Source: an uncultured Chloroflexia bacterium
Lineage (GTDB): Bacteria; Chloroflexota; Limnocylindria; Limnocylindrales; CSP1-4
Length of the DNA stretch: 64,000 bases
Reading direction: 5' to 3'
NCBI GenBank assembly: GCA_963720755.1
Contig: CAVRGP010000011.1
Span: 352,001-416,000 of the forward strand
The translations under genes and the position numbers were made by a program. Every line of letters begins with the position of its first letter. Position 1 is the first letter of the stretch. The notes beneath the pieces are model-generated. The model saw nothing but the letters and a program-made list of their open reading frames with translations, was not told the origin of the DNA and ran no database searches. Positions 1 to 64,000 of this stretch are shown here, one piece after another.

Positions 1-12
1 CTCGCGCCCAGC

Positions 13-197
13 ACCTGGCAGGATGTTCGTGGGCAGCACGTTATGGCTGATGAAACACCTCTGCAGCCGTTGTGACGCGGCGTGCTAACGGCGCTCAGGC
101 TCGGAATCGCCCGGGTTCCGCGGGCGGGGGCCGACGCATGGTCGACTCAACAAACGCAATCAGCCATTACGGGCTCCCGGTGAGAATCCTGCCAGGT
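13..197. repeat. ~185-bp intergenic element with imperfect terminal inverted repeats (copy 1), MITE/REP-like
   Basis: Left end acctggcaggatgttcgtgggcagcacgttatggctgat; reverse complement of right end acctggcaggattctcaccgggagcccgtaatggctgat; related copies at 20829 and 35116. Confidence 0.7.
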
Positions 198-249
198 TGC
201 GCCGCCCCGGCCACCACGACCACGGCCCGCCACGGTCCCGGCGCGATGG

Positions 250-1080
250 TCAGGCGCGGGCGAGGAGCCTCGACAGGAAGGCCTGGGTCCGTGGGTCCTG
301 CGGCTGTTCGATGACCTGCTCGGGCGGACCGGCTTCGACGAACGTCCCCTCTTCGATGAAGTAGACCCGGTCGGCGGCTTCGCGGGCGAACGCCATCTCG
401 TGGGTCACGACGATCATCGTCGAGCCTTCATGGGCGAGCTCCTCCATGACCAACAGGACTTCGCCGACGAGCGTCGGATCGAGAGCCGAGGTCGGTTCGT
501 CGAACAGCAGGACCTTGGGCTCCATCGACAGCGCCCGGGCGATCGCCACGCGCTGCTTCTGGCCCCCGGACAGTCGCGACGGATATTCATCGCGCTTCTC
601 ACGAAGGCCGACCTTGTCGAGGTACCTCTCGGCGGTCGCGATCGCCTCGTCCCGGGGGACGCCCTTGACCCGGACCGGTGCGGCGATGAGGTTGTCGATG
701 ACCTTCATGTGCGGGAACAGGTTGAATTCCTGGAAGACCATCTGGGCACTGATCCGGATCTGCCGGATCTTGTTGCGGTCACTCGAGTCATGGGGACGGA
801 GCGGGCTGCCTTCGACCTCGACACCGTCCACCGTGATCGTGCCGACGGTCGGCTCTTCGAGGAAGTTGATGCATCGGAGCAGCGTGCTCTTGCCCGAGCC
901 GGATCGGCCGATGAGGCAGATCGTCTCCCGCGGGTAGACATCGAGGCTGCAGCCGCGCAGGACGTGGTTCCGCCCGTAGTACTTCTCGAGGCGTTCGACC
1001 GACACGATGGGCGGCGCCCCGGGTGGGGTCAGCAGACCCGGGGCAGCGAACGGGTCGTTGACCGGACGGACAGCCGTCAT
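250..1080 (-). CDS. Polar amino acid ABC transporter ATP-binding protein (GlnQ-like)
   Basis: Walker A GRSGSGKS, LSGGQKQR signature, LLFDEPTSALD, VTHEM; ATG at 1080 overlaps permease stop. Confidence 0.93.
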   Translation of the reverse strand: MTAVRPVNDPFAAPGLLTPPGAPPIVSVERLEKYYGRNHVLRGCSLDVYPRETICLIGRSGSGKSTLLRCINFLEEPTVGTITVDGVEVEGSPLRPHDSSDRNKIRQIRISAQMVFQEFNLFPHMKVIDNLIAAPVRVKGVPRDEAIATAERYLDKVGLREKRDEYPSRLSGGQKQRVAIARALSMEPKVLLFDEPTSALDPTLVGEVLLVMEELAHEGSTMIVVTHEMAFAREAADRVYFIEEGTFVEAGPPEQVIEQPQDPRTQAFLSRLLARA

Positions 1081-1898
1081 CGGACCCGGTCCCCGGCGGC
1101 CATCCGTCGCTCCAACCGGCCCTGGAAGGACGACAGGACGAGGGTCAGACACCAGTAGATGAGGGCCGCCACGATGATCGTCTGGAAGCTCTGGCCGGTG
1201 GGCCGGCCGGCAGCCTGCGCCCGCCACAGCAATTCCTGGACGCCGATGACCGAGATGAGGGCGGTGTCCTTGGTCATGGCGATGAAATCGTTGCCGACGG
1301 CCGGGGTCACGATCCTGAAGGCCTGGGGCAGCACGATCCGACGCATCACCTCCCGCTCGGGCATCCCCAGCGACCGGGCGGCCTCCAGCTGACCCCCTGG
1401 CACAGCCTGGATCCCTGCCCGGAAGACCTCGGTCAGGTACGCCCCGTAGTTGAAGGACAGCGCGATGATCCCGGTCGGCACCGCGTCAATGACGATCCCG
1501 GCCGCCGGCAGGGCCAGGAAGATGAACAGGATCTGGACGATCAGCGGCGTCCCGCGAACCACCGACACGTAGAGCGAGGCGAGTCCGTTGAAGAACGGGT
1601 TCGTCGACAGCCGGCCGAGGGCTCCGAAGACGGCCAGGATGACGGCGATGACGATCGAGATGATCGAGATCATCAGGGTGTAGTAGAGGCCGCCGACGAT
1701 GAACGGTAGCCACGCCTGAAGGAACCCAGCGTTGATCCCCACGGTGGCGATGAGGAAGCCGCCGACGGCGGCCAGGACGACGACCCAGGTCAGGATGAAG
1801 ACCAGCCTGAACGTCGATCGCCGCTGTCGTTGCGACGCCTCGATCTCGAGGACGATCGGTGGGACCGTGCTCGGGTCCGCTACAGCCTGGGCGCTCAT
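1077..1898 (-). CDS. Polar amino acid ABC transporter permease
   Basis: RGTPLIVQ motif, EAA loop GQLEAARSLGM, KDTAL motif, hydrophobic helices. Confidence 0.93.
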   Translation of the reverse strand: MSAQAVADPSTVPPIVLEIEASQRQRRSTFRLVFILTWVVVLAAVGGFLIATVGINAGFLQAWLPFIVGGLYYTLMISIISIVIAVILAVFGALGRLSTNPFFNGLASLYVSVVRGTPLIVQILFIFLALPAAGIVIDAVPTGIIALSFNYGAYLTEVFRAGIQAVPGGQLEAARSLGMPEREVMRRIVLPQAFRIVTPAVGNDFIAMTKDTALISVIGVQELLWRAQAAGRPTGQSFQTIIVAALIYWCLTLVLSSFQGRLERRMAAGDRVR

Positions 1899-1977
1899 GG
1901 CTCCTCCCTCGAAAACGACCGCAGGGGCGTCCGTTCGGACGCCCCTGCGAGATGCTGGACTCGGTCGCCCCTCCGGT

Positions 1978-2889
1978 CTACGAAGCTGATGCCGGCGGGT
2001 TCGTCAGGTCTTCCTTGAACCACTTCATGGACATCGCGGTGAGCGTCCCATCGCTGTGCATCTCGGTGACGATCGCGTCCAGCGCGGTCATGAAATCCGA
2101 GTCGTCCGGTCCGCTCTTGTCGACCGAAACGGCGAGCTGCTCGGTGAAGACGGGGTCGCCGACCTTGATGACCGGAGTCCCGTTCGTGATCGCCTGATCC
2201 ACGGTCGTACTCGACGACAGGAATCCTTCGGCGTCCTTTCGGCCGGCGGCGATCGCCTGCGCGCACGCCTGGTCAGTGTCGAGCGTCTGCACCTTGACCC
2301 CGGCGGGCGGGGTCGCGACCGGACCGAGGGACTCGCTCTGGAGGTTGCCCTCGAGCCAATCCTGGTACGTCGTCGCCGATCCGACGCAGACCGTCTTGCC
2401 GGCAAGCCCGTCGAGGGTGGTGATGCCCGAGGCCGTCGTCGCCGTCATCTGGGCCGGCGTGTAGTAGTAGGCCGGGCTGAAGTCGAGGACCTCGCGCCGC
2501 GGGACCGTGATCGTCATCGAGCCGACGCTGATATCCCAACGGCCGCCCCACGAACCCGCCGTGATCGTGTCCCAGCCCGGGGTCGTGAACTCGACGGTGA
2601 CGCCGAGCCGCTTGCCGATCTCGTTGGCGACATCGATGTCAAAGCCCTGGAACGTCCCATCGGGATTGAGGAACGACTGGGGCGCGTAGTTCGGGTCGGT
2701 CGAGACGACGATCTTCCCGGCCGTCATGATCTTGTCGAGCAGGCCGCCAGCGATCGGCGATGCCGCTCCCGGGGCGGCTGAACTCGCGCTCGATGGCGTC
2801 CCGCCGCTACTGCTGCATGCCGCGAAGGCAAGGGCGGCGACGGCGACCAGGCCGATCAGCCGCGCACGGGTAGACGGAGAGGGGGTCAT
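1978..2889 (-). CDS. Amino acid ABC transporter substrate-binding lipoprotein (SBP family 3)
   Basis: Lipobox FAAC, GFDIDVA, MTITVPR, DGTL..MSMKWF; GAGGAGG RBS upstream of ATG 2889. Confidence 0.9.
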   Translation of the reverse strand: MTPSPSTRARLIGLVAVAALAFAACSSSGGTPSSASSAAPGAASPIAGGLLDKIMTAGKIVVSTDPNYAPQSFLNPDGTFQGFDIDVANEIGKRLGVTVEFTTPGWDTITAGSWGGRWDISVGSMTITVPRREVLDFSPAYYYTPAQMTATTASGITTLDGLAGKTVCVGSATTYQDWLEGNLQSESLGPVATPPAGVKVQTLDTDQACAQAIAAGRKDAEGFLSSSTTVDQAITNGTPVIKVGDPVFTEQLAVSVDKSGPDDSDFMTALDAIVTEMHSDGTLTAMSMKWFKEDLTNPPASAS

Positions 2890-3038
2890 GTGCTCCTCCT
2901 CGCGGCCTGCCGCCCGTGCGGTCACGCCGCAACACTTGCTACACGGCAACCATCGCCCGCGTAGATTGGCCGCAGTTTGGCACGGTTTCCGCGCGAACGC
3001 GAGTGCCAATCTCGGGGAGTGCCGGCCCGCGCCAGACC

Positions 3039-3977
3039 CTACAGGCCGCTGTAGGCGTGCAGGCCGCTGAACCACAACGACCCGGAATACGTGACCAGCA
3101 CCATCCCGAACCCGACGACGAGGAGGAGGGCCGCCGGCCGGCCGGCCCAGGAGCGCTGGTTCCGGGCATGGAGGTAGATCGCGTAGACGAGCCAGGTCAC
3201 GAGCGCCGCGGTCTCCTTCGGATCCCAGCCCCAGTAGCGCGACCAGGCGATCGACGCCCACCACGATCCCAGGATGATCATCGTCGCGAAGATCGGAAAG
3301 CCGATGATCACGGCTCGATAGGCGACCTCATCCAGGACCTTGTGCGACGGCAGCCAGGCGAACCGATCGTTCTGGCCCTGGGCGAGATAGGCGACCCCGG
3401 CCGCGAAACTCGTGGCGAAGATGCCGTAGCTGATGACCGCCATGCCGACATGGATCGTCAGCAGGGGCGGGTTCTGGAGTGCTGGCACGAGCGTCGAGAT
3501 CTCCCTCGGCAGGCTGCTCGCGTAGAGCAGGATGGCCAGGGCCACGCCCGTCGGGATGAACCCGATCGAGCGGATCGCGTACCGACGTTGCAGGAACAGG
3601 TACCCGCCCAGCATCGAGAACGCGAACGCGACGCTGAACTCGAACATGTTGCCCCAGGGTCCGCGCCCGACGATGTAGGCGCGGAGCAGCATCGACAACC
3701 CGAGCCCGACGAACCCGGCGAAGGTCAGCCCGATGGCCACCCGCGACAGGGGACTCGGCGAGGCATACGTGCGCGGACCGCTGATCGCGGCGCTTTCGCG
3801 CTCGGCGACGAACGAGCCCGTGACGACGCCGGCGTAGGCGGGCTGGCGGGCCGGTGCCAGGGCCGGCAACAGACGTCGCCCGTTGGCCAGCATGACGGCG
3901 TGGCCGACGTGCGCCGCGAACCCGAGCGCGACGAGGATGACCCCGAGGGAGAAGATCGTCGAAGAAAGGCCAGCCAC
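3039..3977 (-). CDS. Cytochrome c biogenesis protein CcsA/CcsB (system II heme lyase, WWD domain)
   Basis: WASIAWSRYWGWDPKET motif, conserved His (TIHV, YLHAR, LHAY); start GTG 3977 is an estimate. Confidence 0.9.
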   Translation of the reverse strand: MAGLSSTIFSLGVILVALGFAAHVGHAVMLANGRRLLPALAPARQPAYAGVVTGSFVAERESAAISGPRTYASPSPLSRVAIGLTFAGFVGLGLSMLLRAYIVGRGPWGNMFEFSVAFAFSMLGGYLFLQRRYAIRSIGFIPTGVALAILLYASSLPREISTLVPALQNPPLLTIHVGMAVISYGIFATSFAAGVAYLAQGQNDRFAWLPSHKVLDEVAYRAVIIGFPIFATMIILGSWWASIAWSRYWGWDPKETAALVTWLVYAIYLHARNQRSWAGRPAALLLVVGFGMVLVTYSGSLWFSGLHAYSGL

Positions 3978-3985
3978 GGGCTCGA

Positions 3986-4468
3986 TCAGGCCGCCGCCGC
4001 GCCGCCCGGCCGTGGCCCGGGCGTCGTCCGGATCGCAACGGCTCGAGGCTTGACCTTGAGGACGAGACCGCAGTTGGTGCAGGTATCGACGATCGCCGCG
4101 CGACCGAGACCACACATCGGACAGATGACCGCGAGCTCATCACGGCAGCGTTCGCAGCGGACGGTTCCCGACGGGAAGACGAGCGTGTCACGCCGGCAAT
4201 GTGGCAGGCCCACCGGGTAGACCGGCTCGCCGCCAGGTCCCAGCTCCGCCATCCGCGGACCTTCTTCGAAGGCGACCTTCGTCCGTGGCTTGCGGATCAG
4301 GTAGATCACCGTGCCGAGGGCGAGGAAGGTCAGGAACGGCATGACGACGCCGAACAGGACGATGACCGGCAGGAGTCCGATCAGCACTCCCCAATCGGGC
4401 AGGACGAAGACGGACGTGACGTCGAGGATCTGGGTCCAGATCTGGTTCAGCACGTCGACGATATTCAC
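3986..4468 (-). CDS. Membrane protein with C-terminal multi-CxxC zinc ribbon
   Basis: N-terminal hydrophobic segment; CRRD, CERC, CPMC, CTNC; TAGGAT box 6 nt upstream of GTG. Confidence 0.7.
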   Translation of the reverse strand: MNIVDVLNQIWTQILDVTSVFVLPDWGVLIGLLPVIVLFGVVMPFLTFLALGTVIYLIRKPRTKVAFEEGPRMAELGPGGEPVYPVGLPHCRRDTLVFPSGTVRCERCRDELAVICPMCGLGRAAIVDTCTNCGLVLKVKPRAVAIRTTPGPRPGGAAAA

Positions 4469-5076
4469 GGCCGCATCCTACCAGTCCCGCCGCCCTTGGG
4501 AGCCTTTCGCGGATTGCCTCGTTTGGCGGTCGCGCCGCGGCCTGGCTTCCAGCCCGGCCGGTCGACGTCGGGTCCATCGCCTTCGGGTGATCCGTCGGCC
4601 GGTCGGGGTCCGGATCCGCGTGCCGGCCGCGGGTTCCCGATCGAGGGTGCCGCGAGCCGGCGTGCGTCCAGCCGGCCGAGCAACCAGTGCGACCCGGCGG
4701 TTCGGGCCCCGCGCAACCGGGCGGCGTGGCGCAGATCCCGATCATCCGTGACGACGAGCAGCGTCACCGTCCCGTCCGATCCGTCGACCAATCGGACGTC
4801 GTCGACGAGCCGGATGATGACCTCGTCGGCCGTGCGACCGCCGCTGTAGCGCACGGACACGCCGGAGGCGATCCGCTCATTGCGGAGACCCGGCTCTGGC
4901 GGCCCGTCGAGAACGAGCTCGATCGCCGTCCCGGCCGGGATCACGCCGCGCAGCCGGCCGATGAGTGCCGCCGGGGGAGCGGCATCCCTGGCCCGGGTCA
5001 TCGCGTGGAGCAGGTTGGTCCCGTCGATGAGCAGGCGTTGCGTGGCGGCGAGCGGGTCGCGATCAGCGTGCGGCAT
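4465..5076 (-). CDS. NYN (YacP/Rae1-like) PIN-fold ribonuclease domain protein
   Basis: LLIDGTNL, VLDG, TADEVI, VVTDDRDL acidic motifs. Confidence 0.8.
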   Translation of the reverse strand: MPHADRDPLAATQRLLIDGTNLLHAMTRARDAAPPAALIGRLRGVIPAGTAIELVLDGPPEPGLRNERIASGVSVRYSGGRTADEVIIRLVDDVRLVDGSDGTVTLLVVTDDRDLRHAARLRGARTAGSHWLLGRLDARRLAAPSIGNPRPARGSGPRPADGSPEGDGPDVDRPGWKPGRGATAKRGNPRKAPKGGGTGRMRP

Positions 5077-5122
5077 CGACCCAATCGTACGCGCGGAAGG
5101 ATGCGACGCTACGATCGGGGCG

Positions 5123-5971
5123 ATGGGTCTCCTCCTGCTGGTCGATCTTGATGGCGTCGTCTATCGCGGCTCCGACCCGGTCCCGGGTGTCGCTGCGGTC
5201 CTCGCCGATCGGGCCTCGCGCGGCGATGACATCGTCTACGTCACGAACAACTCGATGCACTATCGGGCCGACTACCAGACTCGTCTCGCCGCGATGGGAG
5301 CGCCGGTCTCGCCGGACACGGTCGTGTCGTCGGCGCGGGCGACGGCCACCTACTTGCGCGACCACGATCCGGGGATCCGCCGGGTGCTCGTCCTTGGCGG
5401 CGGCGGGTTGGAGCGGGAGTTGCGCGACGTCGGCTATGACGTCGTGACCTCGGCCGCGGCCGCCACGCGGATGAGCCAGGAATCGGTCGATGGGTTCGTG
5501 GCGGCCGGCCGGCCCGACGCGGTCGTCGTCGGTCTCGATCCCAACTTGACCTATGCGCGGCTGGTCGTCGCGTCCGATTCGATCCGCGCGGGCGCGCACT
5601 TCATCGCGACGAACCGGGACCCGGTCTACCCCACGGAACGCGGACTTCGGCCCGGCGCGGGATCGATCGTCATCGCCCTGGAGGCAGCGACCGGGGTCGT
5701 GCCCGTGTCGATCGGCAAGCCTGCCCCGTACCTGCTCGAAGCGGCGGCGCGTGCGGTCGGGCGCGAGCCGGCCGAGGCGATCATGGTGGGTGACGGGATC
5801 GCGACCGATCTGGCCGGCGCCCACGCGGTCGGGGCGCGCTGCATCTTCATGCTGACCGGGGTCACGACCCGGGCCGAAGTGGCGGCCCTCCCGTCCGAAC
5901 AGCAGCCGACCGCGATCGCCGCCGATGCCGCGGGATTGGCGGCAGCGCTCGAACAGCTCGACGCGAGCTGA
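5123..5971 (+). CDS. HAD-IIA family hydrolase (NagD-like)
   Basis: DLDGV motif I, VTNNS, ATNRD, GKP, MVGDGIATD. Confidence 0.92.
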   Translation: MGLLLLVDLDGVVYRGSDPVPGVAAVLADRASRGDDIVYVTNNSMHYRADYQTRLAAMGAPVSPDTVVSSARATATYLRDHDPGIRRVLVLGGGGLERELRDVGYDVVTSAAAATRMSQESVDGFVAAGRPDAVVVGLDPNLTYARLVVASDSIRAGAHFIATNRDPVYPTERGLRPGAGSIVIALEAATGVVPVSIGKPAPYLLEAAARAVGREPAEAIMVGDGIATDLAGAHAVGARCIFMLTGVTTRAEVAALPSEQQPTAIAADAAGLAAALEQLDAS

Positions 5972-5980
5972 GCCGCGACG

Positions 5981-7054
5981 CTATCGGCCGGTCGCCGGCT
6001 CGTCGAGTCCCGGGATACCCACGGCCCATGCCGAGAACTCGGCCCGCAGTCGGGCGAGCACGTCGTCATCCGCGAATGCGACATCGAGCGCCCGGCGATC
6101 GACGGCCCACAGTTCGGGCAGGCTCAGGCCGATCGCCCCGATCGCGCGGAGATACTCGTCGGACAGGCTGATGTCCGAGACGGTCGTATCGTCCGTGCTC
6201 AGGGTCACCGAGACGCCCGCACGATGCAGACGCGCGAGCGGATGCGCCTCGACGGACTCGACGATCCCGGCCTGGTAGTTCGAGGTCGGGCAGAGGTCCA
6301 GGGTGATGCCTCGGGCGATCAGCTCCACGCACAGGTCCGGGTCGTCGACGGCGCCCGGTCCGTGGGCGATCCGTTCCGGTTCGACCTCCAGTGCGCGTCG
6401 GACCTGGGCGGCCCCGCCCCATTCCCCGGCGTGGATCGTGATCCGCAGCCCGCCGGCCCTGGCGGCCCCGAACGCCGCTGCGTGGGTGAGGGGGTCCGGG
6501 AACGCCGCCTCCGGACCGGCGAGGTCCCAGCCGGTCAGGCCCTGGTCGCGGAACCGGCTGGCCGTCCGCGCGAGCCGGAGGTTCGCGTCGGGGTCATGTG
6601 AGCGGAGGGCGGTACAGATCAGGCGCACGACGGTCCCGGTTCGCGCCGCGGCCTCGTTCGCGCCCCGACACACGGCCCCGATCCCGGCATCGAGCGACAG
6701 ACCCTTCGCCACGTGGAGCAACGGACCCCAGCGGATCTCGATGTACCGGACCCCATCGGCGGCCTTCGTCTCGACCAACTCCGCCGCGACCCGCTCCAAC
6801 GCCTCGGCGTCCTGAAGCAGGGCGATCGGCAGGTCGAAGGCGCGCAGGAGTTCGGCCTGGTTCGCACACGGCATCGGGGCGATGAGCGCGGCGGACATCG
6901 CGGCCCGGTCCACTGGGGCATCGACGGCTCGGGTGCGTGCGAGCTCGACGGCGGTGTCGACCCGGAGCGAGCCATCGAGATGCAGGTGGAGCTCGGCCTT
7001 GGGCATCGCCTCGACGACGCGGTGGAGTGGCAGGGCGGTCGCGGGGTCGGTCAC
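5981..7054 (-). CDS. add: Adenosine deaminase family protein
   Basis: PKAELHLHLDGS, HAGE, RIAHG, CPTSN, STDD motifs; start GTG 7054 inferred from TAGCAT box 7 nt upstream. Confidence 0.9.
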   Translation of the reverse strand: MTDPATALPLHRVVEAMPKAELHLHLDGSLRVDTAVELARTRAVDAPVDRAAMSAALIAPMPCANQAELLRAFDLPIALLQDAEALERVAAELVETKAADGVRYIEIRWGPLLHVAKGLSLDAGIGAVCRGANEAAARTGTVVRLICTALRSHDPDANLRLARTASRFRDQGLTGWDLAGPEAAFPDPLTHAAAFGAARAGGLRITIHAGEWGGAAQVRRALEVEPERIAHGPGAVDDPDLCVELIARGITLDLCPTSNYQAGIVESVEAHPLARLHRAGVSVTLSTDDTTVSDISLSDEYLRAIGAIGLSLPELWAVDRRALDVAFADDDVLARLRAEFSAWAVGIPGLDEPATGR

Positions 7055-7172
7055 GACGACGATGCTACGATTCCCGCATCGCTCGGGTCGGACGCATCCG
7101 CACGTGCGCCGCAACCGAACCGTGAGCGATGGTCATCCACCCGGTTGACCCCGAGTCGAAGGACCTACCAAC

Positions 7173-8120
7173 ATGTCCGTCATCCTGGTCACCGGCGCCA
7201 GTGGCTTCGTCGGGAGCCACGTCGTCCCGACCCTGCTCACGAGCGGCCACCAGGTCGTTGCCCTCGCCCACACGCCGGACGCCGGCGATCGGATCCTCGG
7301 GCGGCTCGACGCCGCCGAGCGGATGAACGTCGAGATCCGGCCCGGCGACGTCACCCGACCCGACACGCTCCCGCCGGCGATGGCCGGGGTCGATGCCGTG
7401 GTCCACCTCGTCGCTCTCCCGCGCGACTTCAACGGCGGCGCCGATCTCCGACTCGTGAATACGGAGGGGACTCGCGCGGTCATCGTCGCGATGCGATCCG
7501 CCGGCGTCCGGCGCCTGGTCCACATGGGCGCGATGGGCGTCGAGGACGACCCCGATCTCCACTATGCGAGTTCCAAGGCCAGGGCGGAGCAGCTCGTCCG
7601 CGAGTCGGACCTCGACTGGACGATCCTCAAGCCATCGCTCCAGTTCGGCGAAGGGGACGGCTTCTTCAACATCGTCGCCGGCCTGGTCCGGATCTCGCCC
7701 GGCATCGTCCCGGTTCCCGGCAACGGCCGGGCCCGGTTCCAGCCGATCCACGTCGACGACGTCGCCAAGGTCGTCGTCGGCACGCTCGCCGACCCGGCGA
7801 CCGTCGGAACCGACTATCCGCTCGGGGGTCCGCGGTACTGGACCTATCGGGAGATCACCCGCGAGGTGCTCACGGCGCTCGGCAAGAAGCGGGCGATCCT
7901 GCCGATGCCGATCCCGATCATCCGGCTGGTCGCCGGCAGTGCTGAACTCGTCCATCTCCCCTTCCCGGTCGCGACCGATCAGTTGCGCCAGCTGCGCCTT
8001 GACAACATCGGACCGCTGGACGTGATCGAGCCCACGTTCGGATTCGCGCCGCGGCCGATGGAGGGAGCCCTCGGCTACCTGCGCCTGAAGCGACGCGATC
8101 AGGTGCCGCCATCCCGATGA
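7173..8120 (+). CDS. NAD(P)-binding atypical SDR (NDUFA9-like epimerase/dehydratase family)
   Basis: VTGASGFVG, YASSK, FQPIHVDDVA. Confidence 0.85.
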   Translation: MSVILVTGASGFVGSHVVPTLLTSGHQVVALAHTPDAGDRILGRLDAAERMNVEIRPGDVTRPDTLPPAMAGVDAVVHLVALPRDFNGGADLRLVNTEGTRAVIVAMRSAGVRRLVHMGAMGVEDDPDLHYASSKARAEQLVRESDLDWTILKPSLQFGEGDGFFNIVAGLVRISPGIVPVPGNGRARFQPIHVDDVAKVVVGTLADPATVGTDYPLGGPRYWTYREITREVLTALGKKRAILPMPIPIIRLVAGSAELVHLPFPVATDQLRQLRLDNIGPLDVIEPTFGFAPRPMEGALGYLRLKRRDQVPPSR

Positions 8121-9079
8121 CGAGGGCACTCCGCCAGCTGGCCGGTGGGATCGCCTGGCTGGCCATCGCCTTGCTCATCGCCCTGGGGGCCGCCGGGATC
8201 GTCGCCGCCATGGACCACGCGCCAGGATCCGCCGCCCGAACCGATAACACGGCGGCCGGCGACGCGGAGGTCACCGCCCGGCTGGACGCTGCCTCGGTCG
8301 CACTCGCCGGATTGGCCGACCAGGTCGATCAACTCGGGACCGATGCTCGCGGCGCCCTGGCCGCGCTCAACGGCACGGACCCGGCCGGAGCGGAGGCCGC
8401 CGTCGCGGCCGGCGACGGCCTCGTGGCCGAGATCGCGGCCCGGACGGCGACGATCCGGCGCGACCTCGATGCCGTCCCGTATGTGGCGACACCGACGGCC
8501 GGCCTTTCCGTATCGGATGCGGTGATCGCCCGGCATGCCGCGCTCGTCAAGGCCCTGGACGCGACCGATGGTCTCGATCGGGCCTGGTCGAGATTGACCA
8601 TCGGGTCCGTGGCAGCCTCCCGGATGAGCGCCCTCCTGGCCGACCACGATCGGTTGGTTCATCTGGCCGTCGAGCGCGGCCGGCTGGCGAAATACGGCGA
8701 GGCGATCAAGCTGATCGACGAGGCATCGGCCCAGCTCGACGCTGCCAGGGTCCAGCGAGACCAGCTCGCCGCCACCGTCGATGTGTCGGTGCTGGATGAC
8801 TGGATCGCCCGGAATGCCGCCTACGACGTCGCCCTGCGCGACCTGTATCGGGTCATCCCCAACGTCGGCAAGAAGGTGACCAAGACGATCAGGGCGGCGG
8901 TCGCCGCAGAGGCCGACGCCAGGGCGCGCCTGCCACCCGATCCCCGCGGCCTGGTGATCATCATGGCCGACATCGGCCGCGGCGGGATGAATGGCGCGGT
9001 CATCACCATCGAACAGGCGAAGGCGGCCCTGACGGATGCGCTCGCGCGCGCCGACGCGGCACCGACGATCAGTCCGTGA
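8117..9079 (+). CDS. Hypothetical membrane-anchored alpha-helical protein
   Basis: ATGA overlap with upstream gene, N-terminal hydrophobic helix, Ala-rich helical body. Confidence 0.65.
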   Translation: MTRALRQLAGGIAWLAIALLIALGAAGIVAAMDHAPGSAARTDNTAAGDAEVTARLDAASVALAGLADQVDQLGTDARGALAALNGTDPAGAEAAVAAGDGLVAEIAARTATIRRDLDAVPYVATPTAGLSVSDAVIARHAALVKALDATDGLDRAWSRLTIGSVAASRMSALLADHDRLVHLAVERGRLAKYGEAIKLIDEASAQLDAARVQRDQLAATVDVSVLDDWIARNAAYDVALRDLYRVIPNVGKKVTKTIRAAVAAEADARARLPPDPRGLVIIMADIGRGGMNGAVITIEQAKAALTDALARADAAPTISP

Positions 9080-9198
9080 CGGGCGGTGGCTGAGCGAACC
9101 GACCAGCCAGACCTGCGGCTGGCTACACTTGCCACCAACGTCCCAACCGGCCGCGTGCCATCCGAGCCTTGGCCCACCCTGCGGAGGATCCGAAACCC

Positions 9199-10710
9199 GT
9201 GCAACTACGTGTCGCAACCGATCAGCCGTGGGACGTGCCCGCGGATGTCCTCATCGTCCCAGTCAAGGCCGACCCGGCCGTGGAGGGAGAACTCGGAGAA
9301 CTCGATCGGCGGGCCGCCGGTGAGATCCGGAACCTCGCCGATTTCGGCGAGCTGACCGGGAAGCGCTACGTCACGGCGCTGGCGGCGGGTGGCGAAACGA
9401 AAAGCGGTCGATTGCTGACGGTGTGCTTCGGTGACCCATCGAAGGTCGACCGCGAAACGGTGGTCCGGGTCGCGGCGTCGGCGGAGCGTCGCCTGGCCGG
9501 CAGGACCGTCAGGCGGGTCGCGGTGTGGCTCACGCCGCTGGCCGACGCGCTGGGTGGCGACGTCGCTGGCGTTGCCGAGCTCGTCACCCGCGGGATGGTC
9601 GAGGGCAGCTACGACCCACGGACGATCTACCGTGACGAGGTCGATCGAGTTCCTCCGATCCTGGAAGAACTGATCCTGGTCGCGCCAGGGGGCGATCGGG
9701 CCGCTGTCGCCGCCGGAGCCGAGCGCGGGATGATCATCGGCGAGGGTGCCAACATCGCCCGGACGCTCGCGAACCGCGCGGCGAACGATGTCAGTCCAGC
9801 CGTCCTCGCCGATGAAGCTCGTGACCTGGCCGAGCAGCATGGCCTGTGGATCGACGTCATCGACGCCCAGCGCGCGACCGAGATGGGGATGGGCATGTTC
9901 ATGGCGGTCGGTCGCGGCAGCGACAACCCGCCGAAGATGATCGTCATGCGATCCGGGGCCGAAGGCGCGCGCGACGCGCTCGACCGACACCTGGCCATCG
10001 TCGGCAAGGGCGTCTGCTTCGACTCGGGCGGGATCAGCATCAAGTCGGCCAACCACATGGAAGAGATGAAGATGGACAAGACCGGTGCGTGCACCGTGAT
10101 CGCGGCCATCGCCACCGTGGCCCGGCTTGCCCCCGGCACGCCCCTGCTCGCGCTGGCGCCGGCGGTCGAGAACATGCCCGGACCGCATTCCACCCGGCCC
10201 GGCGACATCGTCACCGCGCTCAACGGCAAGAAGGTCGACATCACCAACACCGATGCCGAGGGACGGCTCATCCTCGGCGACGCGCTGACCTACGCGGAGC
10301 GTCTCGGAGCGACTCATCTGGTCGATGTCGCGACCCTGACCGGAGCCGTATCGAGGGCCCTCGGCCACCTCGTGACCGGGGCGTTCGGGGCCCCGCAGGA
10401 CTTCTACGACGCGGTCATGGGGGCCGCCGATCGCGCAGGCGAGCGCTACTGGCAGTTGCCTCTGATCGATGACTACGTGCAGGAGATGGACAGCTGGTAC
10501 GGCGACCTCAAGAACTCCGGCACGCCAGAGGGTTCGCTGGTGAAGAGCGGCCTCTTCCTTCGAGAGTTCGTCACCAAGCCCTGGGTCCACCTCGACATCG
10601 CCGGGACCGGCTATTACACGAAGCCGCTGCCGTTCGCGCCCCGTGGCGCCAGCGGCTCGTCCCACGCCACCCTCGTCGAACTGGCCCTGGCCGGCTCGAA
10701 GGCCGGCTGA
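9199..10710 (+). CDS. pepA: Leucyl aminopeptidase (M17)
   Basis: VGKGVCFDSGG, MKMDK, NTDAEGRL, ATLTGA, HLDIAG; GGAGG upstream of GTG 9199. Confidence 0.93.
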   Translation: MQLRVATDQPWDVPADVLIVPVKADPAVEGELGELDRRAAGEIRNLADFGELTGKRYVTALAAGGETKSGRLLTVCFGDPSKVDRETVVRVAASAERRLAGRTVRRVAVWLTPLADALGGDVAGVAELVTRGMVEGSYDPRTIYRDEVDRVPPILEELILVAPGGDRAAVAAGAERGMIIGEGANIARTLANRAANDVSPAVLADEARDLAEQHGLWIDVIDAQRATEMGMGMFMAVGRGSDNPPKMIVMRSGAEGARDALDRHLAIVGKGVCFDSGGISIKSANHMEEMKMDKTGACTVIAAIATVARLAPGTPLLALAPAVENMPGPHSTRPGDIVTALNGKKVDITNTDAEGRLILGDALTYAERLGATHLVDVATLTGAVSRALGHLVTGAFGAPQDFYDAVMGAADRAGERYWQLPLIDDYVQEMDSWYGDLKNSGTPEGSLVKSGLFLREFVTKPWVHLDIAGTGYYTKPLPFAPRGASGSSHATLVELALAGSKAG

Positions 10711-10752
10711 CCGGGCCGGATCGAGGTCGGGGAGCGCTCGGGCAACCGCCAG

Positions 10753-11394
10753 ATGGATCCGCTGGACTGGGTCCTCGCCGCCGCCGGGGCGGCCCTTGGG
10801 GTTGCGGCCGATCGGTTCGCCACGCGCTGGCCGGAACATGACGAGGAACATCCGCCAGGTCGTCCGATCGATTGGCGAACGGCCACGGCCGGGATCGTCG
10901 GGGCGATCGCCTTCGGTCTGCTCACGCCACGCTTCGGTGGAGAACCGCTCGCGCTGATCCTCTTCGGCGCTTGGTTCGCGACCCTCGTGGTCGGCCTGGC
11001 GACGGACCTCGATCAGCGACTGCTGCCCGATGAGCTGACCCTGCCGGTGATCCCGATCGCACTGGTCTACGCGCTGAGTGGCCAGAACCCGCTGGTCGGC
11101 ACGGACGTGGTGCCGGCGATCGTGGCCGCGCTTGTCATCCCGGCGGTCCTGTACCTGCCGTCCATCCCGTTCGGAGCGGGGGCGTTCGGGATGGGCGATG
11201 TCAAACTGCTGGTCGGCGTCGGGCTGATGGCGGGTGGCAGCCGGGCCCTCGGCTCCGTGGTCTTCGCCCTGGTGCTGGCCGGCGTGGTCATCCTCGTCCT
11301 GCTCCTCGCCCGGCGGATCGGTCGTCGGACGTACATCCCGTTCGGGCCGTTCTTCATCCTGGGCGCGCTCTGGGCGGTTCTGATCCGGCTCTGA
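10753..11394 (+). CDS. A24 family (prepilin-type) aspartic peptidase
   Basis: TDLDQRLLPD, GMGDVKL, IPFGPF; multiple TM helices. Confidence 0.85.
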   Translation: MDPLDWVLAAAGAALGVAADRFATRWPEHDEEHPPGRPIDWRTATAGIVGAIAFGLLTPRFGGEPLALILFGAWFATLVVGLATDLDQRLLPDELTLPVIPIALVYALSGQNPLVGTDVVPAIVAALVIPAVLYLPSIPFGAGAFGMGDVKLLVGVGLMAGGSRALGSVVFALVLAGVVILVLLLARRIGRRTYIPFGPFFILGALWAVLIRL

Positions 11395-11499
11395 GCGGGC
11401 GGACGGTCAAGGCGCCCATCGACCCGGACATGCGGTCACCGGACGACCCGGACCATCGGCCCAGATGCCTGCTCGTATCCAGCGACTAGACTCCCCGAG

Positions 11500-11640
11500 T
11501 ATCATGCCCTGAGCCGGTGTCGTCCTGAGTACGTGCCACTTCGGACGGCGACTCACCGGCGGGCGTCGCCCGTCAGATACCGACGGCCCCCAAGCCGAAG
11601 GTGACAACGGAGTCCAGCTCGCACGATGACATCGCCTACG
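11500..11640 (+). promoter_or_regulatory. Putative promoter plus structured 5' leader RNA (candidate riboswitch/cis-regulatory motif) of M23 peptidase gene
   Basis: TATCAT -10 at 11500; stems gccggtg/caccggc, tcgtcc/ggacgg, ccgtc/gacgg, aggtga/tcgcct; possible pseudoknot cgtgc/gcacg. Confidence 0.5.
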
Positions 11641-13034
11641 TGAAGCGCCACCTGACCGACCGACCGGTCGACTCGACCCCCCAGGGATGGAGTTCGGCCA
11701 CGGCGTCCGCATCCCCTCGTCGAGGGATCCGCCGCCGCCTCGGATCGATCCTGCTCCTCCTGCCCCTGGTGGTGGGCCTGCTGGGCGCGCCCGCGTCCCC
11801 GCAGAGTGCCCGCGGCGATGAACTATCCGACGCGAAGGCCCGCCAGGAACAGCTCAAGCGTGACGCCGCCAACCAGAAGGCGCAGATCGAGAAGCTACAG
11901 GCCCTCCAGGGTGGCCTCGCCGCCCAGATCCGCCAGACGACGGCCGAGCTGCACGGGATCAACGTCGACCTGACCCGGGTCAAGACCAAGATCGGGGTGA
12001 TGCAGGACCAGATCGGCGTCATCCAGGCGGACTACGACGGACTGGTCAGCCAGCTCGCAGCACTCGACACGAAGCTGGTCACGATCGAGGCGCGGGAGGC
12101 CGCCAAGCGGACCGAACTCGCCGACCGTGAGGCGATGCTGGCCGACCGGCTCCGGAGCGCCTACGACACCGACCGGACATCGATGCTCGAGTCATTCCTG
12201 TCGGGTGGGTCATTCACCGACCTGCTGGCCGAGATGAGCTACTACATCGACGTCGGCGAACAGGACAAGGCGCTGGCGACCCAGATCGCCCAGGACCAGT
12301 CGACCCTTGCGGCCTACCACCAGGAGACGGTCGACACTCGCGCCCAGACGGAAGACCTGCGAATACAGACGGCCGCCCAGAAGCGCGAGCTGGACAAGAG
12401 CCTCCTCGCGCTCAAGGACGCGAAGGCGCAACTCAGGTTGCTGTCCCGCCGGACGGCGGCCGCGCTGGCTGCCCAGAAGCAGGCGTACGCGACGATCGCC
12501 CGGAACAAGGCCGCGGCGCGGGCGGCGCTGGCCAAGGCCGCGGCCGCCCAGAAGAAGCTGCAAGACCAGATCGATGCCCTCATCCGCAAGCGCGCCGCGC
12601 AGGGGAACATCCCGTCCATCTACAACGGCACCCTGAGCTGGCCGATGAGCGGCGACGTCACCCAGAACTTCGGTTGTACCGGATTCTCATGGGAGCCGCC
12701 GTTCGGGTCGTGTGCGCACTACCACAACGGGATCGATATCGTGGCTCCGTACGGAACGCCGGTGAAGTCGTCCGGCGACGGGACCGTTGCGTACTGCGGC
12801 TGGAACTATGCGGACGGCCCCGACCCGGCCTGGATCGTCATCATCGCGCACAGTTCGAACCTCCAGACCTGGTATGCCCACATGACGCCGAGTTGCCCCG
12901 TCCGCGCGGGCGGCCACGTCAACCAGGGTCAGGTGATCGGCCACGAGGGCAATACGGGACACTCGACCGGAGCGCATCTCCACTGGGGCGTCCGGCTCAA
13001 CAACGATTTCGTGAACCCGCGCCTGTTCCTCTAG
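11640..13034 (+). CDS. Coiled-coil M23 peptidoglycan endopeptidase (EnvC/CwlO-like coiled coil plus M23 domain)
   Basis: Signal/TM segment, long coiled coil, HNGID, YAHM, GNTGHSTGAHLH; exact start uncertain (11601-11640 or later). Confidence 0.88.
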   Translation: MKRHLTDRPVDSTPQGWSSATASASPRRGIRRRLGSILLLLPLVVGLLGAPASPQSARGDELSDAKARQEQLKRDAANQKAQIEKLQALQGGLAAQIRQTTAELHGINVDLTRVKTKIGVMQDQIGVIQADYDGLVSQLAALDTKLVTIEAREAAKRTELADREAMLADRLRSAYDTDRTSMLESFLSGGSFTDLLAEMSYYIDVGEQDKALATQIAQDQSTLAAYHQETVDTRAQTEDLRIQTAAQKRELDKSLLALKDAKAQLRLLSRRTAAALAAQKQAYATIARNKAAARAALAKAAAAQKKLQDQIDALIRKRAAQGNIPSIYNGTLSWPMSGDVTQNFGCTGFSWEPPFGSCAHYHNGIDIVAPYGTPVKSSGDGTVAYCGWNYADGPDPAWIVIIAHSSNLQTWYAHMTPSCPVRAGGHVNQGQVIGHEGNTGHSTGAHLHWGVRLNNDFVNPRLFL

Positions 13035-13177
13035 AGCAGACCTTCGGCCTGGCCGGCTCTTCCCGGGTCGATCGTCGCTCGACGCCGCGCTACGACCCAT
13101 CTCCGGTCGGCTCCGGTTGACGAGATGTCAACGCCACGTTGATGTCCGCGCCGGACCGCCCGTGCTAGCATCCGATC

Positions 13178-14539
13178 GTGAAGCGGACGATGGCGGTGAT
13201 CCTCGCAGGCGGCGAGGGTGAGCGTCTCTCGATCCTGTCGCAGGAACGGGCCAAGCCGGCCGTGCCCTTCGGCGGGAAGTACCGGATCATCGACTTCACC
13301 CTGTCGAACTGCGTCAACTCGGACATCGACGACGTCGTGGTCCTGACCCAGTACAACCCCCGCTCCTTGAACGACCATATCGGTCTCGGCCGACCCTGGG
13401 ATCTCGACCGCAGCCGGGGTGGGGTCAAGCTGCTCCAGCCCTACATCTCGCGCGGGCGAGTCGCGGAGTGGTATGGCGGGACGGCCGACGCTGTGCTCCG
13501 AAACCTCGACGTGCTGGAGCACTACCCAGCCGACGTCATCCTCGTGCTGGCTGGCGACCACATCTACAAGATGGACTATCAACCGTTCGTCGCCGCCCAC
13601 CGCCGGCGCCGAGCCGACGTCACGATCGCCGTCCGCCGGGTCCCATTGGCCGAGGCTCCGCGGATGGGGATCCTCGCGCTGGACGAGAACGACCGGGTCA
13701 TCGACTGGCAGGAGAAGCCGAAGCAACCCAAGAGCGATCTGGCGTCGATGGGCGTGTACGTCTTCTCCAAGAAGACGCTCCGCCGATGGCTGTCGGACGA
13801 TCGAGTGGATTTCGGGTCACACGTCATCCCGGCGATGCTGGCGGCCGACGCACGAGTCTTCGGCTATCGCTACAGCGGCTACTGGCAGGACGTCGGGACG
13901 ATCCAGTCGTTCTGGGAGACGAATATGGCGCTCCTCGACGACGACCCCGAGCTGGACCTGTACGACAAGGAATGGATCGTCCACACCCGGTCCGAGGAGC
14001 GCGCCCCGGCCAAGATCGGCTCCACGGCCCAGGTCCATCGGAGCCTCATCAGCCACGGCTGCGTCATCTCCGGGACCGTCGTGAACTCGGTCCTGTCGCC
14101 CGGTGTCCGGGTCGACGTCGGGGCGGTCGTGCGAGACTCGATCATCATGTTCGACTCGGTCATCCGATCCGGGGCGGTGGTCGATCGGGCGATCCTCGAC
14201 AAGGAGGTCGTCGTCGGCCCCGGAGCGATCGTGGGCGAGGGCCCCTTCCCCGATCGACCCAACAAGCAGGAGCCGGGCCGCCTCAATACCGGGATCAGCG
14301 TCATCGGCAAGCGAGCCGTGGTTCCCCGTGGCGTCCGGATCGGACGGAATGTGCGGATCGCTGCCGATGTCCGCGCGACCGACTACACGGGCCGCGTCGT
14401 GGCCAGCGGCGAGTCCGTCGATGTTCGCCGGGGTCGGAAGGACAGTCGGACACGGCGAGCGCAGACTGCCTCGGCCGACCCCGACACCTCCGGCGATGGT
14501 CAGCCCGATCCGGCTCGGCGGGCCGTCGGCGACCACTGA
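13178..14539 (+). CDS. glgC: Glucose-1-phosphate adenylyltransferase
   Basis: [58 protein letters not shown]. Confidence 0.96.
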
Positions 14540-14585
14540 CACGGCGACGGTCGTCCGGAGCGATCTCGGCTAGACTCCGCGAGCC

Positions 14586-15113
14586 ATGCCATCCGCCGAC
14601 CCAGGCGCGCCGAGCGTGCGCCCGGCCGATGTCGAAGGCTGGCTCGCGGGCCTCGGGCTGACGCCCACCGACCGAGCCGACCGCGACGGGATCACCAGCT
14701 GGGATCTCGTCCTCGACGGACGCCGCCGCTTCGACCTCCGCGTCACCGTCATCCTGGATCCTGCCCTGGCCCTCATCTGCTGGGCGCAGTACGCGCCTCC
14801 GATCAGCGACATGTTCCGCAAGTCGTATCGCCGCCTTCTGCGCTGGAACGACGAATTCCCATTCGCGAAGTTCTCGATCTCGGAGGACGAACGTCCCGTG
14901 CTCGCCGTCGAGATCCCGAGCGCCGAGGCAGGGGAGGACGCCCTGGGCCTCGCCATCGCGCGCATCCTCGGGATCGCCGACCATCTGCTCGATGAATCCG
15001 TCGACTGGCTCTGGCTGGGCGGTCGGATGCCCGACCCGGGCGACCGCAGGTCGGCCAACGAGCCGTTCCTCGAGCGCTACGCGGCGCGGCTCCCGGAGCT
15101 GTTGCGGTCGTGA
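14586..15113 (+). CDS. YbjN-like domain protein
   Basis: Size and pattern (YRRLLRWNDEFPFAKF) resemble YbjN/T3SS-chaperone-like fold; recognition only. Confidence 0.55.
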   Translation: MPSADPGAPSVRPADVEGWLAGLGLTPTDRADRDGITSWDLVLDGRRRFDLRVTVILDPALALICWAQYAPPISDMFRKSYRRLLRWNDEFPFAKFSISEDERPVLAVEIPSAEAGEDALGLAIARILGIADHLLDESVDWLWLGGRMPDPGDRRSANEPFLERYAARLPELLRS

Positions 15114-17161
15114 TCCGTCGGCTCACCATCGGGATCCTCGCGCTCATCGCGGCAGGAGGTTGGCTGATCTCGCCGTCCGGCGTGGCCGAGGTCCGCGCGG
15201 CCACGCCGGACCTGACGATCGTCAGCGGCGCGACGTACGACGTGCAGCCCGACCACCATCGCGTCCGCGTCACCCTCGACATGACTCTCGTCAACCATCT
15301 GCACGACACGCGGACGAAGCGGTTCTACTTCGACCGCGCGGTGCTCGTCGTCCCGCCGGGTGCATCGGGCGCAAAGCTGACCTGGGCGGGTGCCGGGAGT
15401 CCGCGCGCCGTCATCACCCACCGCTCCAAGACCTCGACGACGATCCAGCTCGACCTGGCGCAGCGCCTGTATAGCGGCAGATCGGCGGCCTACCGGCTGG
15501 TGTTCGAGATCGTCGACCCGGGTGGTGCGAGTACGAGGGCGGTCCGGATCGGGAGTTCGCTCGTCAGGTTCCCGGTCTGGGCGTTCGCCACCAACGACAC
15601 CTCCGGCAGCACCGTCCGGGTCGTCTTCCCGACGGGTTTCCAGGTGACCGTCGCGTCGGGCGACATCCCGGCGCCGACGACCGACCAGAGCGGCCAGACG
15701 GTCTTCCAGACCGGCAGACTCAAGACACCGCTGACGTTCTTCGCCTACCTCGTGGCCGATCGACCCGGCGCCACGACCGTCCGGGTGGTCCAGACCACCG
15801 TCGCGTCGACACCGGTCGCCCTGTCCATCCGGTCGTGGGCCGACGATCCGGCCTGGTCGAAGCGCGTCGGCAGCCTGGTCCGGCGTGCACTGCCGTTGCT
15901 GGCCGAGCGGATCGGCCTGGCCTGGCCCCGCGACGGCGGACTGGTCGTCAGCGAGGCCCTCGGCCGTTCCACGGGTGGCTATGCCGGCCTGTTCGACCCC
16001 GTCGCCGGGACGATCGACGTCGCCTACGATGCGGCCGACGAGGTCGTCGTCCATGAGTCGGCGCATGCCTGGTTCAACGGCGGCCTGCTGGCCGATCGCT
16101 GGGCGAACGAGGGGTTCGCCTCCTACTACGCCCTCGACGCCGCAACCGACCTCAAGGTCAAGGTGGACCCAGCGACCGATGCCCTGACGCCCGAGATCGA
16201 CGCGGCGCGGATCCCGCTGAACGCCTGGGGCCCCGTCGGTAAAGTCGACCGGGCGACCGAGGACTACGGCTATGCCGCGAGCCTCGAACTCGCCCGGGCC
16301 ATCGCCACGCGGGCTGGGCCGGACGCCCTTCGCGCCGTGTGGTCCGATGCCGCGGCCGGGATCGGGGCCTATCAGCCGATCACCCCAGGCGATGCCCGTG
16401 GTTCAGCCGCCGGGTCGGCCGGCCCACCGGAGACCGTCAATTCGGCTCCGGACTGGCGTGGCTTGCTGGACTTGCTCGAGGAGCGGACCGGCACGTCGTT
16501 CACGGATCTGTGGCGGACCTGGATCGCCCGGGATTCTGACCTCGCCCTCATCGACCAGCGGACCGCCGCCAGGGCGCGATACGTGGCTCTGCTGTCGACG
16601 GCCGGCGACTGGCCGATCCCCAGGGCCGTCCGGGATGCCCTGCGGGCCTGGCGATTCGACGACGCGATGACCCTGATGGCCGACGTCGAAGGGGTGCTCG
16701 CGAGCCGCAACGAGATCACGGCCCGCGCCACCGCCATCGGGCTATCCGCCCCCGAAACCCTCCACAAGGTGTACGCGCAGCCAGACGGCGTCGCTGCCGC
16801 CGCCATTGAGGCTCGAGCGGAGATGCTGGCGATCGACCGATATGCGGCTGCCCAGGCGGCGCGTCCTTCGACGCCAGGGATGTTCGAGGAGATCGGTCTG
16901 TGGGGGTCGGATCCTGACAGTGACCTGGCTCGGTCACGAACCCAGTTCGCGGCCGGCGACCTATCGGATTCGACAGCGTCGTCCGCGTCCGCGGCGGCCG
17001 CATGGTCCGGTGCTGCCGAGCTCGGTCGCGGCCGGGCGATCAGCCTGGTCGTCCTGTTCGTTGCGATCCTGTTCGCGGTCGTTCTTGCCGGTGCCGCATT
17101 CCGCGGGCGTCGCCGACGACGGCGCGCGGATCGCGTCGTCTGGCCGGACCTCAGGCGGTGA
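15110..17161 (+). CDS. Secreted, C-terminally anchored gluzincin (M1/MA-like) metallopeptidase
   Basis: Signal peptide, HESAH...NEGFA zinc motif, C-terminal TM plus Arg-rich tail. Confidence 0.75.
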   Translation: MIRRLTIGILALIAAGGWLISPSGVAEVRAATPDLTIVSGATYDVQPDHHRVRVTLDMTLVNHLHDTRTKRFYFDRAVLVVPPGASGAKLTWAGAGSPRAVITHRSKTSTTIQLDLAQRLYSGRSAAYRLVFEIVDPGGASTRAVRIGSSLVRFPVWAFATNDTSGSTVRVVFPTGFQVTVASGDIPAPTTDQSGQTVFQTGRLKTPLTFFAYLVADRPGATTVRVVQTTVASTPVALSIRSWADDPAWSKRVGSLVRRALPLLAERIGLAWPRDGGLVVSEALGRSTGGYAGLFDPVAGTIDVAYDAADEVVVHESAHAWFNGGLLADRWANEGFASYYALDAATDLKVKVDPATDALTPEIDAARIPLNAWGPVGKVDRATEDYGYAASLELARAIATRAGPDALRAVWSDAAAGIGAYQPITPGDARGSAAGSAGPPETVNSAPDWRGLLDLLEERTGTSFTDLWRTWIARDSDLALIDQRTAARARYVALLSTAGDWPIPRAVRDALRAWRFDDAMTLMADVEGVLASRNEITARATAIGLSAPETLHKVYAQPDGVAAAAIEARAEMLAIDRYAAAQAARPSTPGMFEEIGLWGSDPDSDLARSRTQFAAGDLSDSTASSASAAAAWSGAAELGRGRAISLVVLFVAILFAVVLAGAAFRGRRRRRRADRVVWPDLRR

Positions 17162-17315
17162 CCAGGCGACCCTGCCGGCGCTTCCGCCGGCCGCAGGTCA
17201 TCGCTGTCGCTGCCATCGGGAACGGTGGGCCGTGCGCTACACTCGCCGCCACGCCGGATCCGCTCGAGCGAGACGAGGCTGGAGTGTCAGGCGGAATGGG
17301 AGCGGAGCCGGACTG

Positions 17316-18344
17316 ATGGGCCTGTCGCGCTCGCGACCGTCGCACGAGATCCTGTCGGGCGATTCAGCCGATGTCTATTTCGCACGGGCTGAGACGATCC
17401 TCGCCGAAGAGGGGCTCGATCCGCTCGTGACGATGGAGGTCTTCACCCGCCAGGACGGCGTGCTGTGCGGGATCGATGAGGCCCGCAACCTGCTGGGCCA
17501 CGTCCTCGCCGGCGCCGACCCGGCCGAGACCTGCCTGGAAGCGCTCAAGGACGGGGACGTCATCGGGCCGAAGGAGATCGTCCTTCGGATCCAGGCTCGC
17601 TACCGGCAGTTCGGCCTGTACGAGACGGCGTTCCTCGGGATGCTCGCCCAGTCGACCGGCTGGGCCACGGCCGCGCGCCGGTGCGTCGAGGCCGCCGCGC
17701 CCGAACCGGTCATCAGTTTCGGGGCGCGCCACGTTCACCCCGACATCACCGACGTCCTCGACTACGCGGCGATCGTCGGCGGTTGCGTCGGAGCATCGAC
17801 GCCGGCCGGAGCCCGCCTCGCCGGCCTCGCCCCGACCGGCACCATGCCGCATTCCCTCGTGCTCATCTTCGGCGACACCGTCGATGCCGCCGTCGCGTTC
17901 GATCGACATGTCGACCCGGACGTACCCCGGATCGTGCTCGTGGATACGTTCAAGGACGAGGCCGAGGAGGCGCTCCGCGTTGCCCAGGCTTTGGGCGATC
18001 GACTGTACGGCGTCCGCCTCGACACGCCATCCGAGCGTGGTCGCGTGACGCCGGACCTCGTCCATGAGGTCCGCGCCCGCCTCGACCAGGCCGGTTTCCG
18101 GCACGTCAAGGTGACCGTGTCCGGTGGCCTCACGCCGGATCGCATCCGCTTCTTCAAGGAGGCCGGCGCGCCGGTCGACTCGTATGCGGTCGGCACGTTC
18201 ATCAGCGGGGCGACACCGATCGACTTCACCGGCGACATCAAGGAGATCGACGGCCGGCCGATCGCCAAACGTGGCCGCATCCCCGGACGGACCGACGCGC
18301 CCCGCCTCGAGGCGGTCGACCTGGCGGCATACCGCGACGGCTGA
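17316..18344 (+). CDS. pncB: Nicotinate phosphoribosyltransferase
   Basis: DVYF, SFGARH, GTMPHS, LVDTF, VRLDTP, SGG, DFTGDIK. Confidence 0.88.
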   Translation: MGLSRSRPSHEILSGDSADVYFARAETILAEEGLDPLVTMEVFTRQDGVLCGIDEARNLLGHVLAGADPAETCLEALKDGDVIGPKEIVLRIQARYRQFGLYETAFLGMLAQSTGWATAARRCVEAAAPEPVISFGARHVHPDITDVLDYAAIVGGCVGASTPAGARLAGLAPTGTMPHSLVLIFGDTVDAAVAFDRHVDPDVPRIVLVDTFKDEAEEALRVAQALGDRLYGVRLDTPSERGRVTPDLVHEVRARLDQAGFRHVKVTVSGGLTPDRIRFFKEAGAPVDSYAVGTFISGATPIDFTGDIKEIDGRPIAKRGRIPGRTDAPRLEAVDLAAYRDG

Positions 18345-18348
18345 ACCG

Positions 18349-18786
18349 ATGGCGGGCGAGCGTTCCGAGGACGAACACGACCGAGAAGCGGCCTACGACC
18401 TCCTGCAGCGTGGCCGAGCGTTCATCGCCGATCGGCATCACGCTCAGGCGGCGATCGTGCTGGAACGGGCCGATCGGCTCGAGCCGCGCAAGGGCTCGAT
18501 CCTCGAGGCGCTCGGCCAGGCGTACTTCAACTCCGGCCAGGTGGAGCGGGCGAGTGCGACGTTCGAGGCGTTGCTCGAGATCGATCCGTCGTCGCACTAC
18601 GGTCACTACGGGCTGGGCCAGAGTCTCAAGCGACTCGGGCGGCGCGCGGAGGCGCGCACCCACCTTCGGCTCGCGGTCGCCCTCAGTCCCGAGACGAGCC
18701 TCTACCGCGACGCCCTGGCCCGGCTCGGGCCAAGCCCGGAGGTCGGCGGCCGCCCGACCGGCCCGTCTACGAGCGAGTCGCCCTGA
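18349..18786 (+). CDS. Tetratricopeptide repeat protein
   Basis: TPR pattern EALGQAYF..G / YGHYGLG..L..LG / AVALSP. Confidence 0.8.
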   Translation: MAGERSEDEHDREAAYDLLQRGRAFIADRHHAQAAIVLERADRLEPRKGSILEALGQAYFNSGQVERASATFEALLEIDPSSHYGHYGLGQSLKRLGRRAEARTHLRLAVALSPETSLYRDALARLGPSPEVGGRPTGPSTSESP

Positions 18787-19315
18787 TCCTCGCGACCATC
18801 AACAGGCCGACCAGGGTCTTGGCGTCACGGAACTCGCCCCGGTCCGCGGCCGCAAGCGCCGCATCCCAGGGAAGACGCTCGAGGATGAGTCGCTCATCCG
18901 GATCCGGGTGGAGCCGTTCGCCGTCCGCCGCGCGGAGGTCCGTCGCCAGGTACAGGTGCATCAACTCCGACGCGAAGCCGGGCGCCGTGTAGAAGCGACC
19001 AACGAGCTGCCACGAACCGGCGCGGGCCCCGGTCTCCTCCTCGAGTTCGCGCCGCGCGGCCCCGTCGGGGTCCTCGACGGATCCATCCGGGGCCAGGTCG
19101 AGCGTCCCTGCCGGGATCTCCAGCAGCGCCTCGCCGACGGCGAGCCGGTACTGGCGAACAAGCAGAACCTGATCCTCATCGTCGATGGCGACGATCGCGA
19201 CCGCGCCCGGGTGGCCGGCGATCTCGCGCGTCGCCCGGGTCCCGTCGGCGTGCTCGATCGTGTCGACGCGGAAGGTCAGGAACCGCCCGCGGTGAACGAC
19301 CCGGGAGTCGACCAC
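18767..19315 (-). CDS. NUDIX hydrolase (ADP-ribose pyrophosphatase NudF-like)
   Basis: HPGAVAI, VRQYR, EIPAG, ARRELEEETG Nudix box, DAKT; true start may be upstream (CTG 19387). Confidence 0.9.
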   Translation of the reverse strand: MVDSRVVHRGRFLTFRVDTIEHADGTRATREIAGHPGAVAIVAIDDEDQVLLVRQYRLAVGEALLEIPAGTLDLAPDGSVEDPDGAARRELEEETGARAGSWQLVGRFYTAPGFASELMHLYLATDLRAADGERLHPDPDERLILERLPWDAALAAADRGEFRDAKTLVGLLMVARIRATRS

Positions 19316-19327
19316 GCGCTCGGTCAG

Positions 19328-19358
19328 ATCGGCCCCGGAGGGATCCTCCGGGGCCGAT
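19328..19358. repeat. Perfect 14-bp inverted repeat (hairpin) between msiK-like gene and NUDIX gene
   Basis: atcggccccggagg-gat-cctccggggccgat. Confidence 0.8.
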
Positions 19359-19383
19359 GGGTCGCGCGTCGGCTGGTCGTCGT

Positions 19384-20499
19384 TCAGGTGGCGACCGCGG
19401 CGTCCGGGGCCAGGGTCAGCCCGGTCTCACCATCGAACAGGTGGAGCTTGTCGAGTGGGATGGTGAGGGTGACGATATCGTCCGTTTTGACCCGGTGCTC
19501 CGAGGAGACGATCGCGACGACGTCGCGGTCGGCGGCCGTGACGTGCAGGAGCTCCTCGTTGCCGAGATACTCGACCACGTCGGCTCGGGTCCGGAATGCG
19601 CCGACGCCGCTGCTCTCCTCGCCGATGTCGAGATGCTCCGGACGGAACCCGGCGACCAGGGTCTTGCCCTCGCGAGGAGTCGCCGTCTCGCGATATTGCG
19701 GCGGCAACGGGATGGACCAATCGGCCGGTCCCACCAGCCGGGCGCCCTCGCCGCTCCCCTCCATGTGGACCTCGACGAAGTTCATCGACGGACTGCCGAT
19801 GAAGCCAGCGACGAACCGGTTGATCGGCTTGTCGTACAGCGCCTGGGGCGACCCGACCTGCTGGAGCAGGCCCTCGTTCATGACCGCGATCCGCGTGCCC
19901 ATGGTCATCGCCTCGATCTGATCGTGGGTCACGTACACCATCGTCGTCTTGAGGCGCTGGTGCAGCCGGGCGATCTCCGCCCGCGTCTGGACGCGGAGCT
20001 TGGCGTCGAGGTTGGACAGCGGTTCGTCCATGAGGAACACCGCCGGTTCCCGGACGATCGCGCGTCCGAGGGCGACGCGCTGACGCTGGCCACCGGACAG
20101 CTCCTTCGGCTTGCGGTCGAGCAGCTTCTGGAGCTGGATGGTCTCGGCGGCCTCGTTGACCCGCCGCTCGATGTCGGCCTTGGGGACCTTGCGCAGCTTG
20201 AGGCCGAAGGCGAGGTTGTCCCGGACCGTCATGTGGGGATAGAGGGCGTAGCTCTGGAAGACCATCGCGATATCGCGATCCTTCGGCGGCACGTCGTTGA
20301 CGACCCGGTCGCCGATCTTGAGGGTGCCTTCGGAGATCTCCTCGAGGCCCGCGATCATCCGTAGACTGGTCGTCTTGCCGCAGCCGGATGGCCCGACCAG
20401 GACCATGAACTCGCCGTCGCCGATCTCGAGGTTGAGATCCCGCACGGCGTGGAAATCGCCGAACACCTTGTTGACGTTTTCGAACGTCACGGTCGCCAT
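19384..20499 (-). CDS. Carbohydrate ABC transporter ATP-binding protein (MsiK/MalK/UgpC-like), standalone
   Basis: GPSGCGKT, FQSYALYPH, LSGGQRQR, DEPLSNLDAKLR, C-terminal TOBE; GAGGTGG RBS. Confidence 0.94.
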   Translation of the reverse strand: MATVTFENVNKVFGDFHAVRDLNLEIGDGEFMVLVGPSGCGKTTSLRMIAGLEEISEGTLKIGDRVVNDVPPKDRDIAMVFQSYALYPHMTVRDNLAFGLKLRKVPKADIERRVNEAAETIQLQKLLDRKPKELSGGQRQRVALGRAIVREPAVFLMDEPLSNLDAKLRVQTRAEIARLHQRLKTTMVYVTHDQIEAMTMGTRIAVMNEGLLQQVGSPQALYDKPINRFVAGFIGSPSMNFVEVHMEGSGEGARLVGPADWSIPLPPQYRETATPREGKTLVAGFRPEHLDIGEESSGVGAFRTRADVVEYLGNEELLHVTAADRDVVAIVSSEHRVKTDDIVTLTIPLDKLHLFDGETGLTLAPDAAVAT

Positions 20500-20667
20500 G
20501 GCACCACCTCGCATCCCCGCCCGACCATCGCGGGCCCATGCATCCAGTCGGCGAAGCGAGCGTGGACGGGCCCCATACGTGGACGGATCAGGGTCTCGCC
20601 ATCGTACGAGGGTCCATACCGAGGCGCAAGCCGGAGTTCCTGCCGCGGCCGGCCGAGGCCGGGCCAT

Positions 20668-20834
20668 GCCCGACCTGGCCCGGCCTGGCTCCGGCCCGGC
20701 TCCGACCTGACGCCGGCCCGGCTCCGACCTGGATCCGGCCCGGCTCCGACCTGGGCACGACCTGGCCCGGCCCGACCTGACGCAGGCCCGGCCCCGACCT
20801 GGATCCGGCCCGACCCGGCGCCGGCCCGACCTGG
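20668..20834. repeat. Degenerate tandem array with ~22-bp unit ccggcccggctccgacctg
   Basis: cgacc(t/c)g at 20671, 20703, 20725, 20747, 20758, 20773, 20795, 20811, 20827. Confidence 0.8.
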
Positions 20835-21013
20835 CGAAATTCTCCTGGGTGGACCGTTGTGCGAGATCCACGAGCAGAACGCGGGTCGCGAGGGCTTCGA
20901 CACCAGTTCTGCACGGCGACGCCGAGCGTGATTGACCGATTCCGTCTCGCCACATACCCCGCCGACACGCGGGAAGATGTCATAGCGGTCCATGCGTGAA
21001 AGATCCGCCAGGT
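20829..21013. repeat. ~185-bp TIR element (copy 2)
   Basis: Left acctggcgaaattctcctgggtggaccgttgtg; reverse complement of right end acctggcggatctttcacgcatggaccgctatg. Confidence 0.65.
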
Positions 21014-21039
21014 TGCCGACGGACGTCCTGCCCAGGTCG

Positions 21040-21531
21040 TCAGCCGGACGGCGGGTACGGCTCGGGGGCGCCCTCGAGCGAAACCGTGCCCGCGCTGTCC
21101 GCGCGGACGGGCACCCAGAGGACCGTGTCGTCTCGGAGGAACAAGACCACGTAGCCCTCGTTGATCCCGAGGGAGAGCGCGCAGAAGTAGCCAGGCGGGC
21201 AGTAGCGGCCGTAGTGGAACGCGATCCGAAGGATGGGTGGACCGTCCGCCGGAAGCGCGGCGACGGCAGCTTCGATCGCGTTCTCACAGGTGAGCGTCCC
21301 GGTCGGCTCCGTGGAGGGCGAGCCGCCGAGGGGTCCGATGACTGGGCCAGAGCCGCAGACGATCTCCGGCGTCGGGCTCGGGGCGGGCGTCGGCCCGGCG
21401 GTCGGACTCGGGGTCGTGCTACGTGTCGGGACAGGCGCGCGGGCCACGCTTGCCGTGGGCGTAGGCACCGGGCTCGCACAGGCCGCCACGATCAGCCCGA
21501 TCGTCATCAGGACTCCTCGTGGCGAAGTCAT
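21040..21531 (-). CDS. Hypothetical Pro/Thr-rich lipoprotein
   Basis: Lipobox VAAC, PT-rich linker, Cys-containing C-terminal domain (YCPPGYFC). Confidence 0.65.
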   Translation of the reverse strand: MTSPRGVLMTIGLIVAACASPVPTPTASVARAPVPTRSTTPSPTAGPTPAPSPTPEIVCGSGPVIGPLGGSPSTEPTGTLTCENAIEAAVAALPADGPPILRIAFHYGRYCPPGYFCALSLGINEGYVVLFLRDDTVLWVPVRADSAGTVSLEGAPEPYPPSG

Positions 21532-21779
21532 CAGCCTACCTCCGGGTGATCGCCCGATCCTGCCACGAGTTTACCGAGCTCATGACGGGGACTCCCTGAC
21601 TCGACGGCGCCGATGGTCCGAGCTGACCCGCGACGACCACCATGTCGCAAGCGCACCACAGGGCGCTTCGCCAGGTCCTCACGGACGACCGGCGACCGGC
21701 GCGGTTGCAGGCGATCCACGCTTCGTTGAGCGTCGATCCACGACACGAAACGCGCCAGGCGCCCTCAGATGCGGGGAGT

Positions 21780-21855
21780 TGGGGTGGCCTACGGGTTTCG
21801 AACCCGCAACCTTCGGAGCCACAATCCGATGCTCTGCCGTTGAGCTAAGGCCACC
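21780..21855 (-). tRNA. tRNA-His (GUG)
   Basis: Acceptor stem GTGGCCT/AGGCCAC with G-1 and C73, anticodon arm tcgga-ttGTGgc-tccga, T-loop GTTCGAA, encoded CCA. Confidence 0.97.
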
Positions 21856-22151
21856 ATGGAGACACTCGTCCTGGCGGTCCGCCGACCGGCGGTCCACCCG
21901 AGCCACGGCAGTATAGCGGGACGGCTCCAGGCGACGGCCAGCGCCGCCGCGATCGCGATGCGGACCTCGTCCAGACCGGACCGGACCATACCAGACCGTC
22001 GCGGACAGGCCCGGACCCCACAGGACCGGACGGTACCTGTGAACCAGACCGCACCTGACCATCGCACCCCGGACATCGGCGCTGGTCGCGCCTACGTTGA
22101 CGTAGACACCGACCGATCGGTTCGGAACGCCCCGGGGAGCACCACGCCTGC

Positions 22152-23066
22152 ATGTCCATCACCGTCGAGCCCCACGCCAGCCAGCAGGCCCTGCGGCCGC
22201 CTGCCGATCGGTTTCGGTCGATGCGCCGGATCACGCTCGCGGTCGCCCTCCTCTTCGGCATCAGTTCGGCGCTCGCGCTTGCCGCCCCGCCTGGTGCCTT
22301 TGCCTGGAGTTCCGGCTCGTATAGCTCCTCATCCGAGTCGGAACTCGTCGCGCTGACCAATCGTGCCCGGGCCAACGCCGGGCTGAAGTCCCTGAAGGTC
22401 GACTCGACCCTCCGCTCGGTCGCCCGATGGCGAAGCAAGGACATGATCGAGCGCGACTACTTCGCCCACGAGATCCCGGGCTACGGTATGGTCTTCGACA
22501 AGCTCCACGCGATCGGCTATTGCTACAAGGTCGCCGGCGAGAACATCGGCTGGAACAATTACCCGGACGACTCGGCCACGGCCGAGATCGAGACGATGTT
22601 CATGGGCTCGCCGGGGCATCGAGCGAACATCCTCGGCAAGACCTGGGATGTGATCGGGATCGGCGCCTACAAGGGCGCCGACGGCAAGAAGATGTGGACC
22701 GTCCTGTTCGCAGACAAGTGCGGTTCGACCGGCGGCAGCGCCCCCAAGGCGACCCCGAAGCCGCAGCCGAAGGCGACCCCCAGGCCGGTCACGCGATCGA
22801 CACCGAAGCCCACCCCGAAACCGACCCGGCGCCCGACCCCGGCACCAACGGCGACGCCGACACCGACCCCCGAGCTCGTGCTGCCCGAGACCCTGGACAC
22901 GCCGAGTCCGTTACCGACACCGACACCGAGCCCGTCCCCGTCGGTGTCGCCCGAGCCCGAGATCGGAACGAATCCCGTCGGCATGCGCGTCGTCGATCCT
23001 GGGGCGGCCGGTGGGCTGCTCGAGACGATCGTCGGTGGCGTGGCCGGCTACTTCTTCGGAGGCTGA
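22152..23066 (+). CDS. CAP (SCP) domain secreted protein with PT-rich tail
   Basis: [34 protein letters not shown]. Confidence 0.88.
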
Positions 23067-23071
23067 ACACC

Positions 23072-23893
23072 GTGATCGTCGAGCGAACTGCGCCGATCGT
23101 CGCCGCACCCGCGCCGATCCCCGCACCCCCAGCCGACCTGCCACCGCCGATCCTCGAGGCCCACGGCCTGACCCGGGTCTATCGCCTCGGACAGACGACG
23201 GTCGAGGCCCTCAGGGACGTCTCCATGTCTGTCCAGGCTGGTGAGTTCGTGGCCCTCATGGGGCCATCGGGCTCGGGTAAATCGACCTTGCTCCAGGTCC
23301 TCGGCGGGCTGGATCGACCGACGACCGGCGAGGTCATCCTCGAGGGTCAGCGAATCGGCGCTCTCGATGACGACCAGGCGACCCGGCTTCGCCGGGATCG
23401 GACCGGGTTCGTCTTCCAGTCGTTCAACCTCATCCCGCTGCTCGACGTCACCGAGAACGTCGCCCTGCCGTTCACCATCGCCGGCGAGGATCCATCGAAG
23501 GGTGCCCTCCGCGAGCGGATCCAGGACGTCATCGACCTCGTCGATCTGACCGGCAAGGAACGCCACCGACCGGATCAGTTGTCAGCCGGCGAGCAGCAGC
23601 GGGTCGCCATCGCTCGCGCGCTCGTCACTCGTCCAGCCCTGTTGTTCGCGGACGAACCGACCGGCAATCTCGACTATTCGACGAGCACGGAGATCCTCGA
23701 CGCGCTGTGGCGCTCGTGCACCGAGCGTGGGCAGACCATCGTCCTGGTCACACACGACTCCAAGGCGGCCGCCTATGCCGATCGGGTCCTCGTCGTCAGC
23801 GATGGCCGGATCCGCGACACGATCGAGCTGGGCCGCAGGACCAGCCATGACGCGACGCCGCTGATCTCACGTCTCGCCCAGCTCGGCCTGTAG
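23072..23893 (+). CDS. ABC transporter ATP-binding protein (LolD/MacB family)
   Basis: [35 protein letters not shown]. Confidence 0.92.
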
Positions 23894-23903
23894 GGGTCGA
23901 CTC

Positions 23904-26423
23904 GTGGCCCTCCGCCGGCTTGCCCTGCGCAGCCTCCGAGCCCGGCCGATGCGAACGGGGGCGAGCATCATCGCGGTCGCCCTCGGGGTCGCCGTCCTGT
24001 TCGCCGGACTGGCGACTGAAGCGGGTATCGCGTCGTCGGTCGACGAGGCCGTCCGCGCCCAGATCGGCCGCGCCGACCTTCGGGTCGCGGCCTTCGACGA
24101 GACGGGTCTGTCCCCCTCGACGGTCGCCACGATCGCGACGACGCCCGGGGTCGACGAGGCGGCCCCGGTGTTCGAGCAGCGGATCTATCTCGGCCAGACC
24201 GGCGACAAGACGACGCTGCCCGCCCCCGTGACGATCCTGGGTATCGACCCTTCGATCGATCCGATCGTGCACGACCTGATGCTCGGATCGGGAACATCAC
24301 TGACCGACCCGAACGCGCCGTTCGCGCTCATCTCGGAACGACTGGCTCGCGAAGACGGTCTGTCACTCGGGTCGCAGGTGTCGATGCAGGGCGCTGGCGA
24401 CCGGGTCGTCTATCGCGTGGTCGGGATCCTGGCGGGTGACGGCTCGTTGGCCGGCACGCTCGGACGGACCGTTGTCGTGCCCCTCGCGACCGCCCAGGCC
24501 GTGTTCGGGACGTCCGGCGTCGATCGGGTCGATATCCTCGTCAGCCGGGGAGCGGACGCGAACATCGTCTCTGCCTCCCTCGAGTCCCGACTGTCGGGCG
24601 AACCGTACGTCCTCTCGACGCCACACGACCTGGCGGCCGGACTTCGAGCGTCGACGAACGAATTCCTGCTCACGACCGGGCTCATCGCAGCCGTGGCCCT
24701 GTTCTCGGGTGCATTCCTCATCTTCAATGCGTTGTCGATGACGGTCTCGGAGCGGGTCCGCGAGATCGGCCTGCTGCGAGCCGCCGGAGCGAGCCGTGGC
24801 CAGGTCATGTCGTTCATGCTTGCCCAGGCGCTCGTCATCGGCGTCGTCGGATCGCTGGCGGGCCTGCTGGTCGGCGGACTCCTGGCGGCGGCGATGGTGG
24901 CGGCCGTCGGGACGGTCGGTTCGGTGGCGCTCCACTGGCCCGGTCTGCCGCTCGACGCCATGGCCGCAGCCCTGCTGGTCGGTATCGGCGTCACGCTTGC
25001 CGCCGCGCTCGGACCGGCCCGTCGGGCGAGCCGGATCCAACCGGTCGAGGCACTCAAGACCCGGTTCGACGCACGATCCGTGCGCGGCACCCGGCTGCGC
25101 TGGCTCGCGGCGATCTTCGTCGTGATCGCGCTCGCCGGGGTCGTCTTCGTGCCACGAGTCACTGGCGGGACCGGCGCGGTCGGTTCACTTGCCGTGTACG
25201 GGATCCTGCTGCTGACCACCCTGCTCATCCCGGTCGTCCTGCCGGTCATGGCGCGCATCGCCGGGATGCCGTTCCACCTGATCCTTCGCGTCGAGGAGCG
25301 ACTGGCCCGGAGCGCCATCGGTCGGGATCCGAGCCGGACCGCGCTGACCCTCGGCAGCCTGACGGTCGGGCTCGCCATGATCGTCGCCCTGGGCAGTGTC
25401 GGTCAGCACGCCCGAGCGGCCGCGTCCGGCTGGATCGAGGACGTGGTCCCGGGCGGGATCGTCCTGACGTCGATCCGGCCGATCGCACCCGACGAGGACG
25501 TGGCCGGCCAGCTGACCGACGCCGTGCCGGGGATCGATCGGGTCAGTCCGATCGCAACGTTCGACGTCGCCATCACCGGGATCCGGACCGACGCCGCAGC
25601 CGTGGTCGGGTCGGACCTGTCCGCTGACGGCCGCCTGCGGTTCACCGCCGGTGACCGCGAGACGGCCCTCGCCGCGCTCGATACAGGCGGCGCGACGATC
25701 ATCCCGGCGGCGATCGCCGGCCGGTTCGGACTTGCCGTCGGGGATGTGGTGACGCTCCCGACCGCGGACGGAGGATCGCTCGACCTGCGGGTCGTCGGGA
25801 TCGTGGAGCGGTCGCTGCCCGGCAAGACCGGGGAATCGATGCTCATCGGTTGGACCGATGCGATGGACCGCCTCGGCGTTGCGGGGGCCGATGCGTTCGC
25901 GGTCCGGTTCGGATCCGGCGCGGCACCGGCGAACGAGGCGGCCCTCCGGGCCACGGCCGACCTGCTCGCCCTGCAGGTGGTGCCGCTCGATCAGATCGAG
26001 GGCGCGATCAGCGTCGCACTCGAGCGGATCTTCGGCCTGTTCGATGCGCTGGCCCTGGTCGCGGTCCTCATCGCCGCCCTCGGGATCGTCAATACCCTCA
26101 GCATGAACGTCATGGAGCGGGTCCGCGAGATCGGGATCCTGCGCGCCGCCGGCATGAGCCGGAGCCAGGTCTGGCGATCGATCGTCGTCGAGGCCGGTGT
26201 ACTCGGTCTGGCCGGAGCGCTGCTCGGGATCATGGTCGGGCTCGGGATCGGTGCGCTGATGGTCGTCTCGACCGGCGATACTCCCGATCTCGGAACGAGC
26301 GTTCCCTGGGCCATCATCGGGCTCACCCTCGTGATCGGCGTCGGACTGGCGATGCTGGCGGCGGCCTATCCGGCCCGGATCGCCAGCCGACTGTCCATCG
26401 TCCGGGCCGTCCAGTACGAGTGA
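23904..26423 (+). CDS. FtsX/MacB-type ABC permease (duplicated MacB_PCD + FtsX)
   Basis: Two ERVREIG(L/I)LRAAG motifs, two large extracytoplasmic domains, YPARIASRL. Confidence 0.9.
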   Translation: MALRRLALRSLRARPMRTGASIIAVALGVAVLFAGLATEAGIASSVDEAVRAQIGRADLRVAAFDETGLSPSTVATIATTPGVDEAAPVFEQRIYLGQTGDKTTLPAPVTILGIDPSIDPIVHDLMLGSGTSLTDPNAPFALISERLAREDGLSLGSQVSMQGAGDRVVYRVVGILAGDGSLAGTLGRTVVVPLATAQAVFGTSGVDRVDILVSRGADANIVSASLESRLSGEPYVLSTPHDLAAGLRASTNEFLLTTGLIAAVALFSGAFLIFNALSMTVSERVREIGLLRAAGASRGQVMSFMLAQALVIGVVGSLAGLLVGGLLAAAMVAAVGTVGSVALHWPGLPLDAMAAALLVGIGVTLAAALGPARRASRIQPVEALKTRFDARSVRGTRLRWLAAIFVVIALAGVVFVPRVTGGTGAVGSLAVYGILLLTTLLIPVVLPVMARIAGMPFHLILRVEERLARSAIGRDPSRTALTLGSLTVGLAMIVALGSVGQHARAAASGWIEDVVPGGIVLTSIRPIAPDEDVAGQLTDAVPGIDRVSPIATFDVAITGIRTDAAAVVGSDLSADGRLRFTAGDRETALAALDTGGATIIPAAIAGRFGLAVGDVVTLPTADGGSLDLRVVGIVERSLPGKTGESMLIGWTDAMDRLGVAGADAFAVRFGSGAAPANEAALRATADLLALQVVPLDQIEGAISVALERIFGLFDALALVAVLIAALGIVNTLSMNVMERVREIGILRAAGMSRSQVWRSIVVEAGVLGLAGALLGIMVGLGIGALMVVSTGDTPDLGTSVPWAIIGLTLVIGVGLAMLAAAYPARIASRLSIVRAVQYE

Positions 26424-26481
26424 CACGATGCTAGACTCCGGCCGTCGATCGCCACGTCGGTGATCCACCAGTGGAGCCCAG

Positions 26482-27126
26482 ATGTCGCTCGCGATCCCAA
26501 GACTCGACCGCAGCACGATCGCGGATCGCGGCCTCACCATCGCCGACTTCCTCGTCCCCATCCGAGTCGGGGAGCGAGTCAACGCCCGGGTCCGTGACGT
26601 CGCCCTCGTCCTGGCCGGGGCGATCTTCATCTACCTGACCGCGAAGATCAGCCTCCCGGTCCCTGGATCGCCGGTCCCGATCACCGGCCAGACCTTCGGC
26701 GTGCTTCTGGTCGGCGTCTCACTCGGGTTGCGGCGCGGCCTGTTCGCGGTCTCGCTGTACGTGCTGCTGGGCGTCATCGGGCTGCCGTTCTTCGCGGACG
26801 GCAAGGGCGGGCTGGACGTGATCTGGGGCGCCACGGGTGGCTACCTCGTCGGGTTCATCATCGCGGGTGCCGTTGTCGGGCGCCTGGCCGAGCTCGGCTG
26901 GGATCGTCATGTCGGCGGGGCGCTCGGGGCGATGCTCATCGGCAGCGCGATCATCTATGCCGTCGGGTTGCCCTGGCTCCTGGTCGTTCTCGATCTCACC
27001 CCGAGCCAGGTGATCGACAAGGGCCTGACCCCATACCTGCTGGGGGACGCGATCAAGCTCGTGCTCGCGGCGGCGATCTTCCCGGCTGCCTGGTGGCTCG
27101 TGGGGCGACGTCCGGACGATCGCTGA
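26482..27126 (+). CDS. bioY: Biotin transporter BioY
   Basis: VPITGQTF, GLPFFA, TGGYLVGF, IYAVG, GDAIK. Confidence 0.92.
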   Translation: MSLAIPRLDRSTIADRGLTIADFLVPIRVGERVNARVRDVALVLAGAIFIYLTAKISLPVPGSPVPITGQTFGVLLVGVSLGLRRGLFAVSLYVLLGVIGLPFFADGKGGLDVIWGATGGYLVGFIIAGAVVGRLAELGWDRHVGGALGAMLIGSAIIYAVGLPWLLVVLDLTPSQVIDKGLTPYLLGDAIKLVLAAAIFPAAWWLVGRRPDDR

Positions 27127-27128
27127 CG

Positions 27129-27989
27129 ATGGTGGCGCCGGACCCGGGCCTGTTCGGCCCCGCGTCTGAGGCCTGGCGGCTCGACCGCGAGGCGATGCTG
27201 CTGCCGGGTGCCGGGCCCCGCGCGCTCCTGCTCCAGCTCGCCCACCCGCTGGTCGCCGCCGGGGTCGACGAGCATTCGGATTTCCGGTCGGATCCCTGGC
27301 ATCGGCTCGCGGCGACGTTGCGCAGTTACCTGACGATCATCTACGGGACGACGACGGCGGCGCGAGCCGAGATCGGTCGACTCAACCGGCTGCACGGATC
27401 GATCGCCGGACCCGGTTACTCGGCCCGCGATCCGGAGTTGTCCCTGTGGGTGCACGCGACCCTCGTCGACTCCACGATCGTCGCCTACGACGCCTGGCTC
27501 GAGCCGCTGTCGCCAGCCCGGCGGGCGGCCTTCTATGCCGAGACCCTGCCGATCGGCCGGGCGTTCGGGATCCCGGACGGACTGCTTCCAGCGGATCTGG
27601 ACGCGTTCGAGCGATACGTCGCGCTGATGATCGGACCGGGGGGACCGGTCAAGGTCTCGCCGGTCGCGCGAGAACTCGCTGCGGTCGTGCTCCGACCGCC
27701 GTTGGCACCCCTGGCGGCACTGTTCCCATTCGAACGCGCGGCGGGGGACCTCCTCGGGCGAGTGCCACCGGGAACGTACGCGTGGACCCTGTGGCCGGCG
27801 ATCGGGCTTCTCCCTGAGCCGGTCCGAAAGGCGTACCGACTGCCGTGGGGTGTCCGCGAGCGGCTCGTGTCAGCCTGGCTGGTGACCGCCTGGCGGGCGT
27901 GGCGACCGATCGTGCCGCCGGGTTTCCGACAGATGCCGCAGGCGCTCGCCGCCGACCGGCGCGTCGAGGCGGCCGCGGGCCACCTCTAG
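27129..27989 (+). CDS. Oxygenase MpaB family protein (DUF2236)
   Basis: RALLLQLAHP.VAAGVDEHSDF, LNRLH, YSARDPEL.LWVHATL. Confidence 0.85.
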   Translation: MVAPDPGLFGPASEAWRLDREAMLLPGAGPRALLLQLAHPLVAAGVDEHSDFRSDPWHRLAATLRSYLTIIYGTTTAARAEIGRLNRLHGSIAGPGYSARDPELSLWVHATLVDSTIVAYDAWLEPLSPARRAAFYAETLPIGRAFGIPDGLLPADLDAFERYVALMIGPGGPVKVSPVARELAAVVLRPPLAPLAALFPFERAAGDLLGRVPPGTYAWTLWPAIGLLPEPVRKAYRLPWGVRERLVSAWLVTAWRAWRPIVPPGFRQMPQALAADRRVEAAAGHL

Positions 27990-28005
27990 CGGCCGCGGGC
28001 CGCCC

Positions 28006-29370
28006 TCAGTAGAGGCTGGGAAGGCGCTTCGCGAAGAGTCTCGTCCCGAGATCGACCGGGGTCGCCGCGTCAAGGGCGTCGAGCAGCGTCGATGTCGACG
28101 AGATCGCGTTCTGCTGGTCCCGGATGTACCCGCGGAGGGCTGGCCAGAACACGCTCGAGCCCATCAGCCGGCGGGCTCGATCGAGCAGGTTTCCGCCCTG
28201 GATATAGATCCGCTCGTAGTAGCAGGCAGCCGAGTAGCCATAGATGGTCAGATCCAGGCGACCGCTCGAGCATCGGCTGGTGCGGCGCAGCCCCAGCACG
28301 AACCGCGCCGCGAAGTCGGCGGTGGCCTCGTCCGCGAACGGGTCGGCGGCCTGATCGTTCCCGACGATCCCGTAGAACCATTGGTGGGCCGTCTCGTGGG
28401 CGGCCAGGTAGCGAAGGTTCGAGACAGCGACGCCGGTCGGGATCCAGATCAGCGCCGGCGATTCCATCCCGTAGCCGCCGGCTGACTGGACGACCTTGAA
28501 GATGCGGTGGGGATAGGGACCGAGACGACGCTCGAGCGCATCGAAGGCGTCGGCCGCCGCACGGAGCATCGCTTTTCCCGGCCCACCCGGCCGGTAGTAG
28601 ACGCGCACGACCGTGTCGCGGACGACCCGGGACCGCGTCCGATAGTCGGCGGCCGCGGTGACCGTGAAGTCCCGGACGTTCGTCGCCTGGAATGTCTGGC
28701 GGAGCCCGTCGGTACTCCGTGCGGTCCGGCGGCCCGTGGTGGCCAGGACGAGCGGTCTCGAGGTGGTGATCCGGACCGTCACCGACGGGCTGGTCGGAGT
28801 CTCGAATGGATCGCCGTGGTTCGGCCGGGCGAACCTGATCCGGCGGCTCACCCAGGGGAGCCAGCGATAGAGATCGACGACCCCGTTCGCGCGGGTGAAC
28901 AGCCAGTCGGAGCCGGCGACCCCGCTGCGCAGCGTCGCCCGATATCGCAACCGGATGGTCGTCGTCGCACCGATGGGCAGGTCGTGCCCGAGAGGCACGA
29001 CGATCGTCTGGCCCGTGACGGTGACGCCGACCGTGGTCCCGTCGACCGTCGCGGGTCCGAGCACCATCGCGCCGAGCCTGGCCGCGACCGTGTTGAACTC
29101 GATCCTGTCGATCGGACCGCCCCAGGTGTTGCGGACCGTGGCCGAGCTGTCCACCCGGATCGTGCGTGACGCCCAGCCCAGCCGGAGGGACGTGTCGTAC
29201 GTTGCCTCGAGGAACGGGCTGGACCGATCGACCGAAGCGGGTGTGACGGTGGGAACCGGAACGCTTGACGGCACCACCGTCATGGCGTCGCGTGGCCGCA
29301 CGTTCGGCGATGGAGCGCCGAGCGCCCCGACGACGATCGTCAGGCACGCGACGACGATGAGGCGATGCAT
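28006..29370 (-). CDS. Secreted M1-family-like zinc aminopeptidase
   Basis: YGMESP, HETAHQWFYGIVGNDQ..P..DE, YIQG; TACGAT box 7 nt upstream of ATG 29370. Confidence 0.85.
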   Translation of the reverse strand: MHRLIVVACLTIVVGALGAPSPNVRPRDAMTVVPSSVPVPTVTPASVDRSSPFLEATYDTSLRLGWASRTIRVDSSATVRNTWGGPIDRIEFNTVAARLGAMVLGPATVDGTTVGVTVTGQTIVVPLGHDLPIGATTTIRLRYRATLRSGVAGSDWLFTRANGVVDLYRWLPWVSRRIRFARPNHGDPFETPTSPSVTVRITTSRPLVLATTGRRTARSTDGLRQTFQATNVRDFTVTAAADYRTRSRVVRDTVVRVYYRPGGPGKAMLRAAADAFDALERRLGPYPHRIFKVVQSAGGYGMESPALIWIPTGVAVSNLRYLAAHETAHQWFYGIVGNDQAADPFADEATADFAARFVLGLRRTSRCSSGRLDLTIYGYSAACYYERIYIQGGNLLDRARRLMGSSVFWPALRGYIRDQQNAISSTSTLLDALDAATPVDLGTRLFAKRLPSLY

Positions 29371-29534
29371 CGAGCCCATCGTACCCGGACGTCTCCGACC
29401 GGGGCGGGGTTCGGAACGCGCGGCCGGTGACGCGAGTTTGCTAGGATCGCGATCATGCTCGCGCACGTGGGTGGGGCGCGGCTGGACATGACCGTCGGCG
29501 CGGCGGCACAGGTATCAGTCGGGACTCCCAGGAC

Positions 29535-32500
29535 ATGACCATAGCGGGACCGGTGCGTCGGTCGACCTCGGCCGTCACGAAGGCCATCCTAGCGACGCTG
29601 ATCGTCGCCCTCCTGGCGCTGAGCTGCCAGGCGCCACCACCACCGAGTCCGCCCGCAGGTCCGTCCCCATCACCTGCCGTCGCGCTCCCACCGACGAGCC
29701 CGCTCATCGTCAACCTCGATCGGATCGGAGGCGGCACGACCGCGCATCTCGGTTATCCCGTCCCGCTCACGGTCGCGGCACTCGGCATGCGCGGGATCAG
29801 CGCGTTCGAGCTGTGGGCGGGGGGGATCGGGTGGAGTTCACGTCACCTCGCGACCCGAGCCGCCCAGCCGCCACGGCGCGATGGGACTGGATTCCCGCGA
29901 CGACGGGCGATGTCGTTCTCGTGGCCCGCGCGTTCGACTCGACGGGTCACGCCAGTCAGTCGTCCCCGATCAGGATCCACGTCGTCACGGCGCCGCCGGT
30001 GACCTACCGGCTGATCGAGGTCGCCGCGGACGGAGGTGAGAGCCTCGCCTCGATCGTTGCCGCGAATGGCGGTGATCCAAGCGTCGCTTCTTACTGGAAC
30101 GGCGCCCTGCCCGATGATTCGCTCCCCGCGGGGACGACCGTCGCCGTGCCCGTCCGGGACCCGACGCCTCCGCCACCGTCCGCATCGCTCCCGGCGGGCA
30201 CGCCCGGCCTCGCGGACGCAGTGCTCGCCGCAGATCTGGCGCATCCGGTGCCGGCGGGACTCGAGACGCCCTCGCTGGAGCTCACGGTGAAGGGCTGCAC
30301 GATCACCGGCAAGACAACCGGCGGCACGAACGCCACGACCGGCTTTTCCTACTCGGTCTTGCCACCTGCCTCCAATTCCTTCCTGCATCTACCCTCGACT
30401 GGCGGCTCCGGCGGCGGCGCCACGACGACCTTCTATGCGCTCGGCGGAAGGAACTATGTCACCGTGTCCGAGTTCTCACGGGACGCTGGGACGCCCTCGG
30501 CGATCGTGCCCGTCGATGTGCCACGCGAGTGCGGAGCCGGGCGCTGGAGCGGCACGGCGCGCCTCGACGGCGGCCAGCTCGTGACAGACCAGGCCGTTGA
30601 TCGCGCCTACCTGTACCTCAGAGCCGGGGCCGGCGATTGGCAGCGAGTGCCGACGAGCGCAGACTCGTTCGTCGAGGCGACCGACGGTGTCCTGGACTTC
30701 AGGCCGGTCCTCCCCGCGGTCATGAACGCCGATCTCGCCCTCGAAGCGTGGGGATGGCGAGGTGGCACGCTCGTCAACCTGGGGAGCGGGACCTACGTCC
30801 CCCCGGCGGGATCGCTGTACCTTGGCGCCGCCGGCGATGCGGCAAAGCTCGCGGCCGGGCTGGGTACGAGCCTTGACATCCAGATCCACGCAGGGACGCC
30901 GGAATTCCACGAGGTGCTGTCGCGGGATTCGACGATCGATCGTCCTGGCCCGAACTCCACCAGCGCGAGCCGAACGTTCAAGTGGTCGACGACGGACGGG
31001 GGCGTGACGGGTCTCCAGTGGCAGCTCCTGCCGTACCCGGTCACCAATTCGACCGTAACGACCCCACCATTCCTCCTCGACACGGGAACGATCGACGTCC
31101 ACGGCCTCTCGACCGGCACGTTCTCGATCGATCTCAAGCCGTATCTCGGCGGGAAGACAGCCGGGGTCACCTCGGCCAGCGCCTGGGGCCAGAACCAGCT
31201 CATCACCAAGCTCACCCAGATCGCAGCCAGCGAGGCTGCTGGTGGGCCTGCGGCAGCCAGCCAGGTCGTGCTGAACCAGAATGGGATCTGGCGACCCAGT
31301 CCGACGCCAAGCGCCGGATCCGGCGCCATCGGCGGCGGCACCTCCGGCCTGACCATCGGTTCGGCGGACAGCCTCTCGCAACTCCCGCTCACGATCAACG
31401 CCCTGTACCTCCGAGTCATCCCATACGCCGGCACGACCCCGGCCGGCGACGCGTCGAACCTTGTCTCGCTGAAAGTCGTCGAACCGGACGATCCGCTCTA
31501 CTTCGATACGTCCCCGCCGCCACCGGCGCCCATGTACAACGATGCGTACACCCAGCACGCGATCTTCTATGCGCCGACCGGCTCCAACCCCCATGCCTTC
31601 CATTGCGTCCGGGTGGTGAAGGGTGGATTCAGCGTGCCGATCTGGGGTGACTGGACCGACGGGACGACCCACTGCAGGCCTGAGGACGACGGTGGCTGGT
31701 CGCTCTCGGACGCCTTCGAGGCGTTTGTCGACTGGGTCGGCGGCATCTGGGACTGGGTGAGCGACGCCTACGGCTGGGTCGAGGACCAGGTCGTGAACGT
31801 CGTCCTCGCCCTCGTCCCCTGCCAGCAGATCGCCGACCAGGTGTCCGACAGCGGCAAGGAGATCTGCAAGACGATCGCCAAGACCGGACTGCAGGCGGTC
31901 ATGGTGTCGTTCGGGATCCCGCCGGAGATCCCGAACTGGGAGTCCACGATCTCGGCGGCGAAAGGCGACCTCAAGGACTTCGTCCTCGAGAACGCGGACC
32001 AGCTACCAGGTGTCAGCGAAGCCTGCGCCGCGGCCACCGCAGCCCACGCGGCGAAGGGCAGCTTCCCGACGTGCGATGCCCTCGTCGAGAAGGTCATCGC
32101 CGAGGCGACCTCGCGCATCGCCGCACAGCGGAGCAGCGCGGCCGCAGCCAATGCCGGCGTGCTGGTGCCCGATGGGGTCACCGTCGAGCCGGATCCGCGT
32201 GGGATGCCACAGCCGCCCCATTTCGATATCACCCTGACGAGGACGAACGCCGCGCTCCCGACCGGGGTCGACTGCACGATGACCGGGAGCATGACCAGCA
32301 CACTCGACGACTGGAACTGGGACGAGTGGAAGTGGATGAATGGCCGCGGCACGTTCACGACCAAGTCGGGAACCGTCACCGGCGAGCCCTTCACGAGGGT
32401 GACCCAGGACATCGCGCGTCTGGCTCCAGGCGAGTCTGTCACCTATCAGCTTTGGCTCACCAAGAAGACCATGTGGTTCGAACCGGACGGACTCAATGAC

Positions 32501-32653
32501 TTCTATGCCAAGCAATACGCCCTGGGCAACGGGGATATCAACCACGATTGGGTCCTGCTGCAGAAGGGCGCAACCGTCGTGGGTCGCCTCGCCGGCAATT
32601 GCATCCCCGGTGGCACACTCACGCAAGTGCTCGACGGGCAGGCATCAGATTGA
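29535..32653 (+). pseudogene. Large lipoprotein (Ig-like and LysM-like domains plus unknown C-terminus), split by a frameshift in a G7 run at 29819-29825
   Basis: ORF 29535 has lipobox LALSC and ends sensibly at ELWAGG; adding one G joins it to DRVEF...WDWIP...VARAFD of ORF 29813-32653. Confidence 0.7.
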
Positions 32654-33447
32654 CGCTGCGACGCTCGCTCCTGATCGCGGCCCTGATGGTTTCCGTGGCG
32701 CTGGCGAGCACGAGTCTGGCCGCGGCCGCGACCAAACCGTCAGCCTGGATCGACGAGCCCCTGCCCGGGGCCGTGCTTGAACTTGGTCAGATCCGCGTGA
32801 CCGTCCATGCTGCCGATCGCGGCGGGATCGCGAACGTGCGCTTCCTCGTGGATGGCAACGATGCCGCGACGATCGCGGCCCCCGAGGGCGATTTGGTCAC
32901 CGTCCCATGGATGTGGGCCTCCCCGACGCCCGGCCAGCATATGATCACGATCCTGGCTGCGGCCAGCGGCGGTTCCACGTCGGATCCCGCATCTGTCGCC
33001 GTCACGATCGAGGGTCCGCCGGTAGCGTCTCCTTCTCCCGTCCCGACCCCGACGCTTGCCCCGACACCGATCCCGACGCCCAAACCGACCCCGAGGCCGA
33101 CCGCGAAACCGACGCCGGCGCCCTGCACACCGCCGATGCCCGACAGGCTGAACCCGACGGACTTCTTCCTGGTGCAGGCATCGGCGAACCCACCCACAGT
33201 CAGGTGGGCGTACGGAACGCCACCCGCCTGTGCCCCGAGCGGTTTCCGCGTCTCCATCGTGGATTCGCCATCAACGGGATACAGCGTCACGTCAGGCGTT
33301 CTGCCAGCGACCGCGGAATCGTGGACTCCGCCGGCCGCACTGCCGATCACGCCCAGCTGCCTGAACTACCAATGGACCTTCGACGTGCTTCGCTCGGACG
33401 GCTCGGTCGGTCAGACGGTGAGCCGCACCTTGGCTGCCTGCCCCTGA
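32650..33447 (+). CDS. Secreted Ig-like-domain protein with PT-rich linker
   Basis: TTG overlapping upstream TGA, signal peptide, WIDEPL..VRFLVDG..W..P.PG.H.I pattern of bacterial Ig-like domains. Confidence 0.7.
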   Translation: MTLRRSLLIAALMVSVALASTSLAAAATKPSAWIDEPLPGAVLELGQIRVTVHAADRGGIANVRFLVDGNDAATIAAPEGDLVTVPWMWASPTPGQHMITILAAASGGSTSDPASVAVTIEGPPVASPSPVPTPTLAPTPIPTPKPTPRPTAKPTPAPCTPPMPDRLNPTDFFLVQASANPPTVRWAYGTPPACAPSGFRVSIVDSPSTGYSVTSGVLPATAESWTPPAALPITPSCLNYQWTFDVLRSDGSVGQTVSRTLAACP

Positions 33448-33534
33448 CCGGAGTTCGGCCAGGCCGCGACCCTGTCGAAGTCGACCTCATGGATCCCGGG
33501 CCTTCCCGTCCGGCCGCCAAGTAGACTTCGCGGA

Positions 33535-34923
33535 GTGACGACCGATATCGCCTCGGATCCGCTGGTCGCGGCGATCCGCGCCCGGCTGCCGGCCACGCGA
33601 CTCCTGACCGAGCCGCTCGATCGCGAGAGCTACCGACTCGACGAGACGGCCTACCTGCACGCCGGGTTGCCCGGTGCCGTCGCGTTCCCAACGACGACCG
33701 GGGAGGTCGTCGAGCTGGTGCGCATCGCCGCCGAGCTTCGCATCCCGATCGTTCCTCGAGGTGCCGGGACCGGCCTTTCGGGTGGCGCGGCCGGCATCGA
33801 GGGTGCCCTCACCGTCGCCTTCACTGCGATGGACAAGATCGTCGAGATCGATCGCGAGAACCTGGTGGCGGTCGTCCAGCCCGGGGTCATCAACGCCGAC
33901 CTCAAGGCCGCGGTCGCCGCGCATGGGTTGTTCTACCCACCCGACCCGGCCAGCTTCGAGCTGTGCTCGATCGGCGGCAATCTGGGCACCAATGCCGGCG
34001 GCCTGTGCTGCGTGAAGTACGGACAGACGCGCGAATCCGTCCTCTCGCTCGAGGTGGTCATGGCCGACGGGGCCGTGATCCGGACCGGTGGCCGGAACAT
34101 CAAGGACGTGGCCGGGTACGCGCTGACCCACCTGTTCGTGGGCAGCCAGGGGACGCTCGCGATCACGACCGAGGCGACCCTCAAGCTCCGGCCGGCGCCG
34201 CCCCCGCGCCTGACCATGCTGGCCTTCTTCCCGACGCTCGAATCGGCGGGCGATGCGGTCGCGGCGATCGCCGCCGCGGGCCTCACCCCGGTGACCCTCG
34301 AGTTGCTCGATCGGTTCACGATCGCGGCCGTCGACGACATGAACGACCTGGGCCTGGATCGCTCCGCTGCGGCGATGCTGATGATCGAGTCGGACATGCC
34401 GGGCGTCGCGGCGACCGCGGAGCTCGAGTTGGCCGATACGGCCTGCCGTGGGGCTGGTGCCACCGATGTCGTCCGGGCCGCCGATGCCCAGGAAGCCGAC
34501 TGGCTGCGGCAGGCGCGCCGGGCGGCCCACTACGCCCTCGAACGGCTCGGCGATGTCCGGATGGAGGATGTCGGGGTACCCCGGTCGCGCGTCCCGGAGA
34601 TGCTTCGGGAGATCGAGCGCATCGCTGCCCGGCACGACGTCCGGATCGGGACATTCGGGCACGTGGGTGACGGCAACCTCCACCCGGATCTGGTCTTCGA
34701 TCGCGATGACCCCACGGCCGAGGCGAAGACCGAGGCGGTCAAGAGGGACCTCTATCGGGCGGCGCTCGACCTGGGCGGCACGGTCACCGGGGAGCACGGC
34801 ATCGGCAGCGCGCGACGCGAATGGCTGGAGATCCAGCGTGGCCCGGATGCGGTCCGGGTGATGCGCGCGATCAAGTCGGCCCTGGACCCGCTGGGGATCC
34901 TCAACCCGGGGCGCGTCCTCTAG
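33535..34923 (+). CDS. glcD: FAD-linked oxidase, glycolate oxidase GlcD-like
   Basis: PRGAGTGLSGG, YPPDPAS, TNAGG.CCVKYG, GSQGTL, HVGDGNLH, GEHGIG, LNPG. Confidence 0.85.
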   Translation: MTTDIASDPLVAAIRARLPATRLLTEPLDRESYRLDETAYLHAGLPGAVAFPTTTGEVVELVRIAAELRIPIVPRGAGTGLSGGAAGIEGALTVAFTAMDKIVEIDRENLVAVVQPGVINADLKAAVAAHGLFYPPDPASFELCSIGGNLGTNAGGLCCVKYGQTRESVLSLEVVMADGAVIRTGGRNIKDVAGYALTHLFVGSQGTLAITTEATLKLRPAPPPRLTMLAFFPTLESAGDAVAAIAAAGLTPVTLELLDRFTIAAVDDMNDLGLDRSAAAMLMIESDMPGVAATAELELADTACRGAGATDVVRAADAQEADWLRQARRAAHYALERLGDVRMEDVGVPRSRVPEMLREIERIAARHDVRIGTFGHVGDGNLHPDLVFDRDDPTAEAKTEAVKRDLYRAALDLGGTVTGEHGIGSARREWLEIQRGPDAVRVMRAIKSALDPLGILNPGRVL

Positions 34924-35041
34924 CCGAGGTCGGGCCGGCCCGAGCCCCTCGCCCGGGCCACGATTGACGGTCCGGCTCTCATGCGAGCGGGTCGCCGATC
35001 CGGGCCAAGGATTCAGTCACGTCCCTCGTGCGGTCAAGTTG

Positions 35042-35133
35042 CCTGGCAGGACGCCGAGGCAGGCTACCTGGCAGAACATCGACGCAGGCTACCTGGCAGG
35101 ACGCCGAGGCAGGCTACCTGGCAGAACGTTCAC
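35042..35133. repeat. 25-bp-period tandem repeat gcaggctacctggcagRac
   Basis: Units at 35042 (partial), 35059, 35084, 35109, alternating ggacgccgag / gaac tails. Confidence 0.9.
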
Positions 35134-35291
35134 CCAGGGATCCTTATGCGAGATCCCGGGGCCGTCCAGCTTTGGTGGGCTGACTCGCCACGCTCGCGTC
35201 GCCCTGCCCGGCTGTCTCGTTTCGCCTGGATCCAGCCGATATCGCGGGATGGATCCGGCGTTACGGTCTGCTGGGGAGAATCCTGCCAGGT
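35116..35291. repeat. ~176-bp TIR element (copy 3)
   Basis: Left acctggcagaacgttcacccagggatccttatgcgagatcc; reverse complement of right end acctggcaggattctccccagcagaccgtaacgccggatcc. Confidence 0.68.
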
Positions 35292-35310
35292 TGGGTCGCG
35301 CCGGATCCTC

Positions 35311-35431
35311 CGCCCAGCATCCACGTCCCCAGGGCCACGCCCCCGCCCGCCCCGCGCTCGGGCCTACGCCCCCGCCCAGCATCCACGTCCCCAAGGCCTA
35401 CGCCCCCGCCCAGCATCCACGTCCCGAGGGC
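35311..35431. repeat. Direct repeat array, 19-bp core cgcccagcatccacgtccc x3
   Basis: Copies at 35311, 35373, 35407 with ggcc(t)acgccccc linkers. Confidence 0.88.
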
Positions 35432-35436
35432 CGCGG

Positions 35437-35506
35437 TTGACACGATCGGCGCGCGCCCGGATGATGCCCGTATCGTGCATGCACATCTGTCAGATACAAA
35501 CGTGCA
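35437..35506 (+). promoter_or_regulatory. Sigma70-type promoter and probable operator of SorC-family regulator
   Basis: TTGACA 35437, 17-nt spacer, GATGAT 35460; imperfect palindrome tgcacatctgt-cagat-acaaacgtgca 35480-35506. Confidence 0.6.
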
Positions 35507-35515
35507 AGACGGCCG

Positions 35516-36484
35516 ATGAGCGACTTCGAGCAGCTCGTTCGGGCGAGCCGTCTGTACTACGAGCTTGGCGAGACGCAGAACGACATCGCGACCCAGCTGG
35601 GCGTGACTCGACCGCAGGTGTCGCGGTTGCTCAAGCGGGCTCGAGCCGAGGGGATCGTCGAGATCCGGATCATCGACAAGACTGCGGTCGAGAGCCCGGC
35701 TGCGACCGAACTGTGTCGACGCTACGACCTCCACGCCGTTCACCTCGCCCCGACGGTCGCCGGGCCTGAAGATCTGACCCACCGGATGGTCGGGCGCCTC
35801 GCGGCCGACGTCCTGCGTGGCGTCCTGCGCGCGAGGGCCATCGTCGGCATCGGTGACGGCGTGTCCGTCGCTGCCACGGCGGCGGCCCTCGAGGAGGCGG
35901 CCACGCCGGTGGCCGTCACCGTCGTCCCGTTGTGCGGCGGCCACTGGTCGACGGGCATGGAGCGCGAACCCTACGGACGGGTCGCAGATGCGCTCGGCGC
36001 GCAGGTGCACGGGCTCATGTCGCCGGGTCTCGTGGACGACGCGGCGACCCGTCGGGCGCTCGTGGCACATGCCGGTGTCCGTGCGATCATCGACCTCTGG
36101 GACCGACTCGATGTCGTGCTCTTCGGGATCGGCGGGCCCGCCTGGACGGCCGCCCGGGTCGGGGATGCGGTGGAGCTGGAACTCGAGGAGGCCGAGGCCG
36201 TCGGGGAGGTGCTCGTCGCCCCGTTCGACCTCGACGGCCGGTTCGTCTGCCCGGCCCTGCGCGAGCGGGTCATCGCCCTCGACGCCCGCCGGCTCGGCCA
36301 GATCCCCGTGTCGATCGGGGTCGCCGCCGGTGAAGCAAAGGTGCGTCCGATCCTGGGTGCGCTTCGGGCCGGCGTGGTGAGCACGCTGGTCACGGACGTG
36401 GCCACGGCAGAAGCGGTCGTCGCCCTCGATGACCTGGCCGGAGTCGACCGGGTCGGGCGGCGTTTGCCTGAGGGCGCCCGATGA
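35516..36484 (+). CDS. Sugar-binding transcriptional regulator (SorC/DeoR/LsrR family)
   Basis: LYYELGETQ.DIA..LGVTRPQVSRLL HTH; GIG, GVAAG..KV..I.GALR, LVTD. Confidence 0.92.
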   Translation: MSDFEQLVRASRLYYELGETQNDIATQLGVTRPQVSRLLKRARAEGIVEIRIIDKTAVESPAATELCRRYDLHAVHLAPTVAGPEDLTHRMVGRLAADVLRGVLRARAIVGIGDGVSVAATAAALEEAATPVAVTVVPLCGGHWSTGMEREPYGRVADALGAQVHGLMSPGLVDDAATRRALVAHAGVRAIIDLWDRLDVVLFGIGGPAWTAARVGDAVELELEEAEAVGEVLVAPFDLDGRFVCPALRERVIALDARRLGQIPVSIGVAAGEAKVRPILGALRAGVVSTLVTDVATAEAVVALDDLAGVDRVGRRLPEGAR

Positions 36485-37957
36485 GCTCAGCGCGAACCGG
36501 TCGTCCTCGGGATCGATCTCGGCACGACCGAGGTCAAGGCGGGCCTGGTGACCCTCGATGGACGCCTCGTCGGTCTCGCCAGGAGTGGATACGACCTCGA
36601 TGTCAGCGGCGGCCACGGCTGGGCGGAGCAGGATCCAGGGGCCTGGTGGTCGGCCGTCGTCAGCGCGGTGCGAGCGCTGCGCGTCCACGATGTCCCGGCG
36701 GTCTTGGCGATCGGCGTGGACGGACACGGACCGACATTGGCGGCCGTTGACGCTCGCGGCGAGGCGACCCGGCCCGCGATCACGTTCCTGGACAACCGTG
36801 CCCACGAGGAAACGGCCGAGCTGGAGCGGACGACCGGGATCCGTGGCTGGGCCCTCGCCGGTCTCCCCGCGGCACTCTGGGTGGAGCGTCACGAGCCCGC
36901 CGTCGCCGAGGCGACACGCTGGTACCTCGCGACCTGGGAGTACCTGGCGTTCCGGTTGACCGGCATCGCCGCCGGACCGCTCGTCGCCGACCAGCTGATC
37001 GCGGATCCGGGCCTGGTGGTCGCGTCCGGGATCCCCGCGGCGAAGCTCCCTCCACCTTCCTCGACCGGCACGGTCGTCGGCGGCCTTGCCGAAGCGGCCG
37101 CCGAAGCCCTTGGTCTGGCGTCCGGGATCCCGGTCGTCGGTGGGACCGTCGACGCGTTCGCGAGCTATCTCGGGGCCGGCCTCCTCGAGCCCGGCGACGC
37201 CTTCGATCCCGGCGGTTCGGCCGGCGGCTTCGGGGTCTACTGGGATCGGCCGGTCGAGGTTCCCGGCGGCTTCGTCACGCCCGCGCCCATCCCCGGCCGG
37301 TTCAGCGTCGGAGCCGCGATGGCGGCGACCGGTCGGGCGCTCGACTGGTATCGCGACGAAGTCCTGGGAGACACGATCACCACCGATGCCCTGCTGACCG
37401 AGGCCGCTGCCACGCCGCCCGGTGCCGACGGCCTGATCTTCCTGCCGTATCTCGCCGGCGAGCGCTCGCCCATCTGGGATCCCGAAGCCAAGGCCGTGCT
37501 CGCCGGTCTCACCCTTGGTCACGGCCGTGGCCATATCGCTCGTGCCATCGTGGAGGCCTCGGCCCTCGCGATCCGCCACGTCGCCGAGCCGATGCTGGCC
37601 GCGGGCGTCCAGGTGACCGAGATGCGCGTCTGCGGCGGACCCGCGCGAAGTCCGTTCTGGAACGGCGTCAAGGCGGACGTCACCGGTTTCCCGGTGGCGG
37701 TACCTGCCGTCCTCGAGACCGCCGTTCTTGGCTCGGCGATCCTCGCGGCGGTCGGCATCCACGCGTATGGCGACCTGCCGGAAGCCATCCGGGCGATGAC
37801 CCGGATCGCCCACCGCGTCGAACCTCGCCGGGACCTCGCCGAGACGTACGACCGGGTCTACGAGGCGTATCGATCGCTCTATCCGGCGACCGCACCCATC
37901 CTTCGGCCCCTCGCCGGGATCATCGTGCCCGGCGGGTCCGTGCGGATGGCGACATGA
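36481..37957 (+). CDS. FGGY-family carbohydrate kinase (xylulokinase-like) with apparent frameshift at the 5' end
   Basis: VLGIDLGTT at 36503, EQDP..WW, GGTVD, LPYLAGERSP.WDP, RAIVE, GG..RS..W...KAD; ATG 36481 is out of frame with the body. Confidence 0.85.
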
Positions 37958-38790
37958 CCCCGATCCCGCCGGCCACGGGCCGGCTCGACCTGCGCGATGT
38001 GACGTTCGGCTTCACCGATCGATCGGGCAACCCGCTGCCGGTCCTCGATCGCATCGACCTGACGGTCGAAGGCGGTGGCATCGTCGCGCTCATCGGCCCG
38101 AACGGCTGCGGCAAGTCCACTCTGCTCCGGGTGGTCGCCGGGCTGTTGGCTCCGGATCGTGGCACTGCGCTCCTCGACGGGGTACCGGTCGATGGACCCG
38201 ATCCGAGGATCGGCCTCGTCTTCCAGGAACCTCGGCTGCTGCCGTGGCGTTCGATCGCCACCAACATCACCTATCCCCTCGAGCTCGCCGGTTGGTCGCC
38301 GGAGCGTCGAGCGCAGCGCCTGACGGCCCTGACCGACCTGGTCGGGATCGATCCGGCGGTCATGGGTGCGCGCCCGATCGAGCTGTCGGGCGGCACGCGG
38401 CAACGCGTCGCGCTGGCCCGGGCCCTGGCGCTCGAACCCGAGGTCCTGCTGCTCGACGAGCCATTCAGTGCGCTCGACGCGTTGACCCGTGAGCGCTTCG
38501 ACATGGAGATCCTTCGGCTGTGGGAGCGGGCTGGCACGACCATCGTGCTGGTCACCCACAGCATCCCGGAGGCGATCATGGTCGCCGACCGGGTCGTCGT
38601 CCTGTCGCCACGACCGGGCCGGATCGTCATCGACCTGCCGATCGACCTTCCGCGCCCGCGTTCGATCGCCGACCTGGACGCGGCGGCCGTGTCGCGGGCA
38701 TCGCGCGAGATCCGCGCCCACCTCGGAGAACCCGACCCGGCGGCGGACGCGATCGCGCCGGCCGACCTTCCGACGGAACTCGCGTCATGA
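37954..38790 (+). CDS. ABC transporter ATP-binding protein (NitT/TauT family)
   Basis: GPNGCGKS, FQEPRLLPW, LSGG, DEPFSALD, VTHSI.EA. Confidence 0.92.
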   Translation: MTPIPPATGRLDLRDVTFGFTDRSGNPLPVLDRIDLTVEGGGIVALIGPNGCGKSTLLRVVAGLLAPDRGTALLDGVPVDGPDPRIGLVFQEPRLLPWRSIATNITYPLELAGWSPERRAQRLTALTDLVGIDPAVMGARPIELSGGTRQRVALARALALEPEVLLLDEPFSALDALTRERFDMEILRLWERAGTTIVLVTHSIPEAIMVADRVVVLSPRPGRIVIDLPIDLPRPRSIADLDAAAVSRASREIRAHLGEPDPAADAIAPADLPTELAS

Positions 38791-39536
38791 ACCGGGCGAC
38801 CTTGCTGGCGGTGGCCGGCGCGTTCGTCTTCTTCGTCCTCGCCTGGAAGGCCGTGGTCATCGTCGGGGGTCTGCGGCCCTTCATCCTGCCCGGTCCGGAC
38901 GTGGTCGCCGGCCGGTTCGTCGGCGCCTGGCTCGACGGGACCGTCTGGCCGCACTTCGCGGTGACGATGGTCGAGATCCTGATCGGGTTCACGGTCGGGG
39001 CAGGACTTGCCCTGATCGTCGGCTACGGGCTGGCGCGGAGCGTCCTGTTCGAACGTCTTGCCTCGCCGTACCTCGTCGCGGCCCAGGCGATCCCGATCCT
39101 CGTCCTCGCGCCGCTGTTCGCCGTGTGGTTCGGGCCGGGGCTGCTCAGCAAAGTGGTCATCTGTGCCCTGATCGTCTTCTTCCCGGTGGCCATCGCCACG
39201 ATGGTCGGGTTCCGGTCCGTGGATCGACGGCTGATCGAGCTCGGGCGCAGCCTGCGGGCGACGCCCCGGCAGATCCTCGCCACCATCGAGATCCCCGCCG
39301 CGCTGCCCAACATCTTCGGCGGGCTGCGGGTCGGCGTGACCCTCGCGGTCATCGGCGCCATCGTCGGGGAGTGGGCCGGCGCCGACAAGGGATTGGCCGT
39401 CTTGATCAATCTGGCTCGCGGATCGCTGTTCGATATCCCGCTCATGTACGCCACGGTCGTCACCATCGCCCTGATCGGGGTGGCCATGTATCTCGTCGTC
39501 GTCTACGCGGAGCGTCGCCTCGTCGGCGCCCGGTAG
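38787..39536 (+). CDS. ABC transporter permease (NitT/TauT family, RibX-like)
   Basis: ILPGP, QAIP...LAPL..WFG, PAALP, GAIVGEW; ATGA overlap. Confidence 0.9.
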   Translation: MNRATLLAVAGAFVFFVLAWKAVVIVGGLRPFILPGPDVVAGRFVGAWLDGTVWPHFAVTMVEILIGFTVGAGLALIVGYGLARSVLFERLASPYLVAAQAIPILVLAPLFAVWFGPGLLSKVVICALIVFFPVAIATMVGFRSVDRRLIELGRSLRATPRQILATIEIPAALPNIFGGLRVGVTLAVIGAIVGEWAGADKGLAVLINLARGSLFDIPLMYATVVTIALIGVAMYLVVVYAERRLVGAR

Positions 39537-39561
39537 CCTGCCTGTCGTTTCGGAGGTCCTC

Positions 39562-40641
39562 GTGTCAGTGTCGCGTCCTCGTCCGGTCGTCATCGCGCTC
39601 ACGGTCCTGGTGGTGGCCGTCATGGTCGGAGGCTGCGCCCAGGGCTCCTCCTCCAGCCCAGGTCCGAGTGCCAGCCCCAGCGTCGCGCCGACGGCGAGTG
39701 GCTCCGCTTCGCCCGAGGCCACCGTCGCGCCCACGAAGCTGGTCGTCGGGCTGGGCTATATCCCGAACGTCCAGTTCGCCCAGTTCTACCTCGCCCAGCA
39801 AGAGGGGCTCTATGCCCAGGCTGGGCTCGACGTCGAGTTCCAGAACCAGATCGACCCCGACCTCATCGCGCTGGTCGGCCAGGGAGCCATCGATGTCGGC
39901 ATCGGCGATGGGACGAGCGTGATCCCGGCCGTCAGCAACGCGATCCCGATCCAGTACATCGCGACGATCTACGGCAAGTTCCCGAACGTCGTCTTCGCCA
40001 AGGCCTCGTCCGGGATCACGACCGCCGCCGATCTGCAGGGCAAGAAGATCGGCGTACCGGGACGCTATGGGTCGGGCTGGATCATGCTCGAGGCGCTGCT
40101 CGCCTCGGCCGGTCTGACGACGGACGACGTGCAGATCGTCGAGTATCCCGACTTCACCCAGGAGATCGCCGTCGAGCAGGGTGCCGTCGACGCCGCGACC
40201 GGGTTCTCCAATAACGAACCGGTCCAGCTCGAACTCCACGGCCAGACGCCCGTGGTCCTGACGATCGACTCGATCACCCCGCTGCCGGGACCGGGCCTGA
40301 TCGCCGGGACGGCCACGCTCGATGCCAAGCAGGACGCGATCGCCGCCTTCGTCGCGGCCACCCTCGAGGCGATGGCCCAGATCCAGGCCGACCCACAGGT
40401 CGGCCTGGAGGCGGCGATCAAGGCGGTGCCGGAACTGGCCAAGGCGACCGGGCAGGCCGAAGTCCTGGCGGCGACGATCAATTCGTGGGTCGGCCCGGTC
40501 CAGGTCGCGAACGGGCTCGGTGCCATCGACCTCGACGGATGGAGCGCATCGATCGACTACCTCGGGACGCTGGGCCTGGTGAACACACCTGTGACCACCG
40601 ACGCTCTCGTGCGACAGGACCTGCTGCCGCCGGGAGGATAG
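39562..40641 (+). CDS. NMT1/THI5-like ABC substrate-binding lipoprotein (RibY-like)
   Basis: Lipobox VGGC, GYIPNVQFAQFY, DLQGKKIG.PG..G, GFSNNEP. Confidence 0.82.
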   Translation: MSVSRPRPVVIALTVLVVAVMVGGCAQGSSSSPGPSASPSVAPTASGSASPEATVAPTKLVVGLGYIPNVQFAQFYLAQQEGLYAQAGLDVEFQNQIDPDLIALVGQGAIDVGIGDGTSVIPAVSNAIPIQYIATIYGKFPNVVFAKASSGITTAADLQGKKIGVPGRYGSGWIMLEALLASAGLTTDDVQIVEYPDFTQEIAVEQGAVDAATGFSNNEPVQLELHGQTPVVLTIDSITPLPGPGLIAGTATLDAKQDAIAAFVAATLEAMAQIQADPQVGLEAAIKAVPELAKATGQAEVLAATINSWVGPVQVANGLGAIDLDGWSASIDYLGTLGLVNTPVTTDALVRQDLLPPGG

Positions 40642-40745
40642 GGTCGAGCCGGCCGGGAGGGCCGAAATCGGGTAGACTACAGGTCCCCCTCGTCCGCCGG
40701 GCGGCGTTCGCGCCACCCTATGGCGATGCCATCGCAGGAGATCGT

Positions 40746-40931
40746 GTGAACAGTCGCCCACCTGTCAAGCCCACCACGGTCGAGCCGTTCAAGCACGTCA
40801 TCGATGAGTACAAGCACCAGGCGCAGACCATCACCTGCACGTGTGGATGGCATGGAAGCTCTGCGGCGCAGGATCGCGGCGGTTCGGAATGGACCGCCCA
40901 CCTGTTCGAGGTTCGCGGCAAGAAACGCTGA
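40746..40931 (+). CDS. Small 61-aa protein with CxCGW...W..H putative zinc finger
   Basis: GCAGGAG RBS 5 nt upstream of GTG; fills an intergenic gap; basic C-terminus. Confidence 0.6.
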   Translation: MNSRPPVKPTTVEPFKHVIDEYKHQAQTITCTCGWHGSSAAQDRGGSEWTAHLFEVRGKKR

Positions 40932-41021
40932 CCTGACCGGCTTCTCGCGCACCACGACCCGGGTCCTTCGATCCGGGTCGGACCACGTCCGGGGCCGATG
41001 AAGCCCTGCTAGCCTGTCGCG

Positions 41022-42344
41022 ATGGACCTGCCGAGTGCGCCGTTCGCCATCCGGGCGCGCCTGCTCACGTCACTCGACGCGGGAGGGACACGGTCCGAGC
41101 GTGACGGTCTCGTGGTCGTGGACGCCGACGGCCGGCTGCGCTTCTCGGGTCCCGCATCGGAGCGGCCGGCGGAGGCGGATGCGGCGATCGATCTGCGACC
41201 CTGGGTCGTCATGCCCGGGATGGTCGACCTCCACGCCCACCTGCCACAACTGCCCAATGCGGGGATCGGGTTCGCGCTCGACCTCCTCACCTGGCTCGAT
41301 CGGATCACGTTCCCGACTGAGCGATCCTGGTCGGACCCGACCGTGGCCGAGCGCCAGGCACCGGGGATCTTCGAGTCATTCGCGGCCGCCGGGACGACGA
41401 CGGTCCTCGCCTTCGGGGTGGTCTATGAGGCCGCCATGGACGCCTCGTTCCGGGCGGCCGATGCGCACGGCATCCGGGCGATCCTCGGCAAGGTGATGAT
41501 GGACCGGGGCACCTATGACGAGGTCATCGATCCGACCACGATCCTCGACCGGTCGCTTCGTGAATCGGCCGGGCTGATCGAGCGCTGGCATGGTGCGGAT
41601 AGCGGCCGCCTCGGCTACGCCGTGACGCCTCGGTTCGCCCCGTCCTGTTCGGCCGACATGCTCCGCGGGTCGGCTGAGCTGGCAGCGACGACCGGAGCCT
41701 GGTGGCAGTCGCACGTGTCCGAGGATCCGCTTGAGATCGCGGAAGTCCGCCGGCAATTCCCCGACGCGCGCGACTACGTCGACGTCTATGACAGGGCGGG
41801 CGCGCTCGGGCCGAGGGCGATCCTCGCGCACGCGATCCACCTGTCCGCCGACGAACTCGCCCGGCTGGTCGACTCGGGGACGCACGTCGCTCACTGCCCG
41901 GCCTCGAACCTGTTCATCGGGGCAGGCGTCATGCCCCTGGCTCGGTACCTCGACGCGGGCTTGTCGGTCGGTCTGGGCTCGGACGTTTCGGGTGGCCCGG
42001 AGGCGTCCATCTTCTCGGTCATGCGGGTCGGGGCATATGCCCAGATGGCGCGACGTTCGGTGGCCGGCGATCCGGGTGCGATCCTCGATCCGCTCGATTG
42101 GTTGCAGATCGGGACGCTGGCGGGGGCCAGGGCGCTGGGCCTCGACGCAGTGATCGGCTCGCTCGAAGCGGGCAAGGATGCCGACCTCATCGCGTTGGAT
42201 CCGAGCTACACCGCCGCCCTCCCCGGGACGGACGACGACGACCCGCGCGACCTCATGAGCCGGTTCATCTTCCGCGCGCACCCTGACATGGTCCGGGCGG
42301 CCTGGGTCCGTGGGCGGCGGCTGGACGGTCCCGGGCGCCGCTGA
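41022..42344 (+). CDS. guaD: Guanine deaminase
   Basis: PGMVDLHAHLPQ, LL.WL...TFP.E, TPRFAPSCS, SHVSE, AHCPASN, GSDVSGG. Confidence 0.9.
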   Translation: MDLPSAPFAIRARLLTSLDAGGTRSERDGLVVVDADGRLRFSGPASERPAEADAAIDLRPWVVMPGMVDLHAHLPQLPNAGIGFALDLLTWLDRITFPTERSWSDPTVAERQAPGIFESFAAAGTTTVLAFGVVYEAAMDASFRAADAHGIRAILGKVMMDRGTYDEVIDPTTILDRSLRESAGLIERWHGADSGRLGYAVTPRFAPSCSADMLRGSAELAATTGAWWQSHVSEDPLEIAEVRRQFPDARDYVDVYDRAGALGPRAILAHAIHLSADELARLVDSGTHVAHCPASNLFIGAGVMPLARYLDAGLSVGLGSDVSGGPEASIFSVMRVGAYAQMARRSVAGDPGAILDPLDWLQIGTLAGARALGLDAVIGSLEAGKDADLIALDPSYTAALPGTDDDDPRDLMSRFIFRAHPDMVRAAWVRGRRLDGPGRR

Positions 42345-42362
42345 AGCTCGGTCGGGCTTCGG

Positions 42363-44084
42363 TCAGGCCCCACAGATCCGGATCGCGCCAACGCCCTCGG
42401 GCAGATCGAGCCGGACCGTCCAGACCGACGCATCGCCGATGTCGGGGACGCTGAGATCAACCGGGTGGTTCGCCGCGACGTCGAAGTCGATCGCCTTCGA
42501 CGGCGGTTGGGTGAGGCCCAGCTGTGCGCTCAGGCGGACATCGGTCGAGGAGTCGATCCGGACACGTGTCCCGGTCGGGACGAGGATGGTGACCCGGGCA
42601 TCTGGACCGGCCCGCATCGGGATCAGACACGCCCCGTCGGCCACGATCGTCACGTCCGCCTGGTTGACCACCGGCAGGTGGGTCGGTGTCTGGCCCCCGA
42701 CGGCGGGGAGGGCGCTGAACCCTCCGCCCACCATCCATAGCAGGGCGGCCTCTCGACCCTTGGCGCCAGGGTCGCGGGCCACGGCCGGGACCAGGGAATC
42801 GTGCAGGGGGGATCCGAACCGCTCGACCGTCGCGATCAGGACCGGCAGGGGTGGGATCCGGAGTGGCCTCGATCCCGGGTCGATCCAATCCTCGCCGCCG
42901 CGCGTGAGGGCCAGCTCGATATACGCTCTGGTCAGGTTCGCGTGTGCCTGGAATTGGGAACGGATCGGACCGAATGCCGCGAGGTTGACCACGGTGACGA
43001 CGAGGACGGCGACCGACACCACCGCCACGAGCGTCACCGAGCCGACTCGACGTCCCTTCGCCCAGTCGCGCAGCAACGGCAGCCAGTCCGCGGCGGATAA
43101 CATCAAGAAGAATGCCGCGACGTAGACGTACCGGCTGCGAGTCGCGAAGTCTGCGGGCAGATCGGCTCGGACCGTTCCGATGATGGTGTACATGACCGCG
43201 ATCGCGAACAGGGAGCCGGCGGCCAGGGCCGGCGGCCGATGGCTCCGGAGGACGGCCCATACCGTCGCCACAGCGAAGATCGCGAACAGGATCACGGACA
43301 GGCTGTCGCCGAGCGGCAGGCGGCCCAGACCCGTGAAGGCGCCGATCGCGTGGCCGATCCCACGGACGATGAAGGCCGCGACCTCCACCAGGCCCGCGAG
43401 GTGTCCATGTCGGTCGACCGAACCCTGGCCGACGGTCACGTACCAGACGGCGTAGACGACCGCTGGCGGGATGATCGCGAGCGCCCGTCGCCGGGCAGCC
43501 GGGTCGAGGAGCGTCCGGCCCGCACCGGCGACGAGAAAGAACAAACCCATTCCCGATGACATGAGCGCAGCGATCAGCAGGAGTGCGGCACCGATGACCG
43601 GCCCGCGTCCGCGACGGTCCAGCATCACCAGTGCCCATGACCCGAACGCGACGGACCCGACGAAGCCGGTCTGGAATGCCCAGAACAGGTTCTCCGAGCC
43701 GCTCCCCAGGAACAACAGCGGGACACAGGCGACGGTGGCCACCACCGTCCCGGCACGGTGCCGGATGAGGAAGAACGCCGCCGCCACCGCGATCAGGTGA
43801 AGGGCGATCACTTCCGCGAGATAGGGCAGATAGGAGTGCAGTCCGACGACGCCGAAGGTGGCCCGATACAGCAGGAGTGGGAACGTCGACCAATGCTCGT
43901 TGACCGGGCGGATGAGGTCGATCAGCCCGCCGCTGAAGGTGATCGAGCCCCATTCGTCCTGCCAGAACGTCATCGACCGGCCGAGGAACATGAGGACCGC
44001 GGCGGCGACGCTCCCGAGCAGCACGATCGGGATGTACGGTGCCACTCGACGCGAGCGCGGGACCGGCCGGGCGTCGAGCATCAT
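42363..44084 (-). CDS. Multi-pass membrane protein, possibly GT-C-type glycosyltransferase
   Basis: About 11-12 hydrophobic segments, DE motif (FWQDEW) after first TM, SRY motif, soluble C-terminal domain. Confidence 0.6.
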   Translation of the reverse strand: MMLDARPVPRSRRVAPYIPIVLLGSVAAAVLMFLGRSMTFWQDEWGSITFSGGLIDLIRPVNEHWSTFPLLLYRATFGVVGLHSYLPYLAEVIALHLIAVAAAFFLIRHRAGTVVATVACVPLLFLGSGSENLFWAFQTGFVGSVAFGSWALVMLDRRGRGPVIGAALLLIAALMSSGMGLFFLVAGAGRTLLDPAARRRALAIIPPAVVYAVWYVTVGQGSVDRHGHLAGLVEVAAFIVRGIGHAIGAFTGLGRLPLGDSLSVILFAIFAVATVWAVLRSHRPPALAAGSLFAIAVMYTIIGTVRADLPADFATRSRYVYVAAFFLMLSAADWLPLLRDWAKGRRVGSVTLVAVVSVAVLVVTVVNLAAFGPIRSQFQAHANLTRAYIELALTRGGEDWIDPGSRPLRIPPLPVLIATVERFGSPLHDSLVPAVARDPGAKGREAALLWMVGGGFSALPAVGGQTPTHLPVVNQADVTIVADGACLIPMRAGPDARVTILVPTGTRVRIDSSTDVRLSAQLGLTQPPSKAIDFDVAANHPVDLSVPDIGDASVWTVRLDLPEGVGAIRICGA

Positions 44085-44148
44085 GCGGGAGCCTACACCT
44101 GGATCGTTCGCGCCGCGGTGGAGCCACCGGGTCGGGTATCGTCGGTCC

Positions 44149-45750
44149 GTGACCGAACACGCCGACGTCCTGATCCGTGGCGGCAGCATCGTCGACGGGA
44201 CCGGCGCTCCGCCGCTCGCTGCAACGGTCGCGGTCCGAGACGGCAGGATCAGCGTCCTCGGTCCGAACGAACCGGAACCGACCCACATCGCCCGGACCAT
44301 CGACGCATCCGGCCGGGTGGTCGCCCCCGGGTTCATCGACCTCCACAGTCACGGCGGCCTGATGATCCTGGCCGACCCTCGCCACGAGCCCAAGGTCCGC
44401 CAGGGCGTCACGACCGAACTCGTCGGCGTGGACGGGAACGGGTTCGCACCGTTCGCCCGGCGTGCTGATCTCGAGGCCTTCGTCACGCTCGACTCGGGTC
44501 TCGACGGACGACCGGACCTCGACTACGACTGGACCACGGTCGGCGGTTACCTGTCGCGCTTCGACGGCACGGTCAGCGTCAACATGGCGACCCTTGTCGG
44601 CAATTCCCAGCTGCGCATCGCGGCGATCGGCTGGGACGACACGCCAGCCGACGCCTCGGCGATCGACCGGATGACCGCGTTGCTCCGCGAATCGATGGCC
44701 GAGGGCGCATTCGGGCTGAGCTCAGGGCTCGACTATCCGCCCGGAGCGTTCGCCACGACCGAGGAACTCGCCGCGCTCACCCGCGAAGCCGGTCGACGTG
44801 GTGGCTTCTACCACTCCCATGTGCGCTACGCGCTGGGCGACCGCTACCTCGATCCGTTCCGGGAGGCGATCGAGATCGGCCGCCGGGCCGAAGCTCCCGC
44901 CCACATCACCCACTTCTATCACCGGGCCACCCAGCCGGGCGGTCCCGGGCCGATGCTCGACCTGGTCGACGAAGCACGGAGCGCAGGGATCGACGTGACC
45001 TTCGACACCTACCCGTCCGAGTGGGCATCGACCCGATTGCTCATCCAACTTCCGCTCTGGATCCAGGCGGGCGGACCCGGTCCACTGAAGGCGCGGCTAG
45101 CCGACCGCGCGGCCCGCGACCGCCTTCGTGCCGACTTCTCGGCGCGGGGCGCGTCGTATGCCAGTTCGGCCGGCTGGGCGGACGTCCGCCTCGGCGCCTT
45201 TCGCCGACCGGCGAACCTGCGCTGGGAGAGCAGGACCGTGGCCGAGGTCATGGCGGAGATGGGTCGGGATGCCGTCGATGTCATCTGCGATCTCCTCCTC
45301 GACGAGGATCTCGGGGTCAGCCAGGTGACGACCGGGCCGGACGCCTCGACGATGCCCCGGTTCGTCGCGCATCCAGCCGGGATGGTCGGGACGGACAGCA
45401 CCTTCCTCGGTGCCAAGCCAAGCCCGCGGACCTACGGCAGCTTCCCGCGGATCCTCGGCCAGTTCGTCCGCGACGAGGCACTCATGAGCCTGGAGGAGGC
45501 GGTCCGCAAGATGACCTCGGCACCGGCCGCACGTCTCGGCCTCCACGACCGCGGAGTGATCCGGGATGGGGCGGTCGCGGACCTGGTCGTGTTCGATCCG
45601 GCGACGGTCCGCGCGACTGCCACGTACGACAGGCCGCGGGCCTACCCGGTCGGGATCGAGCAGGTCATCGTCGGGGGGACACTCGTGGTCGCCGATGGCG
45701 TGCACACCGGCGCGACGCCAGGACGGTCGCTCCGGCTCGGCCGCGACTGA
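44149..45750 (+). CDS. N-acyl-D-amino-acid deacylase family amidohydrolase
   Basis: DGTG, PGFIDLHSH, QGVTTE..G.DG, SSGLDYPPG, HVR, PRTYGSFPR, EEAVRKMTS. Confidence 0.9.
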   Translation: MTEHADVLIRGGSIVDGTGAPPLAATVAVRDGRISVLGPNEPEPTHIARTIDASGRVVAPGFIDLHSHGGLMILADPRHEPKVRQGVTTELVGVDGNGFAPFARRADLEAFVTLDSGLDGRPDLDYDWTTVGGYLSRFDGTVSVNMATLVGNSQLRIAAIGWDDTPADASAIDRMTALLRESMAEGAFGLSSGLDYPPGAFATTEELAALTREAGRRGGFYHSHVRYALGDRYLDPFREAIEIGRRAEAPAHITHFYHRATQPGGPGPMLDLVDEARSAGIDVTFDTYPSEWASTRLLIQLPLWIQAGGPGPLKARLADRAARDRLRADFSARGASYASSAGWADVRLGAFRRPANLRWESRTVAEVMAEMGRDAVDVICDLLLDEDLGVSQVTTGPDASTMPRFVAHPAGMVGTDSTFLGAKPSPRTYGSFPRILGQFVRDEALMSLEEAVRKMTSAPAARLGLHDRGVIRDGAVADLVVFDPATVRATATYDRPRAYPVGIEQVIVGGTLVVADGVHTGATPGRSLRLGRD

Positions 45751-45759
45751 ACGACCGGC

Positions 45760-46496
45760 TCAGGCTGGGGAGGGCGATCTCTCGGCGTCGTGGTGGGTCG
45801 GCCCGCTGGCACCGAGTCCGACGTCGGTCGACCGCCGCGCGCCACGACGAAGCTCCGTGAACATCCGTTCCTGGGCGACCGCCGCGGCGTCGACCAGGGT
45901 CGTGTCCGCGGCCGGACTGGCCCAGCCGATGGCGAGTTCGAGCGCGATCGCGCCGGACTCGAGCCAGAGTTCGCAGGCGTGACGGACGCGTTCGACGTAG
46001 TTGACCGCATCGACCTCACCCGTCTCGGGAGCAGGAGGCCGAACCGCTCCGGTCCCGATGCGCGCGACAAAATCGGCGCTCGCGTGCATTGCGCCGAATC
46101 GTATCGGCGAGCGCGGGAAGGACCCGGTCACCGGCTTCGCGGCCAAGCGAGTTGACGAGACGATCGAACCCACCCAATTCCACGATGACGACGGTGGCGG
46201 GGTGGCCGTAGCGATGGTTGCGGGCATCCTCGTTCAGGATGATCCGGTTCCATTCGGTGGCGAGGAGCAGACCCGGTCAGACGGATCGGTCCGGCTCGTC
46301 GGCGCCGGGGTCTCGAGCCGGTGGCATCCGGCTGACATAGCCGAGCGACTCCTGGGTCGGCTGGATGACCTCTTCGGCCTTGTCCGACCTGACGGTCCCT
46401 GCGGCGGAGCAGCACGGACCGGACGAGGGCGATCAGGATCAGGATGAGGTTCGCGGCCACGAGGATGACGAGCAGGATGGCGATGTTCTGGTTCAT
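45760..46496 (-). pseudogene. Multiply frameshifted membrane-anchored degenerate GGDEF-domain gene
   Basis: Across frames reads TM helix, DPLTGL, EW.RI..E.AR..RYGHP.TVVIVELGGF, G.EAGDRVL, DFVARIGPERFGLLLPET. Confidence 0.75.
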
Positions 46497-46821
46497 ATCG
46501 ACCGTGATAGGGACGGATGATCGGGGCCCGGATGAACGATGAAGGGCTCCCTGGACCGCGGATGATACCGGCTGGCGGGGTTGCGTGGCCCTGTTTCCGG
46601 TGCTGCCACGGACCATTTCACGGTGCCGTGACGCACCGGACCGTGTGGTCCGGACCCGTCTGGTGGAGTGCGCTGTGGAATCGTCACCCGAAGCTCCATG
46701 GACGCAGTCTTGCCTCGAGCGACGCGGAGCGGCCATGACCCGATGGTCACGGGTGGCCCGTTCCGCGCCGATCACGCCGTGAACTCCCGGTGATAGAGTC
46801 AGGTGCCATGGAGGAAGGCCC

Positions 46822-49158
46822 TTGCCTGACTTGACGAGCCGGACGGAGTCACCCGGCGCCCTCGTCATCCAGCCGGGCGTGGTGGTGGCCGGGCGGGCCC
46901 GTGGCGCGCCACCACTGCGTCGCGACGGGCCGGCGAAACTGACCGGCGCGGCCAAGTACGCGGACGACCTGGTCTTCCCCGGTGCCTGGTTCGGAACGAC
47001 GATCCGATCGACCGACGCGCACGCCAAGCTGGTCGAGTTCGTGCCGGACCCGACCTTCGACTGGTCCCGGGTCGTGGTCGTCACCGCGGCCGACATCCCG
47101 GGTGACAACGTGGTGAGCTCGATCAAGGCGGACCAGCCGATCCTGGTCCCGGTCGGGGGCGAGATCCAACATCACGCCGAACCGCTCGCGCTGATCGCGG
47201 CACCGGACCGGGCGACGCTGCGGGCGGCCCGTCGCGCGTTTCGGGTCACGACCGAGGCACTGCCGGCCCACTTCGACCCACTCGAGTCGGACCACATCTT
47301 CGCCGCGTACGACCTGACGACGGGTGACGTCGACGGGGGCCTGGCAGCGGCGGACCGGATCATCGAAGGCGAGTACCGGGTCGGCCATCAGGAGCAGCTG
47401 TACATCGAGAACAACGCGATGATCGCCGTCCCGACCGACGACCACGGCGTCGTGGTCCACGGCTCGCTCCAGTGCCCCTACTACGTCCACGCCGCGCTGA
47501 AGCGGGGCCTGGCGATGGACGACGCCCAGGCCCGCGTGATCCAGGCGGAGACCGGTGGAGGGTTCGGCGGCAAGGAGGAGTATCCGTCGATGATCGCCCT
47601 GCACGCGGCTCTCCTGGCGGGCAAGGCAAGGCGCCCAGTGCGGATGATCTACGACCGGCACGAGGATCTGGCGGCCACGACCAAGCGCCACCCGGCCATC
47701 GTCCGACACCGGACGGGCGTCACCCTGGACGGCCGGCTGGTGGCCCAGGACATCGAGGTCGTGATGGATGGCGGGGCGTACTGCACGCTGACGCCCGTCG
47801 TCCTGTCGCGCGGCGCGATCCACGCCGGCGGCCCGTATCGCTGCCCGAACGTGCGCATCCGTGCGCGGGCGGCTCGCACCAACACCCCGCCGAACGGTGC
47901 CTTCCGCGGGTTCGGGGCGCCGCAGACCGAGTTCGCGGCCGAGACGCATCTGAATCGGATCGCCGAGGTGCTCGATCTCAGTCCGCTCGAGATCCGCCGA
48001 CGCAATGTCTACCGGCTCGGCGATACGACGCCGACCGGCCAGCTCCTCGGCTCGAGTGTCGCCGGCGAGGAAGTCCTCGAGCGCGCCGCCGAGGCCGCCG
48101 AGTTCGAGCGCCTGCGGGTCCGGCATCGGCGCGAACGGACCGATCGCGAAGACACCGGGACCACCCCGGCGTCACGATATCGGACCGGGCGGGCCCGGCT
48201 CGCGAGCGGTGTCGGCCTGGCCCTCGGCTGGCATGGTGCCGGGTTCACCGGCTCGGGCGAGGTCCACCTGGCCTCGGTCGCATCACTCGGATTGACCACC
48301 GAGGGGATCACGATCCTGGTCGCCTCGACCGAGATGGGTCAGGGCACGAAGACCATCTTTCCGCAGCTCGTCGCAGAGGCGCTCGGTGTCCCGTTCGACG
48401 CCGTCGAGATCGCTCCTCAGGACACCGCCCACGTGCCTGATTCGGGTCCGACGGTCGCCTCACGAACGACGATGGTCGTCGGCGGCCTCCTGATCAAGGC
48501 GGCGCAGCGGTTGCGGGCCGATGTGGAAGGTTCGACCGGCGGTCCGTTCGCCGAAACGTACCGTGACTTCGCGCGGGCACACGGCCCGCTCCGGGTCGAC
48601 CAGCGGTTCGAGCCGTATCCGGGCGTGGGCTTCGACGATGCGACCTACCGGGGCGATGCCTATCCGGCGTACGGGTGGGCGGCCTGCGTCGCGAGCGTCG
48701 AAGTCGACCTGGATACTGGCGAGGTCCACGTGCTCGATGTCGTCGCTGCCGACGATATCGGTCGGGTCGTCCATCCGGTCCTCGCCGAGGGCCAGGTCGA
48801 GGGTGGGACGCTCCAGGCTGTGGGCTACGCGACCATCGAGGAGATCAAGCTCCGCGACGGGCGCTACCTCAATGACCGCCTCGCGACGTACATCATCCCG
48901 ACCGCGCTCGACGCCCCGCGGATCACGACGATCCTGGTCGAGGCCCCGTTCGACGGTGTCCCGCACGGAGCGAAGGGGGTCGGCGAGTTGCCGATGGATG
49001 TCGGGGCTCCGGCCGTGGTCGCGGCGATCGCGGATGCGACCGGCGTCTGGATCCCGGACCTGCCGGCGAGCCCCGAGCGGATCCTGGCTGCGATCGCCGG
49101 CATACCGGCTGCGGCCCCGCTGCCGCCCGGTGCGTCCGAACCGGCTGCCCGGCCATGA
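46822..49158 (+). CDS. Xanthine dehydrogenase molybdopterin-binding subunit
   Basis: GGGFGGKE, AFRGFG, EMGQG, TVASR, GQVEGG, KGVGE; GGAGG RBS before TTG. Confidence 0.92.
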   Translation: MPDLTSRTESPGALVIQPGVVVAGRARGAPPLRRDGPAKLTGAAKYADDLVFPGAWFGTTIRSTDAHAKLVEFVPDPTFDWSRVVVVTAADIPGDNVVSSIKADQPILVPVGGEIQHHAEPLALIAAPDRATLRAARRAFRVTTEALPAHFDPLESDHIFAAYDLTTGDVDGGLAAADRIIEGEYRVGHQEQLYIENNAMIAVPTDDHGVVVHGSLQCPYYVHAALKRGLAMDDAQARVIQAETGGGFGGKEEYPSMIALHAALLAGKARRPVRMIYDRHEDLAATTKRHPAIVRHRTGVTLDGRLVAQDIEVVMDGGAYCTLTPVVLSRGAIHAGGPYRCPNVRIRARAARTNTPPNGAFRGFGAPQTEFAAETHLNRIAEVLDLSPLEIRRRNVYRLGDTTPTGQLLGSSVAGEEVLERAAEAAEFERLRVRHRRERTDREDTGTTPASRYRTGRARLASGVGLALGWHGAGFTGSGEVHLASVASLGLTTEGITILVASTEMGQGTKTIFPQLVAEALGVPFDAVEIAPQDTAHVPDSGPTVASRTTMVVGGLLIKAAQRLRADVEGSTGGPFAETYRDFARAHGPLRVDQRFEPYPGVGFDDATYRGDAYPAYGWAACVASVEVDLDTGEVHVLDVVAADDIGRVVHPVLAEGQVEGGTLQAVGYATIEEIKLRDGRYLNDRLATYIIPTALDAPRITTILVEAPFDGVPHGAKGVGELPMDVGAPAVVAAIADATGVWIPDLPASPERILAAIAGIPAAAPLPPGASEPAARP

Positions 49159-49646
49159 CCGCGTACCGCTTCGTCGTCAACGATTCCGCCGTCGAGGTCG
49201 AGGCCCCGGGGATGCGCCGCCTGCTCGACGTGTTGCGCGAGGACCTGGCCCTGACCGGGACGAAGGAGGGCTGCGGTGAGGGAGAGTGCGGCGCCTGTAC
49301 CGTCCTCCTCGACGGCCTGCCAGTCGACGCCTGTCTCGTGCCGGTCTGCCAGGTCGACGGCTCGTCCGTCGTGACGGTCGAACACCTGGCGGCCCCGCCC
49401 GCGGTTCCGGGAGCCCCGCCCGCGCTCGACGGCCTTCAATCGGCCTTCCTCGAGACGGGTGGTGCCCAATGCGGGATCTGCACGCCGGGCATGCTCATGG
49501 CCGCCCGGGCCTACCTCGAAGCGGGCGGCGGTCCGGACCACGATGCCATCCGCGAGGCGATCGCCGGGAATCTTTGTCGCTGCACCGGGTACACCAAGAT
49601 CGTCGAGGCGATCGCCCTCGCATCCGCGCTGGACCGGAAGGTCTGA
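49155..49646 (+). CDS. Xanthine dehydrogenase 2Fe-2S subunit
   Basis: GCGEGECGAC, QCGICTPG, GNLCRCTGY. Confidence 0.95.
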   Translation: MTAYRFVVNDSAVEVEAPGMRRLLDVLREDLALTGTKEGCGEGECGACTVLLDGLPVDACLVPVCQVDGSSVVTVEHLAAPPAVPGAPPALDGLQSAFLETGGAQCGICTPGMLMAARAYLEAGGGPDHDAIREAIAGNLCRCTGYTKIVEAIALASALDRKV

Positions 49647-49649
49647 GCC

Positions 49650-50525
49650 GTGGCCGCCAGCCCGACGGTCGCCAGCCCCCAGACCCTGGCCGAGGCCTAT
49701 TCGATCCTGGCCCACGGACCGGCTCGGCCGCTTGCCGGGGGCACGGATCTGATGGTTGCCCTGGATGGTGAACTGGAGGACGCCCCGGGAACCTTCGTCG
49801 ACCTGTGGCGGCTGGACGCGCTTCGGGGGATCGCGCTCGATGGCGATTCGGTGAGCCTGGGTGCGCTGACCACGTATACGGCGATCCGCCGCTCGGCGTT
49901 GTGCACGGAGCACCTGCCGGTGCTGGTCGAGGCGGCATCGACGATCGGCGCGGCCCAGATCCAGAACCGCGGGACGATCGGGGGCAACGTGGCCAACGCG
50001 TCGCCCGCCGGAGACACGCTTCCGATCCTCCTGGCCGCGGACGCTTCGTTCGTGGTCGGGTCGGTGCGCGGTGAACGGACCGTTCCCGCGGCGGCGTTCT
50101 GGCCCGCCTACCGACGCACGGCCATGGCTCCGGACGAACTCCTCCTGCGCATCCGGATCCCACTCATGGCCGGGCGCGAGATGCGCTTTCGCAAGGTCGG
50201 CACGCGCCGCGCCCAATCCATCAGCAAGGTCGTCCTGGCGCTTGGCTGGCGCGACGGTCGGACTGCGGCGGTCCCGCTCGCTGTGGCCCCGTGGACGTCC
50301 GTCCGACTGGCCCTCGGCTCCGTCGCGGCGACACCCATCCGCGCGACCGAGACCGAGGCGGTCCTCGAGGGTCGGCCCCCGACACCCGAGACCGCCGACC
50401 GCGCGACCGAGGCCCTGGCCGCCGAACTCCACCCGATCGATGACGTCCGATCCACCGCCGAGTATCGACGGGTGGTCGCCGCGAGAGTCCTCCATCGCCT
50501 CATCCGCGAAGCCGGCGGCTGGTGA
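49650..50525 (+). CDS. Xanthine dehydrogenase FAD-binding subunit
   Basis: AGGTDL, QIQNRGTIGGN..NASPAGD, PIDDVRSTAEYR. Confidence 0.94.
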   Translation: MAASPTVASPQTLAEAYSILAHGPARPLAGGTDLMVALDGELEDAPGTFVDLWRLDALRGIALDGDSVSLGALTTYTAIRRSALCTEHLPVLVEAASTIGAAQIQNRGTIGGNVANASPAGDTLPILLAADASFVVGSVRGERTVPAAAFWPAYRRTAMAPDELLLRIRIPLMAGREMRFRKVGTRRAQSISKVVLALGWRDGRTAAVPLAVAPWTSVRLALGSVAATPIRATETEAVLEGRPPTPETADRATEALAAELHPIDDVRSTAEYRRVVAARVLHRLIREAGGW

Positions 50526-51064
50526 TGGCCGGATCCCAGGTGCGCTCGCCCGATGCCCCGTCTATCGACGCTCTCGATGTCATCAGCCCAGGCGCCTTTG
50601 CCGCCGCCGTGTCCCCGCTGTTCGAGGGCGCCCGGGGTTTCCTCGGGCGACTCGCCGTGGCCCGTCCGTTCGGATCGATCGAGGCCCTGTTCAGGACGGC
50701 TCGTGCGATCGCGCACTCGATGCCGGCGGACGAGCAGATCGAGCTGATCGATGCGCACCCGCGGCTCGGTGAACCGCCGGAGAACGTGTCGCGCCTCTCG
50801 TTCCAGGAACAGGGCTACGCCTCCGCCGGCACGGAACGGGCACCGGCCGACGACCGGGTCGCGGCCGAGCTGGCCCGATTGAACGCCGACTACGAGGCCC
50901 GCTTCGGGTTCCGCTACTGCGTGTTCGTGGCCGGTCGCTCCCGAGCGGAACTCCTGCCCGGGCTGGCCGCCGCACTCGAGGCAGACCGCAGCGTCGAGAT
51001 CCACCGGGCACTCGACGCCGTCATCGACATCGCCCGGGATCGCTATGCGAGGCTGTCACCGTGA
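50525..51064 (+). CDS. uraD: OHCU decarboxylase
   Basis: LFE, AHPRLG, S.QEQ, N..YEARFGF...V.V, IA..R. Confidence 0.88.
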   Translation: MAGSQVRSPDAPSIDALDVISPGAFAAAVSPLFEGARGFLGRLAVARPFGSIEALFRTARAIAHSMPADEQIELIDAHPRLGEPPENVSRLSFQEQGYASAGTERAPADDRVAAELARLNADYEARFGFRYCVFVAGRSRAELLPGLAAALEADRSVEIHRALDAVIDIARDRYARLSP

Positions 51065-51906
51065 TCGAGCTCGGCGCCAATCGATACGGCAAGGCCGCCA
51101 TCCGCCTCGTCCGGGTCGCGCGCGGAGGACAGGCGCATCGACTCCGCGACCTGACGGTCGCGATCGCCCTCGAAGGAGCGTTCGAGTCCGCCCATACCGA
51201 CGGCGACAATTCCCCGGTCATCCCGACGGACACGATGAAGAACACGGCCTACGCGTTCGCCAAGGATCACCTCGACGGATCGATCGAGGCGTACGGACTG
51301 GCGCTGGCCGAGCATTTCGGCGCCGCGCCGCAGGTCGAAGTCGCGACCGTCAACATCCGCGCCCACCACTGGGCTCCCATCGATGTCGCCGGCCGGCCCG
51401 CCCCGGATGCGTTCGTCCGCGGGGGAGAGGGGACCAGGGTCGCCACGATCACCACATCGCTCGGCGGGACGACCGTCGAGGCGGGGGTCGAGGATCTGGT
51501 CGTGCTGAAGACCACGCGATCGTCGTTCAGCGGCTTTCCACGCGACCGCTACACGACGCTGCCAGAAGCCGACGATCGACTCATGGCGACGAAGATCACC
51601 GCGATCTGGCGGTACGGCGCCCCGCGGCTCGACCACGACGCGACGTTCGCGGCGGTCCGGGCGACGCTTCTCGAGGTCTTCGCCGACCACGACAGCGCAT
51701 CGGTCCAGGCGTCGGTCTGGATCATGGCCCGGGCGATCCTCGAGCGCCACGAGGAGATCGATCAGATCCGGATGGTCCTGCCGAACCTCCATCACTGGCT
51801 CGTCGACCTGACACCGTTCGGGCTGACCAATGACGGCGAGATCTACGTGGCCACCACCGAACCGCACGGGATCATCGAGGCGACCGTCCGTCGCGGCGAT
51901 GGCTGA
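51061..51906 (+). CDS. pucL: Urate oxidase (uricase)
   Basis: YGK, GDN...[33 protein letters not shown]. Confidence 0.94.
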
Positions 51907-53494
51907 AGATCGGGTCCAGGACCTCCCGCCCGGCGTCGCGATCCAGCGCGGAACGGTCGCCGGCTCGGATCGGGTGCTGACGCCAGGGGCGCTGGCGTTC
52001 GTCGCTGACCTCCAACGGCGGTTCGGACCGGCCCGGCTCGACCTGCTCGGTCGTCGCGCGGATCGACAGGCCGAGCTCGATGCCGGTGTTCGGCCGGACT
52101 TCCTCGAGGCCACGCTCGACGTGCGCGGATCCGACTGGACCGTCGCGCCTGCTCCGTCGGACCTCGACGACCGGCGGGTCGAGATCACCGGTCCGGCCGA
52201 ACCGAAGATGATGATCAACGCCCTCAACTCCGGCGCCCGCGTCTTCATGGCCGATCTCGAGGACGCGCTGTCGCCGACCTGGGCCAACATGATCGGTGGG
52301 CAAGCGGCCATCGCCGACGCGGTCCGGGGCACGCTCCGATTCGATGCGCCCGATGGCAAGGCCTACCGCCTGGCCGACCGGACTGCGACGCTGGTGGTGC
52401 GCCCACGTGGCTGGCATCTCGTCGAGTCCGGGATGCTGGTGGACGGATCCCCCGTCGCTGCGAGCCTGTTCGACTTCGGGTTGTTCGTCTTCCACTGCGG
52501 CGAGGCGGCGGTGCGTCGTGGGTCCGGTCCGTACCTCTACCTGGCCAAGCTCGAATCCCACCACGAGGCGCGTCTCTGGAACGACGTCTTCGTCCACGCC
52601 CAGGCGGCCCTCGGGATCCCGCAAGGCTCGATCCGGGCGACCGTGCTCATCGAGACGATCCTCGCCGCGTTCGAGATGGACGAGATCCTGTACGAGCTGC
52701 GCGAACACGCCGCGGGGCTCAACGCGGGTCGCTGGGACTACCTGTTCAGTGGCATCAAGAAGTTGCGCGCCTGGCCGGCGCTGGCGGTGCCTGACCGGGC
52801 GCAACTGACGATGACCGTGCCGTTCATGCGCGCCTATACGGACCTGCTCGTGCGGACCTGCCATCGGCGCGGGGCCCACGCGATCGGCGGGATGGCGGCG
52901 TTCATCCCGAACCGGCGCGACCCGGACGTCACCGCGGTCGCCCTGGCCAGGGTCCGAGAGGACAAGGAACGCGAGAGCCGGGACGGTTTCGACGGCACCT
53001 GGGTCGCCCACCCGGACCTCGTGCCGGTGGCGATGGAGGTGTTCGACGGAGTGCTCGGCGCGGCTCCGAACCAGAAGCGCCGCCTGCGCGGAGACGTCTC
53101 GGTCTCCGCGGCCGACCTGCTCGACCTGACGGTCCCGGGCGGTGCAGTCACCGAAACGGGCGTCCGGGCGGATGTCCGGGTCGCCCTCGCGTATCTCGAC
53201 TCGTGGTTGCGAGGGATCGGCGCGGCCGCCATCGACAACCTGATGGAGGATGCCGCGACGGCCGAGATCGCCCGCTCGCAGCTTTGGCATTGGCGCACCC
53301 GCGGGGTCGCCCTCGCCGATGGTCGGCCGTTCGATGCATCGCTCTACGCGGCCATCCGCGATGAGGAGTTGGCGCGGCTCGGCGGGGCAGGGGAGGGGCG
53401 GCTCGCCGATGCGGTCGGCTTGCTCGACCGACTGGTCCTCGATCCCGAGTTCGCCGAGTTCCTGACGCTTCGCGCCTACTCGATGCTCGACTAG
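51899..53494 (+). CDS. aceB: Malate synthase A
   Basis: [58 protein letters not shown]. Confidence 0.95.
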
Positions 53495-54906
53495 CCGCCG
53501 GCGATCCGGCCGCGCTCCACGAACCGGCCGAAGTCCCGACGACCGACGAACGCGCCGTCCCGGATCACCGCGCTTCCACGTACGAACACGTCGCGCACCG
53601 CGCCGGCGACCTCCAACCCCTCGTACGGTGTGTAGTCGCTCGTGTGATGGAGGTCGGTGGCGCGGATCGTTCGCCGAGCCGTCGGGTCGAACACGACGAG
53701 ATCGGCGTCACGGCCGACCTCGATCGCTCCCTTGGAACCCAGGCCGAACCTGGCCGCGGGCGTCGTCGCCAGCAGCTCGACCATGCGCTCGAGGCGGATC
53801 CGGCCCTTGGCCACGCCCTCGCTGTACAGGATGGTCAACAGCGTTTCGATCCCGGGGGCGCCGTTGCTGATCCGGTCGAACGGGACGCCCCGACCGGCCT
53901 CCGCCTTCTCCGAGTCGAGGCGGTCGGGGACATGATCGGTGGCGACCAGGTCGAGGGTGCCGTCGGCAAGCCCGGCCCACAGCGCGTCGCGATCCGCCTT
54001 CCGCCGCAGCGGCGGCGAGATGACGAACCGGGCACACGAGACGGGATCGGGGTCGTCGTATCGATCCTCGGACAGGACGAGGTAGTGGGGGCACGTCTCC
54101 GCGGAGACGCGGACACCGGCCGCCCTGGCGCGCCGCACCTCATCGAGGGCTGCCGACGATGACAGATGGACGACGTGGATCGGCGCGTCCACCATCCGGG
54201 CGAAGGCGAGCGCCCTGGCGGTCGCCACGGCCTCCACGTAGCTCGGCCGGGTCGACGCATGGAAACGCGGTCCGACGTCGCCGCGCCCGAGCGCGTCGGC
54301 CACGGCGGCATCGAGCAGGATCGGGTCTTCGCAATGGACCTGGAGCATGCCGCCGTGGCGGGCCATGACGCCCAGGGCCTCGTACAGCCGCTCGTCCGGG
54401 AGGCGGAAGTCGAAGACCATGAAGGCCTTGGAGGTGGCGATCCCCGCGTCGATCGTGGCCGGGATCTCGGACAGGGCATCGTTCGCTCGACCGCTGATCG
54501 CCAGACTCAGCCCGTAGTCGATGGCGCTGTCGCGGTCCGTGGCGGTGCGCCATTCGCGGATCCCGGTCCGGAGCGATCGCTCGGCAGCCGGTGACGATCC
54601 GGTGCCCGGGTTGTTGAACGACAGGAACGTGGTCGTGCCGCCGAACGCGGCCGCCACAGAATCCTGGAAGAAGCGGTCCGGCTGCGCATCGGTCGCGACG
54701 CGGGTGTGGGTGTGGACGTCCACCACGCCCGGCAGCACCAGGAGACCGGCGACATCGACGATCTGGTGCGCGCGTTGGGCGAGGCCGGTCAGGTCGGACT
54801 CGATCGCGCTCACTCGCCCGTCCCTGACGGCGACGTCGGCCCGCCGGGATCCGGTCGCCCCGACGACCGTGCCACCGAGGACGACGAGGTCAGGTGTGTC
54901 CGCCAC
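53491..54906 (-). CDS. Cyclic amidohydrolase (dihydropyrimidinase/allantoinase family)
   Basis: [42 protein letters not shown]. Confidence 0.88.
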
Positions 54907-54930
54907 CCGGGCAGGATACGCGGAGCGTGG

Positions 54931-56328
54931 TCAGCCGACCGGTGTGTCCGCGATGACCGACATGAGCACGGGATCGAGGCCCCCGAAATAGTCCTCGGAG
55001 GACGGCTCGATCTGGAGTCGCGGCCGGATCGTGATCCTGGCGTCGTCGGCGGTGCTCTTCTGCCAGTAGCGACTGGCGATGTAGACGACCTGACCCGCAT
55101 AGGGCAACGGGATGGCCCGGACATCGGCATACAGGTTCGGGCTGCCGCCCATCGGCTCGCCGACGAATTCGGCGTCCGTCGTCTGTTCGATCGTGGTGGC
55201 GAAATTGGCCGCCGCCGAGAACGTCAGGCGGCCGATCAGCAGGGTCAGGCGGCCTGGCTGGTCGATGGCGGGATCCTGCAGGACGGACAGGAGCCGGCCA
55301 TACGTCCCGTTGTCGCCGCCGCCGTTGTTGCGGAGATCGACGACGACCTGCGCGACGTCGCCCTGCTTCGCGCGAGCCAGGATCTCGTCGGCCACGGCGT
55401 CGATCCCGCCACGGACCTCGTTGTACTGGACGTACAGGGTCCGTGAACTCGCGAGGTATGTCCACCACAGGGGCGTGTCGATGTCACGCAGCCACATCGT
55501 ATCGACCCGGCTCGGCAGGCGCAGCGGCAGTCCGCCATGCCACGCGACATCGTCGGCGGCCGGGATCGGCGCGATGTCCACGTCCCGGTCGTTGCCGTCG
55601 GCGTCGATCACGTTGAACGTCGCCGGTCCGACCTGCTCCTGGATCCCGAGTCCCGTCAGCAATTCGCTGACCCGCAGGTAGAGCGGCGCGTAGGCAAGCA
55701 GGTTCGACGGGTTGTCGCGTGGCGAGAGTGGTTCGACAAGGTCGAGGACATCGGCGATCGGCCGGCCGTCGATGGCGACGATCCGCGCACCGACCAGATC
55801 CTCATACGGCGCCCTCGCAGTCGTGATGAACAGCCCATCGCGAAACTGCCACAGGCGGATCGGGAATTCGTGGGTGGCGCTGTCCGCGGTGAACGGGAAC
55901 ATCCCCGTATGACCGTCGCGTCCGGCCCATCCCGGCATCGCGGCAAGGCGGACCAGCTCCACCAGCGCCTGGTCGTCGGACAGCGTCGGGATCCTTGCCT
56001 TGACGGCGTCGGCGGCCGCGACGTACTGCGCACGCGAGATCCCGTGCCACGGGTCCGGGTGGATCTGCTCCCGCGCGACGAGGAGCGCGTCGATGTCCGC
56101 CCGCCAGCCATCGGTGCGCGACAGGGTGGGAGACGGGGCCGCCGTCGGGGACGGCGCTGTCGTCGGCGAGCCACCCGGTTCGGTCGAGACCGGCCCGACC
56201 GGGGACGTCGCCACGGCAGATGACGGGCTCGGCGTCACGGTCACGCCGCAGCCACCCACCAGGATGGCGACCAGGATGGTCGCGATCGCTGCCGTCGGGA
56301 GCGCGGACGACTTCGTCTGCCTGGTCAT
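54931..56328 (-). CDS. S41-like peptidase lipoprotein with PDZ-like domain
   Basis: Lipobox VGGC, DGHT, IVAIDG, VDLRNNGGG, TFSAA, VGEP.GG. Confidence 0.8.
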   Translation of the reverse strand: MTRQTKSSALPTAAIATILVAILVGGCGVTVTPSPSSAVATSPVGPVSTEPGGSPTTAPSPTAAPSPTLSRTDGWRADIDALLVAREQIHPDPWHGISRAQYVAAADAVKARIPTLSDDQALVELVRLAAMPGWAGRDGHTGMFPFTADSATHEFPIRLWQFRDGLFITTARAPYEDLVGARIVAIDGRPIADVLDLVEPLSPRDNPSNLLAYAPLYLRVSELLTGLGIQEQVGPATFNVIDADGNDRDVDIAPIPAADDVAWHGGLPLRLPSRVDTMWLRDIDTPLWWTYLASSRTLYVQYNEVRGGIDAVADEILARAKQGDVAQVVVDLRNNGGGDNGTYGRLLSVLQDPAIDQPGRLTLLIGRLTFSAAANFATTIEQTTDAEFVGEPMGGSPNLYADVRAIPLPYAGQVVYIASRYWQKSTADDARITIRPRLQIEPSSEDYFGGLDPVLMSVIADTPVG

Positions 56329-56792
56329 CCCGTCGCCCGCATCGAATTGGAGGCCAACCTCGACTCGGCCTCGGCGGCGGCGTGCCCGATCGCGCGAAGC
56401 ATCGCCCGGGCGTCATCGGCGTCGATCACGAGGGCATCGCCGAACCGGGAGTCGGCCTGGGCGAACGCCCGGCTGGCGGCGGCGTGGACGGCGAGACCGT
56501 CGCGGGTCAGCGCCAGTCGGTAGGATCGGCGGTCGTCGGCGACGGTTTCGCGCTTCGCGTGTCCCCGGTCCAACAGGGCGCGGACGTGGTGGGACATGGT
56601 CGTCGGCGGCATCCCCACCCGGCGGGCGAGGTCTGTTGGGGTCTGCGGCCCTTCGTCGAACAGGACGCTATAGACGGCGTACTCGTCGGGTCGAAGGGCG
56701 ACGTCCGTCATCGCCCGCTGGACGAGCGTGCGCACGCGCTGTTCGGCCGCGAACAACTCGAACAGGAGCGACAGACGAGATCGGGGGCTCAC
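56325..56792 (-). CDS. MarR family transcriptional regulator
   Basis: TPTDLA, TTMS..V..L..RG, DRRS..L.LT..G. Confidence 0.88.
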   Translation of the reverse strand: MSPRSRLSLLFELFAAEQRVRTLVQRAMTDVALRPDEYAVYSVLFDEGPQTPTDLARRVGMPPTTMSHHVRALLDRGHAKRETVADDRRSYRLALTRDGLAVHAAASRAFAQADSRFGDALVIDADDARAMLRAIGHAAAEAESRLASNSMRATG

Positions 56793-56831
56793 CCCGAGAT
56801 GATACCAGATGGTAGTACCTTGCCTCGCGGC

Positions 56832-57254
56832 TCAGTCGACCTCGCGGATGACGATCCGCTGCGCCCCTTCCCAGAGGCAGCGTCGACCGATCTCACGGAG
56901 GCGATCGTCCGAGCCCGGGTCGGGCAGGACGGTCGCGAAATGGTTGGCGGCGAGTTGGCCGACCTTGGAGGCCGTGGTACAGCCACCGTACGGGAAGAAG
57001 ATCTCGCATTCGCTGATCCCACCGGGGTAGATCGCGAGCTGACCCGGAGCAGGATGTGACGTGTGGTTCTCGTAGTCGAGACCGGGCCGGAAGTCCCCGA
57101 ACGGGATCCAGGTCGATTCGCCGGACCATCGGCAATGGATCAGGCGCGACTCGATCGGGAGGAGACGCCGGATCGCCTCGATCGTCTTCGGCGCAGCCGG
57201 TTCCCATCGAGCGCTACAGTGGAGGTCACCGACGACGATCTGCAAGGTACCCAT
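56832..57254 (-). CDS. DUF3830 family (cyclophilin-like fold) protein
   Basis: APKT, HCRWSGE, ENHTSHPAPG, SE.EI...YG, SKVGQLAANHF, LWEGAQ. Confidence 0.82.
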   Translation of the reverse strand: MGTLQIVVGDLHCSARWEPAAPKTIEAIRRLLPIESRLIHCRWSGESTWIPFGDFRPGLDYENHTSHPAPGQLAIYPGGISECEIFFPYGGCTTASKVGQLAANHFATVLPDPGSDDRLREIGRRCLWEGAQRIVIREVD

Positions 57255-57268
57255 GCGCGGAGGATAGC

Positions 57269-57652
57269 GTGGCGCGACAGGCGACCCAGCCGGCCCCGAC
57301 CATCTCGACCCACGTCCTCGACACGGAACGTGGCGTGGCGGCTGCCGGAATCCACGTCACCCTCTACCGGATCGCGGACGACGGACGGGCGCTGCGCCTG
57401 ACCCAGGCTCTGACCGATTCCGACGGGCGGGTCCGCGATCTCCTCGAGCGTCCGCTGACGGCGGGGGACTACCGGCTCGAATTCGACCTGGGCCAGACCA
57501 CCGAGCCATCACCGGAGGGCGACGGGGCTCCCGCCCCGGTCCGCTTCTTCCAACGCCTGTCGCTGGACCTGCGAGTCACCGACCCAGGTCGCAGTCACCA
57601 CGTGCCGCTCCTGCTCGCGCCGTACTCGATCACCACGTATCGAGGGACGTGA
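57269..57652 (+). CDS. uraH: 5-hydroxyisourate hydrolase (transthyretin-like)
   Basis: STHVLD, TDSDGR, HVPLLLAPYS..TYRGT. Confidence 0.92.
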   Translation: MARQATQPAPTISTHVLDTERGVAAAGIHVTLYRIADDGRALRLTQALTDSDGRVRDLLERPLTAGDYRLEFDLGQTTEPSPEGDGAPAPVRFFQRLSLDLRVTDPGRSHHVPLLLAPYSITTYRGT

Positions 57653-57690
57653 CAGGCTAGGTGTCACGGCACCGGATCACGATCCGGCGC

Positions 57691-58974
57691 ATGCAGGCCA
57701 CAGTGCGACCGATCACCCCCATCCCACAGGCGCCGGACGCCGATCCGTCGACGAGTGTCCGGCTGGCCGGCGACCGCATCCTCGTGGACCACCTGATCCT
57801 CCCGGACCCTGCCCTGGCAGCGTTCCTCCGGGAGCGTCCGGCCGATGACCGCGCCGACCTCGTCGAGCGGGCCTTGCGGATCGGGTTGCTCGCGCTCCAG
57901 GATGCCGGCGTCACGGTCAATGTGGATGTCGTGCGGTCCGAGTTCGAGAAGCTCATGCACCAGGCGGAAGCGGTCAATGAGAAAGCCGCCATGGCCCTGG
58001 AGCAGACGCTCCGCGCCAATTTCGCGGACGGAGATGGGCGCCTGCCTCGGACCTTGGAGAAGTTCCTGGGCGATCGCGGGGCCTTGCGATCGATGGTGGA
58101 CGAGCTGTTCGACGAGACGAAGCGGGACAGCGCGATCGGCCGGATCGGAACGATGCTGGAACGCTATTTCGACGGCGACGCCTCGAAACTGGCGCAACTG
58201 CTCGACCCGACCCGACTGCATTCACCGATGCACCAGTTCCGTCAGGAGATCGCCGATGGGTTCCGGTCCCTCGAGGAGCGCCTGGTCGCCATCGAGGCGG
58301 CCGCGGCCGCCCGCGGCGCGGAACGAGCGCGATCGACTGCCAAGGGCGGCGATTTCGAGGACCTGCTCGAGGCGATGCTGGCGGAGCTCGCCCGCGGCTC
58401 GGGCGATCTGCTCGATCGGACGGGGACGGACACCGGATCGATCATGAAGTCCAAGAAGGGTGACTTCGTGCTGACCCTTGACGCCCAGGTCGCCCGCGGC
58501 TGCGACGTGCGTGTGGTCATCGAGGCCAAGGATCGGCCGATGTCGATGCGAGCGATGCGCGAAGAGCTACGCGAGGCCAAGGAGAACCGGGGTGCGGCGA
58601 CGGCGGTCGTCGTCTTCAGCCAAGCGCATGCGCCGGCCGGGATCGCGCCGTTCAACCTGGTCGGCGACGACGTCTACTGCGTGATCGACCCGGACGCGCC
58701 GGAACCTGCCTCGCTGGAGGCGGCGATCCGGCTCGCCCGGCTGCTCGCCCTCGCGTCGTTGGTGGAGCGCGAGGTCGACGTCGATGCCGCGGCGATCGGT
58801 TCGGCCCTGACCGCGGTCCGCGAGCAACTCGAGGTCGTCCGCTCGCTCAAGGCCCAGCTGACCTCGATCTCGAACGCGACCAAGGCTGTCTGGACCGGCC
58901 TCGACGCGATGCGATCGAACATCCTGGCCCGGGTTGCGGAAGCCGAGATGGAGCTCCACGCGCCCGACCGGTAG
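57691..58974 (+). CDS. Coiled-coil protein with C-terminal PD-(D/E)xK-like nuclease domain (RmuC/DUF2130-like)
   Basis: KGGDFE...KGDF...VIEAK motif set between coiled-coil segments. Confidence 0.65.
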   Translation: MQATVRPITPIPQAPDADPSTSVRLAGDRILVDHLILPDPALAAFLRERPADDRADLVERALRIGLLALQDAGVTVNVDVVRSEFEKLMHQAEAVNEKAAMALEQTLRANFADGDGRLPRTLEKFLGDRGALRSMVDELFDETKRDSAIGRIGTMLERYFDGDASKLAQLLDPTRLHSPMHQFRQEIADGFRSLEERLVAIEAAAAARGAERARSTAKGGDFEDLLEAMLAELARGSGDLLDRTGTDTGSIMKSKKGDFVLTLDAQVARGCDVRVVIEAKDRPMSMRAMREELREAKENRGAATAVVVFSQAHAPAGIAPFNLVGDDVYCVIDPDAPEPASLEAAIRLARLLALASLVEREVDVDAAAIGSALTAVREQLEVVRSLKAQLTSISNATKAVWTGLDAMRSNILARVAEAEMELHAPDR

Positions 58975-59061
58975 GGCTACGACGGACCCGGACCGCCAGA
59001 CGAATGTGAGCGGGACGAAGGGGCTGTTGGCGAGATCGGGCTACAGGCGCATCCTTGCGCC

Positions 59062-61491
59062 ATGCACCGCCGCATCGCGCCCCTGCTGTTTGCCGTGCTC
59101 ATCGCCATCCCGGCCGTCGCTCCGGCCGCGGCGGCTGGGCCCACCGCCCCGGTCGCCCCCACCCCGACAGAGGCACCCACCCCGTCGAACGTGCCGATCC
59201 CGACCGAGGTCCCGACGCCGACCATCGAGCCGGTGCCGTCCGCATCGCCGACCGGTGTCCCGACCCCGACCGTCGACCCTTCGGCGTCGCCGGCCCTCGA
59301 TCTCGCGCCTGCCGCGCAGCAACCCGTCCTCGATGGCGCTCCAAGCGCGCAGGACCGATATATCGTCATGCTCCGCAGCGGCTCGGACCTGAAGACGCTC
59401 GTCGCGAAGGTCCACCAGCGCGACGGCGTCACGGCCGATCGGCGGTTCGGGACCGCGTTCAAGGGTTTCTCAGCCAAGCTGGACGCGGCCCAGAAGCGGG
59501 ACCTGCTCGCCGATCCGGACGTCGTCGCCGTTGTCCCCGACGGTGTCGTGCAGCTCACCCAGACGATCCCGACCGGCGTGTCGCGGGTCGGCGGTCAGCT
59601 CAGTGATGTCGCCGGGATCGACGGGACGGATCAGCGAGTCGACGCGGACGTCGCCATCGTGGATACGGGCGTCTCCGATCACCCGGACCTCAACATCGCC
59701 GGCGGCTACAACTGCGCGACGTCCGACCCGACGGCCTGGCGCGACAAGAACGGCCACGGGACGCACGTGGCCGGCATCGTCGGTGCCCTCGACAACAGTT
59801 TCGGTGTCGTCGGGGTTGCGCCGGGCGCCCGGATCTACGGCGTGCGGATCCTCAACGACAAGGGCTACGGCCTGATCTCCTGGTACGTCTGTGGGCTGGA
59901 CTGGATCCTCGCCCAGCGTGACCCGACCGATGCCAGCCGACCGCTGTTCGAGGCCGTGAACATGAGCGTGACCAAGGCGGGCTCGGACGACCACAACTGT
60001 GGATACACGGGAAAGGATCTCCTGCACCAGGCCATCTGCCGCGTCGTTGCCGGTGGCATCACCGTCGTCGCCGCGGCCGCCAACGACAGCCACAATGCGT
60101 CGAAGAACATCCCGGCCAGCTACAACGAGGTCATCACGGTGTCCGCGCTGGCCGATACGGATGGGAAGCCCGGCGGTCTGGGCGGCCGCGCCTGCTACTC
60201 GTGGGGCGGTTACGACAAGGACGACACGTTCGCCGACTTCAGCAACTACGGCGGTGACGTCGACCTCATCGCGCCAGGCAAGTGCATCCTGTCCACCTGG
60301 CCCGGTCCGACCTACGCGACCCTCTCCGGTACGTCGATGGCGGCGCCCACGGTGACGGGCGCGGTCGCGCTCTACAAGGCCAGCCGGCCGAACGCGACGC
60401 CGGCGGAGGTCCGTGAGGCCCTCCGCTATCTCGGGAATTTCGGCTGGAAGACGTCCACCGATCCTGATTCCACCCACGAACCGCTCCTCGATGTCTCACG
60501 GATCAGTGCGCTTGGGACCTATTCCCTGGCCCCGGCGACCTCGACCCCACCGAATGTCGAGGGAGCGACCACCCTCGCCCTGCCGTTCACGATCGTCCGA
60601 AGCGACACCTTCTTCGAGCGCGTGAAGCTGTCGGTGACGTCGGTGCCCGCGGGCTGGTCCGCGACGATGACGACGACGAGCCTGATGGGCTGGTCGGCGA
60701 ACGCAGGCTCGGTCAAGGTCTCGGTTCCCAAGGGAGCCGCCATTGGGTCGTACACGATCGGGGTCCAGGGCACGAACCAGGGCCGGACCGCGACTGCGGA
60801 CCTCTCGGTCCGGGTCATCCAGGACTTCCCGACCGCGCAGGCGCCGACGGTGTCCCTCGCCACGGGCGTTCGGATGGGCCGGGACGTGATGCCCGTCCGC
60901 GTCGTCTGGCCGGCCGCCAGCGACCCGACCAGCGCGATCGGCGGATATCAACTCCAAAACCAGTCCAGTGGCGGGGCATGGTCGACGGCCGTCAGCCTTC
61001 CCGCCAGCGCCCGGTCGGCGGTCTACGCCATCCCGTTCGACACGAACGATCAGTTCCGGGTCCGGGCGATGGACGCGGCCGGCAACTGGAGTCCCTGGGT
61101 GGTCGGGACGGATCTGATCCGAATCCATCCGGTGGACGATCGGAGCGGCTCCGTGGTGCGGGGAGGGAAGTGGTACCGCTATACCGCCTCGAGCGCGTGG
61201 CACGGAACCACGACCGGCTCGTCGCGGCCCAAGGCCAGCGTTCGCTTCGCGTTCACGGGGCACGGCATCGCCGTCGTCGCGCCGAAGAGCAAGTACCGGG
61301 GCAAGGTCCGCGTGTTCGTGGACGGCCTCTACGTCGGTTCGGTGTCGATGCGGACGCAACCTCTCGGAGCCCGGCGGGTCGTGTTCAGCATGGCCTTCGC
61401 ATCTGGCGGCCAGCACAAGATCACGCTCAAGCCTGCCGGAACCGGTGCCCATCCCCAGTTCCGTCTCGATGCCTTCGTCGTCCTGAAGTAG
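59062..61491 (+). CDS. Secreted S8 subtilisin-like serine peptidase with I9 prodomain and C-terminal beta domains
   Basis: IVDTG, HGTHVAG, AAAN, SGTSMAAP catalytic motifs. Confidence 0.93.
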   Translation: MHRRIAPLLFAVLIAIPAVAPAAAAGPTAPVAPTPTEAPTPSNVPIPTEVPTPTIEPVPSASPTGVPTPTVDPSASPALDLAPAAQQPVLDGAPSAQDRYIVMLRSGSDLKTLVAKVHQRDGVTADRRFGTAFKGFSAKLDAAQKRDLLADPDVVAVVPDGVVQLTQTIPTGVSRVGGQLSDVAGIDGTDQRVDADVAIVDTGVSDHPDLNIAGGYNCATSDPTAWRDKNGHGTHVAGIVGALDNSFGVVGVAPGARIYGVRILNDKGYGLISWYVCGLDWILAQRDPTDASRPLFEAVNMSVTKAGSDDHNCGYTGKDLLHQAICRVVAGGITVVAAAANDSHNASKNIPASYNEVITVSALADTDGKPGGLGGRACYSWGGYDKDDTFADFSNYGGDVDLIAPGKCILSTWPGPTYATLSGTSMAAPTVTGAVALYKASRPNATPAEVREALRYLGNFGWKTSTDPDSTHEPLLDVSRISALGTYSLAPATSTPPNVEGATTLALPFTIVRSDTFFERVKLSVTSVPAGWSATMTTTSLMGWSANAGSVKVSVPKGAAIGSYTIGVQGTNQGRTATADLSVRVIQDFPTAQAPTVSLATGVRMGRDVMPVRVVWPAASDPTSAIGGYQLQNQSSGGAWSTAVSLPASARSAVYAIPFDTNDQFRVRAMDAAGNWSPWVVGTDLIRIHPVDDRSGSVVRGGKWYRYTASSAWHGTTTGSSRPKASVRFAFTGHGIAVVAPKSKYRGKVRVFVDGLYVGSVSMRTQPLGARRVVFSMAFASGGQHKITLKPAGTGAHPQFRLDAFVVLK

Positions 61492-61594
61492 ACGCCGGCG
61501 CGGTTGCGCGTTTGCGTGGTTGCGCTATGGTGGCCGTCCTCGACGCCTCGGACCGGAGATCCGAAGCGATCGATGCGATCTAGCGAGGACGGTC

Positions 61595-62548
61595 ATGGCG
61601 CGTGCGATGTGGAAGGGAGCCATCCAGTTCGGGCTGGTCACCATCCCGGTGAAGCTCTACCTCGCGACCGAGTCCAAGGGCATCAGCTTCAACATGCTCC
61701 ACAAGGCGGACCTGTCGCGCATCCAGATGAAGGTCTGGTGCCCCGTCGAGGACGAGCAGATCTCGCGATCCGACACGGTCAAGGGGTTCGAGTATGCCCC
61801 GGGCGACTACGTGGTCATCACCGACGAAGACCTCGAGAATGTCCCGCTCAAGACCGTCCGCTCCATCGAGATCGAGCAGTTCACCAAGGCCAAGCGCGAT
61901 GATGCCGCCGTTCGGTTCGTCAAGAGCGCCTACTACCTCGAGCCGGACAAGATCGGGCGAAAGGCGTTCCACCTCCTCAAGTCTGTCCTGGAGGCCGATG
62001 GCCTGACCGCGATCTGCAAGGTCGTGATCAAGGACCGCGAGGCACTGGCCGCCCTCGACCCGTTCGGCGACACGATGCTGATGACCACCCTGCATTGGCC
62101 CGACGAGATCCGCTCGGTCGGTGAGCTGGACCTGGGCGACGAGGACTACGACTTCAAGCCGGCCGAGCTGGCGATGGCGCAACAACTCGTGTCAGCGATG
62201 ACGGGTGAATTCGACCCATCCCAGTACAAGGACGAGTACCGGCAGGCGCTCGAATCGATCATCCAGGCCAAGGTCGAAGGCAAGGAGACCGTCGCACTCG
62301 AGGCACCGGAAGAGAGCAGCAATCTCATCGACCTGATGGCGGCGCTCGAGGCATCGGTCAACGCCGCGAAGGCCGCCCGTGATGTGAGCCCGGACAAGCC
62401 GGTCTCCGTCGCCGAGGCCAAGGAAGCCAAGGCGACCAGAGCGGCGAAGGCGACCAAGGCGACGAAGGCCAAGGTCGCCCAGACGGATGATGGCCAGGAC
62501 GAGGACACCGTGGCCGCGAAACCCGCGCGGAGGCGCAAGTCGGCCTGA
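61595..62548 (+). CDS. ku: Non-homologous end joining protein Ku
   Basis: MARAMWKGAIQFGLVTIPVKLY, VKGFE, YYLEP, L.WPDE.R, DLMAALEAS, basic tail. Confidence 0.96.
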   Translation: MARAMWKGAIQFGLVTIPVKLYLATESKGISFNMLHKADLSRIQMKVWCPVEDEQISRSDTVKGFEYAPGDYVVITDEDLENVPLKTVRSIEIEQFTKAKRDDAAVRFVKSAYYLEPDKIGRKAFHLLKSVLEADGLTAICKVVIKDREALAALDPFGDTMLMTTLHWPDEIRSVGELDLGDEDYDFKPAELAMAQQLVSAMTGEFDPSQYKDEYRQALESIIQAKVEGKETVALEAPEESSNLIDLMAALEASVNAAKAARDVSPDKPVSVAEAKEAKATRAAKATKATKAKVAQTDDGQDEDTVAAKPARRRKSA

Positions 62549-62594
62549 TCGCGCGACGCAGGTCGGCGCCGCCGACTGGCACACTGATGGCCTG

Positions 62595-64000
62595 ATGCCA
62601 CTCGACGAATACCGCCGCAAGCGCGATTTCGCCAGGACTCCGGAACCGGCGCCAGCCGCGTCACCGGTCGAGCCGGGTCGCCCGGTCCGGAGCGGTCGCT
62701 TCGTCATCCAGCGTCATCGTGCTACCCGACTCCACTACGACTTCCGGCTTGAGGTCGCTGGTGTGCTCGTCTCGTGGGCCGTCCCGAAAGGCCCCACCCT
62801 CGATCCCGCCCAGCGCCGGATGGCCGTCCACGTGGAGGACCACCCGCTCGAGTACTTCGACTTCGAGGGCGTCATCCCGTCGCGTCAGTACGGCGCCGGC
62901 GATGTCATCGTCTGGGACTGGGGCACCTGGCAGGCCGAGCCGCCGACGAACGATGCGACGATCGCGATCCCGGCCGGGGAGCTGAAGTTCGAGCTGCACG
63001 GGCAGAAGGTCAGCGGCCGGTTCACCATCGTCCGGACGAGCGGACGCCGGCACAAGGCGGACGATCCCGCGGCCCGTGCGTTCGAGGACGATCAGGGCGA
63101 GCAATGGCTCCTGATCAAGAAGCGTGACCCGACGGCAGTGACGGGCTGGGATGCCGAGGACCATCCCCACAGCGTCAAGACCGGCCGAACCAACGACGAC
63201 GTGAAGGCCGATCGCGACGCCCTCTGGATCGGTGAAGCGCCGGCGGCCTCGGCCGAGATCGACCTGGCCGGAGCCGTCGCGACCACGATGCCCCAGCGGA
63301 TCGAGCCGATGCTCGCGACCCTGGCGGGCAAGCCGTTCGACGACCCCGGGTGGCTGTTCGAGATCAAGTGGGACGGCTACCGGGTGCAAGCGGTCGTATC
63401 CGACGGCAAGGTCCGGCTGTGGACCCGCAATCTCAAGGACGCCGAAACCTACTTTCCCGGGCTGCTGACCCCGCCCACCTGGATCGATGCGAGCCAGGCC
63501 ATCGTCGACGGGGAAGTCGTCGCGCTTCGGGACGACGGTCGACCGGACTTCGGCCTCCTCCAGGAGCGGCTTGGCGATCGGTCGGCGCCCGACCTCGTCT
63601 TCGAGGCGTTCGATCTCCTCTATCTCGACGGTCGTTCGCTGGTCGACGTGGCGCTCGAGGACCGCAAGCGGCTCCTCAAGAGCGTGCTCCGGCCGAACCC
63701 GCGCGTCCAATTCGCCGCGCACGTCGAGGGCGAAGGGCGCGCCTTCTACCGTGCCGCCGAAGCGCAGGGCCTCGAAGGTGTGATCGCCAAGCTCCGTCGG
63801 TCGCGCTACGAGCCGGGCCGCCGATCCGCGTCGTGGCTCAAGCTCAAGATCCGCCCGGAGCAGGAACTCGTGGTCGGGGGTTGGACGCCCGGGGAAGGAC
63901 AGGCCCGGGATCTCGGCGCGGTCGCGGTCGGCGTCTACGAGGACGGACGGCTCCGGTTCGCGGGCAAGGTCGGCTCCGGGTTCGACGCGCGGAGTCGCCG
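62595..64000 (+). CDS. ligD: ATP-dependent DNA ligase LigD (phosphoesterase + ligase domains), partial at window end
   Basis: MPLDEYRRKRDFARTPEP, HRATRLHYDFRLE, SWAVPKGP, EIKWDGYR, DGE, FDLL, EGVIAK; frame open to window edge. Confidence 0.95.
   Translation, partial: MPLDEYRRKRDFARTPEPAPAASPVEPGRPVRSGRFVIQRHRATRLHYDFRLEVAGVLVSWAVPKGPTLDPAQRRMAVHVEDHPLEYFDFEGVIPSRQYGAGDVIVWDWGTWQAEPPTNDATIAIPAGELKFELHGQKVSGRFTIVRTSGRRHKADDPAARAFEDDQGEQWLLIKKRDPTAVTGWDAEDHPHSVKTGRTNDDVKADRDALWIGEAPAASAEIDLAGAVATTMPQRIEPMLATLAGKPFDDPGWLFEIKWDGYRVQAVVSDGKVRLWTRNLKDAETYFPGLLTPPTWIDASQAIVDGEVVALRDDGRPDFGLLQERLGDRSAPDLVFEAFDLLYLDGRSLVDVALEDRKRLLKSVLRPNPRVQFAAHVEGEGRAFYRAAEAQGLEGVIAKLRRSRYEPGRRSASWLKLKIRPEQELVVGGWTPGEGQARDLGAVAVGVYEDGRLRFAGKVGSGFDARSR

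Follow-up and report, generated by a model that had tools for sequence, protein, structure and literature searches.

Short non-coding elements bounded by inverted bipartite motifs form a dispersed family in high-GC Chloroflexia genomes

Three intergenic segments of 176-185 bp within a 64-kb stretch of DNA (the window, meaning the whole stretch that was analysed) belong to a family of short, dispersed, non-coding elements. Every element carries two inverted copies of a 36-nt bipartite motif with the consensus ACCTGGCAGGATTCTCAC-N6-GGACCGTTATGGC, in which a spacer of six variable nucleotides separates box A (ACCTGGCAGGATTCTCAC) from box B (GGACCGTTATGGC). The two motif copies are 80-115 nt apart, and the sequence between them is largely free. 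A further nine elements, 151-187 bp long and with both ends present, were detected in other genomes, for a total of 12 elements, 11 of which are independent. We lean towards regarding them as an old family of non-autonomous MITE-like DNA elements, the ends of which are putative protein-binding sites.

The window is 69% G+C and has the content of an ordinary chromosome, including genes for ABC transporters, peptidases, purine catabolism, and Ku/LigD. Re-reading of the sequence returned the coordinates and lengths of the three copies as they had been given in the preliminary description, and its statement that each copy starts with ACCTGGC and ends with GCCAGGT, followed by TG, was also correct. 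The trailing TG, present in 3/3 window copies, was found in only two of the nine related copies. Copy 1 (positions 13-197, 185 bp, no strand assigned; arms 13-52 and 158-197) is located 53 nt downstream of the stop codon of a minus-strand ABC ATPase gene (250-1227). Copy 2 (20829-21013, 185 bp, plus strand; arms 20829-20868 and 20974-21013), which has the central motif GAGCGTGA at 20924-20931, has a lipoprotein-like ORF (21040-21531, minus strand) on one side, at a distance of 27 nt, and a malK-III leader and malK-like gene on the other. Copy 3 (35116-35291, 176 bp, minus strand; arms 35116-35155 and 35252-35291) has the central motif GAGCGTGG on the minus strand at 35188-35195; its neighbors are an FAD oxidase gene (33535-34923, plus strand), which ends 193 nt away, and a SorC-type regulator gene (35516-36484, plus strand). 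A location just past the 3′ end of a gene, as had been proposed, therefore describes the three window copies and is not a family rule, since two of the related elements (L003a and L003b) lie between divergent genes. In the vicinity of copy 2, a malK-III RNA motif (Rfam RF03009, 76.1 bits) was detected at 20497-20592 on the minus strand, upstream of the MalK-type ABC ATPase gene (about 19384-20481, minus strand); copy 2 and its tandem array are positioned about 240 nt further upstream of this RNA motif. The sole tRNA gene of the window, tRNA-His (GTG) at 21780-21854 on the minus strand, is located about 770 nt to the right of copy 2.

The six window ends were found to align without gaps over 45 nt, and all 24 ends of the 12 elements fit a single consensus of 36-40 nt in which end positions 5-7, 16, 24, 27, and 33 are invariant (22/22 ends). 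That the six ends resemble one another was borne out when the 11 independent elements (the three window copies and eight from the relatives) were compared: on average, about 26 of 40 positions agree between the ends of different elements, compared with 11.5 ± 3.0 for random 40-mers of the window. The sequence ACCTGGCRG was observed 14 times in the window while 1.29 occurrences were expected, a count reached by none of 100 shuffles; five of the sites are element ends, two are in the tandem array beside copy 3, and three further sites that were inspected (49346, 49384, and 62925) fall in coding regions. Furthermore, a profile built from eight ends, all from other genomes and none selected by the search pattern, recovered exactly the six window ends (E-values 1.7e-6 to 3.4e-3), with the next match at an E-value of 8.5. 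The preliminary description also had the two ends of each copy imperfectly complementary to one another. This complementarity is good only for copy 1 (39-nt arms, 79% complementary); the ends of copies 2 and 3 have 25/40 positions in common and were not reported as an inverted pair by the repeat search, so that a motif present twice in inverted orientation describes these two copies better than a hairpin does. The identity of ends within a copy was 27.2/40 compared with 25.9/40 across copies (permutation p 0.043). The ends are conserved towards a common consensus and not by pairing. Except for a 9-nt segment (CCTGGCAGG), they are without self-complementarity, and no GTAG or CGTC tag was found in them.

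Relatives were identified by scanning genome contigs with one degenerate 33-nt pattern, which yielded 53 loci. Eight of these (L003, with two elements, L012, L020, L021, L029, L046, L051, and L052) were found to carry a second, inverted end 151-187 bp away. The other 45 loci, from many phyla, had a lone pattern match with no partner end and are taken as chance matches, with the rough chance expectation for a pattern of such information content being about 25 matches. Of the partner ends outside its own selection, the pattern matched only about 1 in 10; therefore, most copies are missed by the scan. All eight loci belong to four metagenome-assembled genomes (MAGs) titled Chloroflexia or Thermomicrobiales (CAWGNI01, CAWDFY01, CAWKJL01, and SPCO01), which are 68-73% G+C. 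With three copies in the window, five loci in one related MAG, and four copies in three other MAGs, the family was found only in a few soil, high-GC Chloroflexia (Thermomicrobiales-like) genomes among the 53 scanned loci and the window. The L029 locus, from the five-locus MAG, was 87.5% identical to window positions 29172-41119 over 12 kb, so the window comes from a close relative of this MAG, and the L029 element is the ortholog of copy 3. When copy 1, copy 3, and the L052 element were used as blastn queries against a plasmid collection, no match was detected at E ≤ 0.01; at E ≤ 10, 16 records had short interior matches and none matched the ends. In full-text searches of the literature, no element of this kind was found described for Chloroflexi or Thermomicrobia. 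The term undescribed, as applied earlier to these segments, can thus be kept with respect to the sources compared, namely Rfam 15, the plasmid collection, and the full-text literature.

The elements fall into length classes of 151 bp (two copies), 175-176 bp (four copies), and 184-187 bp (six copies). They are non-coding, as the ORFs that overlap them have neither the GC3 signature of the genome nor a Pfam match. The interiors are diverged, as had been noted, with global alignment scores near chance (mean z of 0.75 for forward and 0.72 for reverse comparisons); a z of 2.8-3.8 was reached by five of the 55 interior pairs, and the copies concerned share GAGCGTGG. This central motif was detected within one mismatch at element position 96-97 in copies 2 and 3 and in L029, L051, and L052, and at position 85 in L021. 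The motif serves to orient the element, and the resulting orientation is inconsistent relative to the neighboring genes. The L052 and L021 elements are in different MAGs and have different left-flank genes, yet have subfamily-specific end variants in common and can be aligned along their whole length; therefore, whole elements have been copied. The proposal that selection acts on the ends and their spacing fits the data in that (i) unascertained partner ends were recognizable at 8/8 loci; (ii) the length classes are narrow; and (iii) copy 3 is conserved in place.

This conservation was determined by comparing copy 3 with its ortholog, which differs from it by a 1-nt indel and at 17/175 sites (5/80 in the arms and 12/95 in the interior). 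By comparison, 157/495 of the 4-fold sites of the two flanking genes (Fisher p 1.8e-9) and 78/341 sites of the adjacent intergenic DNA (Fisher p 1.9e-4) were found to differ, such that the divergence of copy 3 is about 3-fold below that of the neighboring 4-fold sites in this one ortholog pair, at a locus where divergence varies along its length (29813-33534 is only 6-11% diverged). The interior of copy 3 alone was also less diverged than the 4-fold sites (p 1e-4), and no significant difference was detected between arms and interior (p 0.20). A MITE that is neutral and dead would not be expected to be conserved in place in this way, which hints at a role at the level of the host. Conserved ends and drifting interiors are consistent with a slowly moving lineage, since movement needs only the ends; such a lineage would not explain conservation of the whole of copy 3, which may leave room for a role retained by the host, as in REPIN/RAYT systems.

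Tandem arrays that include the terminus were found to span 7/22 element boundaries (TRF score of at least 30), which were the left boundaries of copies 2 and 3, L012, L021, and L052 and the right boundaries of L020 and L052. For a position drawn at random, the probability of being no more than 15 nt from an array is 0.066 (binomial p 3.9e-4 for 7/22), and the boundary arrays have periods of 9-16, 25, and 81 nt. At copy 2, an array at 20670-20836 with periods of 11, 16, and 22, whose units contain CCGACCTGGC, runs into the left terminus. At copy 3, an array at 35042-35128 is composed of 3.5 copies of a 25-nt unit made up of 11 nt of flank and the first 14 nt of the element; about 1.5 units are present in L029 compared with the 3.5 in the window. 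A second array (35310-35432; period 34, 3.8 units), located 19 nt to the right of copy 3, excludes the terminus, is strongly diverged, and has a different length in the ortholog; whether it is part of the element is uncertain. All three intergenic arrays of the window with a TRF score of at least 50 adjoin copies 2 and 3. An 81-nt tandem duplication was also observed at L021:5976-6130, comprising flank and the first ~50 nt of the element, with an orphan second left end at 6001. By eye, an inverted copy of the terminus was also apparent in the flanks of L020 and L012. A stricter test, which required the terminal 8-mer (≤1 mismatch) within 60 nt of flank and was superseded by the TRF-based boundary test, identified 3/21 flanks compared with 0.62 expected. 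These boundary duplications suggest that nicking, breakage, or fork stalling may recur at the termini. Genes for Ku and for LigD (phosphoesterase and ligase domains) were found side by side at 61520-63998 of the window; therefore, the organism has non-homologous end joining, which could bear on the repair of breaks at element boundaries.

The neighbors of the elements are unrelated housekeeping genes. The intergenic regions are between tandem genes for copies 2 and 3, L051, and L052; between divergent genes for L003a and L003b; and between convergent genes for L012 and L046. A regulon reading, in which the elements would be near the genes of one pathway, was rejected because the neighboring genes are unrelated. 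Consistent with the preliminary description, neither a transposase nor a clear target-site duplication was found in the window or the flanks. No transposase, recombinase, or HUH protein was detected among 127 ORF scans, 74 of the window and 53 of the flanks of the eight loci (51 distinct ORFs, two of which were rescanned against NCBIfam instead of Pfam), and no cognate autonomous element or transposase was present in the window and the eight loci, about 90 kb in all. The search for longer copies enclosing a gene was likewise negative in this material. For target-site duplications, no consistent direct repeat of 3-11 nt was detected at 81 boundary offsets in the 12 copies; the strongest candidates were a 6-mer of L052 and, at the same offset, a 5-7-mer of copy 1, both within chance for 81 offset combinations per copy. 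As the copies are old, a duplication could be hidden by decay. The sole ortholog pair (copy 3 and L029) has the element in both genomes, with no empty site; therefore, we infer mobility from dispersal alone.

As a terminal inverted repeat can be mistaken for a conserved stem, signals specific to pairing were tested. A structured non-coding RNA family, in which the two arms would form the closing stem of a long hairpin, had been raised in the preliminary description. Such a family would be consistent with whole elements folding somewhat better than shuffles (z -3.3, -2.2, and -2.6), with the pairing of 76.6% of arm cells compared with 74.2% in shuffles, and with two-sided arm changes in 28 cells compared with 17.9 ± 3.1 after shuffling (0/500 shuffles reach 28). 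This last excess could be due to pairing or, equally, to subfamilies and an ortholog pair counted twice, as the alignment includes one ortholog pair and two same-lineage copies, which can give such an excess. The remaining signals are counter to an RNA stem. RNAalifold predicted terminal stems only, with a covariation term of -0.16 kcal/mol, and thus provided no covariation of the RNA type; 5-10 of the 12 sequences lack pairing at positions 17-23; and the folding of the interiors of 11 copies was comparable to that of dinucleotide shuffles for both strands (mean z -0.03 and -0.19). Mismatches were counted in 67 arm cells (20 G-T, 14 A-C, and 33 others), with no strand bias or excess of wobble pairs, and the orientation of the elements is inconsistent with respect to neighboring genes. 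No Rfam match to the elements was detected, either at the gathering score or at E ≤ 5, with the malK-III RNA and the tRNA, both outside the elements, being the sole credible Rfam matches in the window. Our conclusion is that the ends represent sites at the level of DNA, as opposed to an RNA stem, and we consider a hairpin RNA family to be highly improbable.

Among readings that place the signal in DNA, the ends could be targets at which a master site-specific recombinase inverts the interior of ~100 nt and thereby switches a neighboring gene. Invertons are intergenic segments of ~150-200 bp bounded by inverted repeats that share a consensus and are acted upon by a shared recombinase, and the family is similar to them in its common inverted repeats, near-constant length of 150-190 bp, intergenic location, and asymmetric interior that occurs in both orientations with respect to the window strand; the invertible promoters of Bacteroides are of similar size. 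However, a scan of 20400-35700 for sigma-70 promoters and intrinsic terminators, which for promoters covers the sigma-70 type only, detected nothing inside copies 2 and 3, and the only promoter-like site (35437-35465) is outside copy 3, beside the regulator gene. Two of the 11 independent elements (L012 and L046) are located between convergent genes and would have nothing to drive, the sole ortholog pair is collinear and in the same orientation, and no recombinase was found nearby. In addition, the 36-40-nt bipartite ends are longer than typical invertase sites. Overall, these data render DNA inversion very unlikely. By-eye comparison with known consensus sequences also indicated a poor fit to a sigma-54 promoter, an attC site, a tyrosine-recombinase core site, and a tRNA-derived end, and these four candidates were set aside.

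A partnership between the elements and an enzyme retained by the host, of the REPIN/RAYT or TIRtron/TIRYT type, was also considered. The motif pairs would in this case be maintained sites of a single-copy, vertically inherited nuclease or transposase-derived protein and not the remains of a selfish transposon. The conservation of copy 3 in place, about 3-fold greater than that of neutral sites, and the retention of ends while interiors drift would be consistent with such a partnership, and a candidate enzyme is weakly indicated at L003. At this locus, elements at 4203-4353 and 5883-6033 bracket a 1.5-kb gene pair, and both elements and genes lie between nrdJ-like and ROK genes. The first gene of the pair (L003:4391-5116, plus strand), which starts 38 nt from an element end, encodes a protein with an XRE helix-turn-helix (HTH) domain (Pfam HTH_3, E 1.2e-13) and a PD-(D/E)XK-like domain; the second (L003:5133-5684, minus strand) is a 183-aa ORF of no known family. 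In the C-terminal domain of the XRE protein, D117, E132, and K134 were invariant in 33/33 aligned homologs. Its structural model (mean pLDDT 85.7) was matched by Foldseek to the Shedu nuclease SduA (E 5.3e-4) and the restriction endonuclease PfoI (E 6.3e-4) at low TM-scores of 0.27-0.28, while a PDB sequence search with the alignment of this protein returned matches to the HTH domain only. PADLOC likewise gave HTH-only matches for the first protein and none for the second. The XRE protein has 3797 relatives at E ≤ 1e-5, many of them 65-86% identical, and its atlas clusters are mostly Chloroflexota. However, the adjacency of gene and element was observed at one locus only, and tblastn of both L003 proteins against the window and all 53 loci returned self matches only, with no homolog of the XRE protein in the window or the other 52 loci. 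Furthermore, the ends lack the self-palindromic form of REP-like hairpins, an HUH protein was not detected, and the in-place conservation is that of one ortholog pair. A retained partnership is thus viewed as a tentative and rather unlikely alternative. More specifically, and with even less probability, the 36-nt ends may be operator or cleavage sites of the vertically inherited Chloroflexota XRE HTH and PD-(D/E)XK nuclease-like protein. If so, the family would represent a long-term partnership similar to REPIN/RAYT with a restriction-endonuclease-fold enzyme in place of the HUH transposase. The tandem duplications across the boundaries would then be explained by repeated nicking at the termini, which contain CCWGG, and the conservation in place by a benefit to the host.

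The reading that we favor, an old family of non-autonomous MITE-like elements, is based on the elements being short, non-coding, and dispersed in multiple copies in unrelated intergenic DNA of several genomes, with terminal inverted repeats of bipartite structure in all copies. The earlier MITE/REPIN-like designation is therefore the best-supported description. No REP stem-loop, HUH protein, or fixed-length target-site duplication was found in the 12 copies and the other material examined. The copies are dispersed, and we infer a mechanism in which both ends would be recognized by a single DNA-binding enzyme acting in trans, either a transposase or a domesticated relative, that brings the ends together. 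Such a protein may in the past have carried the element to intergenic regions unrelated to one another. Most copies would now be static and vertically inherited, and kept intact at least at one locus, while breaks, nicks, or stalled replication would recur at the element boundaries and give rise to the short tandem duplications that include the terminus.

Among known systems, the bacterial MITEs Correia/NEMIS (of Neisseria), RUP, ERIC, and Nezha are 70-300 bp in length with terminal inverted repeats of 15-30 bp and no coding capacity (PMC3733652). The elements of the present family resemble bacterial MITEs in being 151-187 bp, non-coding, intergenic, and dispersed; they also have terminal inverted repeats and lack their own transposase. 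Counter to Correia/NEMIS, RUP, ERIC, and Nezha, the family has longer, bipartite ends of 36-40 nt, a target-site duplication was not detected, the interiors of paralogs are almost fully diverged, tandem duplications span the boundaries, and the host belongs to another phylum. MITEs of this type occur in tens of dispersed copies. The Correia elements have a central IHF site, of which the conserved central motif of the family is reminiscent, and orthologous copies of ERIC are retained, as for copy 3. To our knowledge, the family has no cognate IS. The REPIN/RAYT and TIRtron/TIRYT systems, described together with TIR families around RAYT-like genes (PMC3733652), are similar to the family in having inverted motif pairs dispersed in intergenic DNA, long persistence at fixed loci, and a gene bracketed by repeat units, as at L003. 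These systems differ in that the motif of the family has neither a self-complementary REP stem-loop nor a GTAG or CGTC tag, no HUH tyrosine transposase was found, and the motif copies are spaced by about 100 nt instead of a few nt. Compared with the Tn3-derived TIMEs, the outer box of the family is ACCTGGC and not GGGG, no 5-bp duplication was found, and no Tn3-type transposase or resolvase was seen. These Tn3-family-derived miniature elements and other IS-derived MITEs have bipartite inverted repeats of ~38 bp in which one conserved box is outer and the other inner. In the family, the box on the inner side is CCGTTATG, which loosely recalls the ACGYTAAG box of Tn3-family ends.

Short repeat families are poorly cataloged in the Chloroflexota, most of which are uncultured, and a defined end motif provides a marker for this soil lineage as well as a handle for finding the transposase or binding protein. 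Two features of the family are unusual, namely the purifying selection on a copy in place and the terminus-spanning duplications at a third of the boundaries, and the family could on this basis exemplify a mobile-element remnant captured by the host; if the two features fail in more genomes, it would be an ordinary old MITE family.

Two other regions of the window were of note. The tract at 29813-33534, which has low divergence from L029 (0.114 at 4-fold sites and 0.059 in intergenic DNA, compared with 0.27-0.46 for the genes to the right), encodes a 946-aa ORF with no Pfam match and a Big_7-domain ORF, and may be a recent recombination tract or unusually constrained. A purine-degradation cluster at 46822-53494 was found to include genes for xanthine dehydrogenase subunits, OHCU decarboxylase, uricase, and malate synthase, with amidohydrolases nearby.
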